DNA of 64,000 nucleotides, taken from assembly GCA_031270475.1 (NCBI GenBank), contig JAISXO010000018.1, positions 105 through 64,104 on the forward strand, in the 5' to 3' direction. Shown piece by piece: positions 1 to 64,000 of the stretch (within the stretch, counting starts at the first letter, position 1; the number at the start of each line of letters is the position of its first letter). The notes beneath the pieces are model-generated. The model was not told where the DNA came from. It made no database searches and saw only the letters and a list, made by a program, of their open reading frames with translations. The stretch is from Puniceicoccales bacterium. GTDB taxonomy: Bacteria; Verrucomicrobiota; Verrucomicrobiia; Opitutales; LL51. Made by a program: the position numbers and the translations under genes.

Positions 1-291
1 GTTAAAGGCTCCCCATTCGCGTCTCTTAAAAGATTCCCATTTCCATCCCTGGAAAGTTTCCAGTCAGATAAGCCTATGTTTCGCAATCCAAGAAGTACTT
101 GTTCTGCCGTTGGACACTTGGTAGGATTCAGCGCAAGACAATCCGCTGTTATCGCGGCTAGTCTTTTTAATACCGACTCCGGAGCCTTTCTTGGCCCGTT
201 GTAGCATTGTGTTGTTCAAGCGCGAATACTCTTCTAATATGTAGGCATGTATTTTCGCGTGATTATTTTCCAATGCAAATTTGACAAAATA

Positions 292-929
292 TTAACGATT
301 CGGCCATTGGCCGTGTAACAATAACTTGTAAAACCGCAATGTGTTCATTGCATTTATGCCAACTTTTTCAGAGAACATCCCTAGTCGTCCGAATAATAAA
401 GTAGCCATTATAGTACCAAGAGTATATATGTCAAAGGACGGGAAAGCAATATCGCTGCTAAATGGGTAAGCCTTATAAAATCCCCCAAAAGGAAAATTTC
501 AGGGGCGGCATTAGCAGATCCATTCACAGAACTCTTTCCTATAGGCCCAGCAGAGCCATAGTCAATAAGTCTACATTGGACGATGTATTGGCTTGCCTCA
601 ATTAGAGCATGTTGTCTATACTCATCTTGTTCATTTGGCATCAGATTTTCCCATAATTTGCGCCATAAAAGCTTATCTTGCTCCTTTTTTAAATCGAACA
701 CTTTTTCCATCATAATATTCTCTATTTTTAAATCATGATGAACGATTCTAAGCCTATGGAGCCCATGCAAACCAGACAAGCAATAAACCCATGTACTGTT
801 CGGAACAAATTTACTATTTTTCATGTTCTTCATAACATATTTGATTATCATGAAAAAATGTAAATTTTTTTGCAAAAATTCGATAATTATATTTTTACTC
901 TCGAATAAAATGCTATATTGCGAAATATC
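292..929 (-). pseudogene. Eukaryotic-like Ser/Thr protein kinase remnant (C-lobe only, frameshifted)
   Basis: The minus-strand ORF 408..875 contains RIVHHDLKIENIMM (HRDLKxxN-like catalytic loop), LIDYGSAG (DFG-like) and AAPE. Shifting frame within about 420-490 (C5/A4 homopolymer at 482-490) continues as FDIYTLGTIMATLLFGR (subdomain IX DxWSxG-like) to a TAA at 292-294. No Gly-rich loop or VAIK lobe can fit, because the frame closes at 930-932 and acpP starts at 987. Confidence 0.6.
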
Positions 930-986
930 TCAAAAAGTCGCTTGACTTCATGAAATAATATTCATAGGTATAAAGAGTCGTAAGTT

Positions 987-1241
987 ATGGCCGAAAAATC
1001 AATAGAACAAAGGGTTAAGGAGGTAATTGTCAATTCTCTCAATATCAGTGAGGAGAAAGTAACCGATGGAGCATCGTTTCTGGACGATTTAGGAGCGGAT
1101 TCTCTCGGAACTGTTGAGCTAATGATGGCGTTTGAAGATGAGTTCGAAAATGAAATCGAGGGCGGTATCCCCGAAGCGGATGCCGAAAAATTACTCACCG
1201 TCAAAGACGTCGTCGAATATATCAAAAGCCGCATCGCATAG
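987..1241 (+). CDS. acpP: Acyl carrier protein
   Basis: 84 aa. [19 protein letters not shown] carries the DSL phosphopantetheine-attachment motif. Lies immediately upstream of fabF. Confidence 0.95.
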
Positions 1242-1254
1242 TCTCTATGGATAT

Positions 1255-2502
1255 ATGTCTGAATTGCATCGTGTTGTCATTACGGGCCTAGGAAGTATAA
1301 CTTCGCTCGGATATACTGCTTCCGTTCTCTGGGATAATCTCGTCGCCGGGAAAAGTGGGATCACTCGGATTGCGGCCTTTGATCCGACAACTTATCCCTG
1401 TCAAGTCGGTTCAGAAGTAAAAAATTTCAATCCAGGAGATTATATGGATGTAAAAGATGCCAAACGGAGTGATCGCTTTGCCCATTTCGCTGTCGCCGCT
1501 ACTCAAAATGCAATCCAGGATGCCGCCTTTGACCTAAAACAATTTGATCCCTTTCGCGTGGGAGCCATCATTGGTTCGGGGATCGGTGGCGTCGATACCA
1601 TCCAGAAACAAACCGCACGCTTTCATGGAATGGGTGCGCTCCGGGTATCACCATTCATGATTCCGTCCCTTATCTGCAATATGGCATCGGGAGTTGTTGC
1701 CATTCAATACGGCTTCAAAGGGCCCAATTTTTCCGCTGTAACGGCGTGTTCCTCTTCGGCGCACACGATTGGCGAAGCTTACCATATGCTCCAACTCGGA
1801 AAAGCCGATGCGATCTTTGCGGGAGGAAGTGAGGCGGCACTGATTGGGCTTAGTTTCGCGGGATTTTGTATGATGAAGGCAATGTCGACCCACTTTAATG
1901 GAGAACCGGAGCGGGCTAGTCGGCCTTTCGATGCCCAACGCGACGGATTCGTCATGGGAGAAGGAGCAGGAATTGTGTTATTGGAAACGCTCGAAAGTGC
2001 TCTAGCGCGGCAGGCGAAAATTTACTGCGAAGTCATTGGTTATGCGGCCAATTGCGATGCCTATCATATTACGAGTCCGGATCCCATGGGCAATGGTTTA
2101 GCGAATTGTTTAGAAAGTTTATTACATGAATCGGGAGTAGAGCCGAGCGATGTGGACTACATCAATGCCCATGGAACGTCGACGGAAATGAATGATAAAT
2201 TTGAAACACTTGCCATCAAGCGTGTTTTTAAAGAAAATGCAAAAAAAATAAAAATTAGCTCGACAAAGAGTATGACTGGGCATTTATTGGGAGCGGCAGG
2301 TGGGGTCGAAGCAATTATCTGTGCCAAAGCGATCGAAACCGGCCTCATACCGCCGACGATAAACTACGAAAACCCCGATCCGGATTGCGATTTAGAGTAT
2401 GTTCCCAATACAACAATTCGACAAAATGTAAACGTTGCGATCAGTGAAAACCTCGGATTCGGCGGACACAATGCCGCGTTGATGTTTAGAAAATATTCAT
2501 GA
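1255..2502 (+). CDS. fabF: 3-oxoacyl-ACP synthase II
   Basis: The track ORF starts at 1132 but overlaps acpP. The in-frame ATG at 1255 gives MSELHRVVITGLGSITSLG. Motifs present: TACSSSAH (active-site Cys), NAHGTSTEMND and KSMTGHLLGAAGG. Confidence 0.93.
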   Translation: MSELHRVVITGLGSITSLGYTASVLWDNLVAGKSGITRIAAFDPTTYPCQVGSEVKNFNPGDYMDVKDAKRSDRFAHFAVAATQNAIQDAAFDLKQFDPFRVGAIIGSGIGGVDTIQKQTARFHGMGALRVSPFMIPSLICNMASGVVAIQYGFKGPNFSAVTACSSSAHTIGEAYHMLQLGKADAIFAGGSEAALIGLSFAGFCMMKAMSTHFNGEPERASRPFDAQRDGFVMGEGAGIVLLETLESALARQAKIYCEVIGYAANCDAYHITSPDPMGNGLANCLESLLHESGVEPSDVDYINAHGTSTEMNDKFETLAIKRVFKENAKKIKISSTKSMTGHLLGAAGGVEAIICAKAIETGLIPPTINYENPDPDCDLEYVPNTTIRQNVNVAISENLGFGGHNAALMFRKYS

Positions 2503-4388
2503 TTTTCCGCCTATTTATTTGTGTCGTCGGCTATGTTATTGCCAGACTACCGGTTGTTTGTGTCGCGTTACTTTGCCAATTTTGGGGACAATTTTTCTTT
2601 TTATTTTTTCGGCGACGGCGACGGAGTATACTTTCAAATATTGGTCATGCTTTCCCTGAAAAAACGGAAATGGAATGTAAGGCATTAGCAAAAAAAAGTT
2701 GCACACGCATGATCGAATTGGGACTTTTAGCCATCGCTTTACCCTATTTCCCAAAAAATCGGATTCGGCGATCGTTTCAATTAGACGGCTCTATCGGAGA
2801 ATTTTTTCGCGAAAAAGCGCGCAACAATGGGCCGCGAATCATTTTACTGCCTCATTTTTCGCAGATGGAGGCAATGACAATCATACCATTCCTGGAGGAA
2901 GCGGCGAGGCAAAATGAAATCGGCGTGATTTACCGTCCCTTTAAAAACAAGGCGCTGGAACAATTCATTCGTAAAACGCGTGAAAAATTCGGGTTAAAAC
3001 TTCTCGCGCGCGGATCGGGATTTTTGAGCGCTAAAGAAATTTTAAAACGCAATGGAATCGTCGTCATTTTATTCGATCAAAACGCAAACGAATGGGGGAT
3101 TTTAGCGACATTTTTCGGGCGAATTGCCTCCACAACACCGCTCCCCGACCTCTTATACAAGCATTTTTACTGTCCCATTTACGGACTAATGCCGCAGCGA
3201 TTGGGAACTTTTCAGGCAAAATGTTACGTAGAACACCTTGATTGTAAAAATAAAAAAAACACCACCAACGATTACTGCGTCACACACGCAATGAATGCAT
3301 GGTTGGAACAAAAATTATCATCCGATGATGCCATTTGTTGCGATTGGCTATGGGCGCATAACCGTTGGCACACACACGATCAGGAACACAATTGGCTGAA
3401 TTTATCGCAAAAACGTTGCGCCATCGATTGGTCTAAAACAGATAAAAAAGTAAAAATTTTTATCCGAATGCCCAATTGGTTAGGCGACATTATCATGGCC
3501 GCCCCCCTTGTAAAAGCTGTCCATCAGGCGCGCCCCGACGCCAAAGTAATCCTGCTAGTGCGATCGCATTTTGTCCAGTTCTTAGAAAATTTACATCTTG
3601 CAGATCAAATTTTACCACTTGCTAAAAAAAGTAGAAAATATTATCAGCAGCTTTTTGAATACCGCCAATTGAAACCCGACTTTCTAATACGGCTCGTCAA
3701 TTCAACAACGGCTGATATTGAAACCTTTATTCTCAATGCAACGCACGCGTTTGCGCAACAGTTTCCCAATAAAAAGCGTCCCTGGGGTTCGACACGTATT
3801 TTTATAAATTTTGACAACCTGCAACCCGTTCATCAGGAAAAAACAACACAATTTTTCGCAAAAAAAATGGGCTACCAAAGCGATTGGGATCTCAATCCAT
3901 TCGATCTAAAAATTGCACAATCCAATGCAATCGGTTTGATTTGTGGCAGTGAAAATAGTCCGATAAAACGCTGGCCAATTCCTCATTGGATCGACCTCGT
4001 CACCATACTTTTAAGGCAGACGACCACTGATATTATTCTCTTCGGTACCGCAACGGATGCGGCCATTACACAAGAAATTAAAGGGCATTTTCGCAGTGAA
4101 AATCGTGTCATCGACCGCGCCGGTAAAACAAATCTCTCCGAATTCGCCAATGAAATTGCAACCTGTAAACTCGTAATCGGCAATGATACGGGCGGCGTCC
4201 ACCTCGCCAATTTCCTGGGTATTCCGACGGCTGTCCTCTTCGGCCCAACTAATCCCAACAAAACACGTCCCATTTTCGAGGCACCGGTCCATATTATAAA
4301 ATCGCCAGATAAGAATAATTTCACCGCACTGACATCCAATTTGGTCGCTGAAACACTCACAAATCTCAATTTATTTTCTCTATTATAA
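2499..4388 (+). CDS. Fusion protein: lipid A late acyltransferase (LpxL/HtrB-like) N-half plus family-9 glycosyltransferase (heptosyltransferase-like) C-half
   Basis: 629 aa, with an ATGA overlap onto the fabF stop. The N-half has ILLPHFSQMEAM (HX4E dyad as in LpxL), IYRPFKNKALEQFIRKTREKFG and VILFDQNANEWGILATFFG. The C-half has IRMPNWLGDIIMAAPLVKAVHQARPDAKVILLV and VIGNDTGGVHLANFLGIPTAVLFGPTNP, typical of GT9. Confidence 0.7.
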   Translation: MIFRLFICVVGYVIARLPVVCVALLCQFWGQFFFLFFRRRRRSILSNIGHAFPEKTEMECKALAKKSCTRMIELGLLAIALPYFPKNRIRRSFQLDGSIGEFFREKARNNGPRIILLPHFSQMEAMTIIPFLEEAARQNEIGVIYRPFKNKALEQFIRKTREKFGLKLLARGSGFLSAKEILKRNGIVVILFDQNANEWGILATFFGRIASTTPLPDLLYKHFYCPIYGLMPQRLGTFQAKCYVEHLDCKNKKNTTNDYCVTHAMNAWLEQKLSSDDAICCDWLWAHNRWHTHDQEHNWLNLSQKRCAIDWSKTDKKVKIFIRMPNWLGDIIMAAPLVKAVHQARPDAKVILLVRSHFVQFLENLHLADQILPLAKKSRKYYQQLFEYRQLKPDFLIRLVNSTTADIETFILNATHAFAQQFPNKKRPWGSTRIFINFDNLQPVHQEKTTQFFAKKMGYQSDWDLNPFDLKIAQSNAIGLICGSENSPIKRWPIPHWIDLVTILLRQTTTDIILFGTATDAAITQEIKGHFRSENRVIDRAGKTNLSEFANEIATCKLVIGNDTGGVHLANFLGIPTAVLFGPTNPNKTRPIFEAPVHIIKSPDKNNFTALTSNLVAETLTNLNLFSLL

Positions 4389-4620
4389 TTTTCTTAGAAA
4401 TTTGTTAACATTTCATCGTAATTTTATAGCTTTCCAATGGAGGATTGAGGTATGTCAAGAGATTTAAGAATAATTTCGCCGCACTGACATCCAATTTGGT
4501 CGCTGAAACACTCACAAATCTCAATTTATTTTCTCTATTATAATTTTCTTAGAAATTTATTGACATTTCATCGTAATTTTATAGCCTCCCAATGAAGGAT
4601 TGAGGTATGTCGAGAGATTT
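4311..4620 (+). repeat. Tandem direct duplication, 2 x 155 bp (4311-4465 and 4466-4620)
   Basis: The two units align end to end with a handful of substitutions. Each unit holds the last ~26 codons plus stop of the GT9 fusion gene, the intergenic region, and the RBS plus first 5 codons (MSRDL) of the downstream chaperone gene. Confidence 0.9.
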
Positions 4621-5107
4621 AATGGTACAGGTAATCAATGATTTTGGCCAAGAGATTGGTGCACAATTGGAAGTCGATGACGAAGCCTATTGCTGTTTAG
4701 CAGTGGGAGATGAATTTCAAGTTCATTTAAAATTTAATGAACATTTTAACGGAATAATTTTTTATACTGAACTCGGGGAAGTTCCCAATGTCGGGAAAAA
4801 AGAAGTTCTTCGCCATTACGTCATGCAGAATGGAACTATCGAATCCAATAATTTGACATTTTCCTACGATGAAGAAAGTAAACAATTGGGAATGGCATGC
4901 CTATTGCCCGTAACATTTACGAATTTGGATAACCTAAAAAAAATCCTCGAAAAGTTTATTGAACGCTATCAAAAAGAACACGAAGACATGGGACGATTTC
5001 TACAAGGTGAACTTCCCAAGGATGATATACAATTTGTAGATGATAGCGGTAGTACCAATGAAGCAATTCCCACAAGCGGCATAGATCCACAATTTATGCG
5101 TCTGTGA
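4607..5107 (+). CDS. Type III secretion class I chaperone (CesT/SycE-like)
   Basis: 166 aa, acidic. The layout FGQEIGAQLEVDDEAYCCLAVGDEFQVHLKFNEHFNGIIFYTELGEVP...LTFSYDEESKQLGMACLLP...LEKFIERY matches the class I chaperone template. It is a paralogue-like match to the ORF at 36594..37088. Confidence 0.65.
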   Translation: MSRDLMVQVINDFGQEIGAQLEVDDEAYCCLAVGDEFQVHLKFNEHFNGIIFYTELGEVPNVGKKEVLRHYVMQNGTIESNNLTFSYDEESKQLGMACLLPVTFTNLDNLKKILEKFIERYQKEHEDMGRFLQGELPKDDIQFVDDSGSTNEAIPTSGIDPQFMRL

Positions 5108-5365
5108 AGACCTGACACTAAAATAAAAAATGTAACGCCATATTTAGCCATGGGTAAATTGAAATGTACATATCTTTTGTCGTTAAAGGCAATGTTTTTT
5201 GAACAAAACGCTTATGAAATTGCCATTGAACAAAGTGATCTCAACCTAGAGGATGATACGGCAATCCGAGATTTATTAAAAAAATATAATATTTAGTTCG
5301 ATAGTACGGGCAGCAATCGTTATAACAACAGACTCAGAGCACGATTTTTGAGACCTATACCATAG

Positions 5366-6085
5366 CAGGACCAGGTAAACATAGAGAGAACAAAGCCATT
5401 TGACTGTATATTTAGCCTATCCCAGATTCATTTTGCCCAATGGCTCACATCAAAACACTACCCTGTCCATTTTAATGAAACTTCATTTCAAGGCAAAGTG
5501 TCTCCATTGCATTATGAAAAATGGAAGGATGGCGAAATCTGATTAAAACACCAGAAGATTGCCTATAAAACTGTATTCGGAAAACAAATACTCGAGCATG
5601 GACATATCTTTCATCCTCGGCAAAGTATGTTTTTCATCGATGATGGTATTTTTAAGGAATGTATGGAGCAGGTGAAGCGCCTAAAAGAAAATTCTAATAA
5701 TCTCGAAGCTCATACAGCATTTATAAAGGCAATCTCTTGTCCGTTTCAGGGGGCGGACTAGAGATGCTCGTAGACGGTATGGCAAAATATGCCGGCTATA
5801 GGCTCAAACGACCGGAAATTCTCCAAAAAAGCAAGAATAGCATTGGCTCAATTAGGCGAAAGATTTCCTGATAACGATCCTCGAAAACCAGGGAGCCAAA
5901 CGGATATAGGCTATACTATCCGGACTATGGGCTTTGACTTTGAACGAAAAAAGATGAAGAACGCCTCCGGAATTTCTATTGCTATCCCGATGTCTTTGCA
6001 ATGCCCACGACCAGTTTTAAAAAGTTTAATAAGCGATACCAATGTAAATTTGTTCCAATCGAAAGGTAATACTCACCGCAAGTAA
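5366..6085 (+). pseudogene. Decayed gene downstream of the T3S chaperone (one reading frame, internal stops)
   Basis: A single frame (positions congruent to 2 mod 3) stays readable from 5366 to the TAA at 6083-6085. It is interrupted by in-frame stops at 5540-5542, 5759-5761 and 5771-5773. Track ORF 5789..6085 is only its last piece. No recognisable domain. Confidence 0.5.
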
Positions 6086-6156
6086 TTTAAGGAAATATTT
6101 TTTGAACAAATATACTTGATTTTTGCTTGCCGAATAATGTCTTTGCGTCATCATAG

Positions 6157-8643
<2,487 letters not shown>

Positions 8644-8670
8644 AAGTGAAGTGTAGAAGCGGGATTTTTT

Positions 8671-8737
8671 ACGCGATGCTCGCCCATCCCTCACATCCCT
8701 AGCCTTGCCGTATTTTTCATCATTGTCAAGCATTCCT
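8671..8737 (+). repeat. C-rich extragenic element, copy A (about 30 nt after the gyrB stop)
   Basis: GCGATGCTCGCCCATCCCTCACATCCCTAGCCTTGCCGTATTTTTCATCATTGTCAAGCATTCC aligns with copies at 10679, 26115 and 52585. Confidence 0.55.
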
Positions 8738-8894
8738 TTACATCAGAATAGCACTTCGATACTAATTATTATTTGTTGAAAATTGGCATTTATTGGTATT
8801 TGTTTACGAAATAGGCCAACTAAAAAATTCGAAGCCATATTTTATTTTATTTTTATTGTTTTTTGGAAATCCGTAGCTATAATGCGGGAAGTCT

Positions 8895-10628
8895 ATGTCT
8901 ACAAATTTATTGGCAATCGTCGCAGTACTTCCCATTTTAGTGGCCCTCGTATTAATGGTCGGATTGCGGTGGGGAGCCGCAAAAGCAATGACCATCGCCT
9001 GGTTAACCTGCGCGCTCGCTGCCGTATTCGTTTGGAACCTCCCATTACTCTACGTCTCAGCCCTCAGTTTGCAGGGAGTGATTAACGCGGCAAGTGTCCT
9101 CATTATCGTCTTTGGAGCCCTGCTTCTCCTCCATACACTACAATATTCCGGCGCAATGGAAACCATCCAGTACGGCATGCGAAATATCAGTAAAGACATG
9201 CGCGTCCAAGCCATTATCATCGGCTACATGTTTAGCGCTTTCGTCGAAGGAGCAGCCGGCTTTGGAACTCCAGCGGCATTGGCAGCTCCATTACTCCTGG
9301 CCCTTGGATTTCCTCCATTGGCGGCAGCTATCCTCTGCCTAACCTTGAACTCCTTTCCCGTCACCTTCGGTGCCGTCGGTACCCCTATTATTACGGGTTT
9401 CGGTGCCTCCTTACAAGCTCTCATTGAACGGGCGGTCGCCCAAGGAATTTTCCAATCCAATGGCCACTTTTTTGAAGTTATCGGACAGGTCGTCACCTTC
9501 ATGCATGTTCCAATGATTTTTATTCTTCCCATCTTTACCTTGGGATTTATTACCCGCTTTTTTGGTCCTAACCGCTCCTGGAAAGACGGTTTCGCCGCCT
9601 GGAAATTTTGTATCTTCGCCGCCGTGGCTTTTTCTATCCCATACCTATTCGTCGCATGGTTCATAGGCCCCGAAATTCCTTCCATTGCCGGAGGATTAAT
9701 CGGATTATTGATTATCATGGTTGGCGCTCGATATGGATTTTGTATCCCTAAAGAAGTGTGGACCTTTGGAGAACCTTCTAAATGGGAAAAAAATTGGTCC
9801 GGAAATATAACTTTCAATGCCAATAATGAGCTTAAACCGCAAATGAGTCAGTTCATGGCCTGGCTGCCCTATATACTAATCGGTATCATTCTCGTATTCA
9901 CCCGCATTGATATTTTGCCCCTAAAAGAACTGTTCAATCGGCATGGAGTTATTCTCTTCAAGGATATCTTAGGCTACAAAGATGTAAACGAAGGAAGCCT
10001 TAAATTGCTCTATCTGCCAGGAACAATTCCCTTTATGCTCATTTCTATTTTAACGATTTTCATACACCGAATCCCCCCCGGAAAAGCCGTCAAAGCATGG
10101 ATCGAAACCTTTTCAAAAATGAAAACGGCAACAATTTCCCTCTGCGCATCGGTGGCTTTAGTCAAGATTTTTCAGGGCTCTGGAAATTTTACTAATCCGG
10201 ATTTAATCGCCCAGCTGGCAGCGGATGGCGTCGATACCCAGATTTTATCCATGCCGCGGGCTATGGCCGAAGCAATCGCTGGTATCATGGGCCCAATCTG
10301 GCCACTGTTTGCACCCTATGTGGGCGGCCTTGGAGCCGTTATTACTGGCTCTAATACCGTCTCCAATATCCTTTTCGCTCAATTTCAATGGGATGTAGCA
10401 GAATTACAAAAACTTTCTCGAATCGTTATCCTCGCCGCTCAGGGTGCAGGCGGAGCCATGGGACATATGATTTGTGTCCACAATATCGTAGCCGTATGTG
10501 CCGTTCTAGGCCTATCAAACCTGGAAGGAGATATTATCAAAAAAACTTTCTGGCCATTCCTGCTCTACGGCCTCTCTGTCGGTATCGTGGCTTATATCCT
10601 CATCACCATCGGCTACTCTACGTTTTAA
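8895..10628 (+). CDS. L-lactate/glycolate permease (LctP family)
   Basis: 577 aa polytopic membrane protein. [59 protein letters not shown] matches the conserved LldP/GlcA core. Confidence 0.85.
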
Positions 10629-10678
10629 AAAAAGTAAATAAACTACTTTTTTTACATTCGGCAGAAAATTTCAAATAC

Positions 10679-10743
10679 ACTTCCGTGCCTTCCCCTACAC
10701 CTCCTGGCTTTGTCGCCTTTCTTTTCACTGTCAAGCATTTTTT
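10679..10743 (+). repeat. C-rich extragenic element, copy B (about 50 nt after the permease stop)
   Basis: ACTTCCGTGCCTTCCCCTACACCTCCTGGCTTTGTCGCCTTTCTTTTCACTGTCAAGCATTTTTT has the same architecture as the other copies and the same TGTCAAGCATTTTTT end. Confidence 0.5.
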
Positions 10744-10857
10744 GTCATATCAATGATCATCAATCGAAAAAATCTCCACATAGCATATAAAATAAATGAT
10801 CAATTGTGATATTGACGTTGAAAGCGACGCTGGAATTATCTTAATATCTTCCATAGC

Positions 10858-13296
10858 ATGCAAGATACTCAAGAAAAAGTTATTCCAACTAATATTACTG
10901 ATGTGATGCAGCGATCCTATATCGATTACTCCATGTCAGTGATCGTCAGCCGTGCCCTACCGGATGTGCGTGATGGCCTCAAACCGGTCCAACGCCGCGT
11001 CCTTTACGCTATGTTACGCGAAGGATTGCTCAGCTCTCGCCCTTTCGATAAATGCGCCGGCATCGTGGGAGAAGTTCTGAAAAATTATCACCCCCATGGC
11101 GACTCTTCCGTCTACGAAACACTCGTCCGCCTCGGTCAGCACTGGGTCATGCGCTATCCACTGATCACTCCACAGGGAAATTTTGGCTCTATCGATGGCG
11201 ATCTTCCCGCAGCTTACCGCTACACGGAATGTAAATTGGAAAAAATTTCAGAAGAAATCCTTCGCGATATCGATGAAGCAACGGTCGATTTTCAACCCAA
11301 TTATAAGGAAAGCACCGTCGAACCCACCGTGTTACCTGCCGCACTCCCTAATCTATTGATGAATGGCTCCACGGGAATCGCCGTTGGCATGACGACCAAT
11401 ATTCCGCCCCACAATCTCGGCGAACTCATTGACGCCCTTTGCCGCATGATCGATGATCCCTGCACAACGGTCGATGATCTGTGTGGCATCATTAAGGGAC
11501 CCGATTTTCCGACAGGCGGCTCTGTCATTGGCATTGAAAATATTCAAAAATATCTCCGCACAGGTCGTGGAATTGTCCGCAATCGCGGCGTTATCGAAGT
11601 CGAAACTCTCTCAAATGGTCGCGAACAATTAATCATTACGACGGTCCCTTATAATACCAATCGAGCGACCATTGTGACAAAAATCGCGGAACTAATCAAC
11701 GAAAAAATTATCGACGAAGCAAGCGATCTGCGGGACGAATCCGATGAAAATACGCGCATCGTTATCGAACTCAAACGCAACGAATCGCCCCGAGTCGTTA
11801 TCAATAAATTGTTTAAATTAACACCAATGGAATCGTCCTTCGGCGTCATTCTATTGGCACTGGATAAGCGGCGGCCCAAGCAGATGAATATTAAGGAGAT
11901 GCTCGATTGCTACCTGGATCATCGTCGAGAAGTTATTTTTCGCCGTACCCAATTTCGCCTCCAAAAAGCTGAAACTCGCGCCCATATTTTGGAGGGCTAC
12001 AAAATTGCACTTGCCAATCTTGATGATTTTGTGAAAATTATTCGTCAATCTCCGAACCGCGACGCCGCAAAGATCGCGTTGTTGGCGAAATATCCCATCT
12101 CCGACCGTCAGGCAGATGCGATCCTCGAACTGCGACTCTACCAATTAACCGGATTGGAACAAAATAAAATCGATCAAGAATACATTGAGTTGATAAAAAT
12201 TATTGAAGAATATCGCCATATTTTAAATAACGAGCAGCTCCTTTTAGGCGTGGTTCGCCAGGAACTCGTCACCGTTAGGGAACTTTATACGACGCCGCGC
12301 TTAACTAAAATTTTACCTGCCGAAGACGAATTTCGAGTAGAAGATGTCATCGCCAATGAGGGCTGTATCATTACGATTACGGAAAATGGCTTCATCAAAC
12401 GCACCGAAAATGCCGCCTACCGCTCCCAAAAACGCGGAGGAAAGGGCGTAATTGGAGCTGGGCAGCGGGACGACGATACCATTACCCATCTTTTATCGGC
12501 GAGTACCCACGATTACATCATGTTCGTCATGACAAATGGGCGAATTTACATCGAAAAGGTATATGAAATTCCAGAAGGCTCACGAACTTCTAAGGGGCGT
12601 TCTCTCGTCAACATCATTGAAATGCAGGTCGAAGAAAAAATGGCGGCGATGATCTGTTTTCCAGAATTTACGGCGGAACGCTATTTAGTGATGTGTACAA
12701 AAAACGGTATTACAAAAAAAACGAATCTCAATGATTATGTCAATTATCGTCGGGGAGGGATTATTGGCATCGACGTGGACGATGGCGACCGCGTCATTGA
12801 AGCGCGCCTTTCCAATGGCCAGGATGAACTCGTTCTGATTACCCACAATGGCATGTCGATTCGTTTTAGTGAGCAGGAGTTACGCGATCAAGGTCGTGCA
12901 ACGCGTGGCGTTCGCGGCATTACTTTACATTCGGCGGACTATGTCGTTGCGATGACTATCGTCGACAATGGGGCAACATTTTTGATAGCCGCTGAAAATG
13001 GTCAAGGTAAGCGTTCTTCTTTCGAGAGTTATCGCCTACAAAAGCGCGCGGGACTGGGAGTCATTGCGATCAAGATGGCAAAAAACGTAGGTGTTGCGGC
13101 GGCATTAACAGTCAATGACAGCGACGAAGTGATGATGGTAACGGAGCGGGGACAAGCCATTCGCTCGCCGGTAAAGGACATTCGCGTCATCGGCCGCACG
13201 ACCCAGGGAGTTCGTCTGATTAATCTTGAAAAAGACGACCATCTCATCGGTGTGAGTCGCATTGTTGAAATTGATGATTCCGAGGAAAAATCATAA
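10858..13296 (+). CDS. gyrA: DNA gyrase subunit A
   Basis: 812 aa. Motifs present: DGLKPVQRRVLYAM, HPHGDSSVYETLVRL (QRDR) and AAYRYTECKL (active-site Tyr context). C-terminal beta-pinwheel repeats are present. Confidence 0.97.
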   Translation: MQDTQEKVIPTNITDVMQRSYIDYSMSVIVSRALPDVRDGLKPVQRRVLYAMLREGLLSSRPFDKCAGIVGEVLKNYHPHGDSSVYETLVRLGQHWVMRYPLITPQGNFGSIDGDLPAAYRYTECKLEKISEEILRDIDEATVDFQPNYKESTVEPTVLPAALPNLLMNGSTGIAVGMTTNIPPHNLGELIDALCRMIDDPCTTVDDLCGIIKGPDFPTGGSVIGIENIQKYLRTGRGIVRNRGVIEVETLSNGREQLIITTVPYNTNRATIVTKIAELINEKIIDEASDLRDESDENTRIVIELKRNESPRVVINKLFKLTPMESSFGVILLALDKRRPKQMNIKEMLDCYLDHRREVIFRRTQFRLQKAETRAHILEGYKIALANLDDFVKIIRQSPNRDAAKIALLAKYPISDRQADAILELRLYQLTGLEQNKIDQEYIELIKIIEEYRHILNNEQLLLGVVRQELVTVRELYTTPRLTKILPAEDEFRVEDVIANEGCIITITENGFIKRTENAAYRSQKRGGKGVIGAGQRDDDTITHLLSASTHDYIMFVMTNGRIYIEKVYEIPEGSRTSKGRSLVNIIEMQVEEKMAAMICFPEFTAERYLVMCTKNGITKKTNLNDYVNYRRGGIIGIDVDDGDRVIEARLSNGQDELVLITHNGMSIRFSEQELRDQGRATRGVRGITLHSADYVVAMTIVDNGATFLIAAENGQGKRSSFESYRLQKRAGLGVIAIKMAKNVGVAAALTVNDSDEVMMVTERGQAIRSPVKDIRVIGRTTQGVRLINLEKDDHLIGVSRIVEIDDSEEKS

Positions 13297-14131
13297 TTCA
13301 AAAATTCAATACGAATTTCATAACAACATACGAAATATTGCTGAAAATTTCATATATTCAGAAGTGTGATTTTCCTTTTGAATATGTAAATAATTTGTTA
13401 TATTAAAATGGTCAATACTTTCCCCAGGCTTCAGCGCTGTCAATCTAGATTTAAGCCTACGATCATTGGATTTGAACTCCATCTTTGAATATATTTTTAC
13501 AATATCTCAATCTCTATTTCTTGCAGCCGCTTTCAAAGTTAAAATAAGGATCTTCCTCCCTTGTTTTGCCGGAATTATTCTCACCTAATTACATTGGCAC
13601 ACGCGATTCTTAACTTTCAGGAAAGGCTTTGAAATTTTTTCCAGCCTATCAAGATAATATTTTTTTCCTTTCCTCCGCAGGAATTTCTTTTGCCTGAGCC
13701 CAGGCTGTATCCCCTATCGTCTTTAGCGTCAATATTGGGTTTTCTTCTAATATTATATCTAACACATCCGAAGATAGAGAGTGTTTCGATTTGAGTATTT
13801 GAAAAAAAGCAACAAACGCTCTATTGAAAGCAAGATTTGTACTCAGAAAAAAATCTCTATATCGAAAATCATTCTTTTCAATCCCTAAAATAGAACATTG
13901 ACACACATTTTTATCATTTTTCATTCAAGATACAAATGGGATCACAGCCATACATGGCAAAAATTAACAGTAAACAAACTGAAACACAATTTATACAATT
14001 AAATATTTTTTACCATAGGCGGCATACTTTTCCTGAAAAATATTTTATCACAATTTTATATTATCACGTAAATAATCCACAAATTTATTTATTTTTATTT
14101 ATCACACCAGAACAACTTTCGCATAATTTAT

Positions 14132-15286
14132 TTACGCTTCCGCTACAGCGATATTGATTGCTTTCGCTGCTGCTACAGCCGAAGCCCAGGCCCAATGCAG
14201 ATTATAGCCGCCGAGCTCACCTGTAACGTCGACCACTTCGCCAATGAAATACACATCCGGGACGTGTTTTGCTGCCATCGTTTTTGAGGAAAGAAAACGC
14301 GTCGAAACACCACCGCGCGTTACCTCAGCCTTGCGATAGCCAACGACATTCTTCGGAATAAATGTAAATCGTGTCAACTGTCCAATCAGCACATCGATTG
14401 TAGATTTGTCCATATTGGCTAGCGGCATATCGCAATTTTGAGAAAAAATTTTCGCCAAACGTTTTGGCAATAAATCAGCTAAAATGCTTTTTACTTTCCG
14501 ATTTCGATCATTTATAATAACTTTTTTAAAATCAACCCCTGGCAACCAATTGATTTGTAAAGATGTATCCGCCTCCCACCATAGGGACACTGTTAATATC
14601 GCCGGACCGCTAAGACCGTAATGTGTAAATAAAACCTCATCTGTAATGGTACGATTTCCAACGGTTACCGCTGCCGGCAATGAAACTCCGGCTAATTTTG
14701 TAAATTCCTCGCAAATGTCCTTAGGGAAATCTAACCGTACCAATGCAGGCGACAACGGCTCAATCGCCATTCCTAGTTGCTCTGCAAAGCGATAGCCAAA
14801 ATCAGAAATACCAAGCTGCGGACAAGATAAACCTCCCGTCGCAATGACCAAATGTTTACAACAAAAATCAGTTCCGTAATTACTATGAACGATCCACAAT
14901 TCCCCCACACGTTCGATAAAATTAATCGATACGTTAAATATAATATTTACATTAAGCTGTAAATAATCGATCAATTCTTTCACATTTAATAGAAACAATT
15001 TCCCGCAATCGCTCTCCTGATACCCTATCCCAACACTAGCAAAAAGCCCTACCACATCCTTCCAAGAAAATTGCGCTAAAGCAGATTTACAAAAGTGCAC
15101 ATTTTGCGAATAATAATGTTCAAATGCAATGTTCCTATTCGTGCAATTACAATGGCCACCTCCGGAAACCGCTACCTTTCGCGCTGGCCTTTGAGTCATT
15201 TCGAGTACAACACACGTTCCTTTTAAAGATTTTGCACACAATAACCCAGCTGCTCCCGCGCCAACAATGACGGTATCAAAAATCAT
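14132..15286 (-). CDS. HI0933/BaiN-like FAD-dependent flavoprotein
   Basis: FDTVIVGAGAAGLLCA dinucleotide-binding motif, RKVAVSGGGHCNCTN and a C-terminal GEVVDVTGELGGYNLHWAWASA. The start was moved to the internal Met (MIFDTV) so it does not overlap the upstream gene. Confidence 0.75.
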   Translation of the reverse strand: MIFDTVIVGAGAAGLLCAKSLKGTCVVLEMTQRPARKVAVSGGGHCNCTNRNIAFEHYYSQNVHFCKSALAQFSWKDVVGLFASVGIGYQESDCGKLFLLNVKELIDYLQLNVNIIFNVSINFIERVGELWIVHSNYGTDFCCKHLVIATGGLSCPQLGISDFGYRFAEQLGMAIEPLSPALVRLDFPKDICEEFTKLAGVSLPAAVTVGNRTITDEVLFTHYGLSGPAILTVSLWWEADTSLQINWLPGVDFKKVIINDRNRKVKSILADLLPKRLAKIFSQNCDMPLANMDKSTIDVLIGQLTRFTFIPKNVVGYRKAEVTRGGVSTRFLSSKTMAAKHVPDVYFIGEVVDVTGELGGYNLHWAWASAVAAAKAINIAVAEA

Positions 15287-15300
15287 CGCGGCACAAAAGC

Positions 15301-16008
15301 CTAAAAGTTTAATAAAGAAGCAACAACGCACTGATTAGCAGATAGCCCTATCTCTCTCAGTCCATTCATAACAAATTGTACACCCAACGCGACCAAAAAC
15401 AACCCCGACAAACGAAAGCTTAATTTTAGAATCGTTGGCGTCAACCACTTTGCTCCCTTCGATGTCAATACTAAGATGACGTACACCAAGAAAATAGCCA
15501 GCGAAATAGCCAACAGGCAGGAAAGAAACTCTCCTGCACCTTCACTTGCTGCTCGATTGGCGATGATAATGGTCAAAGAACCTGGTCCGGCAATAATCGG
15601 TATAGCCAATGGCGCAATCGCTATGTCTTGACGCTTTTTCTTAGGTAAATTGCCAATTTCTTCGGCCTCATTTTTGGATATCACAATTTCAGGATCTTCC
15701 GCGCGCAACATACCGAACCCAACAAAAACTAACAATAGGCCACCGGCAATATTGAACGCCTCCATGGCAATACCGATTGCCGCAAGAATTTTCGGCCCTC
15801 CTAAAGCAGTCAACACCATGACACTCCAAGCAATTCCGCATGCCATTTTTGCCGTCGTTAAACGTTCCCTAACTGTACAATTCGTAGTCATACTCAGATA
15901 GAGCACAATCACAGCCAATGGACACATCGCCGCAAAAATTTGATAAAAACAATTTACGAAGAAACTATATCCTCCTCCTGTACATATTCCAACAAACAAA
16001 ATATTCAT
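15301..16008 (-). CDS. MarC family (UPF0056) integral membrane protein
   Basis: 235 aa with multiple TM segments. IAIAPLAIPIIAGPGSLTIIIA is typical of MarC-family proteins. Confidence 0.7.
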   Translation of the reverse strand: MNILFVGICTGGGYSFFVNCFYQIFAAMCPLAVIVLYLSMTTNCTVRERLTTAKMACGIAWSVMVLTALGGPKILAAIGIAMEAFNIAGGLLLVFVGFGMLRAEDPEIVISKNEAEEIGNLPKKKRQDIAIAPLAIPIIAGPGSLTIIIANRAASEGAGEFLSCLLAISLAIFLVYVILVLTSKGAKWLTPTILKLSFRLSGLFLVALGVQFVMNGLREIGLSANQCVVASLLNF

Positions 16009-16353
16009 ATTAATAGGTTACGTTTTTCATACACAAATAAGATTTTTAGGAAGTCAATAAAATTCATCATCGCAAAAATCTTTCATGGAATTTCGCCGAG
16101 ATTCTTACATTTTTTTTATTCGGACTCAACACCAACAATTACATATTGCCAACAATAAACCTACCCGATGACATTCAAACAGAACCACCGAGACAATAAA
16201 AACACACAAACATACATAATTCTCGAATCCTAACAAACATTCTTCCGGGAGAATCTCTCCTCCAAATTTCTTCTAAAAAGAGAAACTCCCTTTTATCTTC
16301 CATCTCGAACACTTTACTTTCGCTTCGTGTCCGCACAATAAAGCATTCGCAGA

Positions 16354-17700
16354 TTACTCCATCAGTTTCACCAAGTATATGCGAGGCCACCGAATCTCTA
16401 TTGGTTTACTCTCGACCGAATCTTTTCTTGGAGATCCAAATGGATTCTTACGCTTTGGACTCGGCTCCGGAGTTTTCGATGAGGTATCCGACGTACTTGC
16501 AAGCATGGCTGCTTCTGAACTTTTGGTCGTTTCCGATGGCTGCAACTCCGATAGCTGGGGCTCCGACGACCGGGGATCGATTAATTTCTCCAGTATTTTG
16601 TCATAGACCGCTTTTGCTAAAGCATATCCCGGTCCCTGCAAAGCTAAAACGCTAGGCAAACTATTACTTCCAAGCCTCTGGAACTCGCGAAGCGCCGCTT
16701 GCTTATCTCCTCCCGTTGCCCCTGTTACCCAAGCCAATGTACTTGCAAACTCCATAAATACTCTATTTTTTTCACTATCTGACTGATCACGCCCTATAGC
16801 CTCTAAAAAAATCTTCCCCTGTTCTGCTGGCTCTTCGCTCGCATACAGAGCATCTACTAGTCGATCTCTATCCGTATCCGTGATCTGAGTCTGCTGCTCT
16901 TTTGCACGCTCACGTACCATACGATCCATGACCCACATAACGGCCACAAGCTGGCTGTGTATTACCCCATTAGGATCGGGATTATCGGCACAAACATCGT
17001 CATCCTCCATCCAATCTTTTGCTTTCGGTAGTGGTAACTCATGAAGTTTTGTCAAGTTTTGATATACACAATCACCCTTGGCTTCTAAAATGTTTAAAAG
17101 GGCACTCCGATCATTATTATTGACAACCACTTGCCAATCATCTCGAAACGCCACTACAAATGGTATTAAGTCTTCCGTCAACTTTAATAAGTATAACTCC
17201 TCCTGCTCAGCTTCGGATATCTCCTCCTTCGCGAGTATTTTATCCTCAACTTGCTTAAGCATTCGCTTCATCGGTTGTTTTTTTATATCATCCGGAAGCT
17301 TCTTGCCTCCCGGATTCCAATCTACCCTCCCTGTAACAACTTGACAAAGCTGAACTATGCGGGAAAAATTCAAACTGGAATCGTTTTGTATATCCCATAA
17401 AACAGAAGCTATCTTTTCCACGTTGACTTTAGTGCCATCGGCAAACTCAAGAAATCCCCCTTGAACACCTTGGTGACTAAAATTCTGCACATCGTCAGCG
17501 TCCCATTGCACAAGCTGCACGAGTTGCCGTTGATCCGGATTTGCCGGAACTTCATTTTGTTGGGCTTGCTTTGACGAAGATATTCCATCTGGAACTGACG
17601 GCTGATCCTCATCAGTTGCTAATAACTCTGCGCTACAAGTACATAATAAAGCCAAAGCTAATAACACAATTCCATTTTGAGATTTATCACTCTTATCCAT
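16354..17700 (-). CDS. Hypothetical secreted protein, next gene downstream of sctU
   Basis: Starts at MDKSDKSQNGIVLLALALLCTCSAELLA (signal-peptide-like) and is preceded by GGAGAAGG. Has a Ser/Pro/Glu-rich C-terminal tail. No recognisable domain. Confidence 0.5.
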   Translation of the reverse strand: MDKSDKSQNGIVLLALALLCTCSAELLATDEDQPSVPDGISSSKQAQQNEVPANPDQRQLVQLVQWDADDVQNFSHQGVQGGFLEFADGTKVNVEKIASVLWDIQNDSSLNFSRIVQLCQVVTGRVDWNPGGKKLPDDIKKQPMKRMLKQVEDKILAKEEISEAEQEELYLLKLTEDLIPFVVAFRDDWQVVVNNNDRSALLNILEAKGDCVYQNLTKLHELPLPKAKDWMEDDDVCADNPDPNGVIHSQLVAVMWVMDRMVRERAKEQQTQITDTDRDRLVDALYASEEPAEQGKIFLEAIGRDQSDSEKNRVFMEFASTLAWVTGATGGDKQAALREFQRLGSNSLPSVLALQGPGYALAKAVYDKILEKLIDPRSSEPQLSELQPSETTKSSEAAMLASTSDTSSKTPEPSPKRKNPFGSPRKDSVESKPIEIRWPRIYLVKLME

Positions 17701-17846
17701 AGTGAAAACCTTCTCCAAAAAAAAACTACCTGTCAAGTTTTTTTTCGTTACTTTTTATAGTGAAAATTTTTTTATCTAATATTAAAACAATTCCCGATCA
17801 TTTTAATATGCTAAACCACATTTTTGAAAACTTCTTCAACACTTAA

Positions 17847-18926
17847 TCAGTTGAAAACCGCATTTTCTCGGGCTCGCTCGTCTTTGATATCCTTGACCCA
17901 ACGCAAAACTTCTGCAACCGGTGCCATTAAATCCCTCGGAATGTATTCCATGACGCCCGCCGTATCCAATAGCGCGTGTGCTAAAGGTACATTGCGCATA
18001 ATCGGTATCCCTTCCTTTTCCGCAACAGCTATCATTTGTTCCGCAATGATGCCAACTCCTTTCGCAATCACAATCGGTAGGGGAAAGACGGGGCGCTCAA
18101 AATCGTAGAGTAATGCAATTGCGACATGCTCCGGATTCGTGACTAAAGCCGAAGCCTGTTTTGTCTTTTGAGGGGGATCCTCTTCCATCATTTCTTTGTG
18201 AATTTGTTTGCGTTTACTCTTAACCTGCCCATCGCCCTCGGATTCCTTATACTCCCTTTTGACTTCATCTTTACTCATCTTAAGCCCCTCTTTCCACTTG
18301 TATTTCTGATAGGCATAGTCGAGAGCCGCCATTGCAATGTATGCAAAAATGACCATCTTTGCGAAATTAGTCATAATAGGGCCAAGAATACTCAATACAC
18401 CGGATAACTTGCAAAACGGTAATAAAATTAAATCGTCAAATACATCTTTTACAACACCGACCAACAGGAAGCCCAAAAAAATGATTTTTACCGTTGACTT
18501 CAGCAGTTCGACGAGACTTTTCATGGAAAACATCTGCTGCGCCTTTGACATGGGATTAATTTTACTGAGATCGGGCTGTATCGTTTTCGATGTAAATAGG
18601 ATCCCAACCTGTGCAAAATTTCCAATGAGTCCCATGAGTGCTACCACGAAAATCGCTGGGAAAACAATGCCTCCCGTCTTCATCAAAACACTCCAAAGCG
18701 CCTGACCAGTATACCCCCCCAGATCATTACATCGCCCAATAAATTGGGTAGGGATCAAAATCATCTCTGAAATATTCTCTAAATGTTGATTCCAGCCCAA
18801 TCCAACATAACAAAATGCACCGATTAAAGTAAGCGTCGAATTGACGTCCTGACTCTTCGCAATATTTCCTTTATTGCGCGCGTCACGTATACGTTTCGGT
18901 GTTGGATCTTCGGTTTTTTCGCTCAT
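17847..18926 (-). CDS. sctU: Type III secretion export-apparatus switch protein (SctU/FlhB family)
   Basis: 359 aa. Motifs present: N-terminal EKTEDPTPKRIRDARNKGNIAKSQD, four TM segments, MSKDEVKREYKESEGDGQVKSKRKQ, an autocleavage-site variant NPEH, and a C-terminal GIPIMRNVPLAHAL. Confidence 0.9.
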   Translation of the reverse strand: MSEKTEDPTPKRIRDARNKGNIAKSQDVNSTLTLIGAFCYVGLGWNQHLENISEMILIPTQFIGRCNDLGGYTGQALWSVLMKTGGIVFPAIFVVALMGLIGNFAQVGILFTSKTIQPDLSKINPMSKAQQMFSMKSLVELLKSTVKIIFLGFLLVGVVKDVFDDLILLPFCKLSGVLSILGPIMTNFAKMVIFAYIAMAALDYAYQKYKWKEGLKMSKDEVKREYKESEGDGQVKSKRKQIHKEMMEEDPPQKTKQASALVTNPEHVAIALLYDFERPVFPLPIVIAKGVGIIAEQMIAVAEKEGIPIMRNVPLAHALLDTAGVMEYIPRDLMAPVAEVLRWVKDIKDERARENAVFN

Positions 18927-18957
18927 TTATCCCATTCCTTTCACTTGCTATCGCTCC

Positions 18958-19746
18958 CTATTTTAAGAAATGATTAACAAAAAACGACATTTTACTTTGC
19001 GTGAAAAAATAGTAATGGAACAGTTTTCCCAGCAACGAATAATAAAATAGTAAAAAAAACATCGATAGCCAGCTTTTAACCGGCATTGCCATAAAAAACA
19101 CATTTAATTGTGGTGCAAAACGACTGATCATTCCCAAGCCAAACTCCGCAAGAAATAATACGATTAAAATCGGTGCTGAAAAGCAAAAAACGGACTCCAT
19201 AATCTCATCCGCAAACGACATCATAAATGCCGGGAAATTGACGTCAAATGTAGGGAAAAATGTAAATACAGGCCACATAATATAGGACTTATAAATCACG
19301 CCGAGGAAAAATAAAAATCCCCCCATCGAAAAAAACAGCGTTGCAATCATCTGAGTCAAAAAGCTTCCCAAAAGCGATGTCTGCGAACCAACAACGGGAT
19401 CAAATGTCATGGCCTGCGACGACCCTCTCTGAATATCAATAATGAATCCAACACTATCCGTAATATAAAAAATAAATCCCGATAAATAACCCAACATGGC
19501 CCCCAGGATAACCTCCTTGCAGATCGTTACGAAGATAATAAGCACCGGAATCTGTACCGTTGGTAACGTCGGATACACGGCATGGAAAAGGGGTAAGGCC
19601 ATGGCAAAAATGATGACATTGCGTCCCGTCCCCATGATGTATTGCTTGGCAAATACCGGCGTTAATGACAACGCTGCCGCCAAACGTATGATACACATCA
19701 TCATTAAAAATAAAACTGATGTTACTTCCTCTAGTCCCGCTCCCAT
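18958..19746 (-). CDS. sctT: Type III secretion export-gate protein (SctT/FliR family)
   Basis: 262 aa polytopic membrane protein between sctS and sctU. Its start overlaps the sctS stop (ATGA). FliR/YscT-like hydrophobic pattern. Confidence 0.85.
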   Translation of the reverse strand: MGAGLEEVTSVLFLMMMCIIRLAAALSLTPVFAKQYIMGTGRNVIIFAMALPLFHAVYPTLPTVQIPVLIIFVTICKEVILGAMLGYLSGFIFYITDSVGFIIDIQRGSSQAMTFDPVVGSQTSLLGSFLTQMIATLFFSMGGFLFFLGVIYKSYIMWPVFTFFPTFDVNFPAFMMSFADEIMESVFCFSAPILIVLFLAEFGLGMISRFAPQLNVFFMAMPVKSWLSMFFLLFYYSLLGKLFHYYFFTQSKMSFFVNHFLK

Positions 19747-20015
19747 TAATGAATAATCGTTGGAAAATTGGTAAACAGGCTATTGGCAAACGCGAGTAAC
19801 TCATCGCCGATCCAATAGGCCGATAGCATCAAAACCGTAACAGTAAAGAATAGTTTGATGGCAAATCCCAATGTTTGTTCTTGAATCTGGGTAAGGGCTT
19901 GTAACAAGCTCGTTATCAATCCCACACACGTCGCCACTAAAATGGGCGGCATCGATAACATGAGAATGAGTATCATTGCCTGCTCCGTGATACTAATGAT
20001 AAAATTCTGATCCAT
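19746..20015 (-). CDS. sctS: Type III secretion export-gate protein (SctS/FliQ family)
   Basis: LLQALTQIQEQTLGFAIKLFF is the SctS/FliQ signature. The internal Met (MDQNFIIS) gives the usual ~89 aa length; the track ORF extends to 20042. Confidence 0.85.
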   Translation of the reverse strand: MDQNFIISITEQAMILILMLSMPPILVATCVGLITSLLQALTQIQEQTLGFAIKLFFTVTVLMLSAYWIGDELLAFANSLFTNFPTIIH

Positions 20016-20070
20016 ACGCCTAGCCATTGTTTTTTTAGTCAAATTTTCGCAAATAGCAAGCCCTTAAACT

Positions 20071-20955
20071 TCAACGACTGGCAATAAAAAAACGGTCAAA
20101 TCGATTCAAGTCTTTCAAAACTTCCGTTTGCTTAAAATATTTTCCGTATACTTTTTGGAGTTGTTGGGCATGAGAAATACCCGTTTCAATAGCAATAATG
20201 CCATTTTTTTTGAGAAACTTTTGGGCTCCATCGAGAATAATTCTAATATCCTGGAGACCCTCTTCTTCGGCAATTAACGCCGAAATAGGCTCGTAGCGAC
20301 GTATTTCATCCTGGATCCCATCAAATTCCTGGCGTGTCAAGTAGGGTGGATTGGAGACAATGAGGTCAAATTGCTCCCGCCATTTATCACCTTCGAAAGC
20401 ACTGTACCAATCCGATTGGAAGAATTGCAAGTTATTCACACCATTTCGCCGCATATTTTCGCGGACGACCTCCAACGCCAATGGTGATCGATCGACAGCA
20501 AATACGCAACTCTTCGGGAAATGTTTTGCCAAAGCAATCGCAATAGCACCGCTCCCCGTTCCCAGGTCCAAAATATTCAAGGATGAAAAATTCCCCCCAA
20601 TAGAAAAGGCATTCCCAATGCGTTTACTAGTATTATTTATAAGCCATTCGACAAGTATTTCCGTTTCTCCGCGCGGAATAAAGACGCGGGAATCAACCAT
20701 CAAGTTTACATCATAAAAATCAACTTCGCCCAAAATATATTGCAATGGTTCTCGCTGGGCACGCCGCACCAATAACTCCAAAAATTGTATTTCCGATTCT
20801 TTACTGACCGTTGTTTGGCCCTGTAATGTTAACTCAAGCCGTGAACATCCCAAAACATGGGCCAATAACCATTCCGCATCGTTCTTTGAGCCCTCGACAT
20901 TGTCAGAGCATAAAAAACTTGTCCCTTCTGCGAGCAATTCAATAATCGACGCCAT
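20071..20955 (-). CDS. prmC: Release-factor glutamine N5-methyltransferase (PrmC/HemK)
   Basis: Motifs present: EPLQYILGEVDFY, ILDLGTGSGAIAIALA (SAM site) and LIVSNPPYL (NPPY). Confidence 0.9.
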   Translation of the reverse strand: MASIIELLAEGTSFLCSDNVEGSKNDAEWLLAHVLGCSRLELTLQGQTTVSKESEIQFLELLVRRAQREPLQYILGEVDFYDVNLMVDSRVFIPRGETEILVEWLINNTSKRIGNAFSIGGNFSSLNILDLGTGSGAIAIALAKHFPKSCVFAVDRSPLALEVVRENMRRNGVNNLQFFQSDWYSAFEGDKWREQFDLIVSNPPYLTRQEFDGIQDEIRRYEPISALIAEEEGLQDIRIILDGAQKFLKKNGIIAIETGISHAQQLQKVYGKYFKQTEVLKDLNRFDRFFIASR

Positions 20956-20963
20956 AGACCGCG

Positions 20964-21338
20964 TTACCGAAGATAGGGCGTTTCCCGCATTGCAACATCA
21001 TTTTCACTGGTTCGTTGATTGTTTTTCCAACGAACTAAATTCTCATTTTGGAACTTATCCTTATTGTCCCTATGGGACGGCCGCAATGCCCCGAGCGATG
21101 TGATAGAATTGGGAGAAATACCCACGAGAAATTTTTGTCCATTGCACTGGATAATGGCAACGTAATGGCGTCCGCCAACGGATAGACGCTCGGTTACGCA
21201 CAGATGGTCGGGATGGGAGCGATCGCCATTGGGCACCTGCGGAAAAAACCAACCCTTCCTGCGAAAAAGTACGAAAAAATATCCGCCCAACGCAAGAAGA
21301 ACAATAAAAACTACCGACTTAACAACCTCTTCAAGCAT
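20964..21338 (-). CDS. FliO-like small membrane protein
   Basis: 124 aa with a single N-terminal TM (VVFIVLLALGGYFFVLF). This is followed by LCVTERLSVGGRHYVAIIQCNGQKFLVGISPNSITSLGAL, which parallels E. coli FliO LKISASASLGARERVVVVDVEDARLVLGVTAGQINLL. By-eye similarity only. Confidence 0.45.
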   Translation of the reverse strand: MLEEVVKSVVFIVLLALGGYFFVLFRRKGWFFPQVPNGDRSHPDHLCVTERLSVGGRHYVAIIQCNGQKFLVGISPNSITSLGALRPSHRDNKDKFQNENLVRWKNNQRTSENDVAMRETPYLR

Positions 21339-21346
21339 AGGACAAA

Positions 21347-21697
21347 TTAGCGTTTCCTTTCCTTGACTTTCATCGCCTCTTTTCCAATTCGCTTCCGAAT
21401 ATAGTAGAGTTTGGCACGCATGGGAATGCTCACACGCTCGACTTCGATCTGCGCAATGCTGGGTGAATGCAGGGGAAAGACGCGCTCCACGCCCTCACCG
21501 GCAATCACACGCCGAACGATAAATGAAGCAGCGATTCCGGAATGCTTTCTCGCAATAACGATACCGGAAAAAATCTGAATTCGCTCTTTGTCGCCCTCGC
21601 GGACTTTGACATGAACTTTCACGCCATCACCAACTTTAAAATTGTCGCGATGAGGAATAAGTTGCTTCGAAGTAATATTTTGAATAATTGGATTCAT
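21347..21697 (-). CDS. rplS: 50S ribosomal protein L19
   Basis: 116 aa. FKVGDGVKVHVKVREGDKERIQIFSGIVIARK...ERVFPLHSPSIAQIEV is the classic L19 sequence. Confidence 0.95.
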   Translation of the reverse strand: MNPIIQNITSKQLIPHRDNFKVGDGVKVHVKVREGDKERIQIFSGIVIARKHSGIAASFIVRRVIAGEGVERVFPLHSPSIAQIEVERVSIPMRAKLYYIRKRIGKEAMKVKERKR

Positions 21698-21758
21698 ACT
21701 TTTCTATCTATTAGAATTGGAAAACTAAAAACATTAGTCAAACATTTTTTAAATAGCG

Positions 21759-22430
21759 TCACCCATTGAGTAAATCGGGCCTTCTCTGGCGCGTACGTTC
21801 GAGGCGTTGCCGTTGGCGCCATCGATCAATGGCAGCATGGTCACCGCTCAGTAATACCTCAGGCACTTCCATGCCTTCAAAGACTCTCGGCTGAGTGTAC
21901 TGTGGAGGGGAAAGTAATCCGTCACTGAAAGAATCTTGTTCTAGAGAAACTGCATTACCTAAAACACCGGGAATATGGCGGCAAATCGCATCAATAACAA
22001 CCGCAGCTGCTAAAGTACCATTCGTTAAAACGTAATCCCCGATAGAAATTTCCCAGTCGATGTATTTATCGCGGATGCGTTGATCAATGCCCTCGTAGTG
22101 GCCGGAGACAAAGATAAGGTGCGATTTCTGAGCCAGTTGCTGGGCAATGGCGGTCGTAAAAGGGGTACCATCGGGACAGAGATAAATGACAAAGGCCTGC
22201 TCCGTTTTCAGATCGCGAATGGCTTGCGCGAGAGGTTCTGGCTGGATCACCATCCCGGCACCGCCGCCGAAAGGACGGTCATCGACTCTCCGATGTTTAC
22301 GAGTAGACCAGTGACGAAGGTTATGGGGGCGACAATGGAGCAGTTGATTTTTTTGAGCACGGGCGACGATCGATGTGCGTAAGACTCCATCGAGCATTTC
22401 TGGAAATAGCGAGAGGAGATCGATAATCAT
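21759..22430 (-). CDS. trmD: tRNA (guanine37-N1)-methyltransferase
   Basis: MIIDLLSLFPEM..., VDDRPFGGGAGMV and ISIGDYVLTNGTLAA motifs. Canonical trmD-rplS adjacency. Confidence 0.93.
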   Translation of the reverse strand: MIIDLLSLFPEMLDGVLRTSIVARAQKNQLLHCRPHNLRHWSTRKHRRVDDRPFGGGAGMVIQPEPLAQAIRDLKTEQAFVIYLCPDGTPFTTAIAQQLAQKSHLIFVSGHYEGIDQRIRDKYIDWEISIGDYVLTNGTLAAAVVIDAICRHIPGVLGNAVSLEQDSFSDGLLSPPQYTQPRVFEGMEVPEVLLSGDHAAIDRWRQRQRLERTRQRRPDLLNG

Positions 22431-22583
22431 TCACGGACGGGAATCGGTTGAAGCGGCTCATTTTTTTGGCTAATTATTTTAGTCCACATGTGGGAGAAAA
22501 ATTGCGCGATGTCATTGGGAGTCAAGTTTATTCGAAGTGCTATGGAGTTGTTTCATTGCAATTATACATAGAAGTGGGCAATG

Positions 22584-22617
22584 AAAAGGGGCCTTTGACA
22601 ATTCAAAAGCCCTTTTT
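22584..22617. terminator. Putative bidirectional intrinsic terminator hairpin
   Basis: AAAAGGGGC...GCCCTTTTT stem flanked by an A-run and a T-run, just downstream of the minus-strand gene that ends at 22634. Confidence 0.45.
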
Positions 22618-22633
22618 AGATTGCTTTGATATC

Positions 22634-24352
22634 TTACATCCTATTCACCCGCCTGAAACCCGTTCCGGGAGGAGGCTTACTAGGAGAACCATCAGCATTC
22701 CGCACTGCCCTTTGTTCAAGGGGTGGTGGCGTTTTAAGGACGCGAGTCGGGTGTTCTTCTGACTGGGACGCTGTTCCTCCCACAGGAAGACGATAAGCAG
22801 ACGATAAATTTCTATCAAGGAGCCACTGACGAGAAACCGACCCTTTGCGGCTCAGAGAATCCGACGCATCATCCGACTGGGACGTAGAATCATCCACATC
22901 CGACGAGGACGTAGAATCACCCAGAAAGGTCACCCGCCCCGACTTCCGTGGCGTCTTCACATGTCCTAGTTTGGTACTACAATCTGCCACAACTGTTGTT
23001 ACTTTATTATTACGCTCCAGGAAATGCTGTAATAACGATAGCAAGCCAAGCTTTCCTGTTGTTGCTGGCTTTACTGTTGTTGCTGGCTTTACTGCTTCAG
23101 GTGGAAAGGGTTTGCCGACGAGAAATTCTCTTTCCTCGGGAGTAACCTCTCCACTCTTTGCTAACAAAGACAATTTACCCCATAGACTTACTACGTCACC
23201 ATAGGAACGCGTATCAATACCCTTGAAATTAGGGAAATCCCTTGCTGTTCCTCCCTTAAAACCCAACGTTCCGAAGATATCGTCAGAGAATAATGTATCC
23301 TCGAATAGCGCTGTTAAGTTTTGACTTAGGAAAACATGGTATGTTCTCAATGTATACATATTTGTTAATGGAGGACTATCATAAACTTCAATCTCGGTCT
23401 CGATCAAATAATTCCCATCTGCCTTATCCTTGAATTCTATCGCAGGAAGACTATAATCGGCACTGAAACTTGTTCCATTTGGCTGTTTTACCCAGCCTTG
23501 GCTAGCCAAAACCGATAGGGCTTTTCCTTTCTGTTCATTCCCCTCTCCCTTCACAGTCATGGGATAGAAGTCCTTGATTTTATTAGAATAGTCCCTGTTC
23601 TGAGTAAAGATGTCATTGGCAACGCCTAAACCAGAAAACTTGATCGTTTCTTCAGCCTCCATCGGAAAATCCACCCTATCGCAACAAAATTTAACCTGAG
23701 CTTTGACGCTACTATCATCTTTCAATACTCCGGAGGGAATCATTGTGGGAGAAATGAGTAAAAAACGTCTCCTATTGGGATTGTGGCGATAAATCACTAT
23801 ACTAAAACCCGTTTTGAGATCATGAGAAATGCTAGGACAACTGATGGCAGCCAATATATTTCCGTAGAGATTTAAAACCTCACTGCCATTCTTAGCCTTT
23901 ACATCCTCCACCGTTGCAACCGACTTATCAGCAGGTTTTTTCCCGGGATACCAATAAAATTCTTTATCCGCAGAATGTGCCGGCACGAATATCGGCATTA
24001 CTGGCATCCAATATCTTTCCTCGCTTTTTTTCGAATTCGCATCATAACTCTTTCCGTCGGCAGCGAGCTTATAAAACCACAACGGTTGAACTCCTCTCTT
24101 TCCCCTAACAGTAGGATCAGCCGAAGCAGAGGTAAAAATAGTCGCTTCTCCCTTCTTCTTAGGAAGCTCCGCTTTCTGGAAATTAAGCGAAGCATCCACC
24201 TGAAAAACCAGAGATCTCTTGTTTTTGACGGTGTTCTTTCCTATTTTTGTTCCATCGGGCACCTCAAAGCTCACACTATCCCAGGCATTTGATAAAAGGG
24301 GTGTCATTAGAAACATCCCACTCAATAACTTATTTATAATTTTATAATCCAT
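22634..24352 (-). CDS. Hypothetical secreted protein
   Basis: 572 aa. N-terminus MDYKIINKLLSGMFLMTPLLSNAWDS is signal-like. The C-terminal third is low-complexity (Ser/Asp/Pro rich) and includes KPATTVKPATTG, encoded by an 18-bp x2 repeat at 23058-23093. No recognisable domain. Confidence 0.5.
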   Translation of the reverse strand: MDYKIINKLLSGMFLMTPLLSNAWDSVSFEVPDGTKIGKNTVKNKRSLVFQVDASLNFQKAELPKKKGEATIFTSASADPTVRGKRGVQPLWFYKLAADGKSYDANSKKSEERYWMPVMPIFVPAHSADKEFYWYPGKKPADKSVATVEDVKAKNGSEVLNLYGNILAAISCPSISHDLKTGFSIVIYRHNPNRRRFLLISPTMIPSGVLKDDSSVKAQVKFCCDRVDFPMEAEETIKFSGLGVANDIFTQNRDYSNKIKDFYPMTVKGEGNEQKGKALSVLASQGWVKQPNGTSFSADYSLPAIEFKDKADGNYLIETEIEVYDSPPLTNMYTLRTYHVFLSQNLTALFEDTLFSDDIFGTLGFKGGTARDFPNFKGIDTRSYGDVVSLWGKLSLLAKSGEVTPEEREFLVGKPFPPEAVKPATTVKPATTGKLGLLSLLQHFLERNNKVTTVVADCSTKLGHVKTPRKSGRVTFLGDSTSSSDVDDSTSQSDDASDSLSRKGSVSRQWLLDRNLSSAYRLPVGGTASQSEEHPTRVLKTPPPLEQRAVRNADGSPSKPPPGTGFRRVNRM

Positions 24353-24532
24353 ATCCTTTCCTTTGTTAAATTTTTAATTGAATTAATAACTAACGGCCTT
24401 AATTATAAATTCTTTTTCGCATTTGCAAGTATTTTTTTATTTTTTATAAAAATGTTTCGCGAAACTATAAAAAACTTCCTTACATAAAGATTAAGCTTGT
24501 GATTTCAATGATCATACTTAGCCTGAAACACC

Positions 24533-26068
24533 ATGATTAGCAAACTTCTCGAGCAAATTCGTCGAGATATTTTTTCAACGGAACTTGCGATGACTAAAAA
24601 AAATGTCGGCACTATCCTCTCCATTGCTGATGGCGTCGCCCTTCTCAATGGCCTCTCCGAAGTCATGTATAATGAAATGATCGACTTCGGTAATGATACC
24701 TTTGGTGTCGCCCTAAACCTCGAAGAAGATTTCGTCGGCGTCGTCATCCTCGGCGATTGTTCCCATCTAAAAACCGGTGACCAAGCGACCGCTACCGGGA
24801 AATTACTGTCCGTCCCCGTCGGAAAAAATCTCCTCGGCCGCGTCGTCAACGCTCTCGGCCAACCCATCGACGGTAAAAGCGCTATCACCGCCGAAGAATT
24901 CTATTCCATCGAAAAAATCGCCCCCGGAATTATGCCGCGCCAATCCGTTAACCAGCCGCTCCAAACGGGTATCCTCGCCATCGATGCCATGATTCCCATC
25001 GGCCGTGGCCAACGGGAACTCATCATCGGCGACCGCGCCACAGGAAAATCCACCATCGCCATCGATACCATTATTAATCAGGCCAAAATTAATCGGGAAG
25101 GCCTCGCTTCCGGCAATCCGGACTTTCGTCCCGTATACTCCATCTACGTCGCCATCGGACAGAAAAATTCTACCATCGCACGGACCATTAAAACACTCAC
25201 AGACCATGGAGCTATGGATTTTACGATCGTCGTCAATTCTTCCGCCGCCGATAATCCCGCGAACCAATACATCGCCCCCTACGCTGGCTGCGCCATGGGA
25301 GAATGGTTCATGCATAACGGTATGGATGCCCTCATCGTCTATGATGACCTCTCGAAACATGCGGTAGCGTATCGGCAAATTTGTCTCATTCTCAAACGCC
25401 CCTCCGGCCGAGAAGCCTATCCGGGCGATGTCTTTTACTTGCATTCCAAACTGCTCGAACGGGCCGCCCGACTCAATGCGGAAAATGGCAACGGCTCTCT
25501 TACTGCATTACCTATTATCGAAACCCAGGCCGGTGATGTGTCAGCATATATCCCGACAAATGTTATTTCAATCACCGATGGACAAATTTTTCTCGATACG
25601 GATCTTTTTAATAGAGGTGTACGACCAGCGATCTCGATTGGGATTTCCGTCTCCCGAGTGGGCTCCACCGCTCAAATGAAGGCGCTTAAACAGGTGGCAG
25701 GAAAATTGAAACTCGAATTAGGCCAGTACTACGAACTGAGCTCTTTTGCGCAATTTGGCTCCGATCTGGACGCCAAAACACAGCAACAACTCGACCGCGG
25801 CGCCCGCATTGTGGCCCTATTTCGACAGCCAGCTAATGCCCCACGAAGCCTTTTAGACCAGATTCTTGTGCTTTGGGCAATTAAAACAGGCATTTTCGAT
25901 ACCATAGCCCTCGACCATATCAATACCGCAGCGGAATCTTTACTCACCTATTTTGCAACCGCCGGTATGCAAGTTTTAATGCAAATTACCCAAAAAGGCC
26001 AATTGACAGAAGAAATCGAAGGACATCTTATGGAAATTGTTACCGATTGGCAAAAAACACAGGCGTAA
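24533..26068 (+). CDS. atpA: F1-type ATP synthase alpha subunit (stand-alone)
   Basis: 511 aa, colinear by eye with E. coli AtpA. Motifs present: [63 protein letters not shown] and [29 protein letters not shown]. No other atp gene flanks it. Confidence 0.9.
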
Positions 26069-26114
26069 ACAATATTAATAAAGCGTAAAAATTCGTCGAT
26101 GCTCAAAATTTTGA

Positions 26115-26182
26115 CGTGCCGCTTGCTCCCACCCTCTACCCTTCAGCCTTGCCACCCTTTCCACGGCTGTCAAGTATTTTTT
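26115..26182 (+). repeat. C-rich extragenic element, copy C (about 45 nt after the atpA stop)
   Basis: GTGCCGCTTGCTCCCACCCTCTACCCTTCAGCCTTGCCACCCTTTCCACGGCTGTCAAGTATTTTTT. This copy is closest to copy D. Confidence 0.6.
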
Positions 26183-26267
26183 GAAAAATGTAAATTCAAT
26201 CCTCATCTGTGCTCGTTAAAAAATATTTGTTGCTTGAAATTTTCCTTTCCTTAGAAAGCTTTTTTTT

Positions 26268-26699
26268 GTGCGATATTTGAAGACTAGTTTTATAATTTTT
26301 GGAGTAGCCACCGTTCTCTTTTTTTCGGGATGTTCCGGTATTTTTTCTGAAAACTCATCGGCGCTCAATAAGCAAGCCAAGTTTGCTAAATCTTTCGATC
26401 GAGAGATTCCGCAAGCCAAGGTTCGCCCTTGTGCCTATAGTGGAATATTAAAGCATTGCGATTCATTCTGGCTATTGCCTTTTTGGAAACCTAATTACGA
26501 CTATTGCATCGCCGACATTAAAGGAAATACAATTACATTTCTCGATATTTCCGATCTTGCAATGGGCATTTCATTGGCAAACTTCATCGATAAAATGGTT
26601 ACCGTTCACGGCCAGACTTTTCCCCATAAACACCGCGGCATTATTGTTGTAAAAGCGAAACATCTTGTCCCCCACGAAACGAAAAAGTTGACTCCATGA
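26268..26699 (+). CDS. Hypothetical lipoprotein
   Basis: GTG start. MRYLKTSFIIFGVATVLFFSGCSG contains a lipobox (FFSGC). Its stop overlaps the start of the next gene (ATGA). Confidence 0.5.
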   Translation: MRYLKTSFIIFGVATVLFFSGCSGIFSENSSALNKQAKFAKSFDREIPQAKVRPCAYSGILKHCDSFWLLPFWKPNYDYCIADIKGNTITFLDISDLAMGISLANFIDKMVTVHGQTFPHKHRGIIVVKAKHLVPHETKKLTP

Positions 26700-27751
26700 A
26701 TGCTTTTTTTTCCCACGTTGTCATCGAATCAATTGCCCATGTTTTGCCACCGGTTGTGATGACGTCGGATGAAATTGAGCAGCGGTTGAGTACGCTTTAC
26801 GAGCGGCTTCATTTACCATTCGGGCGTCTGGAATTGATGACCGGGATTCAAGAGCGGCGTCTTTGGGATGAAGCTATTCTCCCTTCCCAAGCCAGTACAC
26901 AGGCCGCCGAGAGTATTTTGCAAAAAACTTCGATTCAGAGAGATAGTATCGATTTACTGATCCACGCCTCCGTTTGTCGCGATCGACTTGAGCCTGCGAC
27001 GGCAGCCTATGTTCATCGCAATTTACAACTTTCCAAACATACCCTATTTTTTGATTTATCGAATGCCTGTCTTGGATTCCTGAATGCGATGGCGATGGTA
27101 GCCGCAATGATTGAAGCCCAACAAATCCGCTCGGCGCTCATTGTTTCTGGAGAAAATGGTAAGCCGCTCCTCGATCATACGCTCGCGCTTCTCCAAAATA
27201 ATACCACCATTACTCGTCGAGAGATCAAGTCTTATTTCGCCAATTTGACCATTGGATCTGGAGCAGTTGCAGCGGTACTTTGCCACGAATCTTTTGGGAA
27301 AAGTAATAAAAATTTACTAAAACTGAAAGCAATTTCAGCGCTTTCCGACTCAAGTGGTTGTACTTTATGCCAGGGGGATGCGACAGCTGATAGCGGTCTC
27401 ACGATGCAGACGGATTCGGAACCTTTACTGAAGCTTGGTATTCAACTTGCTCGAAACAATTGGCAACATTTTTTGCATTACACTCGCCTTCAAAGTACGG
27501 ATATAGCTCATACGATTTGTCATCAAGTTGGCCATCGCCACCGATCCCTGCTCTATCAAGCGCTGGAACTCGACCTGGAGAAAGATTTTTCGACATTTCC
27601 CTTCCTTGGAAATACGGGATCCGTCGCCCTTCCTTTGTCCCTATCGCTAGCGGTTGAGAAAAATATTATCCAGGGGAAAACCGCGCTGTTGGGGATTGGC
27701 AGCGGCATTAGTTCTTTGATGATGCTTCTCGAAAACGTCGCAGCGATATAA
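26696..27751 (+). CDS. KAS III (FabH) family condensing enzyme/acyltransferase
   Basis: 351 aa. The Cys-His-Asn triad contexts are retained: FDLSNACLGF, ICHQVGHRH and FLGNTGSVALP. The N-terminus is atypical for housekeeping FabH. Confidence 0.75.
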   Translation: MNAFFSHVVIESIAHVLPPVVMTSDEIEQRLSTLYERLHLPFGRLELMTGIQERRLWDEAILPSQASTQAAESILQKTSIQRDSIDLLIHASVCRDRLEPATAAYVHRNLQLSKHTLFFDLSNACLGFLNAMAMVAAMIEAQQIRSALIVSGENGKPLLDHTLALLQNNTTITRREIKSYFANLTIGSGAVAAVLCHESFGKSNKNLLKLKAISALSDSSGCTLCQGDATADSGLTMQTDSEPLLKLGIQLARNNWQHFLHYTRLQSTDIAHTICHQVGHRHRSLLYQALELDLEKDFSTFPFLGNTGSVALPLSLSLAVEKNIIQGKTALLGIGSGISSLMMLLENVAAI

Positions 27752-27814
27752 ATTTTTATTTTTTTACAGTATACAATTGATATTCCTCGTAAAAACGTAC
27801 AACGAAAGCGTAAT

Positions 27815-29194
27815 ATGCAGATTTATTTTTTAGGCATTGGTGGAACAGCAATGGGAAATTTAGCGATCCTGCTCCAAACGCAGGGCCATGAAGTATATGG
27901 AAGCGATCAAAAAATTTACTCGCCGATGTTCGACCTCCTCGCGGAACATAAAATTGTCACCCATATTGGTTATTCTGCTCAACGGCTCGAAAAATTGAAT
28001 CCCGATCTTGTCGTCATCGGCAATGCTATTGCGCGTGGTAACGAGGAAGTGGAATGGTTACTCGATCGCAAAAAAATTCCCTACTGCTCTCTCCCCGAAC
28101 TCATTCATCAGCAAATAATTGGTAAGCGGGATACGATCGTTGTTTCTGGAACCCACGGAAAAACGACTACGACCGCGCTTATCGCCTATTTGCTATCGAT
28201 GAATCGTTGCGACCCCGGTTATTTTATCGGTGGTGTTCCGCTTAATTTCCCGTCTGGCGGGAATTACGGAAAGGAGGACGGTCCATTTATTATTGAGGGC
28301 GATGAGTATGATTCGGCATTTTTTGACAAACGCAGCAAATTTATTCACTATTCTCCAAAGATTCTTGTTATTAATAATATCGAATTGGATCACCTCGATA
28401 TTTTTCGCGATCTACAGGATATTCAACGGACATTTTCCCATGTGATCAAGCTTGTTCCTTCCTGCGGCTATATCGTAGCCAATGGAGATTCGGCGGCAAT
28501 CCACGAGTTATTGCCGGTTCCCTGGACGCGGACTATTTTTGTTGGGAAAGATGGGGGTAACGATTTTATCATCGAGGATGCGAGGTTAACTCAACAGGAT
28601 ACGACTTTTTCACTGGTCAGTAACACAACTAAAATCTCCATTCGGAGTCCTCTTTTTGGCGAACACAATGTGCGCAATGTGGCGATGGCTATTGTTGCGG
28701 CACAGGAGTATCTTGGAACGAATTTAAATAGTGATCTGAGTCATTTTGCGGGCATTAGAAAGCGCCAGGAAATTATTTTTCGAGATGAGAACACGGTAAT
28801 TATCGAGGATTTTGCACATCATCCGACGGCGATTTCGGAAACGATTTGCGCCATTAAACAGGCATTCCCAAGCCATCGACTCATTACTGCCTTTGAGCCG
28901 CGCAGCAATACTGCCTGCTCCAACTGTTTCCAAAAGGATTTTATTGGTGCTTTTGAGGGCAGCGACGAAGTTTACATCGCGGAAGTTTACAAAAATAGAG
29001 CCCAGAGTTTGGATATCCACAAGCTCGCCCGAGATATCCGCTATTGTCCCGCACAGCCCGTCGACATTTCCAGCATTAAAGCCACTTTCCCGGGAAAAAT
29101 TAATCGCGAAAAGCAAGTTTTTCTCTTCCTATCCAACGGTGATTTTTCTAACCTTGCGCAATATTTAAAGGATAGTGTCAATTCGAAATTCTGA
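27815..29194 (+). CDS. mpl: UDP-N-acetylmuramate:L-alanyl-gamma-D-glutamyl-meso-diaminopimelate ligase (Mpl-like Mur ligase)
   Basis: MQIYFLGIGGTAMGNLAILL, VSGTHGKTTTTALIAYLL (P-loop), IIEGDEYDSAFFDKRSKF and NNIELDHLDIF together give an Mpl-type rather than MurC-type pattern. Confidence 0.85.
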   Translation: MQIYFLGIGGTAMGNLAILLQTQGHEVYGSDQKIYSPMFDLLAEHKIVTHIGYSAQRLEKLNPDLVVIGNAIARGNEEVEWLLDRKKIPYCSLPELIHQQIIGKRDTIVVSGTHGKTTTTALIAYLLSMNRCDPGYFIGGVPLNFPSGGNYGKEDGPFIIEGDEYDSAFFDKRSKFIHYSPKILVINNIELDHLDIFRDLQDIQRTFSHVIKLVPSCGYIVANGDSAAIHELLPVPWTRTIFVGKDGGNDFIIEDARLTQQDTTFSLVSNTTKISIRSPLFGEHNVRNVAMAIVAAQEYLGTNLNSDLSHFAGIRKRQEIIFRDENTVIIEDFAHHPTAISETICAIKQAFPSHRLITAFEPRSNTACSNCFQKDFIGAFEGSDEVYIAEVYKNRAQSLDIHKLARDIRYCPAQPVDISSIKATFPGKINREKQVFLFLSNGDFSNLAQYLKDSVNSKF

Positions 29195-29690
29195 ACCGTA
29201 TCGCTTTGTGTGACACAGCCCGTCGATATTTCCAGTATTAAAGCCACTTTATCGGAGAAAATTAATCGCGAAAAGCAAGTTTTTCTCTTCCTATCCAACG
29301 GTGATTTTTCTAACCTTGCACAATATTTAAAGGATAGTGTCAATTCGAATTTCTGAACCGTATCGCTTTGTGTGACACAGCCCGTCGATATTTCCAGCAT
29401 TAAAGCCATTTTATCGGGAAAAATTAATCGCGAAAAACAAGTTTTTCTCTTCCTATCTAACGGTGATTTTTCTAACCTTGCGCAATATTTGAAGGATAGT
29501 GTCAATTCGAAATTCTGAACCGTATCACTTTGTGTGACACAACCCGCCTATATTTCCAGCATTAAAGCCACTTTCCCGGGAAAAATTAATCGCGAAAAAC
29601 AAGTTTTTTTCTTCCTATCCAACGGTGATTTTTTCTAACCTTGCACAATATTTGAAGGATAGTGCAATTTTGGAATTGCATCGCAAAAAG
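29052..29690 (+). repeat. 162-bp tandem repeat array, about 4 copies, derived from the mpl 3' end
   Basis: Units lie at 29052-29213 (native mpl tail plus stop), 29214-29375, 29376-29537 and 29538 to about 29690 (degenerate, with indels). The period is 162 bp (54 codons). TGA stops recur in phase at 29192, 29354 and 29516. Confidence 0.92.
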
Positions 29691-29712
29691 ATCGGATTAG
29701 CATTCGGTTGAT

Positions 29713-30762
29713 ATGAATAAGCGTATTCAAGATTTCATTGCACATGATAAGGATAAATTGGTTGAGCATAAATGCCGAACCATTTCAAAAGAGACATTGC
29801 ATCTCCCGGGATCGGATTTTATCGATCGCGTCTTTGTCCATACCGATCGCTCCCAACGCGTTCTCAATCACCTGGCGTGGATAGCACGTACAGGACGGCT
29901 CGCAGGGACGGGATATACATCAATTTTGCCCGTAGATCAGGGTATCGAACACTCAGCGGCAGCGAGCTTCGCACCGAATCCTATCTATTTCGATCCAGAA
30001 AATATCGTTAAACTCGCTCTCGAAGGAGGTTGTAGTGCGGTCGCATCGACGCTCGGCGTTTTAGGGAGTTTAAGTCGGAAGTATTCCCACAGAATTCCAT
30101 TTGTCGTCAAACTGAATCACAACGAGCTTCTGACCTATCCCAACAAATTCGATCAAGTTTATTTTGGCCAGGTGGAACAAGCCTACGAAATGGGTGCAGC
30201 AGCGATTGGAGCGACGATTTATTTTGGGTCCGAGGAATCCACTCGCCAAATTCAGGAAACAAGTACGGCATTTCAGTTAGCACATGAGCTAGGATTAGTA
30301 ACGATTCTGTGGTGTTACCTGCGCAATCCCGCATTCAAAGCGGATAAGGATTATCATACGGCAGCGGATTTGACTGGCCAGGCGAATCATATTGGCGTGA
30401 CCATCGAGGCAGATATCATTAAACAAAAACTACCCACGAATAACGGAGGGTTTAAAGCGGTTAATTTCAGTAAAACCCACGAAAAAGTTTACAGCGAACT
30501 GACAACAAATCATCCGATTGATTTGACGCGCTATCAAGTTGCGAATTGCTACATGGGACGTATGGGACTAATTAATTCCGGTGGAGCTGCAGGGGAGGAC
30601 GACTTTAACGAGGCGATTCAAACAGCAATTATCAATAAGCGAGCTGGAGGTTCAGGATTAATTTGTGGTCGCAAGGCATTTCAACGCCCCATGAAAGACG
30701 GCATCGAATTGCTCAACACAATCCAGGATGTTTACCTCGAACAATCGATTACGATTGCTTAA
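29713..30762 (+). CDS. fbaB: Class I fructose-bisphosphate aldolase (FbaB/DhnA type)
   Basis: 349 aa. [20 protein letters not shown]...[11 protein letters not shown]...[11 protein letters not shown]...IIKQKLP is colinear with DhnA-type aldolases. Confidence 0.85.
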
Positions 30763-30832
30763 TTAAGCTCTTTTTAGACCATAAAAGTTTATTTCTCTGG
30801 GAAAGTTTTTATATGTTAATTTTGCGGAATGG

Positions 30833-31681
30833 ATGGAAAGCATTAAAAATATTAACAAGCGAAGCATTAATCGTGGAATAAGCATAGAATTGCTCATATT
30901 TTTGGGATTTTCATGCATAAGTTTTGGAAGCAGTTTCGAAGACCAATGGGAACGCGAAGAAATGGCGTTAATGCTGTTTCAGCAGCATTCTAACAGGCAA
31001 AAAGAGCTATTCAACAATAATCCAGCACTCGACGATCCCAATATGCGCCTATTAGAAATTCAAACAAACATAACGTTTCTAAAGGGATTGCAAAATTTAT
31101 CTCAAAAAGCAAGAGAATACAAATTAAAAAGTCTACATAAGGAACTATGTCAGAAACATGAGCTGCGAAAGCAAGTGGCAGCCGATCCAGCAATGAAAAA
31201 AAAGGTGGATAAACAACGCCAACAACACGCAAATTGGTTAAAAACCTGTTTCCAATATTCCGATGAAGCATTGGCAGTTGAAAGGAATAAAATGCAAGCG
31301 CAATTACGTACAGAACAGAACAGCAAGAATCCGAATCTGAATCTTATCTCTTTGCTAAATTTTCGATTGTGTGAATTAGACGCATTGAGAAAAGTTAAAT
31401 CAAACATGAAGATGGAAGAATTAGAGAATTTATGTCAATGGCACCAAATAATCGAAGAATTACCGCTAGAGAAATCAAATGGAGAGTTCCAACAAAACTT
31501 GGATGCCATACAAAATATGTTAGACAGAAATCAAGAAAATCCAGAAACATTCTCACAATGGCTCGGCGGTCCCATAATGAATCTAGAAACCATACGCAAT
31601 CATCTACAAATAATGAGCCAACCTACAATAGACTTCGAAGAAAAACCTCTCTTCGCCTTTAGCCCCTTTGGCTTTGATTAG
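30833..31681 (+). CDS. Hypothetical coiled-coil protein with N-terminal hydrophobic leader
   Basis: 282 aa. The leader INKRSINRGISIELLIFLGFSCISFGSS resembles those of the genes at 31806 and 34105. The rest is Gln/Lys/Glu-rich and helical-looking. Confidence 0.45.
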   Translation: MESIKNINKRSINRGISIELLIFLGFSCISFGSSFEDQWEREEMALMLFQQHSNRQKELFNNNPALDDPNMRLLEIQTNITFLKGLQNLSQKAREYKLKSLHKELCQKHELRKQVAADPAMKKKVDKQRQQHANWLKTCFQYSDEALAVERNKMQAQLRTEQNSKNPNLNLISLLNFRLCELDALRKVKSNMKMEELENLCQWHQIIEELPLEKSNGEFQQNLDAIQNMLDRNQENPETFSQWLGGPIMNLETIRNHLQIMSQPTIDFEEKPLFAFSPFGFD

Positions 31682-31805
31682 TGGCCCTAAATCTCCAATG
31701 AGGAAAAAGTATATTGGGGATTATAGGAAATTAATTTTCTATTTTTTAAAATTTTTCTATTTCTTCCTGACACAGTTTTTATTCTTAGTAAAAAATAACG
31801 TCGTT

Positions 31806-32395
31806 ATGGAAAATACCAACATAAACATCCCTAAAATATGCGTGGGAATAGTTTCTTTTCTTGCGATTTCTGGATAGGTTTTGGCGTCGTTCCTGTGCCC
31901 CAAAGGACCGTTCATGTCCCTCAAAATCCGGAATGGACACACAAAGAATATGGAAAAATAATCAGAGCCTAATTCGCCAATCCCAATAAAACCACCGCTA
32001 GCATCATCGATAAGCTAATGAAAAAGAAGGCATTTTCGGGACGAACTTTCGAAGCAACTCGAAATGCTTTTACAAATACTCCAAAGGTTCGTGTTAAGAA
32101 TGGGGAATTATCTCGACATTTTAATAAAAGGTTAGCATATGAAAACAGATTGGTAAATAATCTCAAATGTCTGCGTCGGGAAGTAAAAAAATCTAGCAAT
32201 CCACCAAGTTTAGAACTCACGCTGGAAAACTATGGCAGTCCAATGACGATACATATTTATTGCAAACGGTATTTCCCTATAGCCAACAGGCCAATGGATC
32301 AGAGTTTTTCGCTTTTTAGACTGATTCATTACTGTCCACCCAAAACCTTTGGGAAGAAATGTTTCAGAATTGCAAACGCGTCTGAAGCGTCTTAA
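31806..32395 (+). pseudogene. Disrupted paralogue of the gene at 34105..35022
   Basis: MENTNINIPKICVGIVSFLAISG parallels MKNIHTNIHKISVGIISFFVVSGIGFG. There is a 1-nt loss in the G-run at 31872-31873 (ctgg-atagg versus ctgggatagg), then an in-frame TAA at 31970-31972. The same corrected frame continues into track ORF 32018..32395. The upstream promoter-like sequence is also similar. Confidence 0.55.
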
Positions 32396-32676
32396 TCAAG
32401 CTTCAATACGTGTTTTCGGAAGAGATTGCTGTCAAATTATTTTGTAACCACCCAAGCCCTTCAGCCAGCTATGGAAGCGTTCCTAAACATCCCTCCCGAT
32501 TCGAAAGAATTTATTAGGGCAAAGAGAGCGGAGGTCCTGAAAACTTTTATCGCAAATGAACAACAAGCGTCACGCCTTCAACTTCTTCGTGAAGCAATGA
32601 CAGTGATATGGCAGGGAAATAAGGGATCTTGATAATATTGACTTCCATTTTTTGGAAAAGTTGTTCTATAGGTCGC

Positions 32677-33465
32677 ATGGGCCTATTTGATTTCGCAGGG
32701 AAAACGTTTTTAGTTATGGGCGTTGCTAATAAAAAAAGTATCGCCTGGGGTATCGCGCAATCTCTCGAAAAATCAGGAGCCCATGTGATTTATAGCGTGC
32801 GTTCTGAAAAGCGCTTCGAATCACTGAAAGAACTATTAAAAGATCGCGAAATATATGTTTGTGATGTCGAAAATTCAGAAGAAATTCAACAACTCGCAGC
32901 ATCGATCTCGGAAAAACATTCTCAGATTAATGGATTTGTCCATTCAATCGCATTCGGCAATTATTCAGAAGGCTTCAGGCCCTTCCACGAAACCAAACGT
33001 ACTGATTTTTTACAAGCAACGACAATTTCTTGCTTTTCGCTGATAGAAATTGCGAACGCACTCAAACATCTATTGGCACGGGATGCATCCGTCGTAACTA
33101 TTGGCATTTCTTCGCAGGTTGCAGCTCCGGCTTACGGCTACATGTCTCCGATTAAAGCGGCTTTGGAGAGCGCCGTGCGGTTTTTAGCCAAATCGTTTAG
33201 CAAAGGCCGTGAAGTGCGCTTCAACTGTGTCAAAGCGGGGCCGCTAAAAACGAGTGCTTCAGCAGGAATTCCAGGGTACATTGCCAATTATCTATACGCC
33301 GAAAAAATGACACTCCGCAAACGTGCAATCACAACACAGGAAGTTGCCAATGCAGCATTATTCTTGCTCAGCGACCTATCGAGCGGGATTAATGGCCAGG
33401 GAATAGTCGTCAATGCCGGCATGGATTTTAATTACTTCGACGAAGAACTGGTAAACCTTAACTAG
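32677..33465 (+). CDS. fabI: Enoyl-ACP reductase (NADH), FabI
   Basis: Starts at MGLFDFAGKTFLVMGVANKKSIAWGIAQSL. Also has YGYMSPIKAALESAVRFLA (Tyr/Lys catalytic context) and SGINGQGIVVNAGMDF. Confidence 0.88.
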   Translation: MGLFDFAGKTFLVMGVANKKSIAWGIAQSLEKSGAHVIYSVRSEKRFESLKELLKDREIYVCDVENSEEIQQLAASISEKHSQINGFVHSIAFGNYSEGFRPFHETKRTDFLQATTISCFSLIEIANALKHLLARDASVVTIGISSQVAAPAYGYMSPIKAALESAVRFLAKSFSKGREVRFNCVKAGPLKTSASAGIPGYIANYLYAEKMTLRKRAITTQEVANAALFLLSDLSSGINGQGIVVNAGMDFNYFDEELVNLN

Positions 33466-34104
33466 TTCTTGGAAAAAATTTTACTCTCCTGCTTGATACG
33501 CTTCTCTTTTTCTGGGATAAAGAGCACATTATGAAAAATACATCTGTTGTTCTTTCAATCGGTCTATTTTCTGTTTTACCGAAAACGTCATTGAATGAGG
33601 AAGATCACTGCCATCGCAGCTGCCCTTATTCCATCCGACAAGTATACCTTCTTTTAAAACGATAAATCAATATGATTTGCCCTTAGACCCCTTAAATGAA
33701 TGGTCCCTCAAAAGTGTACAGCAATGGGAAAAAATCGCCAAACAAAATCTGGCAATATGGCGGAGAACTTCTCCGCGTCCATACCTTTAGTAATCTCAAA
33801 AACCAAGCGGAACTTATCCAAGCTGCGATTTGTTACGGCCAAATCCCCGAAAATGATCAAACAATATTCATAAACATATTTTCAACTAGCGACGATTTTA
33901 AAGATCTATCCGATGAGCCATTGAAAACACTTTTGACAGTAACCCAACATGCTGAAAACTGGCAGTGAAAAGCTTTCAATTTTTAATAATACTATATTTG
34001 CGATATTTTTAATCTTCATTACTCAAATTCGAGCAGAATTGCTAAGAAATTTTTTGTTTTTTGTTTGACATAGTTTTCTTCTTTTTGAAAGAAACAACAC
34101 CGTT

Positions 34105-35022
34105 ATGAAAAATATCCATACAAATATCCATAAAATAAGTGTGGGAATAATTTCTTTTTTCGTAGTTTCTGGGATAGGTTTTGGCTCCGCTCCAGGCTTT
34201 CCCCCTTTTCTCGCGTTTTCTGAGATAGGGCTACCCTCTGTTTCAGAGCCGTTCTTTGCAACATCCCAAAATACCTATGGACATGAAAATTCATGGACGC
34301 GTGAAGAACTTAAAGCATTACTCAGATCCATATTTGACCCCAATGCAGCAAAAATGACTAAAGCCAAAATTGCTAACCAGCTGATACAGAACGGCCTTGT
34401 AAATCACACTCAACGGTCAACTGAAACTTGCATCACTTCTATAAAAGGGATTCTTAAGAAGGGTCCTATGTTACTAAATCGTCTCATTTATTTATTTGCA
34501 CAGCCTTTTCTAAATCGTCAAGGAAGAGCTGAACGGGAAGGCATTCTTGCGGACTTAGAGAAAATAATAAATAGTAAAGAACGTGGTTATTCCGAAAAAA
34601 CTCTAGATAACCTTCCCTCCTACAATAGAGCAATATGGCCTGATAAAGAGATTATAAGGATGTTACAAATAGCGGATGCGAATCAACTGTCATTGCAGAC
34701 AGAAGAAAATTCGATTGTTCTTTGGCCCCAGACAAAGGTAGCGGTTTTTGCAGTATTAAGGGAAAAAAACATCACTGCAGTGAAAATCTTCTATTCAGCC
34801 TTTAATCAAGCCTGTAAAGCTCGTTATGGGGTGAATCTTTTTGATTATACCAATAGCCAAATAAAAGAAAAAGGATACGAAAATCTTCCGCGGAATCAAG
34901 CCGTGAAACTTGTTTGGAAGCCGCTTATCAAATCTATTCGAGCAGAAATGAGGTGGCAGCGCAAGGGAAGTTATGAAAAGAGAAAGCAAAAACCAAGTAG
35001 CACAGCACAAGTGGCGGATTAA
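34105..35022 (+). CDS. Hypothetical protein with conserved N-terminal hydrophobic leader (intact family member)
   Basis: 305 aa. Leader is MKNIHTNIHKISVGIISFFVVSGIGFGSAPG. No recognisable domain. Confidence 0.5.
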   Translation: MKNIHTNIHKISVGIISFFVVSGIGFGSAPGFPPFLAFSEIGLPSVSEPFFATSQNTYGHENSWTREELKALLRSIFDPNAAKMTKAKIANQLIQNGLVNHTQRSTETCITSIKGILKKGPMLLNRLIYLFAQPFLNRQGRAEREGILADLEKIINSKERGYSEKTLDNLPSYNRAIWPDKEIIRMLQIADANQLSLQTEENSIVLWPQTKVAVFAVLREKNITAVKIFYSAFNQACKARYGVNLFDYTNSQIKEKGYENLPRNQAVKLVWKPLIKSIRAEMRWQRKGSYEKRKQKPSSTAQVAD

Positions 35023-35151
35023 TGCCTAGGTTGTCGCAAGACTGGTAGGAAACGATTTTTTCAATCGATAAACGATTTTTAGATAAAAATTGATAAATAA
35101 AAGGCCCATCACTCCGAAATCTTGAGGGAATTAATGGCCCGTAAATCCCTA

Positions 35152-35982
35152 TCATTCCTGGGAAGCTAAATATTCTCGACGTAAAAGACGATAGAATTTC
35201 ATGTTTTCGTATTTGCCTTCTTTTTTACAGAAATCATCTTTTTCACATTCCAATTTGAATCCGCACTTCTCAATAACACGTTGTGACCCAATATTGACAT
35301 TTAAATGATTGATATCCAAACGATTGAGGCCTAAATCCCGGAAAATATAGTCGACAACACGCCTGGCTACCTCCGTCATATACCCCTTGTTCCAATATTT
35401 TTTCGCTAACCAAAAGTGCATTTCAGCCCGATCGTGGGCGTGCTCTAACGTAAGGCCAATGCCTCCAATGAATCGATCTTCCCCTGGCAATGTAATCGCC
35501 CAATATAAAGAATGCCCCATCTCCATGGCGTAATTCAAATTCATCATATATATTTTTACACGATCGCGATCAAATGGCCAAGGCATAAAAGCAAGCATAT
35601 ATACCGTCTCGTAATCCGAAAAGACTTCCGTCAAATCATCCCAATCCTTCGAATGTATAGCACGTAAAACTAGGCGCTCCGTTCCCAAAACAGGAGCTAT
35701 TCCTAACCCCTTGAAATTTGGATCGCTTTCGAGGACAGGATGCTTCGCCTTTTCCTCTAGTACTCGCAAAACCTCCGACCCGGGATTGAGAACATATTTT
35801 TCAGGACCAAAACTTTTCTCCGCAGAAATCGCCCTATCACTTCGCGGAACACAATGGATCGGGAAAAACTTGTTCCCTACCGTTCTCTTCCCAATGGCAA
35901 AGCCAGCCAAAGCAATCAAAAAAGCAGTAACACCAATCCAATAATAACGTCTTGATTTTTTATTCATATTATTTTTCTCCAA
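35152..35982 (-). CDS. GNAT family N-acetyltransferase (RimJ/RimL-like) with N-terminal membrane anchor
   Basis: 276 aa. TM segment YYWIGVTAFLIALAGFAIG, then an Acetyltransf_3-like core (RLVLRAIHSKDWDDL...YWAITL...FIGGIGL...EMHFWLAKKYWNKGYMTE...NIGSQRVIEKCGFKLE). It is a paralogue of 36015..36581. Confidence 0.75.
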   Translation of the reverse strand: MEKNNMNKKSRRYYWIGVTAFLIALAGFAIGKRTVGNKFFPIHCVPRSDRAISAEKSFGPEKYVLNPGSEVLRVLEEKAKHPVLESDPNFKGLGIAPVLGTERLVLRAIHSKDWDDLTEVFSDYETVYMLAFMPWPFDRDRVKIYMMNLNYAMEMGHSLYWAITLPGEDRFIGGIGLTLEHAHDRAEMHFWLAKKYWNKGYMTEVARRVVDYIFRDLGLNRLDINHLNVNIGSQRVIEKCGFKLECEKDDFCKKEGKYENMKFYRLLRREYLASQE

Positions 35983-36014
35983 TTATGGTAATCATAAACA
36001 ACAAAAAATTCAAT

Positions 36015-36581
36015 TCATGCCTTAAATTCTCCGCGTAACTGACTGTAAAATTTCACATCTTCAAATTGTCCAAAACGTTTCACGTAGGCGCGTAACATAC
36101 CTTCAAACTTAAAGCCACACTTTTCAATGACACGCTGCGAACGGATATTGCGTATCATATGATTTACTTCAAGACGATTTAATTTCAAATCTTCAAAGGC
36201 GTATCTCACGATGCGACGGGCAGTTTCTGTTCCGTAACCTTGCCCCCAATACTCTTTTCCAAACCAATAATGCAACTCCGCCTTTTCATGTTCCGGAAAA
36301 ATCGATAACCCTACCGTCCCGATAAATACATTCTTCCTATCGTGGATTCCCCAAAAACAACCCACACCTGCCGCACACATATTATTGATGTGGTTGGCCC
36401 AATTGGCAGCGGCTTGAACCGTATAAGGCCAGGGCGCATAGGTTAACATCCAAACGGTTTCATAATCAGAGAGCAGATTAATGATAGCACCTAAGTCTTC
36501 TTCCCGTATTGGTTGTAACGTCAGGCGCTCCGAGGATACAACAGGACAATTCGCTAAGCCACTCGTATTAACAATGGACAT
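36015..36581 (-). CDS. GNAT family N-acetyltransferase (RimJ/RimL-like)
   Basis: 188 aa. ERLTLQPIREEDLGAI...FWGIHDRKNVFIGTVGLSIFPEHEKAELHYWFGKEYWGQGYGTE...NIRSQRVIEKCGFKFEG. Confidence 0.8.
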   Translation of the reverse strand: MSIVNTSGLANCPVVSSERLTLQPIREEDLGAIINLLSDYETVWMLTYAPWPYTVQAAANWANHINNMCAAGVGCFWGIHDRKNVFIGTVGLSIFPEHEKAELHYWFGKEYWGQGYGTETARRIVRYAFEDLKLNRLEVNHMIRNIRSQRVIEKCGFKFEGMLRAYVKRFGQFEDVKFYSQLRGEFKA

Positions 36582-36593
36582 TTCCTCTTTTCA

Positions 36594-37088
36594 TTAGGCT
36601 CCAAACATCATCATTCCCGGCATACCAATACCGCCATCAGCCGCAATGGCACTTCCTTCGGCTTCGCTATCGGTCATCGCCATCCATTCTTCGAAGCGTT
36701 TCGTATCCCAATGTTCCATTGCACTGACAAATTTCTCTAAAATATTGTAAAAAATATCATTATCAAGCATATTCATATCGCAATATTGTGTCAGTAAAAG
36801 TGTACCATCGGATGGATCGAGCGAAACATTTGCACCGGCCGTATCGCGCCAAAAATGACAACTTTCAAGAATTCCACGGTAAAAAACTGCCTCATCTGCT
36901 GGTAATGCACCGATATAAGCCAAAAAACAAAGTTGTTCTTTTTCAATATCAATGGAACATTTAACAAAATATTTTCCATCAAAAGCAAGATAACAGTCGT
37001 TACTTTCATCCAAGTCCAGTCCTTCGATTTTCAATTTGTCACCAAGTATTTGAACATACGTCCTAAAAGTATCCAAACAATTTTCCAT
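36594..37088 (-). CDS. Type III secretion class I chaperone (CesT-like)
   Basis: Starts at MENCLDTFRTYVQILGDKLKIEGLDLDESNDCYLAFDGKYFVKCSIDIEKEQLCFLAYIGALPAD...VSLDPSDGTLLLTQY...LEKFVSAMEHW. Acidic and about 164 aa. Its stop lies 13 nt upstream of the GNAT start. Confidence 0.65.
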   Translation of the reverse strand: MENCLDTFRTYVQILGDKLKIEGLDLDESNDCYLAFDGKYFVKCSIDIEKEQLCFLAYIGALPADEAVFYRGILESCHFWRDTAGANVSLDPSDGTLLLTQYCDMNMLDNDIFYNILEKFVSAMEHWDTKRFEEWMAMTDSEAEGSAIAADGGIGMPGMMMFGA

Positions 37089-37214
37089 ATTATGTCCCAA
37101 GAATATATTTTTTTCGCAAAAAAACAATCCAAAATTTAACAATGATATTTATTCTTTAAAAATATATCCATCGATTTAAAATAAATTTAATTTAAAATTT
37201 TCACCATCAAGGAA

Positions 37215-37976
37215 ATGATCGCCTTGTCTTCAATTTATTTGTTTGAAAATATTCTTCAAGGATTTTACTCAGCTTCCATGCGTGTTTGTGTCAACTGGCT
37301 ATCACCCACTAAAAAATTACTCGTAAAATTACTCGCTATCCCACTGAAAATATGGTCGAAAACCCTTCGCATCGAAATCGATGAAAAAAGCTTACAACTA
37401 CTTAAAACCTATTGCCATACGCCGAAAGTGTGCGCTCTGTGGCATAATCGGCTTTTTATCGCCTCCTACCTTTTTCAAAAATATTTCCAAGGAACCAAAA
37501 TGTATGGGTTGATTAGTCCGAGTCGAGACGGCGCATGGCTATCAGAAATCTATCGCAACATTGGGATCCATGCAATTCGCGGATCGACGCAGCGTGGCGG
37601 TCGCAATGCTCTTCTCGAGATGGCCGATGTCATTAGGGGAGGCCATACGGTCACAATTACCCCCGATGGCCCCCGTGGTCCGCGATATTTAGTCAAGCCT
37701 GGGATCGCCATGCTCGCCATGGAAACACATGTCCCCATCCTACTTGCAGGCATACACATGCACCACGCTTGGCGGTTTAGTTCGTGGGATCGGTTTTATT
37801 TACCCAAACCGTTTTCACGCATTTCGATTACGTTTCGCGTGATTTTGCCGGAGCAATATGCCACGCGTAACGTCGAACAACTGCAAAAGTCTATCCAAAA
37901 TGTTCTCTGCAAAATAAATGCCAAGTCGCTCCCAAAGTATATTTCTACAGCCCCCATTCCAACCGCCGTTTGTTAA
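37215..37976 (+). CDS. DUF374-type lysophospholipid-acyltransferase-like protein
   Basis: ISPSRDGAWLSEIYRNIGIHAIRGSTQRGGRNALLEMADVIRGGHTVTITPDGPRGPRY is the DUF374 core as I recall it. Confidence 0.6.
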   Translation: MIALSSIYLFENILQGFYSASMRVCVNWLSPTKKLLVKLLAIPLKIWSKTLRIEIDEKSLQLLKTYCHTPKVCALWHNRLFIASYLFQKYFQGTKMYGLISPSRDGAWLSEIYRNIGIHAIRGSTQRGGRNALLEMADVIRGGHTVTITPDGPRGPRYLVKPGIAMLAMETHVPILLAGIHMHHAWRFSSWDRFYLPKPFSRISITFRVILPEQYATRNVEQLQKSIQNVLCKINAKSLPKYISTAPIPTAVC

Positions 37977-38032
37977 ACTTTTCGGAAAAAAACTTTTTTT
38001 TCGAGAAATTGGATTTTTTTCAAAAAAAGTAC

Positions 38033-38061
38033 TTGACAAGGCCAAGTGACGCTGCTATTTC
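38033..38061 (+). promoter_or_regulatory. Putative sigma70-type promoter of rpsT
   Basis: TTGACA (38033-38038), a 17-nt spacer, then TATTTC (38056-38061). An AAGGAG RBS sits at 38081-38086 before the ATG at 38094. Confidence 0.4.
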
Positions 38062-38093
38062 TTTTCCCATAATTTAATTTAAGGAGAAATAGG

Positions 38094-38345
38094 ATGGCTA
38101 ACAATAAAGCGTCGTTGAAGAGTATTAAGCAAACGGGTAGGCGTACGGAAAGGAATCGTATGATTATCAGTCGGCTGCGGACACAGTTTAAGAAGGTGAT
38201 GGCACTCGCTAAAAGCGGTGATAGTGCCGTTCGAGAAGCAGCAATTGAGTATGTTTCATACTTGGATAAGGCAGCGAAGGTTTGCGTCATCCATCATAAT
38301 AAGGCTTCGCGTCATAAGAGCATGATGGCTAAGTTTATATTTTAA
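38094..38345 (+). CDS. rpsT: 30S ribosomal protein S20
   Basis: 83 aa. MANNKASLKSIKQTGRRTERNRMIISRLRT...AKVCVIHHNKASRHKS. Confidence 0.92.
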   Translation: MANNKASLKSIKQTGRRTERNRMIISRLRTQFKKVMALAKSGDSAVREAAIEYVSYLDKAAKVCVIHHNKASRHKSMMAKFIF

Positions 38346-38371
38346 AGAATTTCCCATCCATATCCCATCCA

Positions 38372-38399
38372 GCCCTCGGTTGAAAGACCGAGGGCCTTT
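38372..38399 (+). terminator. Intrinsic terminator after rpsT
   Basis: A 9-bp stem GCCCTCGGT / ACCGAGGGC with a 6-nt loop, followed by CTTT. Confidence 0.6.
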
Positions 38400-38546
38400 G
38401 GTGGAAGAAGTTCCTCCGGAGTTGTTTTTCCCCTTTTCTCAATGTTGTCGTTGAATATTTATACCATGAAAAATTACTTTCTAAATCTTTGTAATTATTT
38501 TCTTGCTTTTCATTCTATTTCTTTAAGTTGAGCCCTATTCAAGGAA

Positions 38547-39356
38547 TTGATGATGGATAATTGGAAAGATTTATTCGTTGTATCCACGCTTTATAGTGGA
38601 TTGTCGTTACACGCATTAGAACCCGTAGTTGTAGAAGAAGCACTTTTCGCATCTTTGCCAGAAGCACCCGCCAAGAATGTCTTATCTACTACTGTTGGGC
38701 AAAATACCCAGCATGATCGTCATTGGCAAGCTTACGGTCAATTTATTTTTTACAACACAGGACTTACCAGCTTCGGTCTAACTGCTCAGGAATTTGAGCA
38801 GATTATCGCCGGCATGAAATCCGCACTTAATGGCGAAAACCCTATTCTAAGCACGAAGGAGGAAATAAACAAGATGCAGCAATTTTTGGAAGACAAAGAA
38901 AAAGAACAAGTTGCAAATAATAAAAAACTCGGCGACGTGTTCTTGAAGGCAAAGTTAGCTGAACAAGGGTTCCAAAAAACACCTTCCGGAGTGGTTTACA
39001 AAATTATCCAACCAGGCAATGCGAAGCGTGCCAATGATGATTCTAACATCAGCATTGATTATATAGGAAAGTCAACCAATGGGAAAGTTTTCGAAAGCAC
39101 ATACGAGCGCAACGAAAAAGCCGTTGTCTATGTGGGCTCGCTCGTTCCCGGCTTTAGCGAAATAGTTAAACTAATCGGTGAAGGTGGCGAAGTGCAAGCT
39201 TTTATTCCGCCAGATTTAGCCTATGGAGATGAAACCGTTGGACCAATTCCCGGTGGATCGGTTTTAGATTTTTCCATTAAAGTTCATGAAATCATTCAAC
39301 CAATGTTGAAAATTGAAGAGCCAAAAGGAATTGACTTGAAAACTCTTTTAAAATAA
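38547..39356 (+). CDS. FKBP-type peptidyl-prolyl isomerase (Mip-like)
   Basis: The C-terminal FKBP domain is VVYKIIQPGNAKRANDDSNISIDYIGKSTNGKVFESTY...VPGFSEIVKLIGEGGEVQAFIPPDLAYGD. It is preceded by a long-helix region as in Mip proteins. Confidence 0.85.
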   Translation: MMMDNWKDLFVVSTLYSGLSLHALEPVVVEEALFASLPEAPAKNVLSTTVGQNTQHDRHWQAYGQFIFYNTGLTSFGLTAQEFEQIIAGMKSALNGENPILSTKEEINKMQQFLEDKEKEQVANNKKLGDVFLKAKLAEQGFQKTPSGVVYKIIQPGNAKRANDDSNISIDYIGKSTNGKVFESTYERNEKAVVYVGSLVPGFSEIVKLIGEGGEVQAFIPPDLAYGDETVGPIPGGSVLDFSIKVHEIIQPMLKIEEPKGIDLKTLLK

Positions 39357-39378
39357 AATTTACTAGTCTATGTGTGAC

Positions 39379-39410
39379 GGGCCTGCTCTGAAGAGCAGGC
39401 CCTTTGGGTT
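39379..39410. terminator. Intrinsic terminator hairpin between convergent genes
   Basis: A 10-bp stem GGGCCTGCTC / GAGCAGGCCC with loop TGAA, followed by TTTGGGTT. Confidence 0.65.
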
Positions 39411-39465
39411 ATGATGGATGGTTTTTTTGTTTTACGGGAAATCCTTCCCGGAAAAGTTTTTACAA

Positions 39466-41616
39466 TTAATGGGGCAACTCTAAGAATAATGACATGTTCG
39501 ATTCACTTCGACACTTTGGAAGTTGCACAGGTTTTGCAGCTCCTGCTGCCTCTCTCATTTTTAAAATAGTACGCGGTGACCGATGGATCGTAGCTTCGTC
39601 ATCGGAATGTCCCATATAGACTTCCGGCAAAGGTCCTCTCGTACTCATTTCCGAATATAATATCGGATACTGATTGGTCCTCACGATTTCGCCATTCATT
39701 AGCGCAAGATTTAAATTCCGAGATGGTAAAAATTTATCAAACAATTTCGCCTGAAAACCATTAGCTCCCGAACCAAAATGTAAATATACAATCAACGAAA
39801 TGCCTCCCAATCGAATCATCCCCATACCATCAGTATCAACATTTCTGGATTCTAGCATTCTCTGAAATTCCGGATCAAAATCAAAGGTGGATTCAATGGG
39901 GGAAGAGCAACAACAACAACAACAGCATAAATAACGTTTTAGACATTCCCAGCATCCACCAGGATTGCTTCCGCCGTTTCCAGCATTTAGCAAGTCAAAC
40001 GCCGTATCAACAAGGGAAATGATGTTAAAACGTCCCTGCGATGAGAACATAACCGTATTGCCATAAATATTATCGACAACTAGATCGAGTATGGCACAAG
40101 TTTCCTCATTGAGCTGAATTTCATGGGGAAATAGGTCACCACGACAAATTCTTTGAATGTCTTCCCAATCATAATCCAATAAAAAGGGAAGGTCCGTAAA
40201 ATGTGATTCCACGTCAATGCTATGCCTTTGACGATATAGATCGAGTGCCTTGTTGCATAAATCGACAACTCCCTCCGGATTAATCCGCTCATAGGTAAAA
40301 TGTTGATGTGCCAACAGATGTTTAATCTCATCCCAACAAATGATCAATTCCGGATTTTCAGGCAAAATCCAATGTTGATCATCATCCATATCAAAGGCAC
40401 TAGGATTAATGCATGCCTTAAGAAAATTAAATAAAAACATGCGATGATTATAGGCAATTTCCGAACAAATACCGCGATGCAATACATCTCTCGCCGAATC
40501 ACATGCCAAATATCCCAACGTTCTGTAGCCGTGTAAACAAGCCATCGTGACGACATCACGAAAAGCAAAATGATTAATCATATTTTCGTGACCAACAAAC
40601 GCATTGTAATTATCTACCGTTGTTTGATCGGCGGCAATACGTGGAGCTGATAGGAAATATCCAAAAAATCGTGGTGTTCTAATGTTATCGATAAACTCAG
40701 GAATCGCATCTTTAAATTGATTAATAATGAGTGGCAAAGCAATCTGCGCTAATCCGCCCCCCTGACTATGGCCCGTCACAACAAAACGAATATTACTCCG
40801 TTCATCTTCCGGGATTTGGTCTATGGCATTTTGAATACTTGTAAAAAGCGGATAAATAAAATCTAGATCCTCCCGCGATTGCAAAGGATTACTAATCTTG
40901 CCTTCGTCAACCATCGCTTCCAATACATCTCGAGACAAATTACAGGAGTTTATTTTAGCCAGGTAGCCCGCATGCACTGCTCCTTCAAATCCATACAACT
41001 CCGGATCGACTTCCATTGGGCTTGCATCATAATTTGTCGCCCAACTCGCACTAAATGCTCCCGATCCCGGCTGAAAATCTTCCCCTTGGCTCCCGCGAAA
41101 TACAGTAACGATGACGGGATATTGCCCATTCTTTAGAATAGCAACGTACCCTGCCAAATCGATTTCCGGAGAAAATCTCCCTAGCGTAAACATTTCCAAA
41201 GAGACATTTAACGCATTTCCGAGATGTGAACCTTCTCTAAGATTTCCATGTATACCGGTAAAATTTCGATCACAATTATACTCGTGATCGGTCTCCGAAA
41301 CATTAAATTCTTGATCGCCCGACAATAACAAACATTCATTGCGAAATTTGCCATTACCTTCCGAGTCTTTTTCCCGTTTCGTAATGGTATAACTACGCTT
41401 AATCAAATGTAGCAAATCGGGCTGCATTGCTCTAAACCACGATGCAACGTGAAATCCATCCCTATCTCTACGAACCAAGGAATGGGGAACTTCCATTTGC
41501 AACGACGACGCAGCATACGGCAATCTATCGCCAAATTCAAAATCGCTATCATTCGATGATCCACATCCCCACGCTCCCAGGCATGCCATCAATCCTATAC
41601 TAATCATTTCCTTCAT
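39466..41616 (-). CDS. Lipase class 3-like alpha/beta hydrolase lipoprotein with poly-Cys tract
   Basis: Starts near MKEMISIGLMACLGAWGCGSS (lipobox). The nucleophile elbow is FVVTGHSQGGGLAQIA. The C-terminal region has LCCCCCCCSS. Confidence 0.65.
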   Translation of the reverse strand: MKEMISIGLMACLGAWGCGSSNDSDFEFGDRLPYAASSLQMEVPHSLVRRDRDGFHVASWFRAMQPDLLHLIKRSYTITKREKDSEGNGKFRNECLLLSGDQEFNVSETDHEYNCDRNFTGIHGNLREGSHLGNALNVSLEMFTLGRFSPEIDLAGYVAILKNGQYPVIVTVFRGSQGEDFQPGSGAFSASWATNYDASPMEVDPELYGFEGAVHAGYLAKINSCNLSRDVLEAMVDEGKISNPLQSREDLDFIYPLFTSIQNAIDQIPEDERSNIRFVVTGHSQGGGLAQIALPLIINQFKDAIPEFIDNIRTPRFFGYFLSAPRIAADQTTVDNYNAFVGHENMINHFAFRDVVTMACLHGYRTLGYLACDSARDVLHRGICSEIAYNHRMFLFNFLKACINPSAFDMDDDQHWILPENPELIICWDEIKHLLAHQHFTYERINPEGVVDLCNKALDLYRQRHSIDVESHFTDLPFLLDYDWEDIQRICRGDLFPHEIQLNEETCAILDLVVDNIYGNTVMFSSQGRFNIISLVDTAFDLLNAGNGGSNPGGCWECLKRYLCCCCCCCSSPIESTFDFDPEFQRMLESRNVDTDGMGMIRLGGISLIVYLHFGSGANGFQAKLFDKFLPSRNLNLALMNGEIVRTNQYPILYSEMSTRGPLPEVYMGHSDDEATIHRSPRTILKMREAAGAAKPVQLPKCRSESNMSLFLELPH
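39907..39927 (-). repeat. Trinucleotide repeat encoding seven consecutive Cys
   Basis: The minus strand reads TGC TGT TGT TGT TGT TGT TGC, in frame with the lipase-like gene. Confidence 0.95.
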
Positions 41617-41960
41617 ATACATCCTTCTAATTGAATGACCTAAGCATAGCATGTGAATTTATTTTTACAACATATTTATGCAAAAAAATAAATATAAGAA
41701 AAACTTATTAAAATTATTAAAATATCCCCCATCTGAGTCATTGAGATACTTTTAATACAAATGCGATTGGCAAAAATTCGCCATTTATAAAATCATAAAA
41801 AACACGGAGTAATAGATATATTCAAACCGGTAAGCTCGAAAACATCTTCGAAACTTACCGGCCCAACAAGATAGAAAAGTATATATAAAACAAAAATACC
41901 GACACTATATGCCGTACCTTTCTGGATTACGGAAAACTTATCGAAATGCAAGAAAAAAAA

Positions 41961-42251
41961 TTATAATTTTGCAGTGATACAAGATCGGTGGATTTCTAGG
42001 ATAGTATGTTCGCTAACTTTTACTTCAAAACGGTCGGTTTTCACACTACGGATCTCGCCAAAAATGCCCGCTGCGGTTAGAACTTTGTCACCTGATTTCA
42101 GCATATTGATCATCTCCTCATGTTTTTTCTGTTTTTTCCGCTGAGGAGCAATGAGAATAAACCACATACCGAGGAACAAAAATAGCATGATAAACATTTC
42201 CATCCCCGGAGAACGCCCCGATACTTGTTCCACTGCTGTCGCTAAAAACAT
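41961..42251 (-). CDS. yajC: Preprotein translocase subunit YajC
   Basis: FLGMWFILIAPQRKKQKKHEEMINMLKSGDKVLTAAGIFGEIRSV is a YajC signature. The start is uncertain (the track ORF extends to 42311). Confidence 0.75.
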   Translation of the reverse strand: MFLATAVEQVSGRSPGMEMFIMLFLFLGMWFILIAPQRKKQKKHEEMINMLKSGDKVLTAAGIFGEIRSVKTDRFEVKVSEHTILEIHRSCITAKL

Positions 42252-42384
42252 GACCTCTATGAAATTACCTGCGTCCAAATTGCAAGTTTTCTTTTCCTTT
42301 TTCCGTTCCAACGATACAATGTAAAGATTTTAAATACCATAAAGTGTAATGAATAGATATTCGGTACCCAATGGGTAATTTTTA

Positions 42385-43023
42385 TCAATTTTTGAAAAAA
42401 TGGGCCTCGAGGGCCTGGCAAATGGCGTGGTAAACCGGCAAATGCAATTCTTGGATTTTAAATGTTTCTTCTTCAGGAACACAAATACACGCCGTACATA
42501 GGTCGCGCATCATACCACCGCTACGCCCAGTCAAACCAATTACTCGCAGGGTTTTCGCCCGAGCAATCTCTATCGCATGGATAATATTTCTTGAATTTCC
42601 CGAAGTCGATAGCGCCCATAGGACATCGTTTTCATTGCCCAAAGCGAGGACGAGCTGCGCAAAATTATATTCCCCATTGCGATCGTTTGCGTAGGCCGTG
42701 TGAAAAGAAACAAAATCCGGTAACGGAATCGCCGGCAACGCTCCCTCCAAATTTGGAACTATTTCCCGAGCGATTTTTGTGGCAATATTCCGAGGGATAA
42801 GCCTTTTTTTACAGAAACTTTTCAATAGCTCTCCCGAAATATGTCCCGCATCGGCCGCACTGCCCCCATTACCGGCAAGCAACAATTTTCCACCATTTTC
42901 AAAGGAAGCGACCAAAATATCGTACGCTCGCATAATCGTGTCGCGGCAAATACTCAATTGCGGATAGCGTTCCCATAAGAGTTCCAAGGCATTCATAGGT
43001 TCACTAGATTGTAAAATTTTCAA
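42385..43023 (-). CDS. gmhA: SIS-domain phosphoheptose isomerase (GmhA-like)
   Basis: GGKLLLAGNGGSAADAGHISGEL and LWALSTSGNSRNIIHAIEIARAKTLRVIGLTG. Confidence 0.8.
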   Translation of the reverse strand: MKILQSSEPMNALELLWERYPQLSICRDTIMRAYDILVASFENGGKLLLAGNGGSAADAGHISGELLKSFCKKRLIPRNIATKIAREIVPNLEGALPAIPLPDFVSFHTAYANDRNGEYNFAQLVLALGNENDVLWALSTSGNSRNIIHAIEIARAKTLRVIGLTGRSGGMMRDLCTACICVPEEETFKIQELHLPVYHAICQALEAHFFKN

Positions 43024-43090
43024 AACATACGAGAAAATAATATTGTTACCTTGAAAAATATCACCGAATGCTTAGGTAGATTACACTTCT

Positions 43091-44194
43091 ATGGTTTTCT
43101 TTGACAAAGCATTTGGACAGATACTCCACAATCTCACGGAATTAGTAGAAGTATTGAAACGGATGTGTTTGGCTTTTTCCGTATCATTTTTAGTGGCAGC
43201 CCTCTCCGCTCCAGTAGTGATCAAATATCTCAAAAAATTAAAATTGGAACAAGTTTTACGCGATCCCAAAGAAGTCCGCGATCTCGCCAAACTCCATAGC
43301 CCCAAAGAACACACGCCGACCATGGGAGGGATGATAATCGTCGCGGCAACGCTGGTCGGAACCGCCATCGCCGTGCACTGGAATAGGCAAGTTATCATTG
43401 CACTTTGCAGCTATCTTCTCTGTGCCACCATGGGTTTTATCGATGACTTCGCTAAAATTCGCGCTAAAAATACCAAGGGAATTCCTGGACGCATCAAATT
43501 ATTGATCCAGCTCCTTATTTCCGTCGGAATCATTGGAGCGCTATACCACGTGCCGAATCTTTGGGAACCATACACAACCATGCCCATTCCCTTTACCGGT
43601 AGGAATTTCACCATTTCATCCCCTGTTTTACTCGCTATTTTTCTTTTTTTCGTCCTTGCTGGTACCAGTAATTCCGTCAATTTGACGGACGGGCTCGATG
43701 GACTTGCAACGGGTTGCGCCATTCCGGTTTTATTGTTTTTGGCCACGGTAGCTATTCTTTCGAGCAATGCGTATACGGCGCCATTCATATCTCGCGTAGC
43801 CATTTCTGGGAATGGCGAGTTGGCGGTCATTTGTGCTGCGACCATGGGGGCTCTGGTTGTATTCTTGTGGTATAATTCCTATCCAGCAGCAATTTTCATG
43901 GGCGATATGGGCTCACTTTCCCTTGGGGCTCTGATCGGAATTATTGCATTTTTGACGAATCATTCGCTCCATCTCGTTGTTGCGGGCGGTATTTTTGTAA
44001 TCGAAGCTCTATCGGATATTTTGCAAGTTTTTTCCTACAAATTTTGCAATAAGCGGCGCATTTTTAGGATGGCGCCCATCCACCATCATTTTGAACTATC
44101 GGGATATCACGAGACGAAAATCACAATGCGTTTCTGGCTCATCAGCGGTTTTTTCTCATTAGCCGGATGTATGGGATTACATGCGTTTTTTTAA
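43091..44194 (+). CDS. mraY: Phospho-N-acetylmuramoyl-pentapeptide transferase
   Basis: Motifs present: HTPTMGGMI, NSVNLTDGLDGLATG, FMGDMGSLSLGALIG and APIHHHFEL. The start may instead be the internal Met at 43163. Confidence 0.9.
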   Translation: MVFFDKAFGQILHNLTELVEVLKRMCLAFSVSFLVAALSAPVVIKYLKKLKLEQVLRDPKEVRDLAKLHSPKEHTPTMGGMIIVAATLVGTAIAVHWNRQVIIALCSYLLCATMGFIDDFAKIRAKNTKGIPGRIKLLIQLLISVGIIGALYHVPNLWEPYTTMPIPFTGRNFTISSPVLLAIFLFFVLAGTSNSVNLTDGLDGLATGCAIPVLLFLATVAILSSNAYTAPFISRVAISGNGELAVICAATMGALVVFLWYNSYPAAIFMGDMGSLSLGALIGIIAFLTNHSLHLVVAGGIFVIEALSDILQVFSYKFCNKRRIFRMAPIHHHFELSGYHETKITMRFWLISGFFSLAGCMGLHAFF

Positions 44195-44418
44195 TGAATA
44201 AGTAACTTTTTAATAGAAAAATTAACCGTTGACACAAGCAAGAATCATAACAGAGATCTATGTTTGTTATGCGTCTAATCTTTGACTGGCGGTTTCTCTC
44301 CGATTTTACGGTCGATCAATTGAGAAACAAATGCTTATTTTCCCATTGCAAAAAGGTCGAGTTCCCAGCAAATGGCGGGTAGTATTGTTGTTGTTTTAAA
44401 AAAAATTAGAGAAATATT

Positions 44419-46257
44419 ATGTGCGGAATTATCGGATATATCGGTCAAAAGAAAGCCAATAGTATTCTAATTGACGGTTTGAAGCGCATGGAATACCGGG
44501 GATACGATTCTGCAGGAATTGCTGTTTTGGATAAAGGAGCGATTTGTACACTCAAACGCGTTGGAAAAGTTGCAGAACTTGCTAAGGCTCAAACTAAATT
44601 TTCCCATCGCAGCCATATCGGCATCGGCCATACCCGCTGGGCAACCCACGGCAATGTTTCCGAACGCAACGCCCATCCCCATCTCAGTGATGGCAGTAGC
44701 TTCGCGGTTGTTCACAATGGTATCATCGAGAATTACCTACAAATCAAGACCTTCCTTAGCGAAAAAAAATACTGCTTCACCTCCGATACGGATACGGAAG
44801 TTCTCGCCAATCTTATCGACTACCACTACCAAAAGGCACCCTATTTACATTTTGCAGAAATCGTTCGCAAAACGCTATTGCACATCGAAGGTACCTACGG
44901 AATTGCTGTAATTAGTAAAATTTTCACCGATGAAGTTGTAATTGCACGTAAAAGTTCGCCACTATTAATCGGCCTCGGTAACGGCGAAAACATTATTGCC
45001 AGCGACGCCGCCGCCGTTGCTCGTTATACCAAGCGTGTTGTTTATTTGAATGACGGTGAAGTTGCTTCCGTACGTTCTGACAATTTTTCAATCACGACAC
45101 TCCACGAAAATGCGGTCGATGTGGTTTGCCACGAACTCGATTGGGAAGTTCGCGACATGGACCTCGAAGGGTACCCACACTATATGTTGAAGGAAATTTT
45201 TGAACAGCCTTACGTCATCGAAAATGCTATGCGCGGACGTTTCACGGCAGATAGTTGCTCGGCAAAATTCGGAGGTATTTCGCTAACACCTCAGGACCTA
45301 CGCATGGTTGATCGCCTTCTTTTTTGTGCCTGTGGCAGCGCTTATCACGCATGTTTGGTGGGAAAATATCTCATTGAAAAATATGCACGCATTCCCGTAG
45401 ATGTCGAGTATGCCTCGGAGTTCCGCTATCGCAATACCCCTTTACAGCGCAATACGCTCGTTTTCGTCGTAAGCCAATCCGGAGAAACCATCGATACATT
45501 GGCCGCACTCCATGAAGCCAAACGCCGGGGACACATGGTTTTAGGAATTACCAATGTCGTCGGATCGACGATCGCACGCGCGACGGATGCCGGAATTTAT
45601 CAGCACGCAGGACTCGAAATGGGCGTCGCTTCAACGAAGGCCTTTACCTCCCAAATTACCATTTTATCAATGCTAGCATTGTTACTGGCCCGGATACATG
45701 ACATGGACGCAATTTCCGGCTTACAATATGTACAGGCGCTAAAGTCATTGCCAACCATTACGGGCGAGATATTAAAATTATCCGATCCGATCCGATCGAT
45801 TGCAGAAAAATATTATGAATACGAGCGATTTTTATTTCTAGGTCGTCAGACAATGTATCCGATTGCCCTAGAAGGAGCATTAAAATTGAAAGAAATCGCC
45901 TATGTTCACGCGGAAGCATTTCCAACGGCGGAAATGAAACATGGTCCCATTGCACTCATCTCCGAGGAAACCGTTTGCATATTTATCGCGACGCAAAACG
46001 ATCTATTAGATAAAACAATGAATAATATACAGGAAGTGAAAGCGCGCGGTGGAAAAGTAATCGCAATTGTTAATAATGATTGTATCGCCTGGGAAGTATT
46101 TTGCGACAAAGTCATCACCATTCCTGAAGTACATCCGGGGATTAATCCCATTGTTGCAGTTATTCCTTTACAATTTCTCGCCTATTACGTCGGAATATTG
46201 CGGGGTTGTGACGTCGATCGCCCCCGTAATTTAGCTAAATCCGTCACCGTAGAATAA
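44419..46257 (+). CDS. glmS: Glutamine--fructose-6-phosphate aminotransferase
   Basis: 612 aa. N-terminal MCGIIGYIG nucleophile, two SIS domains, and a C-terminal LAKSVTVE. Confidence 0.96.
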   Translation: MCGIIGYIGQKKANSILIDGLKRMEYRGYDSAGIAVLDKGAICTLKRVGKVAELAKAQTKFSHRSHIGIGHTRWATHGNVSERNAHPHLSDGSSFAVVHNGIIENYLQIKTFLSEKKYCFTSDTDTEVLANLIDYHYQKAPYLHFAEIVRKTLLHIEGTYGIAVISKIFTDEVVIARKSSPLLIGLGNGENIIASDAAAVARYTKRVVYLNDGEVASVRSDNFSITTLHENAVDVVCHELDWEVRDMDLEGYPHYMLKEIFEQPYVIENAMRGRFTADSCSAKFGGISLTPQDLRMVDRLLFCACGSAYHACLVGKYLIEKYARIPVDVEYASEFRYRNTPLQRNTLVFVVSQSGETIDTLAALHEAKRRGHMVLGITNVVGSTIARATDAGIYQHAGLEMGVASTKAFTSQITILSMLALLLARIHDMDAISGLQYVQALKSLPTITGEILKLSDPIRSIAEKYYEYERFLFLGRQTMYPIALEGALKLKEIAYVHAEAFPTAEMKHGPIALISEETVCIFIATQNDLLDKTMNNIQEVKARGGKVIAIVNNDCIAWEVFCDKVITIPEVHPGINPIVAVIPLQFLAYYVGILRGCDVDRPRNLAKSVTVE

Positions 46258-46418
46258 ATTGAGCCTCCAATAAATTTAAAAAATTCATAACTCTTCCAGA
46301 GATATTAATTTAATTTTTTTGTTTTGTGAAAATTTTATATTTTTATCATTGCAATGGGAGAAAATTTTTATAGACATTTTCCGCTTGCTAGAAAATTTAA
46401 TTTCGACAGAATAGGAAT

Positions 46419-46874
46419 ATGGTTTATGTTGATTTGGTTGGGATTTCTATTTCTGATATTGTTTTCTCTAGCGGAGCTTCTTCCCTAATTGTGCAAAATA
46501 ATGCTAATGGAAAAAAGTTCTTGATTCATGTTTCAAGCGAAACCGGCGCTCTTCTCCGCAATCTATTGAAAAAACAAACTTCTAAACGCCCCCATACGTT
46601 TACGTTGCTTTCGAATTGTATCACGTCACTCGGTGCTACTATTCAAACCATTGTCATCGACGATACCTTTGAAGGTGTCTTTTTTGCGAAAATTATCCTG
46701 AATAACAAAGGCACAAGCTTGTGTCTCGATGCCCGTCCAAGTGACGCTATCGCACTCGCAATCGTCAATAGCCTCCCCATCCTCGCTACCTCAACACTGA
46801 TCGAAAAACTCTCCTGGATTGACGCTATCCCATCCGATATCCAAACGCCCAATACTTCTTTCCTTTGCCGCTAA
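46419..46874 (+). CDS. Bifunctional-nuclease (DUF151/BFN) domain protein
   Basis: GVFFAKIILNNKGTSLCLDARPSDAIALAIVNSLPILAT matches the DUF151 core motif DARPSDAIALA. Confidence 0.7.
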   Translation: MVYVDLVGISISDIVFSSGASSLIVQNNANGKKFLIHVSSETGALLRNLLKKQTSKRPHTFTLLSNCITSLGATIQTIVIDDTFEGVFFAKIILNNKGTSLCLDARPSDAIALAIVNSLPILATSTLIEKLSWIDAIPSDIQTPNTSFLCR

Positions 46875-46933
46875 AATACAGCTAATTTTAAAACAAATGA
46901 CCGTTTTTCATTCGAAACGTAAGGACGGTTGTA

Positions 46934-47006
46934 TGTGCACCCATAGGAGATGAAATCTCCTTAACCTTCTTCGAAGGTTTTGCGGTTTACCGCAAATGGG
47001 TGCACA
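46934..47006 (+). ncRNA. Candidate structured RNA/DNA element: 73-nt four-way junction (not a tRNA)
   Basis: A perfect 11-bp closing stem (46934-46944 with 46996-47006) encloses three hairpins: GGAGA-TGAAA-TCTCC (46946-46960), CCTTC-TTC-GAAGG (46965-46977) and GCGG-TTTA-CCGC (46982-46993). Confidence 0.3.
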
Positions 47007-47053
47007 AAATGCTATTTACAACCCCGGGATTATTCCCATAGGATATTACTCCG

Positions 47054-48346
47054 ATGACGGAATTTTTTGAGACCTGTCGGATGGGATCGGGGCCACTGGC
47101 GGTACGAATGCGGCCGCGCAATCTCGATGAAATCATTGGACAAGACGTACTTTTACAATCACCTTTTATCGATCTCGTACGCAATCAATCGCTAGGGAGT
47201 TTAATTTTATACGGTCCACCGGGCAGTGGAAAAACATCCATTGCAGAAGCGATAGCCAATGAAGAAAATCTCCGATTTATCAAAATCAACGCCGTTTTGT
47301 CGAATGTAACCGAATTGCGGGATGTTTTAAAATCAGCCCAATACGATCCTTCGTTGCGCACCATTTTATTTATCGACGAGATTCATCGCTTCAACAAATC
47401 GCAGCAGGACCTTTTACTCCCCGACGTAGAAGCGGGAACGATTCAGTTGATTGGTGCGACTACGCACAATCCGGGATTTTACATTATCAATCCTCTACTC
47501 AGTCGCTGTCGATTGATCGAGTTAGAGCCATTATCGAACGAGGCGATCATCATGATTTTAAAGAACGCCCTTGAAGATAAGGAACGCGGGTTAGGGACTA
47601 TGAATTGTGCATTGGAGGAGGAGGCTTTGCATCTGATTGCGGAACAATGCAATGGAGATTCACGGAAGGCGCTCAATGTTTTGGAATCGATTGTACTCAA
47701 TACGCCAACGGGGACATTCGTTACGGTTGAGCGGGCTGGAAAATTTCTATTTAAGCAACAGCTCGTATACGATGCCGACGAAGACGGGCATTACGACACG
47801 ATTTCCGCATACATAAAAAGTATTCGTGGGTGCGATCCGGATGCAGCGATATACTGGTTAGCGGTGATGTTAGAGGGCGGAGAAGACCCTCGATTCATTG
47901 CACGTCGGTTGTTGATTATTGCATCGGAAGACATTGGATTAGCGGATTCACGGGCAATACTGATTGCCGATGCATGTTTTGATGCCTGTGAGCGGTTGGG
48001 ATTGCCGGAATGTCGCTTGAGTTTAGCACACGCGACGGTATTTTGTGCATTAGCGCCAAAGAGCAATTCGACGTATCTAGCGCTTGGGGCCGCGACGGCT
48101 TACATTAAAAAGCATGGGAAAGAGGCCGTACCGATTTGGCTACGCGATGGACATGGCGCAGCTGCCAAAAAACTCCAACACGGGAAATACTACCAATATA
48201 GCCACGATTTCGATCAAAACATTTCCGGCCAAACGTATATGTTGACGCCCAAAAAATTCTACGAGCCGAAGGCAATTGGCGCCGAAAAAGTCTTAGCGGA
48301 ACACTATCGCGAATTGCAGGGTCTCAGAAAAAACCGAGAAAAATAG
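47054..48346 (+). CDS. rarA: Replication-associated recombination protein A (AAA+ ATPase)
   Basis: LAVRMRPRNLDEIIGQD, LILYGPPGSGKTSIAEAIA, ILFIDEIHRFNKSQQD and a MgsA C-terminal domain (DPDAAIYWLAVMLEGGEDPRFIARRL). Confidence 0.9.
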   Translation: MTEFFETCRMGSGPLAVRMRPRNLDEIIGQDVLLQSPFIDLVRNQSLGSLILYGPPGSGKTSIAEAIANEENLRFIKINAVLSNVTELRDVLKSAQYDPSLRTILFIDEIHRFNKSQQDLLLPDVEAGTIQLIGATTHNPGFYIINPLLSRCRLIELEPLSNEAIIMILKNALEDKERGLGTMNCALEEEALHLIAEQCNGDSRKALNVLESIVLNTPTGTFVTVERAGKFLFKQQLVYDADEDGHYDTISAYIKSIRGCDPDAAIYWLAVMLEGGEDPRFIARRLLIIASEDIGLADSRAILIADACFDACERLGLPECRLSLAHATVFCALAPKSNSTYLALGAATAYIKKHGKEAVPIWLRDGHGAAAKKLQHGKYYQYSHDFDQNISGQTYMLTPKKFYEPKAIGAEKVLAEHYRELQGLRKNREK

Positions 48347-48570
48347 TGCGATTCGTGATCATCATTTAATCCCAAAATATCCATTGCGTAAACGTTCTTT
48401 GGCCATTCAATTCAATTGATTAAAATAAGTTTAAAAAACATTCAACATGTAACAATAATTTAATAGCCTAAGTACATCTTTAGATAAAAAAATGTGTAGC
48501 GTGAATATATCAAAAAATAAACAGATGCTAAAGTATATCGCATATGTTAGCTCCTTTTTCGGAAGCTGTT

Positions 48571-49323
48571 AAGCCTTAAGACAATTTGAGCCATCCCTAA
48601 AAGCAATACAGATATTGCTCGCTTCCACTAATATTCACGTTAATCTGCCAGATAAGCAGGGAGAAACGCTATTGGTTGTTTTCGAACGGGCGGGAACGTC
48701 TCGAAAAAATAAAGAGTATGTTACTTGATGCTGGTGCACAGGAAACCGCCGATATACCGGAAGCCGAAGCCCCAATAGAAGAAGACACTGATGTATTGGA
48801 AGAAAAAGACGATGAAATGTCATCACTTCATGATCTATGTGATAGGAACCCATCCGATTTCGATTTCTCCAAAATAATACCGTTAATCAGAAACGGCACG
48901 CTGTTCGAGCAAGTAGATGAAGAAAAACAAATGAAATTGCAACAAATGCTTAATCAAGCGCGCGATCAATATGGGAATTCGCTTTTACATCGAGTTATAA
49001 TAATGGAATCGGTTCCCCTATTAAAAACATTGGTTGATTTTGGTCTCGACGTTAATATGAAAGGAAGGCAATCCCGTACACCTTTACACGGAATTTTAAT
49101 GCATCGTAATCCATCGCTAGAAATAATATCGACATTGCTTAGCGTTCCTGATATCGCGGTTAACTTGCCAGATGAAAATAACGAAACTCCATTAGCTCTC
49201 TATAGGAGAATGCAAAGTCTTTATAGGCAAACGCAAGATTCCCCTAATCAGAAAGAAATAGACGATCAGAAAAATAGAGTTCCTATTGCTTGATGCTGGC
49301 GCACAGGACTACTAAGGAGTGGT
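48571..49323 (+). pseudogene. Ankyrin-repeat gene, apparently disrupted (track ORF 48676..49293 is its largest piece)
   Basis: ANK motifs appear in three frames. Upstream there is ILLASTNIHVNLPDKQGETLLVVFERAG, then a stop. The main ORF begins mid-repeat (KIKSMLLDAGAQE) and contains GNSLLHRVI...GLDVNMKGRQSRTPLHG...VNLPDENNETPLAL. Just past its stop, another frame reads LLDAGAQDY. Confidence 0.5.
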
Positions 49324-49341
49324 CCAAAAAACATTACCGAA

Positions 49342-49371
49342 AAAAGCATTTCGTCCATAGAATGCTTTTTA
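49342..49371 (+). terminator. Intrinsic terminator hairpin
   Basis: AAAAGCATT / AATGCTTTT stem with a 10-nt loop and a T-run. Confidence 0.5.
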
Positions 49372-49561
49372 TCTACACTTTTCATTACGACTTTAATCGC
49401 AATACTTTCGGTCCAGAATATATGTCAGACTAAAAGAAATTTACATTGTAATTGTAAAACTTTTAATAAAAATGGGCCATGCCAACAGAATCGTTCCCAT
49501 GCAACGCCCCTGACCTAGATGGGCCTCCGAAAGCTAACACTAGGAAGAGATGTGGATTTAT

Positions 49562-49660
49562 CGATTGTCGTTAGCCAACCATGCCCAGGAATCGCGTCTC
49601 ATCGGGCAGCGCATATAACTTTTCTCAGATACTCTTTTATTGGTATTCCGTTGGAAAATA
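49562..49660 (-). repeat. Degenerate duplicate of the 3' part of the MBL-fold gene, placed just after its stop
   Basis: 49562-49636 matches 49706-49785 (offset 144 bp), which encodes ...REKLYALSDETQVIPGHGWLTTI. The two differ by a 4-nt indel and a few substitutions. Weaker similarity continues to about 49660. Confidence 0.8.
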
Positions 49661-49661
49661 G

Positions 49662-50354
49662 CTACTTCCTCGGTCGAACATAAGGATTTTCGTTCTTTTC
49701 CTTACCGATTGTCGTTAGCCAACCATGCCCAGGAATCACCTGCGTCTCATCGGACAGCGCATATAACTTTTCCCGGATATTCTTAAACAAAGCATGCTTA
49801 TTGCCACCCGGAAAATCCGAGCGCCCAACTGTTCCACTGAAAAGCGTGTCCCCAACGAAACAAATACCAATATCCTTGAAATAATATGCCGCTCCACCCT
49901 CCGTATGGCCCGAAATCCATAGTGTCTGAACCGATAATTCACACACTTCGAAACGTGCCCCATCGTTCAAAACATGGTCAACTTTACAGGATTCAATTGG
50001 AAAATCTGCGGACAATAATGGTTCTGCACGTTCCACATGTTCGATAAAAGGGACATCGAGCGCATAGGCATACACTTCAAGCCCCCTTTCGCGAAAAATC
50101 GACGCATTGCCAATATGATCCCAATGATAATGCGTAATGAGTAGCGCTTTCAATTGAATTTTCCTTTCCATTGCGATAGAAAAAATTGCTTCCGAAGATT
50201 CGGGTGGTGCATCGATCACGATTCCTTCCCCCTGCCGCACGACGAGACCAACATTCGTCCGCAAAGGCCCTAAATGGTATACATCTACCGTAATGTCCAA
50301 TTGGTTGTAAATATTCACCCCACTAGAAGATATTAATCGTGGATTTTCGTTCAA
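49662..50354 (-). CDS. MBL-fold metallo-hydrolase (glyoxalase II/YcbL-like)
   Basis: LLITHYHWDHIGN (HxHxDH), WISGHTEGG, GRSDFPGGN and VIPGHGWLTTIGKEKNENPY. Confidence 0.8.
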   Translation of the reverse strand: MNENPRLISSSGVNIYNQLDITVDVYHLGPLRTNVGLVVRQGEGIVIDAPPESSEAIFSIAMERKIQLKALLITHYHWDHIGNASIFRERGLEVYAYALDVPFIEHVERAEPLLSADFPIESCKVDHVLNDGARFEVCELSVQTLWISGHTEGGAAYYFKDIGICFVGDTLFSGTVGRSDFPGGNKHALFKNIREKLYALSDETQVIPGHGWLTTIGKEKNENPYVRPRK

Positions 50355-50489
50355 GTTTGTTTTCGAAATATAATTTTAAAATTTCTGCGAATATTTTACC
50401 AGCAATACATTGACAACTTAATAATAACCGTTAGTATACTATGGATATTTTGGCATATTACATGTCAAATGTAAACAAAAGGAAATATT

Positions 50490-51332
50490 ATGAGTAAAAA
50501 TTATTATATTAAAAATAGATTACTAAAAAATATCGCACTCGGAATCTTTTTTCCGGGCATTTTTGTGGGAAGTACCGATGCCAGTTTCAGCCAAGCTCAG
50601 AAGCATCGTACTGCCGCAAAACCGCCAGATATGGAACTATCACTCGAGGAACGATCACTCAACGAGGAGCTATTTCAGGCCCTAAAAGAGTCAGAGCCGG
50701 ATCTTGGCAAAATAGAACAATTGCTCGCCCAAGGTGCCAATCCTGACGCACGAAATCAATACAACGATACCCCATTGTTTCATGCAAAAAATGCAGAAAT
50801 AACTGCCCTACTACTCAATGCGGGAGCTAACGCTGACGCACGAAATGACTGCAACAATACCCCATTGTTTCATGCAGAGAATGCAGCAATAACTGCCCTA
50901 CTACTCAATGCGGGAGCCGACGTAGACGCACGAAATCAATACAACGATACCCCATTGTTTCATGCAAAGAATGCAGAAATAACTGACCTACTACTTAATG
51001 CGGGAGCTGACGTAAACGCACAAAGTAACTTGGGCGATACTCCATTACATGTTGCTTTATATCATTTTCAAAAAGACCCAAAACAGATAGAAAAATTATT
51101 GCAAAGAGGCGCAAAAATAGACGTAGCAAGCCGATCTGTAGACCATCCAAAAGGCAATACGCCATTGTTTATAGTACAATGGGCCGCCCAAAAAGGCCTT
51201 CGAAGGCTTCGCACCAGTCTCTTCCCTCATACTCCTTACAAACTGACCGATGACACTCGCATAGCATACGCTAAACTTCTACCGCTATTTTTTCTCCCTC
51301 CTAATCTCTGGCAGAACTTGAATAGCAATTAA
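50490..51332 (+). CDS. Ankyrin-repeat protein with N-terminal signal-like segment
   Basis: 280 aa. IALGIFFPGIFVGSTDASFS leader, followed by repeated DARNQYNDTPLFHAKNAEITALLLNAGA units. Confidence 0.8.
   Translation: MSKNYYIKNRLLKNIALGIFFPGIFVGSTDASFSQAQKHRTAAKPPDMELSLEERSLNEELFQALKESEPDLGKIEQLLAQGANPDARNQYNDTPLFHAKNAEITALLLNAGANADARNDCNNTPLFHAENAAITALLLNAGADVDARNQYNDTPLFHAKNAEITDLLLNAGADVNAQSNLGDTPLHVALYHFQKDPKQIEKLLQRGAKIDVASRSVDHPKGNTPLFIVQWAAQKGLRRLRTSLFPHTPYKLTDDTRIAYAKLLPLFFLPPNLWQNLNSN
50745..51014 (+). repeat. Intragenic 90-bp (30-codon) tandem repeats, 3 units
   Basis: GACGCACGAAAT recurs at 50745, 50835 and 50925. Units 1 and 3 are nearly identical at the DNA level. Confidence 0.9.
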
Positions 51333-51347
51333 AACATTCTTTCATAG

Positions 51348-51370
51348 GCACTTCCTCGGAAGTGCTTTTT
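51348..51370 (+). terminator. Intrinsic terminator after the ankyrin gene
   Basis: A perfect 8-bp stem GCACTTCC / GGAAGTGC with a 2-nt loop, followed by TTTTT. Confidence 0.7.
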
Positions 51371-51458
51371 ATGGATTGAATAAATCGATGCTTAAATAAC
51401 ATTTCTTGCGCAAAATTCTGGACTTTTTTTAGTTTTTATCCACACTAATTTTCACTTT

Positions 51459-52529
51459 ATGGCAATAATTCCAGAATTCTTAAGAGATCTCATGATCGCA
51501 CGTTCACCCTCCGGTCATGAATTCGAAGCGCAAAAAGTAATCGATCGCTACATGGCAAATGCCGTCGACGAATATCGAAAAGATACGATCGGTAACCGTT
51601 TCGCAACCCTTAAAACCAATGATCAAAACCCGATGCTTATGCTCTCCGGTCATATGGATGAACTCGGCTTTTCCATCACCTACATCGATGAAAAGGGGTT
51701 CCTTTCATTCGATACGATCGGCGGCCATGATCGGAGTATTATTCCTGGACGTCGTGTCAGAATTTTATCCCAAAAGGGCGACGTATTCGGCATCACCGGT
51801 AAACGCGCGATCCATCTCCTCGATGACGATGAAGAAAATAAGGTCCCAAAAATTCACGAACTATGGATCGATATCGGTGTAAAATCTGAAGAAGAAGCGA
51901 AAAAACTCGTACGCATCGGCGATCCAGTTATTTATGAAACTCCTGAAACAGTTGCTCTTAACGATACGAGTAACATTACGGGACGAGCATTCGATGATAA
52001 AGCGGGAGCTTACGTCGTTATGGAGGTCATGCGTCGGCTTATCAGCGAGCGGCATTCTTTGAATTGCAATGTAACTTCAGTTGCCTCGGTCCAGGAAGAA
52101 GTCGGTTTGCGCGGCGCAATTAACGCATCCTATTCCTGTATGCCTACCGTTGGAATCGCAGTTGACGTCGGCCATGCAACCGATTTTCCGGACTGCAGTA
52201 ATAAACGATTTTCAAAGGTCGAGCTCGGCGGAGGCCCCATGATTACGCGAGGTGTCAATATTAATCCAATTATTTTTGATCGCATCATTGAGTGCGCCGA
52301 AAAAGAAAATATTCCCTATCAAATCGATGCAGATACGCGGCCAACGGGAACCGATGCGCGCCCCATGCAAGTTACACGCGGAGGAGTGCCAACGGGCCTC
52401 ATTTCGATCCCCTTGCGCTATATGCATACTCCCGTTGAAATGGCTAATCTCGACGATATTGAAAATGTTATTCGCCTGATCTGTGCCTTTGCGCACACGC
52501 TAAAACCGGAAGACCACTTCGAGTTCTAG
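51459..52529 (+). CDS. M42 family aminopeptidase (FrvX/CelM-like)
   Basis: ARSPSGHEFEAQKVI, MLSGHMDELGF, ITGRAFDDKAGAYVVMEV and SVQEEVGLRGA. Confidence 0.8.
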   Translation: MAIIPEFLRDLMIARSPSGHEFEAQKVIDRYMANAVDEYRKDTIGNRFATLKTNDQNPMLMLSGHMDELGFSITYIDEKGFLSFDTIGGHDRSIIPGRRVRILSQKGDVFGITGKRAIHLLDDDEENKVPKIHELWIDIGVKSEEEAKKLVRIGDPVIYETPETVALNDTSNITGRAFDDKAGAYVVMEVMRRLISERHSLNCNVTSVASVQEEVGLRGAINASYSCMPTVGIAVDVGHATDFPDCSNKRFSKVELGGGPMITRGVNINPIIFDRIIECAEKENIPYQIDADTRPTGTDARPMQVTRGGVPTGLISIPLRYMHTPVEMANLDDIENVIRLICAFAHTLKPEDHFEF

Positions 52530-52584
52530 AAAAACTTCGGCAAAATGCCAAAAAAATATTAAAAATAGCGCGCCGGAGTTCAAA

Positions 52585-52654
52585 TGCGCCGCTTGCTCCC
52601 TCCCCTATGCCATCCAGCCTTGTCATCTTTCAAAAACTTGTCAAGCTGTTTTTA
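52585..52654 (+). repeat. C-rich extragenic element, copy D (about 55 nt after the peptidase stop)
   Basis: GCGCCGCTTGCTCCCTCCCCTATGCCATCCAGCCTTGTCATCTTTCAAAAACTTGTCAAGCTGTTTTT. Confidence 0.6.
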
Positions 52655-52677
52655 AAATTATCGAACAAATCATCACC

Positions 52678-53856
52678 CTATATTTTATCAAATTCATTGA
52701 TCGTTGTAATACCGTCGCGAACATTTTCAGCAGCGACTTTTTTCAACGATACGAGACCATTTTTAACGGCAAGTGCGTGCAATGCATCCAACGGTAAACG
52801 TTTGCGAATGCTATCGCGAATATTAAGTGCCAACGGCAACCATTCGTAAATGCCAAAACGCCCCTTATATCCCTTCCCATCACACTGGGCACAACCACGA
52901 CCATGATAGACTTTTGTAATGCCATAAGGTTCAAGTTTCTCTATGTCCTCATTCGTCATGGGCATTTCTCCTTTACAATTTGAACAAATACGCCGTAAAA
53001 GACGCTGCGCTATAATTCCCTTTACCGTATCCGCAATCAGGTAGGGATCAATTTCCATGTCGACAAGCCGCGTCACTGCACTAGGCGCATCGTTGGTGTG
53101 TAGCGTTCCCAACACGAGATGTCCCGTCAATGCCGCTTGAATTGCAATTTTTGCCGTAATTGTATCGCGCAACTCACCGACGAGAATTTTATCGGGATCG
53201 TGACGTAAAAAAGCACGCAAAGCACTTTCAAATGTTAGGCCAACGTCGTCCCGAACATTAACTTGCACCATACCCTCGGTTTCGTATTCAACGGGATCCT
53301 CAACGGTCACGATTTTCGTTTCCTCATCATTAATTTCATTGAGCGCACTGTAGAGCGTCGTCGTTTTACCGCTCCCCGTTGGACCCGTCGTCAAAATAAT
53401 CCCCGAACCAGAGTTCAATGCTTGGCGAAATTCCACCAAAATTTCTGGCGAAATACCGATCTCATCCAAATTAAAATGCCACGAACCCTGATCTAAAACG
53501 CGTAATACAATGCTTTCACCGTACTGCGTGGGCAAAGTGGAAACACGGAAATCGACGGAACGTCCCAAACAAGTACGTTCGATGTGACCATCTTGTGGAA
53601 GGCGTTTTTCGGCGAGGTCGAGGGCAGCAAGTGTTTTGACGCGGGAGATAATTGCATCGCCAAGGCTACGTTCTGGAGCTGGCAATTCCACGAGTACACC
53701 ATCGATGCGTAAGCGAATGAGAACACTATTGGCAAACGTTTCGAAGTGAACATCAGACGCTCCTTTTTTGACGGCATATTCGAGCACATGGTCTACAAAA
53801 CGTATGATAGGAAACTCCGTATCTTCCGGCATAATCTTTCGCATTGAATCTAACAA
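52678..53856 (-). CDS. GspE/PilB-family secretion ATPase (short form, no N1 domain)
   Basis: 392 aa. Walker A is TTGPTGSGKTTT. Also has VEDPVEYE, ILVGELRD, LVLGTLHTNDAP and the tetra-Cys motif CSNCKG...CAQCDGKGYKGR. Confidence 0.85.
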   Translation of the reverse strand: MLDSMRKIMPEDTEFPIIRFVDHVLEYAVKKGASDVHFETFANSVLIRLRIDGVLVELPAPERSLGDAIISRVKTLAALDLAEKRLPQDGHIERTCLGRSVDFRVSTLPTQYGESIVLRVLDQGSWHFNLDEIGISPEILVEFRQALNSGSGIILTTGPTGSGKTTTLYSALNEINDEETKIVTVEDPVEYETEGMVQVNVRDDVGLTFESALRAFLRHDPDKILVGELRDTITAKIAIQAALTGHLVLGTLHTNDAPSAVTRLVDMEIDPYLIADTVKGIIAQRLLRRICSNCKGEMPMTNEDIEKLEPYGITKVYHGRGCAQCDGKGYKGRFGIYEWLPLALNIRDSIRKRLPLDALHALAVKNGLVSLKKVAAENVRDGITTINEFDKI

Positions 53857-54008
53857 AAGACAAATTTTTCACAAGAGGAAAGCGCATCATTCGAGTATTT
53901 TTTCATTGATTTAAAAAAAACTTATCAAACGCAGCAAGAAATTTCATTTTAAGCCCAATTTTATATACAAAAAAATGGCAGCCGAATTTTTCAAGCCACC
54001 ATTTTTAT

Positions 54009-56033
54009 TCAATTCCATTCAGTACTTGATTCTTGCGGATCTCCTTCAGTACTGGAATTTTTTATATCTTCGCGAATGAGACTTGTTTTCAGCATTATGT
54101 CTTCCAGTCTAACCTCATTATCATTAGGTTTTATGCTTTTGATGATATCTTCCGCTAAAAGTTTACTATCTAATATATTATTCTGTAATATCTTTACTTG
54201 TTTTTCCAATTCTTCCGTTTCTTTGTGCAGTTGCTCATAAGCTATTTGCTTCTCGGCGACGTCTTCGCTACTGTTTATTTTTGCTTCTGCAAGAGCCACT
54301 CTGGCTTCCGCCTTTTGTTTTTGCAATTCATGCAATTGGAGACGCTTTTCCTTTAATTCCGCCACTCCACTTCTCACCACTTCTTGGAGTTTAGGCAAAA
54401 CTCTTTCAAATTTGTTGCCACTGATCTCTTGTCCTTTTTTTAGTAGCTCCGGCGATACTTCCGTCACAAATTTACGAGCTGCAGAACGATTTTCTACCAT
54501 TCGATCGAATATATCTGAGGTCAATCTTACCTTTCCTGCTTCTTCCGGAAGAACAATACTATTAATGGCATCATCACTATATTCCCCTCCATGATCTCTC
54601 CGTTGTACGTCTGGAAGTTTAGTCAATTCCGCTTTCGCTTTAGTTAATTCCTCTTCAAGTTCTTTCTGTTTCTCCTTTTTAGCTACCTCCGCTGCTTTGG
54701 TCTCCGCTGTTATCGCTTTCATTTCGGGACTTGCGTCATCTTCCTCACTCCATCCACTTTGCATTTTTAATGCGTCATCTAATTCATCGCTTGCCCCCTC
54801 TTTTGGAACAAATAGTAACGGTCCTTCTCTGGCTGCTTCTGGAGTTGTATTTTCCGTTTGCGAGGTTGGTTTTTGGTCAACTTTCTTCAATTTAATTACA
54901 TGGATCGCATCGACAGTTACACCTTCACCTCCTGTTGGTGCCTCTCTACGTGGTGGTGACGGCGATTTCGGTATACTGGCCGCAGTGTCGTCAGACGTCG
55001 GCATTTTGGAAATCTTTCCCGGAGGAGGAGGCGGTGGTGGCGGTGGCGGTGGCGGTGCACCTGCTTTTACTTCTTCGGCTAGATCAGGCTGCGCAACTGG
55101 CTTCCCTAACCCCACAGATCCCGCTACAGTATCAGACGTCGATAATTTAGGCGGGGTTCCTGGCAGTGAAACTGGATTTGATGCCGTTGCTTCCGATTGT
55201 GGTTTTTCAAAGAATTTGCCCAAAAATGCAAATTCATTTTCTTGATGGTTATTTTTAATGATGTCTATCGCTGATCTATCGCTGCCAACTGACGTACTTA
55301 AAATCGCCTTTAATGCTTCCTCATCATCTTTAAAAGCATCGGCTACGCTTTTCAAAATATCAGCATTTCCCCTGGTAGCAGCTAAAGCAATCGGTGTCAA
55401 CCCTACACTCCCACGATGTAATAAGGCGTCCCTTAAAGCTTCTTTATCATCTTTAAGATTTTTTACAATAGTCTCAAAAATAGCAATGTTTTCATGGGTA
55501 GCAGCACAGACCAGCGGTGTATCGCCTGTGCTATCTTCTCCAGTTAGAACTGTTTTCAATGTTTCTTTATTACCTTGACAGCCATCAACCGCAGCATTGA
55601 AAATAGCCGTTTGGTCATTGGATGCAGACCATGTCAATAGTGTCTGACCGCCACCGAGACCTCCTATATGTTGCCCTAGAATTTCTGCTACGCCTTCCGG
55701 ATGGACATTCTTTAAGGTATTCCTTGTCATCTCGGGAGTTACGTTCCAATTCTGAACCGCTTTGGCTAACTGTTGGCTTTTCGCCTGAACCATTTCAGGA
55801 GACGCATTGCGTTCGCCACTTCCCCGGACCTGAGATCCTTCTCCCATCTGTCCTTTAATTTTTACGTGTTTCGTCCTCAAAGTATTACTAGACCCTCCGA
55901 ACAAAAACAGCCCAACTGCGCACATCCCTTGTTTAAAACCCAAACTACCAACTTCATCTTTACCTTGACGAGCTATGTCGCGACATAGATCCCATCGGCT
56001 TAAGTTAGTACAATCATTTTGTATTCCACTCAT
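54009..56033 (-). CDS. Candidate secreted effector: ankyrin-like repeats, 12-Pro tract, WH2-like motif, acidic Trp patch, coiled coil
   Basis: 674 aa with no signal peptide. ANK-like units cover residues ~130-260 (GDTPLVCAATHENIAIFETIV, GLTPIALAATRGNADILKSV). Other elements are P327-P338, VDAIHVIKLKKVDQ (375-387) and SDELDDALKMQSGWSEEDD (415-433). The C-terminal ~230 aa is Glu/Lys-rich and heptad-like. Confidence 0.6.
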   Translation of the reverse strand: MSGIQNDCTNLSRWDLCRDIARQGKDEVGSLGFKQGMCAVGLFLFGGSSNTLRTKHVKIKGQMGEGSQVRGSGERNASPEMVQAKSQQLAKAVQNWNVTPEMTRNTLKNVHPEGVAEILGQHIGGLGGGQTLLTWSASNDQTAIFNAAVDGCQGNKETLKTVLTGEDSTGDTPLVCAATHENIAIFETIVKNLKDDKEALRDALLHRGSVGLTPIALAATRGNADILKSVADAFKDDEEALKAILSTSVGSDRSAIDIIKNNHQENEFAFLGKFFEKPQSEATASNPVSLPGTPPKLSTSDTVAGSVGLGKPVAQPDLAEEVKAGAPPPPPPPPPPPPGKISKMPTSDDTAASIPKSPSPPRREAPTGGEGVTVDAIHVIKLKKVDQKPTSQTENTTPEAAREGPLLFVPKEGASDELDDALKMQSGWSEEDDASPEMKAITAETKAAEVAKKEKQKELEEELTKAKAELTKLPDVQRRDHGGEYSDDAINSIVLPEEAGKVRLTSDIFDRMVENRSAARKFVTEVSPELLKKGQEISGNKFERVLPKLQEVVRSGVAELKEKRLQLHELQKQKAEARVALAEAKINSSEDVAEKQIAYEQLHKETEELEKQVKILQNNILDSKLLAEDIIKSIKPNDNEVRLEDIMLKTSLIREDIKNSSTEGDPQESSTEWN
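55020..55055 (-). repeat. Twelve consecutive proline codons (CCN)12
   Basis: The plus strand reads GGAGGAGGAGGCGGTGGTGGCGGTGGCGGTGGCGG, in frame with the gene at 54009..56033. Confidence 0.95.
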
Positions 56034-56080
56034 ATTTCATCCTTTCTAAAAAAATTCTCAACAACGATGGGAAATATTTC

Positions 56081-56476
56081 TCAGTTTTCCGGCAATTCCA
56101 TATGACGTTTAAGAGACTGCTCTGGGACACAGGCACCGTTACCCATTGAACCTTTCGTCGCACCAGAAGGCTTACCCGCTCCAATTTTCAATCCACCAAA
56201 TAGACCACTTTTAGGTACCGGATTGGCCACCAATACATCTTCCGCTGGTGCTGTTTCCTGCAGCTCATCTGTTTTTTGATGCTCGGGAAGCGAACGCCCT
56301 TGAACGGCACTTTCTCCACCTAATGCCGATGCCGATTTTTTTAAATCGGAAGTTGCTTGAACAATTTTGCCTTTGAATGCTGTCGTATGAATTCCATCGG
56401 TATCAACTGAAAGCTCAGTATTATCAACTTTTGGATTGTATATCGGAGCAGGATTCGAATCTAAGTTTATCCCCAT
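56081..56476 (-). CDS. Hypothetical protein upstream of the ANK/poly-Pro gene
   Basis: 131-aa ORF on the same strand, 47 nt upstream of the next start. No recognisable motif. Confidence 0.35.
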   Translation of the reverse strand: MGINLDSNPAPIYNPKVDNTELSVDTDGIHTTAFKGKIVQATSDLKKSASALGGESAVQGRSLPEHQKTDELQETAPAEDVLVANPVPKSGLFGGLKIGAGKPSGATKGSMGNGACVPEQSLKRHMELPEN

Positions 56477-56553
56477 CTAAGGCAGATAGTTTATGGAGAA
56501 ACATAAAAAAGTCAAGGGAAATAAAATTTTATTTATCCAGTGATTGAATCGCT

Positions 56554-57345
56554 TTGTTTTTTTATTGTGCTGTGTTCGTTTTATTTTATTTATTTTGTTT
56601 TGTGGGGTTCCTCCTTCGAAAGTTCCACTTTGCAGATTACCAAGCCTCGGCACTACGAACGGACATATTTTCTGCAAAATATCCATGGCATCAGGATTTC
56701 AATAGTCTTGCCGAAAATGAAAATGATGCATTTTTGAACGCTCCTCACGAAAACGATTCGAATTCTATCTCAGGAAATATACCTCCGGAAGATCCTCTCA
56801 TCACGGAGATTAAAAATGGTTCTCAGGTAGCGCTGGCACAATTTATTGATAGCCACAAGCAACGTATTTTTTCAGTTGTTTACAATATTGTTCACAATCC
56901 CGACGATGCTTCGGATATCACGCAGGACGTCTTCATCAAAGCCTACCATGCAATCCATACTTTTAGGTCAAATTCTGCGATCTTTACCTGGCTTTATCGC
57001 ATCGCCGTTAATTTATCGCTCTCTTTCCTGCGCAAACACAAAAATCATAGTTTCGTCAGCATTGATCAATTGGATGAATCCGGTATTTCGCTGGAGCAAC
57101 TGCGCTTCATCCCTACCATTGAAGGTGGCGATCAAACAACTAAATTGAAAGAACTACAAAAAAAATTGAACGAAGCACTACAAATGTTGTCTAATAAACA
57201 TAGGATTGTGTTTGTTTTGTTTGAAATTGAAGGCCTTCCCCAGGAACAGATCGCTCAGATTGTAGGGTGTTCCGTTGGGACGGTGCGTTCTCGTCTGCAT
57301 TATGCAAAACAGCAGTTACAAATATATTTAAAGGAGTTTTTATAG
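56554..57345 (+). CDS. ECF-type RNA polymerase sigma-70 factor
   Basis: Region 2 is IFSVVYNIVHNPDDASDITQDVFIKAYHAIHTFRSNSAIFTWLYRIAVNLS. Region 4 is LSNKHRIVFVLFEIEGLPQEQIAQIVGCSVGTVRSRLHYAKQQL. The true start is probably downstream of 56554 (in-frame GTGs at 56572 and near 56605, no in-frame ATG), so the 5' end is uncertain. Confidence 0.8.
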   Translation: MFFYCAVFVLFYLFCFVGFLLRKFHFADYQASALRTDIFSAKYPWHQDFNSLAENENDAFLNAPHENDSNSISGNIPPEDPLITEIKNGSQVALAQFIDSHKQRIFSVVYNIVHNPDDASDITQDVFIKAYHAIHTFRSNSAIFTWLYRIAVNLSLSFLRKHKNHSFVSIDQLDESGISLEQLRFIPTIEGGDQTTKLKELQKKLNEALQMLSNKHRIVFVLFEIEGLPQEQIAQIVGCSVGTVRSRLHYAKQQLQIYLKEFL

Positions 57346-57346
57346 G

Positions 57347-57787
57347 ATGTTATCCGAAGACAAAAACAAAAAGTTATCGCAATTGTTTCAAGTGAAGAAA
57401 AGCTTGGAGCGACCCAATCAAGCATTTTGGGAGCGTTTTGATGGACAACTGCGACAAAAATTTTTAGAACAGGGAGTGAAAGTTTCGCTATGGACGAAAT
57501 GCCGCACCATGATGCAAAAATGGGATAGGTGGATTCGGTCTTTTGCCTATACAACGGCCACGTGCTGTCTCTTAGTTTTTGGCGTCATGCAATTTAGTTC
57601 ATCAAAAATAGAAGTCCGGCAGATACCTCGCGTTTCATCACCCATTGCCGATATTATCCCTTTTCCAAAAACTTGGACAGATGTTACCTTAGCCTTTGAT
57701 AGTTCTACGCAGCAGCATATCCAATATATCTGCGACAATATACACATATCGCAATTGAATTCTACAATGAAAGAACTAGTTTTCTAG
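57347..57787 (+). CDS. Putative single-pass anti-sigma factor
   Basis: Starts 1 nt after the sigma-factor stop. 146 aa with one TM (FAYTTATCCLLVFGVMQF) after a ~65-aa cytoplasmic part. Called from position and topology only. Confidence 0.4.
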   Translation: MLSEDKNKKLSQLFQVKKSLERPNQAFWERFDGQLRQKFLEQGVKVSLWTKCRTMMQKWDRWIRSFAYTTATCCLLVFGVMQFSSSKIEVRQIPRVSSPIADIIPFPKTWTDVTLAFDSSTQQHIQYICDNIHISQLNSTMKELVF

Positions 57788-57790
57788 ACT

Positions 57791-58837
57791 ATGCGAAGTA
57801 TTGGGCTTTTGGTTAGTTGCGTTTGGTTTGGTTTTTCAGTTCGTGCTATGGATATCTCCAAGTTGAATGGTACCGTCTCAACGGATGTCAGTGGTGCTTT
57901 GTCGAGCCAGAAAGCGGATCGTCCGACATCGGTACTTTGTGCACTTTCTGCGGATATTCAACATCTATGGAACCAGCAAAAAGACGCCGTTGTAAAGGTT
58001 ATGGGAACTCAAAAGGGGAATTCGGAAAACTTATTATTTGGGACAGGATTCTTTGCGGATAAGGAGGGCAACATTTTGACGACTGCGACGATTGTAACAG
58101 AAGCTGAAAACCTATGGGTCGAGTATCAAGGGCTATCCTATGCGGCGACCGTCGTTGGAAAGGATTCCGTAACGAATATAGCTGTCATTAATCTTTTGAA
58201 GAAGCCGGAACATTTTACGCCGCTTTCACTATCTAAAAACCCATGTTTTACTGTAATTTCCGAAGGTAATATTGTGATTGCAATTGGCTGCGTACGAGGC
58301 ATGGAGCCGGCACCATTGCTAGGTCTTATCGCGGGAAAAAATATTGTTTTTGGCAACCGTGTTTTTATGACGACCTATCTTCGCGCAGATATCAGCATGT
58401 GCGGAGGCGAAAGCGGCGCTCCGGTATTTGACGGTGAGGGCAATTTGAGTGGTATTTTGATTGCATCGGTCTCCGAATTGCATTCGAGTTTCATTATTCC
58501 GAAGCATGCTTTGGCGCGCGTTTTTAACGACATTGTTCAGCACAAAAGTGTCGTCTATTGTTCGGCGGGATTCAGTGCACGTGGGCAACTATCGGAAGCG
58601 GGCGGCAAAGAAGTGATTATTTCTGCAATCGACGCGCAAAAAATTAAGTACAGCGCGGGAGAACCCTTGCAATTAGGTGATATTATTGTAAAAATCGACA
58701 CACAAAACATTATCAACGAAAGCGACATTGCCGATATTTTATTCTTTAAAAGGCCCAATGATACTCTCACTATCCATGTTATTCGCAATGGGAAAGCATT
58801 GCAAGTGGCCATTTTTCTCAGTGAAAAAGTTCTTTAG
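57791..58837 (+). CDS. HtrA/DegS-like trypsin-fold protein with PDZ domain; catalytic His and Asp apparently substituted
   Basis: Has a signal/anchor at the N-terminus. GTGFFADKEGNILTTATIV aligns to GSGVI..GYIITNKHVI (His to Thr). DSVTNIAVINL aligns to DSLTDLAVLKI (Asp to Asn). GGESGAPVF retains the Ser (GNSGGAL). The C-terminal PDZ-like region contains LQLGDIIVKIDTQNI. Confidence 0.7.
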   Translation: MRSIGLLVSCVWFGFSVRAMDISKLNGTVSTDVSGALSSQKADRPTSVLCALSADIQHLWNQQKDAVVKVMGTQKGNSENLLFGTGFFADKEGNILTTATIVTEAENLWVEYQGLSYAATVVGKDSVTNIAVINLLKKPEHFTPLSLSKNPCFTVISEGNIVIAIGCVRGMEPAPLLGLIAGKNIVFGNRVFMTTYLRADISMCGGESGAPVFDGEGNLSGILIASVSELHSSFIIPKHALARVFNDIVQHKSVVYCSAGFSARGQLSEAGGKEVIISAIDAQKIKYSAGEPLQLGDIIVKIDTQNIINESDIADILFFKRPNDTLTIHVIRNGKALQVAIFLSEKVL

Positions 58838-58890
58838 AAACCACTTGACAAAGGAAAGGGGCTATTTACCCTTTAGACCATTCAAATCAT

Positions 58891-59088
58891 ATGGAAAAGA
58901 AATTATTAATAAGTGTTATTTTTGCGTTAACAACCAGTAATATTATTTTGGCAGCAAATGATGCTCCAAAGGAAGAACCTATATTGCTTCCCCAAGAACA
59001 ACAGCAGTTCCCAGTGGAATACTCACCAGAATACCCGGAATACATAGATGAGTCAACCGAGTATTTCGATGAGTCTTTTTCCCAATAA
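58891..59088 (+). CDS. Small acidic secreted protein (hypothetical)
   Basis: 65 aa. MEKKLLISVIFALTTSNIILAAND is a signal peptide, followed by a Glu/Pro/Tyr-rich tail. Confidence 0.35.
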   Translation: MEKKLLISVIFALTTSNIILAANDAPKEEPILLPQEQQQFPVEYSPEYPEYIDESTEYFDESFSQ

Positions 59089-59561
59089 GTAAAAGTAATC
59101 GGAGTAGTATGGGACCCATGTTCCATTCTTGCGAAGGTTAAGAATGGAAGTGGTGTATTTTTAGGGAAGGAATATGTTCTTTGAAGGGGTTTACATATAT
59201 TCCTACTTTAATTGGAAGGTCCTTTTCCCTTACCTAAATCGGCTCTCATTGCTTCACTCCAATACTGTTCTTCTATATTAAGTGATCTCTCCCATTTTTC
59301 CGCTATATCTTGGCCCCAGCACAATATTGCCTGGCAACTTTTTTGCACGATATATATACCACATAGACCTATCAAGATAGTCCATACTCTAACTGTTTTT
59401 ATTGACTTTTCCATAATTTTGAAATTTCTACTAAGCTCATTTAGAAAAAACATTTGTCAAGCTTTTTTTGATATTTTTTCAAGTTTTTTCATAATTCAAT
59501 TTAACCGGCATGAGAAAACCTCTTACCTTATCGAATATAATGACAAAAATAAAGTACTGGG

Positions 59562-59633
<72 letters not shown>

Positions 59634-59864
59634 CTGCCCCCATGCCAAGAAATTTTCCTCAATTTTCAAGTGTTTATTCAATTTTCATCCACTTTCCCAA
59701 TCATCTTACTTTCGCCAAATCATCATAAAAAAACGGCAATAAGGCCTGCTGTGAAATTTTCGCTACGAACAGGGCCTATTACCATCGAATTTCTTTCCAC
59801 CACAACGAACAATCGGAAATAAATTATCAATTTTCCGCTAAACTATTGTGATTTACTCGCCAAA

Positions 59865-60953
59865 TTAGAAAATATCGGCAAATAACGTTTCCTCATTTAT
59901 CATTTCATCGGACCAGAGTGATCCATCCGTGGCCATCCGCGATAGATAACTTATAAAAATTACAAATATAAAGTTTTCCTCTCGTTTTCCATGTAGATTC
60001 GGCCATAATCGCAATACTTGTCTCAACTCATCTGGAGAAAGAATTTCCCGAACGCGGCCAAATATCTGATGGCATTCATCGATCATCTTCTTCTCGCCAT
60101 CACCGGCCTCGTGGTTTCTTCCAGAAATGAATGCTCCAATTGTTGCAATAAAACCTGATAGCTTTTTGTCTATAAGTTTTGCTACGTCTTTCGCAACAGC
60201 TGGAACTACCAGCCCCGGAGCGAAGCCTTCAGCTTGTCCTGTGGACATTTGAGCAATTATCTGCGATCGAAATTGAGATATATTCTCATTGGGCAATTGG
60301 GCAACTATTCGTTCAACTTTTGTTCGCAGCGCATCATTTATTCCGGATGCCTCATACCGTTGGTATGAATCCTCGGAATCTTCGGAATCCTCGGAATCCT
60401 CAACCTCTCGTCGTGAACTGCCAACCCTACGCCGTTGGTATAGGGCATTGGGATCCTCAATCTCTCGCTGTAAATCCGTAATTTGTTGCCGCAAAGCCTG
60501 ATTTTCTTTTTTAAGATCATCATTCTGTAAGCGGAAGTTCATGGCCGCATCCTGACCTTCTCCCCATTTGAGTGCCGTTTGGGCCTCTTGCTCTTTAAGT
60601 CGCCTCTGTAATCGTTGATTTTCATTTTCCAGCTCTGAGATTCGCTTTTGCAATGCCGCACAACTATCTCTGTATTTTCCAAATACGGGCTCCAAACTTT
60701 TCTTTAAAGCATCATAGAAAGCGAATGGCTTCGCTATTACTTTACGCCCATCGATTACTTTATCTTCTGTGTCGAGAATATCTCGGATGTTTTTTCGGAT
60801 AACATCTAAAACTTCTCTCTCCAGGAAAGAATCCTCCAAGCGAACACAACTGGATTGGGCATTTTCCTGACTAGATCCCCAAACAGAGCTATTCACATAT
60901 AAAAAACCTGTACATATAAGCACACATCTCAACGTATCGTTATTTTTTTTCAT
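59865..60953 (-). CDS. Hypothetical secreted coiled-coil protein
   Basis: 362 aa. Signal-like MKKNNDTLRCVLICTGFLYVNSSVWG, long heptad-like Gln/Glu/Arg-rich segments, and EDSEDSEDSEDS from a 9-bp repeat near 60370-60400. Confidence 0.5.
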   Translation of the reverse strand: MKKNNDTLRCVLICTGFLYVNSSVWGSSQENAQSSCVRLEDSFLEREVLDVIRKNIRDILDTEDKVIDGRKVIAKPFAFYDALKKSLEPVFGKYRDSCAALQKRISELENENQRLQRRLKEQEAQTALKWGEGQDAAMNFRLQNDDLKKENQALRQQITDLQREIEDPNALYQRRRVGSSRREVEDSEDSEDSEDSYQRYEASGINDALRTKVERIVAQLPNENISQFRSQIIAQMSTGQAEGFAPGLVVPAVAKDVAKLIDKKLSGFIATIGAFISGRNHEAGDGEKKMIDECHQIFGRVREILSPDELRQVLRLWPNLHGKREENFIFVIFISYLSRMATDGSLWSDEMINEETLFADIF

Positions 60954-61940
60954 ATAATTTTATCCTTTCAATTTGTTTCAGTAGAACTTTTCTCCTAAAA
61001 CATGACCAATGCCATTGAGGTAAAAAATCATAACTGTCAAGTCTTTTTTCAGAAAAAAATCAAATATATTTTTCGGAAAAATTTTCAAATCCCTGTGGAT
61101 ATTTTCCTCCATAACGACTCCTAGCGCTTTATTAAATAACTCGCAAAATCCAGTACAGCCCACATAAATATCCTTTGCTCGGATGTATCCCGATAAAAAA
61201 AGAGAATAATACAGACAGACAACCCTCCGACTACCTGCTCCATCCCTATGGGGTTCCTCTCCAAAGCCTAGATCTTAGCTTTTACTATCTCTAACCCTCT
61301 ATGACTTTTTTCGCAAAATTACCCCTGAGATGCTTTTATCGTCCCTGCATGAAAAGGTTTTCTCCAATTGTAACAGCAGACATATAATTAGGACATATGG
61401 CAACCATTTTGATATCAGATAAAACTTCGACCTTCAGTATGCGCAAAACAAATATCTCAATTGATACTCCTTCTATTCCATGAATTAATTTTACATATCC
61501 TGCATTAAGAAGGGTTTCTTCGGAGAGCTTCGTAAAACCTCTACCGCTTGCCGAAAATACGATCAATCGCCATCCAACTTCTTTCTTGCCCGAATCCGTA
61601 TCTAGAATTAACTCCCGCTGATAACTCATGGTATAGCCTCTTGAAAATCAAATTTCCCATCCATCACTGAGCTTGTCATTGAGCATACCTACATATGGCG
61701 AAACGACATAATCTCTCAAACTAATTTTTGCACTACCTTTTACGCCAAAAGCAGCCAGTAACCCTACTGCTATCAAGGTACAACCAATTTTTTCTTTAGA
61801 TTTTTTGTATCCATGGTTCGATACAACATCGGCAAAGTTTTAGCCCACCAAGTGTTTTTTGATTTTTTTAATGCCCGTAGATATTTCGAAATCCCCCAAC
61901 GATTCGCATTGTTTTTACCGGAGAAATCAATAGCTTCTCG

Positions 61941-64000
61941 TCATGGCTAATATCCAAAAGGGTGGTTTTGCATTGATGATCGTCATTTCCATACTGGGTA
62001 TCGTTTCTAGTTTGATCGTCGGATTTGCCTTGCTCTCTAACCTGGAAAATAAAAAAATCGCGAATACTCTGCACTCCCCAAGCCGTATTGCGAAACAAAA
62101 TGCTCTCCGCGCCCTCAACGAAGCCCTCGCTAAATTGCAGGCGGCTTCCGGTCAAGATACGGTCGCGACCGCTAAAGCCGATATCCTTGGAGCAACGGAA
62201 AATAAACATTGGGTGGGCGTCTGGAAAGTCGATAAATGTAACGAAACAATCGTAACCGATCAGGACAAAAAAAATTTCATCGCCTGGCTCGTCTCCGGTA
62301 ATTACTACGCCGAAAACGATTGCGCTACAGTGATCGATTCCGATAAATGTATCGCTATTATTGATCCAAAATATACCAATATTGATCCCGTTTACATCCA
62401 GCTCGTCGATATAACTAATGGCAATACCCATGGACAATATGCCTACTGGGTCGATGACCAGAGCCTCAAAATTCAAGGAAATGTCTACGATTTCGGCAAC
62501 TCTTTCAAGGAACTCTCTACCAAACTAGCGCGTTCCTCTAGCGCCATTGCGTATAAATTCATAAAAAAACAGTGCCAAACGAAATACGGTCTATCGGTAA
62601 TAGATGACTACGCCAACTGTCCATTTACGCAGACGTTTTTAAGCAACCATAAAAACATTCAAGGGGAAATTAGCTACACGAATCTTTTGGATTCCTCGGT
62701 TATCTCCGATGGGCAAAAGCAGTATTTGCAGCGACGCTTCCACGATTTGACCAATCTATCGTTGGGGCTACTGACGGATACGCGCAATGGAGGATTTCGG
62801 AAAAACCTGCGCTATAAGAGTAGCGATTATCTGAGTGAGATACCAAACGGGGCATTTATATTTGAGCCACCGACGACCCTTCCGGCACCACCGACGACCT
62901 GGAATTACCTAAAGAGTTTCGTCAATATCAGCAGTCCCGCAATACGGGCGACGATTCCGCTATACCGGCCGCAAGCGGGGGTAAATTACAGCGATTGCGT
63001 ATTAAATACGGCAACCGATAACGGTTACACGACGGGAACAATTACTGGGACGAATAGCGGCGACCTCGGGATCGCGACCACCTGCGGCATCTACCCCATT
63101 TGGACGGAATTTAAAAGCTATGCCAGTTTGTACTATTTGGATCGCCATAGGCCGGATAATCAGGGAGATCAAGATGCCGGTTATTACCAGTCTTTAAGAT
63201 TCCAAATTGGATTTTACTTTGAAAATCCCTACGTCTATACTCTTCCCAACGCCACAATGAAAATCGGACAATGGTCACCCTTCGTAAAAAATACCTACCT
63301 AGATAGTGGCAGTCCCGCGAGTCGCTACCAAAAACAACCTACCTTTCGCTGTAAAATTTTCTACAATGACGGAACTGCTACTGATTTCCTCTTCCAAGAC
63401 TATCCCGATAACCCAGGCAATAAAGTATTCCCCTTTTTAAGCTCTGAGCCCGAGAAATACATGCGTCCCGTTTGGGAAGGAGAGATTACAACAAAGTATT
63501 CTCATACTTTAGCCAAATACATTAAATTGAATTCAACAACATCTTACATTTACGCTGGAAGGCTCAAAAGTTTAACAATTGACGAGGGAAATAATCCGAA
63601 AAACTACGGTATCAATGATATCCGTTTCTATCAACCAAATCCACACGAAAAGGTAACGGCTACCCAATGCTGGATGGAAAGTTATCCCTCCGCAAATTCT
63701 AGTGACTGGAATGGCACTTGGCAAAATGACACAGATCCATGGACCGCATTGTGCCTGAGAAGTACGGATAGTAGTGGTAATATTGTACAACAAATTTGCG
63801 ATGTCGCCATGAATCACAACGCGCTCAATGCCGATCGCAATTTTATATGTAATAATACTTCTTCATGGTATAGTAAACAGATTCCGCTCTATCTCACCTG
63901 CGTCAGCCTCCGCCAAGATGCCTCGACCTCTTCCAATTATGGCCACCAATACACTACCAATGGAGTCGGTGTACGACCCCTAATTGAAGCGAATCCCCGT
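61941..64000 (+). CDS. Large pseudopilin-like protein (GspK/minor-pilin-like N-terminus), 3'-truncated by the window edge
   Basis: Not in the ORF track because it has no stop in the window. The frame is open from the ATG at 61941 to 64000 (about 686 codons). The N-terminus MANIQKGGFALMIVISILGIVSSLIVGFALL resembles a prepilin leader (G|F) but has no Glu at +5, as in GspK-type minor pseudopilins. Confidence 0.55.

Follow-up and report, generated by a model that had tools for sequence, protein, structure and literature searches.

How a partial type III export gate came to lie within a trmD-rplS gene block, with a release-factor methyltransferase gene where sctR/fliP would be expected, is the question raised by this locus, which lies in a window (the whole stretch of DNA analysed, 64,000 nucleotides) from an uncultured, apparently host-associated bacterium of the Puniceicoccales (Verrucomicrobiota, class Opitutae). 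Reading of the open reading frames and their Pfam domains placed trmD, rplS, a FliO-family gene, prmC, sctS, sctT and sctU in this order on the minus strand (Table 1), exactly as the first-pass annotation had it, and all ORFs of the block are full length, their Pfam models being covered nearly end to end.

Table 1. Positions of the seven-gene block and of related features within the window.
Feature	Position	Strand	Evidence or remark
CesT-family type III chaperone gene, unlinked to the block	4607-5107	+	Pfam PF05932, 50.1 bits
sctU, export switch protein	17847-18926	-	PF01312, 346 bits
sctT, injectisome export-gate subunit	18958-19746	-	PF01311, 165 bits
sctS, injectisome export-gate subunit	19746-20015 (ORF from TTG at 20042)	-	PF01313, 82.9 bits
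prmC, release-factor glutamine N5-methyltransferase	20071-20955	-	PrmC_N and MTS domains (Pfam); TIGR03534
FliO-family gene, 124 aa	20964-21338	-	Pfam PF04347, 39.1 bits (cut-off 22), E=8e-10
rplS, ribosomal protein L19	21347-21697	-	Pfam PF01245, 134.9 bits, E=1e-39
trmD, tRNA m1G37 methyltransferase, heading the block	21759-22430	-	Pfam PF01746, 211.9 bits, E=1e-62
Hairpin resembling a terminator, between trmD and the orphan gene upstream of it	22589-22612	-	no other terminator-like site on this strand in 16000-25000
Second CesT-family type III chaperone gene	36594-37142	-	Pfam PF05932, 60.8 bits

The gaps read from the sequence are short, namely 61 nt between trmD and rplS, 8 nt between rplS and fliO, 8 nt between fliO and prmC, 28-55 nt between prmC and sctS, depending on the sctS start, and 31 nt between sctT and sctU, while sctS and sctT overlap by 1 nt. 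The probable start of sctS is the ATG at 20015, which yields a protein of 89 aa, the same length as in its relatives. No terminator-like site was seen on the minus strand from trmD to sctU, a TATAAT hexamer precedes the start of trmD by approximately 115-120 nt, and the hairpin preceding trmD is likely the 5' boundary of the transcription unit. From the tight spacing and the absence of terminator-like sites, we infer that trmD to sctU are co-transcribed; of the earlier proposal that export-gate genes are transcribed together with translation genes, the colinearity, the tight spacing and the lack of a terminator-like site between rplS and sctS were thus confirmed, and transcription itself is a prediction from this arrangement. 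The complete seven-gene order, with trmD in the same position, was also found in the metagenome contigs L001, L003 and L004, and the short contig L002 displays the core fliO-prmC-sctS-sctT; gaps within the block range from -35 to +71 nt in L001-L004, and FliO is 44-67% identical to that of the window in L001/L002 and L003. Its occurrence in three metagenome contigs that are independent of each other shows that the order is not due to chance.

Operons are scrambled elsewhere in the window as well: atpA stands alone, a lactate permease gene splits gyrB and gyrA, and trmD-rplS lacks rpsP and rimM upstream. The contig also encodes ankyrin-repeat proteins, which are candidate effectors, and many orphan proteins. 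The two CesT chaperones belong to the toolkit of the same secretion system.

We then focused on whether the export gate is flagellar or of the injectisome type. SctU, SctT and SctS scored 368.1, 206 and 96.5 bits with the NCBIfam models TIGR01404, TIGR01401 and TIGR01403 (cut-offs of 358, 163 and 76.5, respectively), whereas their scores with the FlhB, FliR and FliQ models (296.5, 115.9 and 75.6) stayed below the cut-offs of 349.25, 168.6 and 88.9. In agreement with these results, a neighbor-joining distance tree of SctU (computed without support values, with flagellar FlhB as outgroup) nested the Puniceicoccales clade among non-flagellar systems, together with SctU from Verrucomicrobiales, Opitutia and proteobacteria, and left FlhB of Bacillus, Fictibacillus, Pseudomonas and a Bdellovibrionaceae MAG outside that group; the nearest outgroups of the clade are an Opitutia UBA3534 locus (L012) and a Verrucomicrobiales cluster (L007). 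By their sequences, S, T and U are therefore of the injectisome, non-flagellar type. The autocleavage motif of SctU is NPEH in the window instead of the canonical NPTH, retaining the Asn, Pro and His; NPEH is shared by approximately 50 clade members, a few have NPAH or NPGH, and NPTH is found in basal members and outgroups.

That the gate is a partial one, with S, T and U present and R missing, was borne out by every search of the window. Six-frame tblastn with Verrucomicrobiales SctR and E. coli FliP as queries gave no sctR/fliP match, which also speaks against a gene hidden by an annotation error, and a Pfam scan of 47 ORFs (nearly all non-overlapping window ORFs of at least 110 aa) returned no FliP, FHIPEP, T3SS ATPase or secretin. 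Overall, none of SctR, SctV, SctN, SctQ, SctJ and SctC was found within the window, and the claim that SctR would have to be supplied from a different locus is supported. As to the sctR of this very lineage, a genome scan recovered those of relatives only, and a metagenome scan had none among the matches listed. In two such relatives, the Opitutae-class gut MAGs L015 and L051, an sctJ-L-N-O-P-Q-R cluster stops at sctR and is followed by housekeeping genes; their kinship to the window lineage is taken from database naming and the matching break, a comparison of RsmE (31-35% identity) having added no information. By analogy with these MAGs, SctR is most likely encoded elsewhere in the genome, at the end of such a cluster.

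The first-pass annotation described prmC as occupying the slot of sctR, a description that does not hold once sister lineages are considered. All eight Puniceicoccales loci examined have sctS-T-U without sctR, among them L005, L006, L090 and L091, which add four other settings to the fliO-prmC one, and since this is seen in five different neighbourhoods, the break between R and S must be old. The genes ahead of sctS-T-U in the sister lineages are tsaE with orphan genes, a dCMP deaminase gene, a 5'-3' exonuclease gene, or comM with a divergent sctV cluster, but never sctR; in L091, SctV, TyeA and YscX adjoin S-T-U. The outgroups L007 and L012 have R-S-T-U contiguous. In the SctU tree, the fliO-prmC neighbourhood is confined to a crown subclade and is therefore derived; as the sister lineages have neither sctR nor prmC ahead of S-T-U, the R|S break predates the adjacency of prmC. 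These gene orders show that sctS-sctT-sctU is a small module, which has been travelling without sctR since the base of the clade.

Based on these results, the locus is probably best explained by genome scrambling of a scattered injectisome-type T3SS, as in Chlamydiae, in which the S-T-U module without sctR was moved behind prmC, and fliO was set between rplS and prmC, with prmC remaining a housekeeping gene and SctR coming from another locus. In the crown subclade, a rearrangement put the module immediately downstream of prmC, and the clade's singleton fliO came to lie between rplS and prmC, yielding the packed, colinear block. By read-through from the trmD promoter, three subunits of the export gate may be expressed constitutively, at a housekeeping level, while SctR, judging from the related MAGs, would be produced from a separate locus. 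The FliO-like membrane protein could aid the oligomerisation of SctR ahead of the entry of SctT and SctS, much as FliO assists FliP in the Salmonella flagellum, and prmC would be a gene trapped between fliO and sctS, playing no part in secretion.

The FliO component of this scenario deserves closer attention. The protein passes the Pfam FliO model (Table 1), as first proposed, but reaches only 33.2 bits with the NCBIfam flagellar FliO equivalog TIGR03500 (cut-off 55.25). Its AlphaFold2 model comprises an N-terminal transmembrane helix (residues 2-28), a small antiparallel beta-sheet domain (strands 46-55, 58-65, 68-75 and 78-85; pLDDT about 70-90 over the sheet, as means of 10-residue blocks) and a disordered tail, and is in agreement with the FliO core described in PMC12403147, in which a single membrane-spanning helix precedes a small antiparallel beta-sheet; structure searches found no solved FliO structure for comparison. 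Moreover, 30 columns are invariant across 16 orthologues, and proteins named as flagellar FliO appear lower in the hit list of a profile built from the orthologues of the clade. Judged by these profiles, the 124-aa protein is a member of the FliO family and not a typical flagellar equivalog. Its presence beside injectisome genes had been regarded as unexpected, a view at odds with a 2025 survey (PMC12403147) that reports FliO in non-flagellar T3SS operons, namely vT3SS operons of Myxococcota and some Pseudomonadota, and as an orphan in non-flagellated Chlamydiia.

The alternative that survives best is that the FliO-like protein of this clade has some other function as a small membrane protein, unrelated to type III secretion, its closeness to sctS-T-U being coincidental. 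In three other Puniceicoccales loci (L008, L009 and L212), fliO is a singleton beside rsmE, also adjoined by fabV and grpE-dnaJ, with no T3SS genes within 10 kb, which weakens a specific linkage of fliO to the gate; fliP/sctR was likewise not found within 10 kb of fliO in the window, in L001-L004 or in these three loci. In addition, the survey proposes that the orphan FliO of Chlamydiia acts outside the T3SS (PMC12403147), and the score below the equivalog cut-off points in the same direction. Nevertheless, according to PMC5542435 and PMC5542437, FliO is a chaperone-like helper for FliP, and this assistance in assembly is the only function demonstrated for it. Both non-flagellated PVC lineages with an orphan FliO possess injectisomes, FliO is encoded directly upstream of sctR in Myxococcales (L043; PMC12403147), and it occurs in or beside non-flagellar T3SS clusters of Sphingomonadales and Luteimonas (PMC12403147). 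We thus regard an unrelated role as unlikely, while giving it some weight: the FliO-injectisome link in the clade is circumstantial, fliO being distant from T3SS genes in most of it. Tentatively, and with somewhat less than even confidence, we propose that the orphan FliO proteins of PVC bacteria (Chlamydiia and the Puniceicoccales radiation) may be genuine SctR assembly factors, and that FliO may be an ancestral T3SS component kept in some non-flagellar systems and not a flagellum-specific add-on; the window subclade, with fliO and sctS-T-U in one putative transcription unit, would be the first clue from genomes tying a PVC orphan FliO to the injectisome and not to menaquinone enzymes.

It is also conceivable that the system is decaying after the loss of sctR, with S, T, U and FliO as non-functional leftovers whose transcription persists thanks to an essential operon. 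The failure to find the lineage's sctR, the rearranged genome with many orphan genes, the non-canonical NPEH motif and a truncated FliO fused to PrmC in one relative would all fit such decay. However, the ORFs of the block are complete, S-T-U is intact across a deep clade (approximately 80 distinct SctU sequences, 46-100% identity), FliO retains its invariant positions, NPEH is conserved and not random, chaperones and ankyrin-type candidate effectors are still there, and L015 and L051 keep sctR together with cytoplasmic parts, making decay improbable.

We give still less credence to the possibility that prmC is functionally in the position of sctR, either as a recruited methyltransferase (e.g., modifying a T3SS component) or through deliberate co-regulation of translation termination and secretion, even though four loci keep prmC closely spaced between fliO and sctS and a FliO-PrmC fusion ORF occurs in the relative P0141. 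PrmC scores as a normal equivalog (TIGR03534, 265.5 bits, cut-off 199.1), with the NPPY motif ('SNPPYL') and the SAM-binding 'LDLGTGSGAIA' intact in the translation, and is apparently an intact housekeeping enzyme; its adjacency is limited to the crown subclade, other clade members having sctS-T-U with no prmC close by. Moreover, we know of no T3SS that requires PrmC, and SctR is a structural pentamer, not replaceable by an enzyme; structures of SpaP/FliP are available. Least credible of all is a flagellar export-gate remnant (fliO, fliQ, fliR, flhB) left after motility loss, much as some endosymbionts keep reduced flagellar sets, which is suggested by the order fliO ... fliQ-fliR-flhB and the existence of a FliO-family gene, but is contradicted by the Sct model scores and SctU tree given above, by TyeA, YscX and SctV adjoining S-T-U in clade relatives, and by the CesT chaperones.

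If scrambling of a scattered injectisome is the right reading, the window lineage would be a second PVC lineage, besides Chlamydiae, in which injectisome operons have been taken apart and the pieces placed inside housekeeping transcription units, supporting the notion that selection to keep the genes clustered relaxes when expression is constitutive in an obligately host-associated bacterium. The SctU search alone, with its dozens of distinct sequences, points to an undescribed and diverse Puniceicoccales radiation, whose genomes encode numerous orphan proteins alongside type III chaperones and ankyrin-repeat proteins. The locus also offers a modest genomic argument that the orphan FliO of non-flagellated PVC bacteria serves the injectisome. 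The understanding of the T3SS itself is unchanged, as known patterns are extended to a new lineage.

Known precedents of a scattered non-flagellar T3SS are found in Chlamydiales and in Hamiltonella defensa (Abby & Rocha 2012, PMC3459982); there, as in the window lineage, core injectisome genes are distributed over several loci (cdsRST, cdsUV and others in Chlamydiales) among housekeeping genes. The likeness to Chlamydiales extends to membership in the PVC group, apparent host association, dispersed CesT-type chaperones and candidate effectors, and plausibly constitutive expression. However, the break differs, lying between R and S-T-U in the window and between R-S-T and U-V in Chlamydia (L054-L072), and only in the window is the S-T-U module joined to a trmD-rplS block. 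Membership in the Chlamydiales-type ('Chlamy') T3SS family was considered and rejected, as the identity to chlamydial loci is 39-50% for SctS and 27-38% for SctT, compared with 54-57% and 41-42% for Opitutia, Pirellulaceae and Nitrospiraceae-type loci; S, T and U group with Verrucomicrobiales/Opitutia-type systems, and scattering alone is common to both. Regarding FliO, the non-flagellar cases of the PNAS 2025 survey (PMC12403147), whose text and examined supplements do not name Puniceicoccales, resemble the window in that the type III genes of the organism are of the injectisome type. The orphan FliO of Chlamydiia is, as in Puniceicoccales, mostly a lone gene among housekeeping genes, but its neighbours encode a YbjN-family protein, MqnB and MqnD, unlike in the window; fliO lies next to sctR in Myxococcales (L043), whereas in the window subclade it is two genes upstream of sctS. 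The Verrucomicrobiales cluster L007 (sctD ... sctJ-L-N-O-P-Q-R-S-T-U) belongs to the same T3SS family, its SctU being 46% identical to that of the window, but it is contiguous, with sctR directly before sctS and no FliO gene, whereas the window holds only S-T-U, FliO and prmC. Finally, flagellar fliO-fliP-fliQ-fliR-flhB operons share with the window the order of homologues, save for the missing P/R, and FliO ahead of the gate genes; the window differs from them in the lack of fliP and other flagellar genes, in the methyltransferase gene amid the block, and in gate proteins that miss the flagellar models.

ORF listing and Pfam bore out the minus-strand order trmD-rplS-FliO-like gene-prmC-sctS-sctT-sctU put forward in the first-pass annotation, as well as its reading of the export gate as partial and colinear with trmD-rplS: sctS, sctT and sctU are present, and sctR is absent from the window. 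The intergenic gaps from trmD to sctU are 61, 8, 8, 28-55, -1 and 31 nt, and the sole terminator-like hairpin on the strand of the block between 16000 and 25000 lies upstream of trmD, right after an orphan gene, and is followed by a TATAAT hexamer. Considering the tight gaps and the position of this hairpin, it is therefore plausible, if unproven, that trmD to sctU form a single transcription unit. PrmC scores as an ordinary equivalog (TIGR03534, 265.5 vs 199.1) with its NPPY motif, and Rfam and tRNA scans gave no match in the block region or nearby. On either side of the block lies a large protein without Pfam or NCBIfam matches; that of 460 aa is missing at the corresponding position in three related metagenome contigs (L001, L003 and L004), and the upstream one ranges from 313 to 706 aa across relatives. 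Both may be fast-evolving proteins that are secreted or act as effectors.

Coordinates of features in the window and in related loci
Sequence	Feature	Position	Strand	Remark
Window	trmD	21759-22430	minus	ORF listing and Pfam
Window	rplS	21347-21697	minus	ORF listing and Pfam
Window	FliO-family gene	20964-21338	minus	124 aa; PF04347, 39.1 bits vs gathering score 22
Window	prmC	20071-20955	minus	ORF listing and Pfam
Window	sctS	19746-20042 (as ORF)	minus	likely start ATG 20015, giving 89 aa, the length found in relatives
Window	sctT	18958-19746	minus	ORF listing and Pfam
Window	sctU	17847-18926	minus	ORF listing and Pfam
Window	terminator-like hairpin	22612-22589	minus
Window	flanking large proteins	16354-17736; 22634-24352	minus
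Window	eukaryote-type protein-kinase fragment	408-875		short
Window	gyrB; gyrA	6163-8643; 10858-13296	plus
Window	L-lactate permease	8895-10628
Window	atpA	24533-26068	plus
Window	ankyrin-repeat proteins	48676-49293; 50490-51332; 54009-56033
L008	FliO + rsmE	10001-11114		adjacent
L009	FliO + rsmE	9362-10648		adjacent
L212	FliO + rsmE	9215-10522		adjacent
L015	sctR	9992-10768
L051	sctR	9714-10505
L033	SctR-SctS alignment	from 5645
L006	Mu-like prophage	1-6500		portal, terminase, Mu-like protease

To decide between a flagellar and an injectisome-type gate, each gate protein was scored against the Sct and flagellar equivalog models of NCBIfam (score/cut-off). SctU (368.1/358 with the Sct model, 296.5/349.25 with FlhB), SctT (206/163; FliR, 115.9/168.6) and SctS (96.5/76.5; FliQ, 75.6/88.9) all lie above their Sct cut-offs and below their flagellar ones. 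Moreover, a neighbour-joining tree of SctU, calculated without support values, places the window within the non-flagellar systems, flagellar FlhB being the outgroup. On these results, a flagellar reading was rejected and the gate genes are classified as injectisome type. The SctU autocleavage motif is NPEH ("VTNPEHVAI") vs the near-universal NPTH; NPEH is kept in about 55 clade members, occasionally as NPAH or NPGH, and NPTH is found in basal members and outgroups.

The whole order from trmD to sctU, with equally tight spacing, recurs in L001, L003 and L004, and its core fliO-prmC-sctS-sctT is visible in the short contig L002; identity to the window is 44-67% for FliO (L001/L002 and L003) and 68-88% for SctU (L003 and L004). 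In the outer members of the SctU clade, which are further Puniceicoccales loci, sctS-T-U remains a unit without sctR and its neighbours vary: tsaE and orphan genes (L005), dCMP deaminase beside a Mu-like prophage (L006), 5'-3' exonuclease (L090), and comM with a divergent sctW-like/TyeA/YscX/SctV cluster (L091). The SctU tree reads (((window, L003), L001), L004), next L090, next (L005, L091), next L006; given this topology and the differing neighbours, the fliO-prmC neighbourhood is therefore, as far as gene order tells, derived and particular to the crown group. All eight loci share the break between sctR and sctS, and the proposal that prmC occupies the sctR slot was consequently not sustained. 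Contiguous sctR-S-T-U is found in the outgroups closest to the clade, L007 (a Verrucomicrobiales contig) and L012 (Opitutia UBA3534); the cluster of L007 is complete (sctD ... J-L-N-O-P-Q-R-S-T-U) and lacks FliO. In L006, a basal Puniceicoccales contig, the prophage precedes sctS-T-U by a few kb and could have contributed to local rearrangement.

tblastn probes of a Verrucomicrobiales SctR and of E. coli FliP matched no sctR/fliP in the six frames of the window or in L001-L006, and Pfam detected no FliP, FHIPEP, T3SS ATPase or secretin among nearly all window ORFs of at least 110 aa. Thus, no sctR/fliP hidden by annotation error emerged from the window, and sctR is indeed unlinked to sctS-T-U there, as had been suggested. 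An SctR-alignment scan of species-representative genomes returned at least 80 loci; among the matches listed, no genome of the window's subclade occurs and sctS directly follows sctR in most, the exceptions being L015, L018, L020, L040, L044, L047, L051 and L077, some of which have sequence beyond sctR too short to judge. Those labelled Verrucomicrobia and Opitutales, L015 (human-gut MAG MGYG-HGUT-04418) and L051 (yak-rumen MAG RGIG10339), have the ORF order (sctJ)-sctL-sctN-sctO-sctP-sctQ-sctR; L015 continues with an aminotransferase gene, L051 with tig-clpP-clpX-rsmE. Judging from gene order, they show the opposite side of the sctR|sctS break of the window's clade, to which they may belong according to their record labels and the matching break; RsmE identity, compared with the aim of tying L051 to the Puniceicoccales clade, was 31-35% all round. 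In both Opitutae-class MAGs the SctR gene is the last of the T3SS cluster and its product carries an insertion of ~35-40 residues in the loop beyond the second helix. Metagenome contigs were also scanned with a degenerate DNA pattern of low specificity for the motif FE[ILVMF]GF..YLPF (at least 120 matches), and among the matches listed only a copy of the L015 organism was found, not the sctR of the window's lineage. In L033 (Kiritimatiellaeota MAG), the alignment passes from SctR directly into SctS-like sequence, and the two genes appear to be fused into one ORF. SctR of L073 and L074, MAGs labelled Verrucomicrobia/Verrucomicrobiae, is chlamydia-like, bearing the motif "MMMLSPLTIALPLKL" and extended at the N terminus; this suggests that the MAGs are Chlamydiae-related and wrongly labelled, or else that Verrucomicrobia can carry a chlamydial-type T3SS.

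Regarding the 124-aa protein, its FliO-like nature was confirmed by the PF04347 match, and it falls below the flagellar equivalog TIGR03500 (33.2 vs 55.25). An exact look-up in the contig index returned no record. A profile of 16 close orthologues retrieved 736 proteins at E<=0.001 among 1.84 billion representatives; many of the best matches are metagenome proteins without an organism name, and among the named ones Puniceicoccales come closest, with ordinary flagellar FliO proteins ranking after them. In three loci of other Puniceicoccales subclades (L008, L009 and L212), FliO is a singleton adjoining rsmE (16S rRNA m3U1498 methyltransferase), amid mla genes, fabV, grpE-dnaJ, recA and lepA, and no T3SS genes lie within 10 kb of it. 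From these neighbourhoods, the FliO gene is therefore taken to be clade-wide and its proximity to sctS-T-U confined to the window's subclade. FliO thus has a translation-related methyltransferase gene in its neighbourhood in both arrangements, rsmE there and prmC together with trmD in the window, which may be a coincidence. In the AlphaFold2 model, built from 33 sequences, a transmembrane helix spans residues 2-28, four strands at 46-85 form a beta meander (mean pLDDT per 10-residue block of ~70-90) and the tail is disordered; this predicted fold matches the conserved FliO core of PMC12403147. PDB searches gave no match because the FliO structure is unsolved. In L005, the genes without annotation ahead of sctS were considered as a cryptic FliO and rejected, having neither a transmembrane helix nor a profile match. 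In a relative (P0141; ENA contigs of ~1.2 kb), a 141-aa ORF runs from the first ~70 FliO-like residues into the PrmC catalytic region ("ILGLGTRSVAIAAAL...AVDQS"). A deletion joining neighbouring FliO and PrmC genes akin to window 20071-21338 seems to have produced it; so read, the ORF confirms their adjacency in one more relative and hints at FliO domain loss in that organism.

Outside the block, the window holds housekeeping genes, two CesT-family chaperones, three ankyrin-repeat proteins, a kinase fragment and many proteins without a Pfam match, apparently the profile of a host-associated bacterium; we would guess that the MAGs originate from gut or protist-associated samples. Relatives occur in JGI samples 3300042605, 3300042615 and 3300042618. 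The ankyrin-repeat proteins and the kinase fragment, of kinds typical for bacteria living with eukaryotes as hosts, are candidates for T3SS substrates, and the L-lactate permease hints at use of host-derived lactate. The permease gene splits gyrB from gyrA, and atpA is solitary, no further atp genes accompanying it; these two features point to genome-wide operon scrambling. In addition, rpsP and rimM are missing upstream of trmD-rplS.

Altogether, gene order shows an injectisome-type S-T-U module embedded behind trmD-rplS-fliO-prmC with conserved tight spacing, and a T3SS scattered in the window's clade. Read-through from the trmD promoter would keep FliO and the three gate subunits steadily expressed, SctR would be supplied by a separate cluster, and FliO could scaffold SctR oligomerisation before SctT and SctS join, by analogy with Salmonella FliO/FliP (PMC5542435, PMC5542437). 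PrmC would be a bystander. That orphan FliO genes of PVC bacteria encode injectisome assembly factors is a tentative proposal, which we lean slightly against.

Published work on a Puniceicoccales T3SS or on "Nucleococcus" secretion systems was not found, and Puniceicoccales and Opitutae are unmentioned in the searched text and supplements of PMC3459982 and PMC12403147. Complete but scattered NF-T3SS are described for all Chlamydiales and for Hamiltonella, and constitutive expression was suggested to relax selection for clustering (Abby & Rocha 2012, PMC3459982). FliO had been regarded on first reading as unexpected beside injectisome genes, a view contradicted by a PNAS 2025 survey (PMC12403147): vT3SS operons of Myxococcota and of several Pseudomonadota contain FliO, and Chlamydiia lacking flagella carry it as an orphan that shares an operon with MqnB, MqnD and a YbjN-family protein. 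Our own profile search of fetched loci agrees with that survey: in Myxococcales, FliO-like ORFs immediately precede sctR, and in Sphingomonadales and Luteimonas they lie within or next to the T3SS clusters. The window hence adds another member to two kinds already known, scattered NF-T3SS and FliO genes outside flagellar systems.

Follow-up and report, generated by a model that had tools for sequence, protein, structure and literature searches.

The window analysed here, a stretch of 64,000 nucleotides, contains four copies of a short intergenic cassette, designated A to D, each of which lies 28-56 nt past the stop codon of a plus-strand gene and is C-rich on the sense strand. The genes that precede them are gyrB (copy A), the L-lactate permease gene lctP (copy B), atpA (copy C) and an M42 peptidase gene (copy D). 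The whole cassettes, assigned to the minus strand, extend over 8659-8741 (A), 10665-10746 (B), 26087-26186 (C) and 52571-52657 (D), the last one being placed between the M42 gene and a convergent gene of a T2SSE-type ATPase. The four copies can be aligned over about 90 nt with a mean column identity of 69%. They had been pointed out in an earlier, sequence-only reading of this DNA; in order to avoid circularity, a covariance model (R2, using sequence only) was built from 13 copies of other genomes only, and the 64-kb window was searched with it with the filters off. The matches were exactly the same four copies, with 30-72 bits and E values between 2e-8 and 1e-21: 8659-8738 with 55.0 bits for A, 10691-10744 with 30.2 bits (E 2e-8) for B, 26102-26186 with 72.4 bits (E 1.3e-21) for C and 52573-52656 with 54.8 bits for D. 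The next-best match in the window reached 9.6 bits and covered the A-tract/TTGACA part only. The existence of the four elements, their position past the stop codons and their orientation relative to the upstream genes could thus be confirmed. Two details did not hold: the string GCCGCTTGCTCCC, proposed as a core shared by the four copies, is present only in C and D, and the suspected fifth copy after gyrA (13418-13446) was detected by neither of our two covariance models at E<=10. The minus strand of this gyrA-end site reads TTGACA-6 nt-AAGCCT-GGGG, which might at best be a relic with an 11-nt deletion in the spacer.

When the cassettes are read on the minus strand, the same order of parts is found without gaps in A-D: an A-tract, CTTGACA, 17 nt, AAGGCT (AAAGCC in B), 9 nt, AGGG and a G-rich tail. 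Reverse-complemented, the conserved 3' motif TGTCAAGCATTTTT becomes AAAAATGCTTGACA, an A-tract together with a perfect -35 hexamer. In copy C the UP-like A-tract occupies 26175-26183 and the -35 hexamer TTGACA 26168-26173 (together 26168-26183), the hexamer AAGGCT stands in the -10 position 17 nt past TTGACA (26145-26150), and a predicted transcript start at about 26137 opens the conserved G-rich 5' block AGAGGGTGGGAGCAAGCGGCACG (26115-26137). The corresponding -35 hexamer, second hexamer and G-block are located on the minus strand at 8724-8729, 8701-8706 (AAGGCT) and 8671-8694 in copy A, at 10729-10734, 10706-10711 (AAAGCC) and about 10678-10698 in copy B, and at 52639-52644, 52616-52621 (AAGGCT) and 52585-52608 in copy D. 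A promoter had been dismissed in the sequence-only reading; the argument given there covers the plus strand only, and it is the minus strand that carries a signature of the sigma-70 type. A consensus promoter scan of the window did not list these minus-strand sites. The alternative of a sigma-54 (-24/-12) element was checked by eye on either strand of the four copies and rejected, since the required GG/GC spacing is absent.

Relatives of the cassette were sought in representative genomes with the pattern CTTGACA-N14-GRCAARGCY-N9-AGGG. The scan gave 12 matches, five of them unrelated chance matches and seven clearly homologous, and all seven of the latter were found in termite-gut 'Puniceicoccales bacterium' MAGs (Verrucomicrobiota): two stand after gyrB (orthologues of copy A, in L002 and L012) and five after the phosphoglucomutase gene pgm. 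Additionally, syntenic loci were collected via the atpA and M42 homologues and then searched with the model. Orthologues of copy C were recognized at the atpA end in L015, L016 and L022 (atpA 86-88% identical), orthologues of copy D at the M42 end in L023 and L025 (with the hexamers AAAGCT and AATGCT), a diverged orthologue of copy B at the lctP end in L002 (3954-4029), and a copy at a new locus, after a gene with a BFN domain, in L025. Altogether, 17 copies were found, distributed over six gene ends (gyrB, lctP, atpA, M42, pgm and BFN) and all of them in related Puniceicoccales MAGs. In about 100 kb of L017-L021, where atpA is 76-83% identical, the model found no copies and the intergenic regions are short; close relatives without the atpA-end element have kept such short intergenic regions. 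A scan of metagenomes with a related strict pattern yielded two chance matches only, both inside coding regions, and the search of a plasmid collection yielded zero matches. The copy number is low: the 64 kb of the window contain four copies, the strict pattern matches once or twice per MAG, and this low-copy family was found only in termite-gut Verrucomicrobia genomes.

The 14 copies that were tabulated align without gaps from TTGACA through (A)GGG, and their information content per position is 2.0 bits in the -35 hexamer, 0.65 in the spacer, 1.65 in the second hexamer, 0.84 in the next 9 nt and 2.0 in AGGG. The three copies found later also have a spacing of 17 nt, the M42-end copies of L023 and L025 being shifted by 1-2 nt at the G-block. 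The hexamer spacing is therefore 17 nt in all copies, the -35 hexamer TTGACA is invariant in 17 of 17 (2.0 bits at each position), and in most copies an A-tract lies at -38 to -46, upstream of the -35 hexamer in the manner of an UP element. The orthologues at the atpA end are especially instructive. Their spacers, GCCGTGGAAAGGGTGGC in the window (copy C), ATAGGGCGAGGGCTTTT in L022, GCCCGCCGGGATCGTCC in L016 and ACAATAAATTTCCATTC in L015, are near-random relative to each other, and each is 17 nt long and placed between an unchanged TTGACA and an unchanged AAGGCT. Past AAGGCT about 25 nt are almost unchanged among the four orthologues; the block GAAGGGTAGAGGGTGGGAGC is nearly identical in three genomes and close in L015. 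Since the spacer has been randomised and neutral sites are saturated while the hexamers and the G-block stayed as they were, purifying selection is indicated; and a free spacer of fixed length between two invariant hexamers, with an A-tract upstream, points to a promoter of the sigma-70 type, the block beyond it being the start of the transcript. Judged by comparison, the cassette has the shape of a minus-strand promoter, a conserved G-rich segment comes just after its expected start, and it is held by purifying selection at orthologous gene ends. At the M42 locus of L024 the -35 hexamer and the spacer have been deleted and the G-block has decayed, with flanks that can still be aligned; this single case suggests that the G-block may be kept only while the promoter is intact.

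The module aaaaaaNNCTTGACA is not confined to the cassettes. It also stands upstream of genes in the window, namely rpsT (38033, plus strand) and the minus-strand genes starting at 60953, at about 59420 and at 17700, and both covariance models match these sites only over the A-tract/-35 part of the model.

The pattern of distribution bears on the question whether the cassette is simply a selfish or relic repeat of low copy number, i.e. a mobile fragment with a promoter, which duplication or gene conversion has spread and which is now functionless. Its subtypes do not track the loci (C, at atpA, resembles the pgm copy of L005, and A, at gyrB, resembles the pgm copy of L023), its presence varies among closely related genomes (L019, L024), and the gyrA-end site is a possible relic. 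We consider this explanation very unlikely, because there are only 4 copies per 64 kb and 1-2 strict matches per MAG, neither terminal repeats nor a palindrome nor a target duplication could be seen, and the same gene ends have retained their orthologous copies in genomes with saturated neutral sites. A REP-like repeat, one of the roles proposed in the sequence-only reading, meets the same objections of a missing palindrome and low copy number and does not predict two invariant hexamers at a fixed distance around a free spacer, and REP/BIME and MITE repeats were rejected for having palindromes or terminal inverted repeats, which are absent here, as well as for the few copies. The Correia elements of Neisseria and REP/BIME repeats are similar in being repeated intergenic sequences near gene ends which may contain promoter hexamers, but our cassettes have no inverted terminal repeats or palindromes, a very low copy number and orthologous sites under purifying selection.

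An imperfect inverted repeat, CTTGNCA-N13-TGNCAAG, can be recognized in most copies and could be taken as a site through which a DNA-binding regulator acts on the adjacent sense genes. Its left arm is gone in L015, L016 and L022, where TTGACA and AAGGCT stay, and for this reason the repeat was rejected both as an inverted repeat and as a hairpin. Furthermore, copy D and the pgm copies of L008 and L023 have no downstream co-oriented gene, and copy C is followed by a gene with a promoter of its own, which is conserved in L019, a genome that lacks the element. Regulation of the sense genes through such a site is thus highly improbable, the least probable of the readings weighed here. The GCTTG...CAAGC long-range pairing that had been proposed from the window is likewise not conserved, since L022 reads AGCCTTA, leaving 2 bp. 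An integron attC site was also considered and rejected: there are no R''/R' cores (RYYYAAC ... GTTRRRY), and only CTTG/CAAG are complementary, which is lost in L022.

The second hexamer is the unusual part of the predicted promoter. AAGGCT matches TATAAT at 2 of 6 positions, and these are A-11 and T-7, the two -10 bases that matter most to sigma-70 and are flipped out when it melts the DNA. Among the variants AAGGCT, AAAGCT, AATGCT, AAAGCC and GAGAGT, A2 is never lost, and T6 is lost only in copy B. The invariant non-consensus bases A1, G4 and C5 of AAGGCT are not explained by sigma-70 alone; a second constraint on RNA or DNA, the kinetics of a GC-rich -10 and discriminator, or another sigma factor are candidates for their invariance. 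Ordinary -10 boxes do occur elsewhere in the window: examples are TATAAT, which stands before the gene 22634-24352, and TATTTC, and in three genomes GCTATTWC precedes rpsT. Promoters of the rRNA/tRNA type share with the cassette the UP-like A-tract, a near-perfect -35 hexamer and a G/C-rich stretch between -10 and the start, but here the -10 is AAGGCT instead of TATAAT and the putative product falls outside the known stable RNA families. The 9 nt after the hexamer form a purine-rich discriminator and contain a pyrimidine-purine step at 7/8 nt (at 6/7 nt in four copies), at the distance expected of a start site. Then follows the conserved segment (R)AGGG-N-GGGRGCRAGC; the 23 nt past the hexamer contain 56% G and 7% C on the antisense strand.

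What lies further along the minus strand is never a gene: 39-103 nt (189 nt in L016) separate the G-block from the stop codon of the convergent gene. Between the G-block and this stop, runs of T5 are present on the antisense strand in 12 of 14 copies, and runs of A5, which are T-runs on the sense strand, in 3 of 14; these are simple strand counts, and the counted stretch includes 15 nt beyond the stop codon, where some of the T-runs are situated. A hairpin followed by a U-run is evident on the antisense strand in B, in D (two of them), and in L005, L012, L015 and L025. In A, L002 and L016 an antisense terminator is either weak or missing, and the strict terminator scan lists D only. In copy C the T5 run sits on the antisense strand as well, where a weak hairpin read from the sequence, CGTC...GACG, and then AATTTTT occupy 26087-26116 on the minus strand, before the atpA stop at 26066-26068. 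In copy D the minus strand of 52525-52593 has two hairpins, both with a T-run behind them: the first, AGCGGCGC..GCGCGCT+ATTTTT, at 52561-52593, and the second, with TTTTT, at 52535-52553. The second is the one listed by the terminator scan, and its G·U pairs exist only on the minus strand; several of the antisense hairpins use such strand-specific G·U pairs. At the M42 end each genome has a hairpin of its own sequence, and the U-rich tract TTTCTAATATTTTT beyond it is kept in L023, L024 and L025. When RNAalifold was applied to the separate orthologue groups, the antisense strand was favoured over the sense strand in four of four groups (-4.25 vs -3.85, -9.16 vs 0, -1.46 vs 0 and -4.61 vs -0.62 kcal/mol), which with three or four sequences per group is only suggestive. 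Over all copies together RNAalifold gave -0.13 kcal/mol for the antisense and -1.24 kcal/mol for the sense strand, with no compensatory pairs and no conserved fold on either strand; no strong hairpin or significant fold was found on either strand of A-D, and a mini-hairpin, GCGA-NNN-UCGC, occurs only in the gyrB and pgm subtypes. There is no conserved open reading frame past the hexamer, and a small open reading frame or leaderless peptide was rejected there, since start codons and frames vary among the copies.

These downstream features help to judge whether the promoter-like part could act merely as a roadblock or insulator. A strong UP/-35 region, a GC-rich -10 and a G-rich start would then hold the polymerase or form an R-loop, sense polymerases would be stopped head-on at the gene end, and the RNA itself would be without a role. 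The promoter signature suits such a function as well as it suits a transcription unit, the element always faces the 3' end of a gene, clusters of G3 stand directly past the predicted start, and intrinsic terminators are scarce on the sense strand. Occupancy by the polymerase, nevertheless, needs no conserved sequence in the transcribed region, and the conservation runs 25-40 nt into it, further in the atpA group; moreover, the antisense hairpins and T-runs suggest that a defined RNA is released. We regard the roadblock as quite unlikely.

The sense strand deserves separate consideration. The absence of a classical hairpin terminator, as the sequence-only reading had it, holds at every copy: no intrinsic terminator with a G+C-rich hairpin and U-run was found on the sense strand of any of them, and the only sense-competent one lies upstream of copy B. 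It is an A7-hairpin-T7 directly past the lctP stop (10627-10653), between lctP and the cassette, which folds in both orientations and looks like a bidirectional terminator. By this structure the lctP transcripts would end before copy B, and the antisense RNA would end about 75 nt from its start; since the hairpin and U7 separate the lctP stop from the element, the latter need not be part of the sense mRNA.

The sequence-only reading had also proposed a rut site in the 3' untranslated region, where C-rich, G-poor and unstructured RNA would recruit Rho and end the transcription of the upstream gene. The composition agrees with this: the core 23 nt of the sense strand consist of 56% C and 7% G, a stretch of 45 nt still has 40% C and 14% G, only 3 of the 126 positions that make up the variable 9 nt of 14 copies are G on this strand, and most copies have no hairpin and U-run terminator on this strand. 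The fixed 17-nt spacing of the hexamers around a free spacer is not predicted by it, since a rut site needs composition and not invariant hexamers. Known rut sites resemble the sense RNA past the stop codon in being C-rich, G-poor and unstructured, but they are defined by composition over about 60-80 nt, whereas the block here is 25-45 nt, shorter than typical, and belongs to a promoter-shaped element of the other strand, a G-rich antisense block having a C-rich, G-poor sense RNA as its consequence. TGTCAAG and the T-run are accounted for by a promoter module which is used elsewhere in the genome, close relatives that lack the element after atpA have short intergenic regions, and in B a terminator-like hairpin already precedes the element. 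In five of five tandem gene contexts (gyrB>lctP, lctP>gyrA, atpA>ORF, BFN>mgsA and, in L005, pgm>next) the C-rich strand is the sense strand and the element is co-oriented with the upstream gene (p about 0.03), which is predicted by an antisense RNA acting in cis, but equally by a 3' untranslated element. A rut site as the whole explanation is doubtful in our opinion.

A small RNA could also derive from the sense 3' untranslated region, similar to RsaE/RoxS, with C-rich CCC seeds pairing with Shine-Dalgarno sequences. CCCUC/CUCCC are indeed present on the sense strand, copy B has ACCUCCU, which is like an anti-Shine-Dalgarno sequence, and the elements follow directly on stop codons. Such an RNA would have no terminator hairpin at its 3' end on this strand, its sole consensus pairing consists of 4-6 invariant bp (-1.24 kcal/mol, with a folding term of -0.94) and is lost in L022, the T-runs are mostly on the other strand, and the hexamers at fixed distance would be left unexplained. 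The probability of a sense small RNA is accordingly very slight.

Taking these points together, we favour with some caution, as a somewhat probable explanation, that the cassettes are convergent transcription units of small non-coding RNAs on the strand opposite to the upstream gene. RNA polymerase would start at the pyrimidine-purine step past AAGGCT, and the product would be a non-coding RNA of 45-80 nt, with its 3' end at the variable hairpin and U-run and thus no further than the convergent gene's stop codon. The working part of this RNA might be its conserved, single-stranded G-rich 5' end, and its most likely action would be base pairing with C-rich RNA, a step that is less certain than the transcription unit. 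As a candidate target one would first consider the C-rich 3' untranslated end of the mRNA of the convergent gene (gyrB, lctP, atpA, M42, pgm, BFN), to which it is exactly complementary, and the pairing could set the 3' end, the stability or the read-through of that mRNA. Since the G-block is common to the paralogues, they might also act in trans as sibling small RNAs. A search for targets in trans within the window gave nothing convincing; the best one (16690-16715) was rejected, as it is inside a coding region, on the wrong strand for pairing with the mRNA, and not conserved in L015.

A G-rich antisense RNA and a C-rich rut site on the other strand are not mutually exclusive. They could be joined in a module of two strands, in which a strong antisense promoter gives rise to the G-rich RNA, and this pairs with, or forms an R-loop opposite to, the 3' end of the convergent mRNA, which is C-rich and rut-like. 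One stretch of 70 bp would in this way serve for loading Rho on the sense transcript and, by the level of the antisense RNA, for tuning the choice between stop and read-through into the next gene (gyrB>lctP>gyrA would be an example). A self-contained two-strand terminator/antiterminator module of this kind has not been described before, and we judge it unlikely here.

The proposed antisense transcription unit can be compared with described small RNAs. GadY is a cis-encoded antisense small RNA of E. coli opposite to the 3' untranslated region of gadX. The cassettes are similar in that a small RNA gene, here a predicted one, stands just past a protein gene, convergent to it and complementary to its 3' untranslated end, and has its own promoter of the sigma-70 type; they differ in that at least six loci share one conserved G-rich 5' sequence, and there is no sequence similarity. 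OmrA/B, Qrr1-5 and LhrC1-5 are sibling small RNAs with a conserved seed. In common with them, several short paralogous genes, here putative ones, are present per genome, a conserved single-stranded segment is combined with a variable remainder, and the promoter elements are conserved; here, however, the putative seed is G-rich and at the extreme 5' end, and all copies are directed at the 3' ends of housekeeping genes. A scan of the whole window at the Rfam gathering thresholds, following a suggestion of the sequence-only reading, returned tRNA-Cys only, and permissive scans (E<=10) around A, D and C returned sub-threshold matches at chance level (7-16 bits against cut-offs of 35-144 bits), in agreement with the earlier statement that no described element matches. 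A literature search on small RNAs or promoters of Verrucomicrobia found nothing relevant. The family is undescribed, with no match in Rfam and nothing relevant in the literature search; small RNA genes that have a promoter of the sigma-70 type, its most likely kind, are well known.

To our knowledge, non-coding RNAs and promoters of Verrucomicrobiota are almost uncharted, above all in uncultured host-associated lineages. The family offers a clean promoter defined by comparative genomics (UP and TTGACA, 17 bp, AAGGCT) and a candidate multicopy small RNA at the ends of core genes of energy, carbon and DNA topology (gyrB, atpA, pgm, lctP). Provided that it is transcribed, it would be the clade's first proposed family of small RNAs, and would indicate that selection can maintain a -10 which departs strongly from the consensus. 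As a general lesson, what appears to be a 3' untranslated element can be a gene of the other strand. The cassettes give a clean comparative signal in a poorly known clade of uncultured organisms.

One further arrangement resembles the cassettes. TTGACA-N18-AAGGTT-N6-ATG precedes a real gene at 17736 in the window and at 17385 in L015, and it would imply a leaderless mRNA; the support is ambiguous, as GAAGG in this sequence could equally be a ribosome-binding site. An independent gene caller puts the start codon of this gene exactly at that ATG.

The general appearance of an ordinary promoter in this clade can be judged handily from rpsT (window 38033-38112), whose promoter is conserved in three genomes, the other two being represented by loci L017 (21368) and L018 (21107) of related Puniceicoccales MAGs. 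It follows the pattern of an A-tract with TTGACA, 15 variable nucleotides and GCTATT(T/A)(C/A). Upstream of tRNA-Cys (window 59558-59680, minus strand) the arrangement CTTGAAA-N16-TGGCATGGGGGCAG was found, and the covariance model of the element family aligned weakly to this region (58 positions, 8.1 bits, E 0.19), which hints at a promoter architecture common to the tRNA-Cys region and the element, or might be due to chance.

A pair of hexamers was recognized immediately 5' of a gene encoding a 448-aa protein on the minus strand, where TTGACA-N18-AAGGTT-N6-ATG occupies window positions 17701-17745. The layout is kept in two genomes, the counterpart in the related locus L015 lying at 17385-17423; the two proteins have alike N-termini and 25% identity overall, and no Pfam match was obtained for the 448-aa product. 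Either this gene would have a leaderless mRNA with AAGGTT as its -10 hexamer, or GAAGG would be its ribosome-binding site. Within the same gene, at 16690-16715 on the plus strand, 12 nt (GCGCCGCTTGCT) are identical to part of copy D (the element after the M42 peptidase gene) as read on its C-rich strand, and a CTCCTCCC-like run comes after them. This match is absent from the L015 orthologue and probably arose by chance.

The M42/T2SSE intergenic region has an orthologue in L024 (3095-3272), in which the element has lost its -35 hexamer and spacer by deletion and has a degenerate G-block, while the flanking U-rich tract is retained. A lactate permease gene stands between gyrB and gyrA in the window (6163-13296), L002 and L012, and is flanked by element copies, one on each side. 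In the relative L020 (1-3836) the gyrB-gyrA gap is only 7 nt, without permease and without elements.

The atpA gene (window 24533-26068) is solitary, apart from all other ATP synthase genes, with a divergent unknown gene on one side and a small ORF and a fabH-like gene on the other; this arrangement is kept in all relatives fetched (syntenic loci L015-L022). Downstream of atpA, L016 has an insertion of about 120 nt of nested G+C-rich palindromes (11540-11700; for example GCTGGCCAAAAGCCAGC and GCCGGCCGTACCGGC), which separates the stop codon from the element and is not present in the window, L015 or L022. This block may be a separate small insertion element, distinct from the family.

Genes for ankyrin-repeat proteins and a CesT-type chaperone, together with the flagellar/type III export genes FliO and Bac_export_1-3, were observed across window 54009-56033 and 17847-21338 and loci L016, L017, L019 and L024; because of these genes and the termite-gut origin, a host- or protist-associated lifestyle is suggested.

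Follow-up and report, generated by a model that had tools for sequence, protein, structure and literature searches.

Passages of two papers (PMC10710844, PMC6547736), which trace the findings to Collins 2005 and Frutos 2006, describe how tandem repeats in the non-coding DNA of Ehrlichia ruminantium, made of units of about 150 bp, vary in copy number. Slippage was proposed as their origin, and according to the same passages the gain and loss of repeats lengthens the intergenic regions. Wolbachia carries intergenic arrays of a similar kind, VNTR-141 and VNTR-105, with periods of 105-141 bp, few copies, high identity between units and internal deletions in some units, for which slipped-strand mispairing and concerted evolution were invoked (PMC3287509).

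We analyzed a window of 64,000 nt from a Puniceicoccales bacterium (GCA_031270475.1, JAISXO010000018.1), in which an array of 162-bp units lies between the genes mpl and fbaB. The best explanation of this array is a tandem duplication of the VNTR type, with the repeats of E. ruminantium and Wolbachia as its closest parallels. The bacterium is host-associated, the arrays lie in non-coding DNA, the units are about 150 bp long and the intergenic regions are lengthened, all as in the passages on E. ruminantium. In contrast to E. ruminantium, however, the phylum here is Verrucomicrobiota (order Puniceicoccales), and each unit could be traced to the 3' end of the adjacent gene, of which relatives retain the ancestral single copy. 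Furthermore, the Ehrlichia repeats, as those passages present them, are defined by changes in copy number from strain to strain, whereas the array described here is known from one assembly. The units of the Wolbachia VNTRs have hairpins thought to trigger slippage, and derivation from the end of a neighboring gene is not part of their description (PMC3287509); a hairpin search of our array found none. What our array has in common with VNTR-141 and VNTR-105 is its intergenic position, the small number of copies, the internal deletions and the high identity between units.

The array and its flanking genes

The mpl gene (27815-29194, forward strand) encodes a protein of 459 aa. Its best NCBIfam match is TIGR01081, UDP-N-acetylmuramate:L-alanyl-gamma-D-glutamyl-meso-diaminopimelate ligase, an enzyme of cell-wall recycling; the match covers residues 3-454 and profile positions 2-446 of 448, with a score of 333 bits that is below the curated cut-off of 388.7. 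A protein 100% identical to it (P0001) is labeled Mur ligase in a Puniceicoccales MAG, and a scan of metagenome proteins gave relatives of no more than 43% identity. Judged by the TIGR01081 match, which reaches residue 454, the predicted Mpl protein is complete with the first copy of the array. The fbaB gene (29713-30762, forward strand) encodes a class I fructose-bisphosphate aldolase of 349 aa (NF006707, 636 bits against a cut-off of 327), and its start codon lies 518 nt from the stop codon of mpl.

Tandem Repeats Finder reported a repeat of period 162 at 29052-29669 (3.8 copies, 93% matches, 0% indels, score 1066), which confirmed the in-frame array that the initial annotation had placed at the 3' end of mpl. 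In a repeat search the copies began at 29052, 29214 and 29376, and a fourth could be traced to 29677. The array therefore extends over 29052-29677, with head-to-tail copies of a 162-bp unit at start-to-start distances of 162, 162 and 163, the period being constant. Frame 0 of mpl holds a TGA at 29192, 29354 and 29516, in phase as had been claimed, with a GTG 15 nt after each TGA, and the conceptual peptides quoted for the units are correct. The unit had been described as the mpl end, its TGA and 19 following nt; its length of 162 bp held, but units 1-3 are really composed of a 139-nt segment of mpl (S) and a 23-nt junction (f, CTGAACCGTATCGCTTTGTGTGA).

The 3' end of the mpl coding sequence that functions is copy 1 of S (29052-29190; QPVDISS...DSVNSKF). 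This copy is followed by f at 29191-29213, which recurs at 29353-29375 and 29515-29537, supplies the present-day stop codon of mpl (TGA, 29192-29194) and contains the in-frame GTG at 29210. Units 2 (29214-29375) and 3 (29376-29537) both consist of S and f, are 94% and 95% identical to copy 1, and carry 48-codon GTG ORFs at 29210-29356 and 29372-29518, respectively. Copy 4 (29538-29677) consists of S only, occupies the ancestral position and is the most diverged (88-91%). The indels noted earlier in this last copy, an extra T in the T-run at 29629-29634 and one base lost between 29664 and 29665, leave it frameshifted. All these elements are read on the forward strand. The pairwise identity among the 139-nt copies, 88-95%, is far above chance, and the longest exact repeat within the array is 62 nt. 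Variants are shared among the copies in a mosaic (3+4, 2+4, 1+4 and 2+3), and no single duplication order accounts for it.

Duplications elsewhere in the window and in relatives

Two further duplications that span gene 3' ends, placed at 4311 and 49562 in the initial annotation, were seen at 4310-4622 and 49558-49784. The first of these (forward strand) is a 155-bp unit in 2.0 copies with 95% identity. The unit includes the last 26 codons of a gene for a 629-aa LpxL-like/heptosyltransferase fusion, the whole 63-nt spacer, and the ribosome-binding site and first 13 nt of a CesT-type chaperone gene. In the relatives L170 and L171 the 63-nt spacer is present only once, and the junction of the duplication shows a 3-nt TAA microhomology. 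The second (reverse strand) is a copy of the 3' end of an MBL-fold hydrolase gene (49662-50354) just downstream of its stop codon, with an offset of 144-148 nt, 83 nt at 89% identity and a 4-nt indel. Comparison with the proteins of relatives showed that the gene-proximal copy retains the ancestral tail, and a locus of the sister lineage (L169) holds a 31-nt remnant of this duplication in the same place. Gene-end copies are contained in three of the 34 window spacers of at least 80 nt; a sensitive scan of the 34 spacers for older gene-end relics returned the three known events and a weak match (5183/6086).

Among the relatives, L161 has four copies of the 3' end of its fabH-like gene, and L002 has a 151-bp duplication in a divergent promoter region, where there is no gene end. 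The latter speaks against the earlier suggestion that the process is specific to gene termini. The suggestion that it is recurrent fared better, as duplications are in excess: five events were counted in 96 kb of the window lineage and relatives as against seven in control loci that total 1,387 kb (Fisher P = 6e-4), and the excess persisted when the mpl event that had prompted the count was left out (P = 0.013). The rate seems to be about 10 times that of the 1.39 Mb of control Verrucomicrobiota loci, in a survey that covered about 100 kb of the lineage. The periods in the lineage (155, 162, 144, 151 and 143) also differ from those in the controls (117-632; Mann-Whitney P = 0.019). At the loci other than mpl the periods are 143-155 bp, and those of 155, 151 and 143 are not multiples of three. 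Three clade members that are more distant had no such duplications in the 64 kb surveyed.

Replication misalignment at microhomologies is a general mechanism of tandem duplication in bacteria, for which PMC6547736 cites Lovett 2004. The young duplication at 4310, with exactly two copies and its TAA microhomology, resembles the products of this mechanism, and the older arrays fit later unequal exchange. However, the general mechanism predicts neither the apparent tenfold rate nor the clustering of unit lengths at 143-162 bp.

Origin of the mpl-fbaB spacer

The gene order fabH-like/mpl/fbaB is intact in all relatives compared. In eight of eight related Puniceicoccales loci (L001, L002 and L162-L167) no repeats lie between mpl and fbaB, and the spacing of the two genes is -8 nt in L002, 25 nt in L165 and L166, 26 nt in L001, 27 nt in L164, 31 nt in L167, and 37 nt in L162 and L163. 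The spacer is enlarged only in the window (518 nt) and in L161 (300 nt), in both by copies of the mpl 3' end. Because mpl abuts or overlaps fbaB in the eight relatives, the array of the window is a derived insertion of mpl sequence.

The initial annotation had the repeat fill the spacer to about 23 nt before fbaB. The spacer is indeed wholly derived from mpl, but the similarity between repeats stops at 29677, 35 nt short of the fbaB ATG, and those 35 nt are the old tail of mpl. From the end of copy 4 up to the fbaB start, the window could be aligned with the tail of mpl in L002, in L162 and in copy B of L161. This remnant of the ancestral C-terminal tail (29678-29716, forward strand) ends in a TGA (29714-29716) that overlaps the ATG of fbaB (29713) as ATGA, and its frame (29663-29716) is open for 17 codons without a usable start. 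Alignment with the relatives thus showed that the ancestral mpl ran up to, or overlapped, the start codon of fbaB, so that co-transcription and translational coupling of the two genes may be presumed.

Today the last translated codon upstream is 518 nt away from fbaB, which must start translation independently; its transcription most likely still occurs by read-through from mpl. The claim that the fbaB promoter must lie inside the repeat was not sustained. The relatives leave no intergenic room for a promoter, a scan of the array with a sigma-70 consensus, which may not fit Verrucomicrobiota, found no sigma-70-like promoter, and co-transcription with mpl is the simpler account.

The Mpl protein of L161 is 84% identical to that of the window, and the two are sisters in a neighbor-joining tree of Mpl, also when the duplicated region is left out. 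L161 has a decayed second copy of the mpl end at the same site, so that copy number in the sister lineages is 3.8 in the window as against about two, decayed, in L161; copies A and B of L161 are 76% identical, compared with 88-95% among the window copies. At the start of the junk copy both lineages read GCTTTGT where every functional copy has GCTATTGT, which is the same one-base loss. The shared site and the shared loss at the junction suggest that the duplication of the mpl end is probably older than the split of the window and L161.

The junction f resembles the mpl stretch TATCCGCTATTGT, with which it is collinear (P about 0.1 when compared with the mpl of the window). It has TATC-GCTTTGT in common with the beginning of the decayed L161 copy (TATCTGCTTTGT, P about 0.01); outside its three array sites it does not occur in the 64-kb window, and the pattern had no match among the metagenome contigs searched. 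Although its homology to mpl is statistically weak by itself, f is probably a deletion-ridden relic of the mpl sequence upstream of S. A 77-nt extra stretch in the junk copy of L161 has no significant similarity to the 162-bp unit (P = 0.13). The breakpoints in L161 hint at a CAT/AAGC microhomology at the HKL codons of mpl and at the fbaB start, whereas the mpl junction of the window is too old for this.

We consider it likely that neutral slippage and unequal recombination, filtered by selection, built the array from the 3' end of mpl, and that the extra copies are non-functional DNA. The first event would have been a slippage or template switch in the common ancestor of the window and L161, which doubled a stretch of roughly 190 bp with its end at the start of fbaB. 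In the gene-proximal copy mpl would have been preserved, and the distal copy, joined to the old tail and to fbaB, would have turned into junk. In the L161 lineage the junk copy may then simply have decayed. In the window lineage, small deletions would have cut the junction to the 23 nt that now give the mpl stop codon, and unequal recombination or replication slippage between copies would have increased their number to four. Gene conversion may have held the 139-nt core at its present identity, leaving the junction diverged; the marks of concerted evolution are found here, in that the window copies are more alike than the L161 pair and variants are shared in a mosaic. Selection would act only as a filter: duplications that span a gene border leave both flanking genes whole and would hence survive in a compact genome. 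Since duplications at gene borders spare both genes, those that survive seem to target gene ends. Nonetheless, the 3' coding bias of all four gene-border events is not fully accounted for by pure neutral filtering, and at two loci, where the window has highly identical copies and the sister lineage decayed ones, selection rather than conversion could be the cause.

The sister relationship of the window and L161, the change from GCTATTGT to GCTTTGT common to both junk copies in the same collinear position, and the MBL-fold locus, where a duplication is likewise shared and its copy, still fresh in the window, has decayed in the sister lineage, all argue against two separate origins. According to that alternative, the array is an independent and recent duplication at a duplication-prone site, the L161 copy arose separately, and the 23-nt junction is filler DNA at a breakpoint. 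The identity of the window copies does look young, the similarity of f to mpl is weak, and the frequent duplications in this lineage make a second strike at one site conceivable, but we regard a separate origin as rather unlikely.

The question of function, and what the locus means

That the array was selected for a function seems improbable to us, whether the function is a multiplied fbaB promoter in the mpl 3' end, an uncoupling of fbaB, or translation of the 48-codon GTG ORFs, for example against Rho termination. Units 2 and 3 do retain these ORFs intact, each with its GTG 15 nt after a TGA, and the window copies stayed alike while those of L161 decayed. The untranslated stretch is also somewhat rich in C relative to G (C/G ratio 1.23, compared with 0.99 in mpl), so that Rho polarity is a real risk. 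However, the changes private to units 2 and 3 are mainly non-synonymous (2 synonymous vs 5 non-synonymous codons, a neutral-like pattern), and synonymous changes make up all four of the differences in which the functional copy takes part. A raw count of 6 synonymous vs 5 non-synonymous codons had suggested coding constraint on units 2 and 3, but the signal vanished once the changes were assigned to copies. Neither a promoter-like site nor an RNA structure was found in the array, copy 4, which adjoins fbaB, is frameshifted, and the sister lineage manages with a decayed copy and eight relatives with none. A structured RNA, terminator or riboswitch in the spacer was rejected: in a folding comparison the RNA of the array was less stable than shuffled sequence (z = +1.38), an Rfam search of the array gave no match at E <= 1, and no terminator-like site was found in it. 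An ORF of 154 aa on the reverse strand (29041-29505) was likewise rejected as a gene; it has no family match and is simply a stop-free frame of the repeat unit.

The proposal that the copies serve as reserve gene ends or as readthrough modules meets the same private changes, the frameshift in copy 4 and the decay of the sister copy, as well as the periods of the other events that are not multiples of three. The in-frame period of 162 bp, or 54 codons, looks fortuitous; an in-frame period has a one-in-three chance a priori.

We think it very unlikely that the array is an artifact of short-read metagenome assembly, with strain variants or a cycle in the graph strung together into spurious tandem copies. 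The source is a MAG contig of 71,395 bp, from the one assembly of the organism, but with a longest exact repeat of 62 nt any longer k-mer yields a single path. Moreover, unit-specific variants flank each unit-unit junction, so that reads must contain the junctions, and a homologous duplication is present in an independent assembly of the sister lineage.

The 3' ends of genes are frequent targets of integrative elements, such as the islands found in tRNA or tmRNA genes, which bring a replacement end and so duplicate the end at their attachment site, and a direct repeat of a gene 3' end downstream of an intact gene resembles their footprint. Yet integration and excision at such a site in mpl, as well as programmed stop-codon readthrough that would add 54-aa modules and is suggested by the exact 54-codon period and the stops in phase, are the least probable readings, since the four copies abut with no DNA between them, the local ORF list contains no integrase, all relatives have kept the gene order, copy 4 has left the frame, and elsewhere in the lineage the events show periods other than multiples of 3 and in one case lie away from gene ends.

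On the reading that we prefer, duplication without function, the locus traces the stepwise birth of a 518-nt spacer between genes that once overlapped and were coupled. The stages are on view in single-copy outgroups, a decayed two-copy sister and a homogenized four-copy array. In-frame repeats that keep their stop codons can thus arise beside a gene without any function, and the ORFs within such arrays, here two GTG ORFs of 48 codons and a reverse-strand ORF of 154 codons, are annotation traps. Selection that filters random duplications can also mimic a preference for gene termini.

More tentatively, and with less than even confidence, a duplication process constrained to units of about 150 bp may be active in the Puniceicoccales sub-lineage of the window organism and its sister, similar to the one that has been reported as a peculiarity of E. 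ruminantium. It would build intergenic DNA from gene ends, with conversion by the live gene keeping the dead copies fresh and older 3'-end alleles being stored. If such a process is real, it would represent convergence in a phylum far from that of E. ruminantium, and a case in which the birth of a spacer from formerly overlapping genes is traceable. If the bias toward about 150 bp holds true genome-wide, it would link a verrucomicrobial lineage to the unexplained genome plasticity of E. ruminantium.

Structure of the array between mpl and fbaB

The spacer between mpl, a cell-wall recycling Mur ligase gene (ORF 27815-29194), and fbaB, a class I fructose-bisphosphate aldolase gene (ORF 29713-30762), both named with the support of NCBIfam, holds a real tandem array. 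Tandem Repeats Finder placed it at 29052-29669 (period 162, 3.8 copies, 93% matches), and a repeat search showed copies beginning at 29052, 29214 and 29376, with a fourth traceable to 29677. TGA codons in the mpl frame lie at 29192, 29354 and 29516, each followed 15 nt later by a GTG in the same frame. These results bear out the initial annotation, which had described a tandem array of the mpl 3' end with its TGAs in phase. The unit had been drawn as the mpl end, its TGA and 19 further nt; the 162-bp repeat stands, and alignment of the four copies refined it to 139 nt of mpl coding sequence (S) joined to a 23-nt junction, CTGAACCGTATCGCTTTGTGTGA, which provides the present mpl stop codon and occurs in units 1-3 and nowhere else in the window. 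Copy 4 consists of S only, with one T gained and one base lost. The indels noted for the last copy are thus real, but it is followed by 35 nt of non-repeat sequence rather than the ~23 nt once reported before fbaB.

Misassembly of the array is very unlikely. The longest exact repeat in the array region is 62 nt, leaving a single path for an assembler that uses a longer k-mer. Unit-specific variants flank every array junction, and a homologous structure is also present in an independent sister-lineage assembly. A 154-codon antisense ORF (29041-29505, minus strand) crosses the array only because the unit frame lacks stops; a family search with it gave no match, and it is likely a false gene call.

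Ancestral arrangement and history of the array

The window belongs to the metagenome-assembled genome of a member of the Puniceicoccales (Verrucomicrobiota); a protein 100% identical to its Mpl (P0001) is encoded on a 71,395-bp contig. At eight related loci mpl abuts or overlaps fbaB free of repeats, with spacings of -8 nt (L002), 26 nt (L001), 37 nt (L162 and L163), 27 nt (L164), 25 nt (L165 and L166) and 31 nt (L167). The 35 nt past copy 4 align to the mpl tails of relatives and finish in ATGA, the old TGA overlapping the fbaB ATG. They are therefore the old mpl tail, so that the entire 518-nt spacer is mpl-derived, as the claim of a repeat filling it had implied, and it is the distal copy, not the proximal one, that represents the original end of mpl. 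The window Mpl ends in SVNSKF*, and the tails of relatives are variable (e.g. SVNSGLPRKKIGLASGPYE*). The TIGR01081 match extends to residue 454 of 459, indicating that no conserved part of Mpl was lost.

The closest relative, the sister-lineage locus L161, comes from an independent sample, and its Mpl is 84% identical. Its 300-nt mpl-fbaB spacer holds a degraded duplicate of that mpl segment and, behind it, the ancestral tail seen in the window as well, and the two lineages are sisters in the Mpl tree, also with the duplicated region left out. Every functional copy reads GATAT(C/T)CGCTATTGT at the site matching the window junction, TATC-GCTTTGT; the L161 junk copy, which begins GAGATATCTGCTTTGT, and the junction have the same one-base loss at an equal distance from S. 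In local alignments the junction matched the L161 junk copy at P about 0.01 and the window's own mpl at P about 0.1. From these sequences we infer that a single ~190-bp duplication took place in the common ancestor of the window and L161. The 76% identity of the L161 copy pair is consistent with that age, third-codon-position identity between the two genomes being 66%.

The window copies are 88-95% identical, yet the junction has strongly diverged from its source in mpl. Variants are common to several window copies, in a pattern that fits no single duplication order. This pattern is the signature of concerted evolution, in which the steps would have been later re-amplification and gene conversion limited to S. 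In L161, a 77-nt stretch in the decayed mpl copy (3560-3636) is flanked on both sides by GAAGAGTCC; its similarity to the repeat unit was not significant (P = 0.13).

Duplications elsewhere in the window and in relatives

A clean 155-bp tandem duplication (4310-4622, 2.0 copies, 95% identical) takes in the final 26 codons of a 629-aa LpxL-like/heptosyltransferase fusion gene, the complete spacer, the ribosome-binding site and the first 13 nt of the gene for a CesT-type chaperone, and is bordered by TAA microhomology. Two relatives (L170 and L171) have a single 63-nt spacer there. The distal unit retains the ancestral TTGACA, also found in relatives, and ATGTCG where the proximal unit reads TTAACA and ATGTCA; each copy is thus decaying where it is not needed. 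The proximal copy makes an 11-codon mini-ORF (ATG at 4453). The fusion itself, one ORF at 2499-4388 with lipid A lauroyl-acyltransferase-like N-terminal and heptosyltransferase-like C-terminal halves, is kept in L170 and L171 (637-638 aa). A 681-nt spacer after the chaperone gene contains a 25-nt stretch (5183-5207) with weak direct similarity (z = 6.1) to 6086-6110, ~900 nt downstream.

At 49558-49784, an MBL-fold hydrolase gene (49662-50354, minus strand) has a copy of its 3' end just past its stop (83 nt, 89% identical, 4-nt indel); judged by relatives' proteins, it is the proximal copy that preserves the ancestral tail. A 31-nt remnant occupies the same place in L169, which shares its sample with L161 (3158-3289; 27/31 matches, P < 0.001), so this duplication, too, is older than the split from the sister lineage and has remained fresh in the window lineage only. 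L168 has no remnant at this site. Nearby, a 90-bp (30-aa) in-frame repeat (50743-51046, 3.1 copies, 86-88% identical) in ORF 50490-51332 is a protein-domain repeat and not a gene-border event; its 280-aa ankyrin-like product has a hydrophobic N-terminus, and several more ankyrin genes occur in its vicinity and in relatives.

In L161, the fabH-mpl spacer carries four copies of a fabH-like 3' end (1544-2052, period 122-143), one functional and three decayed, with the ancestral tail in the distal copy; the window's fabH-mpl spacer is plain (63 nt). L002 has a duplication offset by 151 bp (2425-2664; 89 nt, 82% identical) in an AT-rich divergent promoter region upstream of atpA. At two distant Verrucomicrobiia loci, 87-bp repeats (1.9 copies, 84% identical, open in one frame) begin 25 nt past the end of the mpl match (L039 7375-7541; L114 5375-5541).

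Counting as events near-tandem repeats of at least 80% identity with stops in all frames, we found 5 in 96 kb of this clade and 7 in 1,387 kb of distant loci (Fisher P = 6e-4; P = 0.013 without the event that prompted the study), with periods clustered at 143-162 bp, those of the controls ranging over 117-632 bp (P = 0.019). No event occurs in 64 kb from three clade members that are more distant, suggesting that the tendency is confined to the window/L161 group, perhaps with L002. The proposal of a recurrent amplification of gene termini thus gains from the two further window events and the clade excess, but the L002 event involves no gene end and gene-end copies occur in only 3 of 34 window spacers.

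Tests for function in the extra copies and probable origin of the array

Scans of the array found neither a sigma-70-like promoter nor an intrinsic terminator. Shuffled sequence folds more stably than the untranslated stretch (z = +1.38), which contains no hairpins and matches no Rfam family at E <= 1. Among copies 1-3, codon differences involving the functional copy are all synonymous (4/4), and those private to non-functional copies split into 2 synonymous and 5 non-synonymous, as expected if selection acts on copy 1 alone with occasional exchange with its neighbours. The idea of reserve gene ends fails its defining tests, given these private changes and the frameshift in copy 4. Readthrough adding 54-codon modules to Mpl fails as well: copy 4 is out of frame, a 54-codon period had a prior chance of 1/3, and the sister events, at 155, 151 and 143, are not multiples of three. 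An origin at an att site likewise fails its defining tests.

These duplications are most simply explained by slippage during replication or by template switching, which would yield ~150-bp duplications on which unequal exchange and conversion would then act. Gene-disrupting duplications would be purged by purifying selection; in a compact genome those spanning a border would survive, the first copy completing the upstream gene and the last serving the downstream one. All four gene-border events are weighted towards 3' coding sequence, a suggestive bias, though the numbers are small, that could stem from selection against duplicated translation starts.

The closest parallels are Ehrlichia ruminantium, whose long intergenic regions are described as growing and shrinking by ~150-bp tandem units (PMC10710844; PMC6547736 citing Frutos 2006), and Wolbachia VNTR-141 and VNTR-105, which are attributed to slippage and concerted evolution (PMC3287509). 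The array resembles these in unit size, location and association with a host; both the window and its relatives carry T3SS chaperone and ankyrin genes. The differences are the phylum, the lack of hairpins and the traceable source of the units, each of which goes back to the end of an adjacent gene whose single-copy ancestral state is documented. The array is a genuine and well-resolved case of an ordinary process that is already known.

Follow-up and report, generated by a model that had tools for sequence, protein, structure and literature searches.

A gene for a class I T3S chaperone, as judged from its sequence and predicted fold, lies directly upstream of a gene for a GNAT acetyltransferase in the DNA of a Puniceicoccales bacterium, and the adjacency of the two goes far beyond chance. 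The genes, chapA and GNAT1, were analyzed in a stretch of 64,000 nucleotides (the window). A functional link between them is very likely, because chapA is followed by a GNAT1-type gene on the same strand at 21 of 21 distinct loci (about 19 genomes), the pair occupies four unrelated neighborhoods, and searches of homologs, clade loci and metagenomes uncovered no GNAT1-family member without a chaperone. In the leading reading, which is tentative and falls somewhat short of an even chance, chapA and GNAT1 are a T3S chaperone and its effector. As part of that reading, and with the same reserve, the chaperone gene and the GNAT1-type gene would form a single operon that encodes a dedicated module of two proteins.

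The chaperone-acetyltransferase locus

All three open reading frames of the locus are present on the minus strand, and their Pfam matches confirm the trio of the original prediction: a CesT-like chaperone, a 188-aa RimJ/RimL-like GNAT, and a paralogous GNAT. The chaperone gene chapA (36594..37088) encodes a protein of 164 aa with a pI of 4.1, in keeping with the size (about 130-170 aa), acidity and fold of class I chaperones. It matches Pfam CesT (PF05932) at E 1.3e-16 and 61.2 bits, against a cut-off of 22, and its AF2 model (pLDDT 81) adopts an alpha-beta3-alpha-beta2-alpha fold. The top Foldseek matches of this model are ExsC, ShcA, SycH, CesT, VecA, SicP, and SycE, with ExsC (3kxy, E 9e-9) the best. 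T3S chaperones make up the best 45 of the 48 matches at E<=1e-3, followed by YbjN, and the CesT-CsrA complex is also matched. Besides the CesT fold and an acidic, disordered tail that spans residues 143-164 and has a conserved MMMFGA at its end, Pfam and AF2 reveal no domain in chapA. Pfam and AF2/Foldseek thus agree with the earlier class I chaperone call for this gene.

Reading the sequence gives a chapA/GNAT1 spacer of 12 nt (36582..36593, minus strand), one less than first counted, and this spacer is filled by a strong Shine-Dalgarno sequence of GNAT1, AAGAGGAAA, an arrangement in favor of the effector reading. GNAT1 (36015..36581, minus strand; 188 aa, pI 8.3) is a RimJ/RimL/YdaF-like acetyltransferase that matches Pfam Acetyltransf_3 (PF13302) over residues 19-158 (E 4.5e-37), and its nearest PDB entries are YdaF (1nsl), 3fbu, TTHA1799, RimL, SpeG, and MccE. 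The GNAT2 reading frame (35152-35982, minus strand) matches the same family at residues 103-243 (E 2.2e-32). Its start is most likely the ATG at 35967 and not the TTG at 35982, because GGAG stands upstream of the ATG and the orthologs begin MNKKS. The resulting protein (35152..35967) has 271 aa, and the gap to GNAT1 becomes 47 nt instead of 33. The membrane anchor first proposed for GNAT2 corresponds to a 19-aa hydrophobic segment, but the linker behind it measures about 70 aa and not about 90. A terminator scan found no minus-strand terminator-like site between the trio genes; the promoter and terminator scans are uninformative here, because their counts were no better than those in shuffled sequence.

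GNAT1 and GNAT2, old paralogs by their sequences, share about 44% identity across 169 columns common to both and fall into separate clades. Both clades conserve W-G-x-G-Y-G/A/M-T-E and N-x-x-S-x-R-V-I-E-K-C-G-F, and in GNAT1 there is little or no variation in the acetyl-CoA motif WGxGYG and in the motif NxxSxRVIEKCGF. Neither protein reaches an NCBIfam equivalog cut-off, so they are not orthologs of RimJ, RimL, or SpeG. Both are GNATs and not proteins of the YopJ/clan CE fold, and neither has a YopJ-family Pfam match at E<=0.1.

The four neighborhoods of the pair are DUF374/rpsT, ftsQ-hexapeptide/cysS, hisS-FeS/lptF, and rearranged variants, with a chaperone-GNAT1 spacing of 1-13 nt at annotated boundaries and, with corrected starts, of 17-57 nt. 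The trio itself is conserved in relatives, and the pair outlasts it, being kept where GNAT2 is absent and where the neighborhood differs; GNAT2 occurs only in a ‘trio’ lineage. Orthologous GNATs lacking the chaperone were looked for as counter-examples to the link and none was found; the one further close locus from the metagenome scan has a chaperone too. Outside the clade, GNAT1/GNAT2 family scores fall from 145 to 88 bits, and the family is, on this comparison of sequences, confined to this T3SS-bearing Puniceicoccales clade. P0132, a stand-alone CesT relative and the only one examined from outside the clade, has no GNAT neighbor. Both observations, like the same-strand adjacency across four neighborhoods, speak for the effector reading. 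The divergence of chapA and GNAT1 is about that of rpsT and DUF374; Mip and the lipase, putatively secreted or located at the surface, change faster. GNAT2 evolves faster than GNAT1 (41-76% vs 53-81% in the divergence comparison).

These patterns bear on the possibility that chapA serves a cargo encoded elsewhere, the GNATs being co-transcribed and co-regulated with it but not bound by it. Some class I chaperones are known to serve several cargoes and to be encoded at a distance from their effectors, the second chaperone in the window, chapB, stands alone, and GNAT1 lacks a canonical binding domain. However, chapA and GNAT1 have relocated as a unit among at least four neighborhoods, neither family is found without the other within the clade, and strict adjacency at 29-45% sequence identity is rarely kept by co-regulation alone, making this an unlikely account.

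The gene order also recalls GNAT toxin-antitoxin operons, with a small acidic protein upstream, a GNAT downstream, and tight spacing. GNAT1 would in that case be a growth-arresting toxin neutralized by the CesT-like protein and released possibly by titration or by T3SS secretion, and the Shigella T3SA does secrete antitoxins of GNAT-type modules (PMC5658099). This version of the toxin-like module raised by the original prediction is very improbable. No solved GNAT toxin is named among the 59 PDB matches of GNAT1 up to E=10, which include RimL, RimJ, SpeG, MccE, and AAC(6') types, and the partner has a CesT fold without the DNA-binding RHH/DUF1778 domain of an antitoxin. Furthermore, each of the 14 species genomes scanned (14/14) has a single locus, divergence is housekeeping-like, no mobile-element context was seen at the loci, and PADLOC returned no anti-phage defense matches. 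An anti-phage defense reading of the module was dropped on the same PADLOC result.

Injectisome, host and the acetyltransferase N-termini

The window contains sctS (19746-20042), sctT (18958-19746), and sctU (17847-18926), all on the minus strand and assigned by Pfam Bac_export_1/2/3. On NCBIfam equivalog models, SctU scores 368 bits against a cut-off of 358 (TIGR01404) and SctT 206 bits against 163 (TIGR01401), whereas the flagellar models FlhB and FliR stay below their cut-offs on the same genes. The genome therefore encodes, as far as its sequence tells, a non-flagellar T3SS, an injectisome. The window further encodes proteins with ankyrin repeats, an FKBP resembling Mip, and a lipase that contains a CCCCCCC run. 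The MAGs of the clade originate from hindguts of flagellate-bearing lower termites, and related Verrucomicrobia are intranuclear symbionts of protists (PMC8204192). A chlamydial origin of the DNA, suggested by Mip, the dispersed T3SS genes, and the GC content, was dismissed because its exact matches are Puniceicoccales MAGs. The Puniceicoccales that bear the pair are probably protist endosymbionts; their genomes are apparently small, and the clade includes an 878-kb contig. A literature search found nothing on Puniceicoccales in combination with a T3SS.

The acidic CesT-family chaperone with its class I fold, the injectisome genes in the window, and this lifestyle all fit the effector reading. 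We infer that chapA, probably joined by chapB in a heterodimer, would bind GNAT1 in the bacterial cytoplasm, keep its N-terminal part secretion-competent, and dock it at the injectisome. It is the N-terminal part that chapA would hold, because GNAT1 has no separate chaperone-binding domain. Once delivered into the flagellate host, GNAT1 would use host acetyl-CoA to acetylate a conserved host protein or amine, and GNAT2, where present, would be a duplicate targeted to a membrane. GNAT-fold effectors are known from other secretion routes, for instance VipF (PMC12773746) and Amuc_2172 (PMC12914800). A literature search found no report of a GNAT-fold T3SS effector, which agrees with the novelty that the original prediction attached to such proteins.

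The N-termini of the two acetyltransferases are central to this question. That of GNAT1 comprises 17 uncharged, Ser/Thr/Asn-rich residues with a GL-x3-P-x3-S-E-R-L motif and is compatible with a T3S signal; in GNAT1-type proteins Ser, Thr, Asn, Pro, and Gly account for 31-53% of this region, a composition that T3S signals share with other sequences. However, the GNAT fold opens, with its first strand, after just 13-24 residues (about 17 in GNAT1), too few to accommodate a canonical chaperone-binding domain, and a check of N-terminal lengths accordingly found the usual 50-100-aa non-globular domain absent from GNAT1-type proteins. The GNAT2 linker could act as such a domain, but GNAT2 is missing from the pair-only lineages.

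By its sequence, the N-terminus of GNAT2 looks more like a Sec/SRP signal-anchor than a T3S signal. Hydropathy and charge calculations place the hydrophobic segment at residues 8-26 (YYWIGVTAFLIALAGFAIG; 35890..35946, minus strand; mean Kyte-Doolittle 1.7), between the flanks MNKKSRR (net +4) and KRTVGNK (net +3 over 15 aa). The orthologs have 0-4 cysteines within 25 aa past the segment, where a variable stretch leads into a conserved EVLRxLEExAKHP...DPN..GL..AP. The translocation of both GNATs, as originally proposed, thus keeps the chaperone, the injectisome, and the adjacency in its favor and is weakened by the short stretch ahead of the GNAT1 fold and by the signal-anchor-like, basic and then hydrophobic start of GNAT2. 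Further points against it are the rpsT/DUF374-like rate of chapA and GNAT1, unusual for fast-evolving effectors; the bacterial housekeeping enzymes RimJ, RimL, and SpeG as closest GNAT relatives; and ExsC, which is regulatory and not secretory, as the best structural match of chapA.

Several of these same features suit a regulatory or adaptor module that stays inside the bacterium, a strong competitor, though somewhat less probable than the effector reading. Here chapA would sequester, activate, or feed substrates to a cytoplasmic or membrane-tethered acetyltransferase. Partner switching by chaperone-fold proteins is exemplified by ExsC-ExsE-ExsD, CesT-CsrA, and Scc4-RNA polymerase, and by analogy it might couple protein acetylation to T3SS activity; in a variant, chapA could present T3S substrates for acetylation ahead of export. 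The matches to ExsC and to the CesT-CsrA complex agree with such a role, as do a GNAT1 without an extension the size of a chaperone-binding domain, a GNAT2 that resembles a Sec/SRP-inserted bacterial membrane protein, a housekeeping-like rate of the pair, and nearest GNAT relatives that are protein N-terminal acetyltransferases. A precedent is the GNAT AtaT, which acetylates the T3SS protein EspB inside bacteria (PMC7957018). Against it, no regulator-type partner was identified, the module is limited to a host-associated, T3SS-bearing clade instead of being widespread, and the retention of two paralogs in apparently small genomes suggests a host-directed role.

A second chaperone and its kinase-fused homologs

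The second CesT-family chaperone, chapB (4607..5107, plus strand; 166 aa, pI 4.5), matches Pfam CesT at E 3.6e-13 and is only 23% identical to chapA. Homologs of the two are found fused in tandem to TKL-type kinases, on contigs that resemble DNA of parabasalids, the host group; tandem fusion is seen in P0131, P0128, and P0124. In P0131, a natural fusion, the domain that resembles chapB (42% identity, E 4e-37) precedes the one that resembles chapA (32%, E 2e-25); its AF2 model (pLDDT 61, pTM 0.45) is too weak to be read beyond secondary structure, and no packing can be read from it. Because their homologs are fused in tandem in one polypeptide, a pairing of chapA and chapB is suggested, and we infer that chapB may be the heterodimer partner of chapA.

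Some chaperone-domain homologs in parabasalid-looking contigs carry a prenylation-like tail. A kinase fragment in the window (408-875) was considered as the source of the fusion kinases and has no specific similarity to them. The fusions seen are with kinases, and none of the CesT::GNAT type occurs among the best 150 of 2,930 profile matches. A literature search found nothing on CesT-like proteins in Trichomonas.

From these sequences, a eukaryotic host has apparently captured chapA/chapB-like domains, which is most easily explained if their ligands reach the host cell, a point in favor of the effector reading. The fusions also place chaperone domains in cis with a kinase, an adaptor-plus-enzyme architecture that suits a regulatory chapA, but, as they appear to be eukaryotic, they may not reflect how the module works in the bacterium. 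The most elaborate proposal is that GNAT1 and GNAT2 are the first GNAT-fold T3SS effectors, escorted by chapA/chapB from endosymbiotic (possibly intranuclear) Puniceicoccales into flagellates, and that parabasalids acquired the chaperone pair by gene transfer and joined it to TKL-type kinases, giving an ‘integrated decoy’ that binds and phosphorylates the effectors on their arrival; as a whole, this is a long shot. Chaperone domains in parabasalid genomes, kinase-fused or with a prenylation-like tail, would point to gene exchange between symbiont and host involving a protein family that has been regarded as exclusive to bacterial secretion.

Significance and comparison with known systems

Known T3SS acetyltransferases are, to our knowledge, all of the YopJ type. 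If the GNATs are injected, they would bring a new enzyme fold to T3SS effector biochemistry and provide a first molecular entry point for studying how termite-gut flagellates are manipulated by their verrucomicrobial endosymbionts. Should chapA instead regulate them, this would be the first T3S-chaperone fold to control an acetyltransferase and would tie protein acetylation to the activity of secretion. Under either reading, the pair is a clean, strictly conserved two-gene system that is easily tested.

The class IA pairs SycE-YopE, SicP-SptP, CesT-Tir, ShcA-HopA1, and VecA-VepA likewise combine a small acidic CesT-fold protein with an adjacent cargo, here a candidate one, in a genome with an injectisome, and the predicted structure of chapA superposes on class IA chaperones with target-normalized TM-scores of 0.63-0.87. 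In those pairs the effector has an unfolded binding domain of 50-100 aa, whereas the candidate cargo here is a compact GNAT with about 17 residues ahead of its fold. The present pair further differs in its probable protist host and its verrucomicrobial bearer.

In ExsC-ExsE/ExsD of P. aeruginosa and CesT-CsrA of EPEC, the same fold binds and controls cytoplasmic proteins that are not secreted. Their partners are regulators of transcription or translation, whereas the candidate partner of chapA is an enzyme; we know of no GNAT partner in either system. The window also encodes two divergent CesT-fold proteins, chapA and chapB (23% identical), which may pair as the heterodimers SycN/YscB and Scc1/Scc4 do. 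These heterodimers serve the gatekeeper YopN/CopN, whereas one member of the putative chapA/chapB pair is tied to a GNAT, and their pairing is suggested by the fusions only.

TacAT, AtaRT, KacAT, and GmvAT are also operons of two genes, in which a GNAT follows a small acidic protein, but the antitoxin fold, toxin subfamily, and distribution differ from those of chapA-GNAT1. Exported GNAT acetyltransferases that act on eukaryotic host proteins include Legionella VipF and Brucella BspF (T4SS), Akkermansia Amuc_2172, and M. tuberculosis Rv3423.1 (PMC12773746; PMC12914800). These use other export routes without a known CesT-type chaperone, and their likeness to GNAT1 and GNAT2 is that of a shared superfamily. 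YopJ-family effectors have the activity that is proposed here: once delivered by a T3SS, they acetylate host proteins using acetyl-CoA. Their cysteine-protease-like clan CE fold, however, is unrelated to that of GNAT1 and GNAT2.

Conservation of the chaperone–GNAT pair

All three minus-strand open reading frames (ORFs) of the original prediction are present: the CesT-family chaperone gene chapA (36594-37088; PF05932, E 1.3e-16) followed by two Acetyltransf_3 GNAT genes, GNAT1 (36015-36581; E 4.5e-37) and GNAT2 (ORF 35152-35982; domain at residues 103-243). The NCBIfam models nearest to both GNATs are RimL, RimJ, SpeG, and PseH, with scores so far under every equivalog cut-off that neither protein is an ortholog of these enzymes. 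The predicted short spacing between chapA and GNAT1 holds, though the DNA itself gives 12 nt rather than 13, and this spacer carries a strong Shine-Dalgarno sequence (AAGAGGAAA) 5' of GNAT1. GNAT2 most likely starts at 35967 and spans 271 aa, as a GGAG precedes this ATG and all orthologs begin with MNKKS or MNKKQ at the matching position. A scan found no terminator-like site between the module genes, promoter and terminator scans performing no better than shuffles.

Gene-neighbourhood comparisons and a scan of species-representative genomes yielded 21 distinct loci in roughly 19 genomes; in all of these loci (21/21) a chapA homolog is directly followed by a GNAT1-type gene on the same strand. 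The arrangement is thus conserved in related genomes as far as the pair is concerned, while GNAT2 occurs in a single 'trio' lineage. There, GNAT2 comes next, one flank (DUF374, rpsT, Mip, lipase) is kept, and the other is variable. Three more divergent lineages carry the pair only, in wholly different neighbourhoods, including ftsW-rng-ddl-ftsQ-hexapeptide/pair/cysS (loci L004, L006, L020, L021) and serS-proS-hisS-FeS/pair/lptF (L023, L027), with identities down to 29-40% for the chaperone and 44-52% for the GNAT. In L020 (6491-7019; MAG Gsp477_bin142), the alignment of the GNAT1-type gene breaks into two segments (query 1-86 and 90-185) that lie in different frames, which points either to a pseudogene with a frameshift or to faulty assembly. 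GNAT1 and GNAT2 form separate, old clades, and single GNATs cluster with GNAT1.

The GNAT family is sharply delimited: beyond Puniceicoccales/Opitutales, scores drop from 145 to 88 bits. All 44 matches of the chaperone-family alignment search fall within this group. P0132, a stand-alone CesT relative from outside it, has no GNAT among its neighbours. Each of 14 species genomes (14/14) yielded exactly one locus. Given the locus survey, the family border, and the one-locus-per-genome result, the pair is the conserved, lineage-specific unit and appears to be single-copy. Both proteins have 100% identity to a Puniceicoccales (Verrucomicrobiota) MAG.

Nature of the chapA–GNAT1 link

Because the pair has been strictly co-inherited through several genomic moves, the comparative evidence strongly supports a direct functional link between chapA and GNAT1. 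Co-transcription of chapA and the GNATs without binding is improbable, being hard to reconcile with this repeated joint relocation.

In the AF2 model (pLDDT 81, pTM 0.73), chapA adopts the class I fold (alpha-beta3-alpha-beta2-alpha), with its tail disordered from residue 143. Save for three low-ranked YbjN chains, its Foldseek matches at E<=1e-3 are all T3S chaperones, led by ExsC, ShcA, SycH, CesT (including the CsrA complex), VecA, SicP, and SycE. At its end the tail bears a conserved motif (MMMFGA/IMLGA/FMMGV); since unrelated relatives that stand alone likewise finish with a short hydrophobic motif behind a flexible tail, the tail is, judging from these sequences, a family trait not specific to the GNAT link.

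Both GNATs retain the acetyl-CoA motif W-G-x-G-Y-G/A/M-T-E and the N-x-x-S-x-R-V-I-E-K-C-G-F motif, and share the family-specific segment SDYETVYMLTYAPWPYT. With starts corrected, every GNAT1-type protein has an N-terminal extension of 13-24 aa that is nearly uncharged, Ser/Thr/Asn-rich, and bears the motif GL-x3-P/L-x3-S/T-E-R-L. The N-terminal addition of GNAT2 comprises MNKKSRR, a hydrophobic helix of 19 aa flanked on both sides by basic residues, cysteines next to this helix in most of its orthologs, a stretch of variable sequence, and a conserved segment that looks helical. The divergence of chapA and GNAT1 is similar to that of rpsT and DUF374 and slower than that of Mip and the lipase; of the two GNATs, GNAT2 is the faster-diverging.

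Where a host-associated bacterium with an injectisome has a CesT gene next to another gene, the default reading is a chaperone with its effector, and chapA and GNAT1 may tentatively be read as such a pair. Anatomy is the weak point of this reading: GNAT1 lacks a separate chaperone-binding domain, so that the chaperone would need to bind a portion of the GNAT fold proper. This is not impossible, as in YopH and YopE, too, the chaperone-binding region overlaps parts that act once the protein has been delivered. That chapA is instead a regulatory or adaptor partner of GNAT1 is somewhat less likely but a serious alternative, and would suit the anatomy of GNAT1, the Sec/SRP-like N-terminus of GNAT2, the housekeeping-like evolutionary rate, and ExsC as the best structural match to chapA. 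The toxin-like GNAT module raised as an alternative in the original prediction fails on toxin subfamily, antitoxin type, and distribution; such a toxin-antitoxin system is very unlikely here, though a T3SS-coupled variant is conceivable given that Shigella reportedly secretes GNAT-TA antitoxins via its T3SA (PMC5658099).

Probable symbiotic setting and apparent chaperone homologs in parabasalids

Isolate codes of related MAGs include Ct408, Cc175, Cd354, Gsp477, Gx481, Im510, Ncb351, and Pcl387, which the supplement of PMC11257099 assigns to metagenomes from the hindguts of lower termites that harbour flagellates, most of them Kalotermitidae. The Verrucomicrobia of the 'Nucleococcus cluster' live as symbionts in the nucleus or cytoplasm of termite-gut protists and have genomes of ~1 Mbp (PMC8204192), and Ca. 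Nucleococcus is counted among 'putatively endosymbiotic Opitutales' (PMC11257099). One of the chapA orthologs lies on a contig of 878 kb. We infer that the window belongs to this cluster.

The window encodes injectisome-type SctS, SctT, and SctU. Two large ORFs without Pfam/NCBIfam match (16354-17736, -, 460 aa; 22634-24352, -, 572 aa) flank the sctSTU/prmC/trmD region and could be T3SS-associated or effector proteins. Three ankyrin-repeat proteins (48676-49293, +; 50490-51332, +; 54009-56033, -) carry eukaryote-like domains typical of the effectors of intracellular symbionts. A Mip-like FKBP (FKBP_N + FKBP_C; 38547-39356, +) adjoins the module, is conserved there, and evolves fast (37-59% identity among relatives). 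A class-3 lipase-like protein of 728 aa (39466-41652, -), also conserved beside the module in relatives, contains a seven-cysteine run (LCCCCCCCSS; 39907-39927) resembling the eukaryotic palmitoylation 'cysteine string' and is therefore a candidate for targeting to the host. The variable stretch that separates fabI from GNAT2 contains two ORFs without family match (34105-35022, +; 31668-31877, +, apparently truncated). Their N-termini, NIHKISVGIISFFVVSG and NINIPKICVGIVSFLAISG, are similar, and the two may represent a family of membrane or secreted proteins peculiar to this lineage.

Besides chapA, the window has a CesT-family chaperone gene that stands alone, chapB (4607-5107, +; 166 aa, pI 4.5), with only 23% identity to chapA. 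No obvious cargo gene adjoins it; ~1 kb without an ORF of at least 100 aa is followed by gyrB. In an exhaustive profile search, the best non-Puniceicoccales relatives of chapA were proteins of 479-617 aa in which CesT domains are joined to kinase domains of the Ser/Thr/Tyr type. P0124, P0126, P0128, P0131, and P0133 share the order chapB-like domain, chapA-like domain, TKL-type protein kinase (fusion loci L024, 6001-7854, and L026, 3034-4746). Domain 1 of P0131 matches chapB (42% identity, E 4e-37) and domain 2 matches chapA (32%, E 2e-25), while the chapA-like domain of P0124 reaches 46% identity to chapA, exceeding some Puniceicoccales paralogs. By Rosetta-stone logic, these fusions support a putative chapA/chapB heterodimer. 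Four tandem double-CesT proteins without kinase on metagenome contigs (P0125, P0212, P0224, P0228; 262-341 aa), of which P0125 is very AT-rich-looking, may be single-chain chaperone 'heterodimers'.

The fusion contigs come from termite-gut metagenomes and share their JGI sample series with the Puniceicoccales loci. ORFs of at least 100 aa cover only 23-33% of these contigs versus 74-96% of the bacterial loci. The fusion genes lack a Shine-Dalgarno sequence and have a TCAYW initiator-like motif, typical of parabasalid genes, within 15 nt of the ATG. The top PDB matches of the kinase domain are all eukaryotic TK/TKL kinases (e.g., RIPK1, TAK1, CTR1). A eukaryotic origin of the fusions is likely, and they may be host proteins assembled from captured symbiont chaperones. 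A 3.8-Mb contig of the Tritrichomonas musculus genome carries an annotated stand-alone CesT-like relative (KAK8870925.1; P0143/P0275) with 31% identity to chapA, whose polybasic, CaaX-like C-terminus, KKAKKQKKCNIC, suggests eukaryotic prenylation. Together, the fusion-domain, contig, kinase, and T. musculus evidence suggests that both chaperones of the symbiont have homologs encoded by parabasalids. In the window, a truncated- or degenerate-looking ORF of 155 aa (408-875, -) contains a kinase catalytic-loop fragment (HHDLKIENIM) under the Pfam cut-off and shows no specific relationship to the fusion kinases.

Comparison with known systems

Within the literature searched, neither a GNAT-fold T3SS effector nor a precedent for a chaperone-GNAT pairing came up. 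Known GNAT effectors are delivered differently, VipF and BspF by T4SS and Amuc_2172 and Rv3423.1 by other routes. According to one report, the GNAT toxin AtaT acetylates the T3SS translocator EspB inside EHEC (PMC7957018). On this comparison, the module would be a chaperone/partner module whose partner belongs to a new class.
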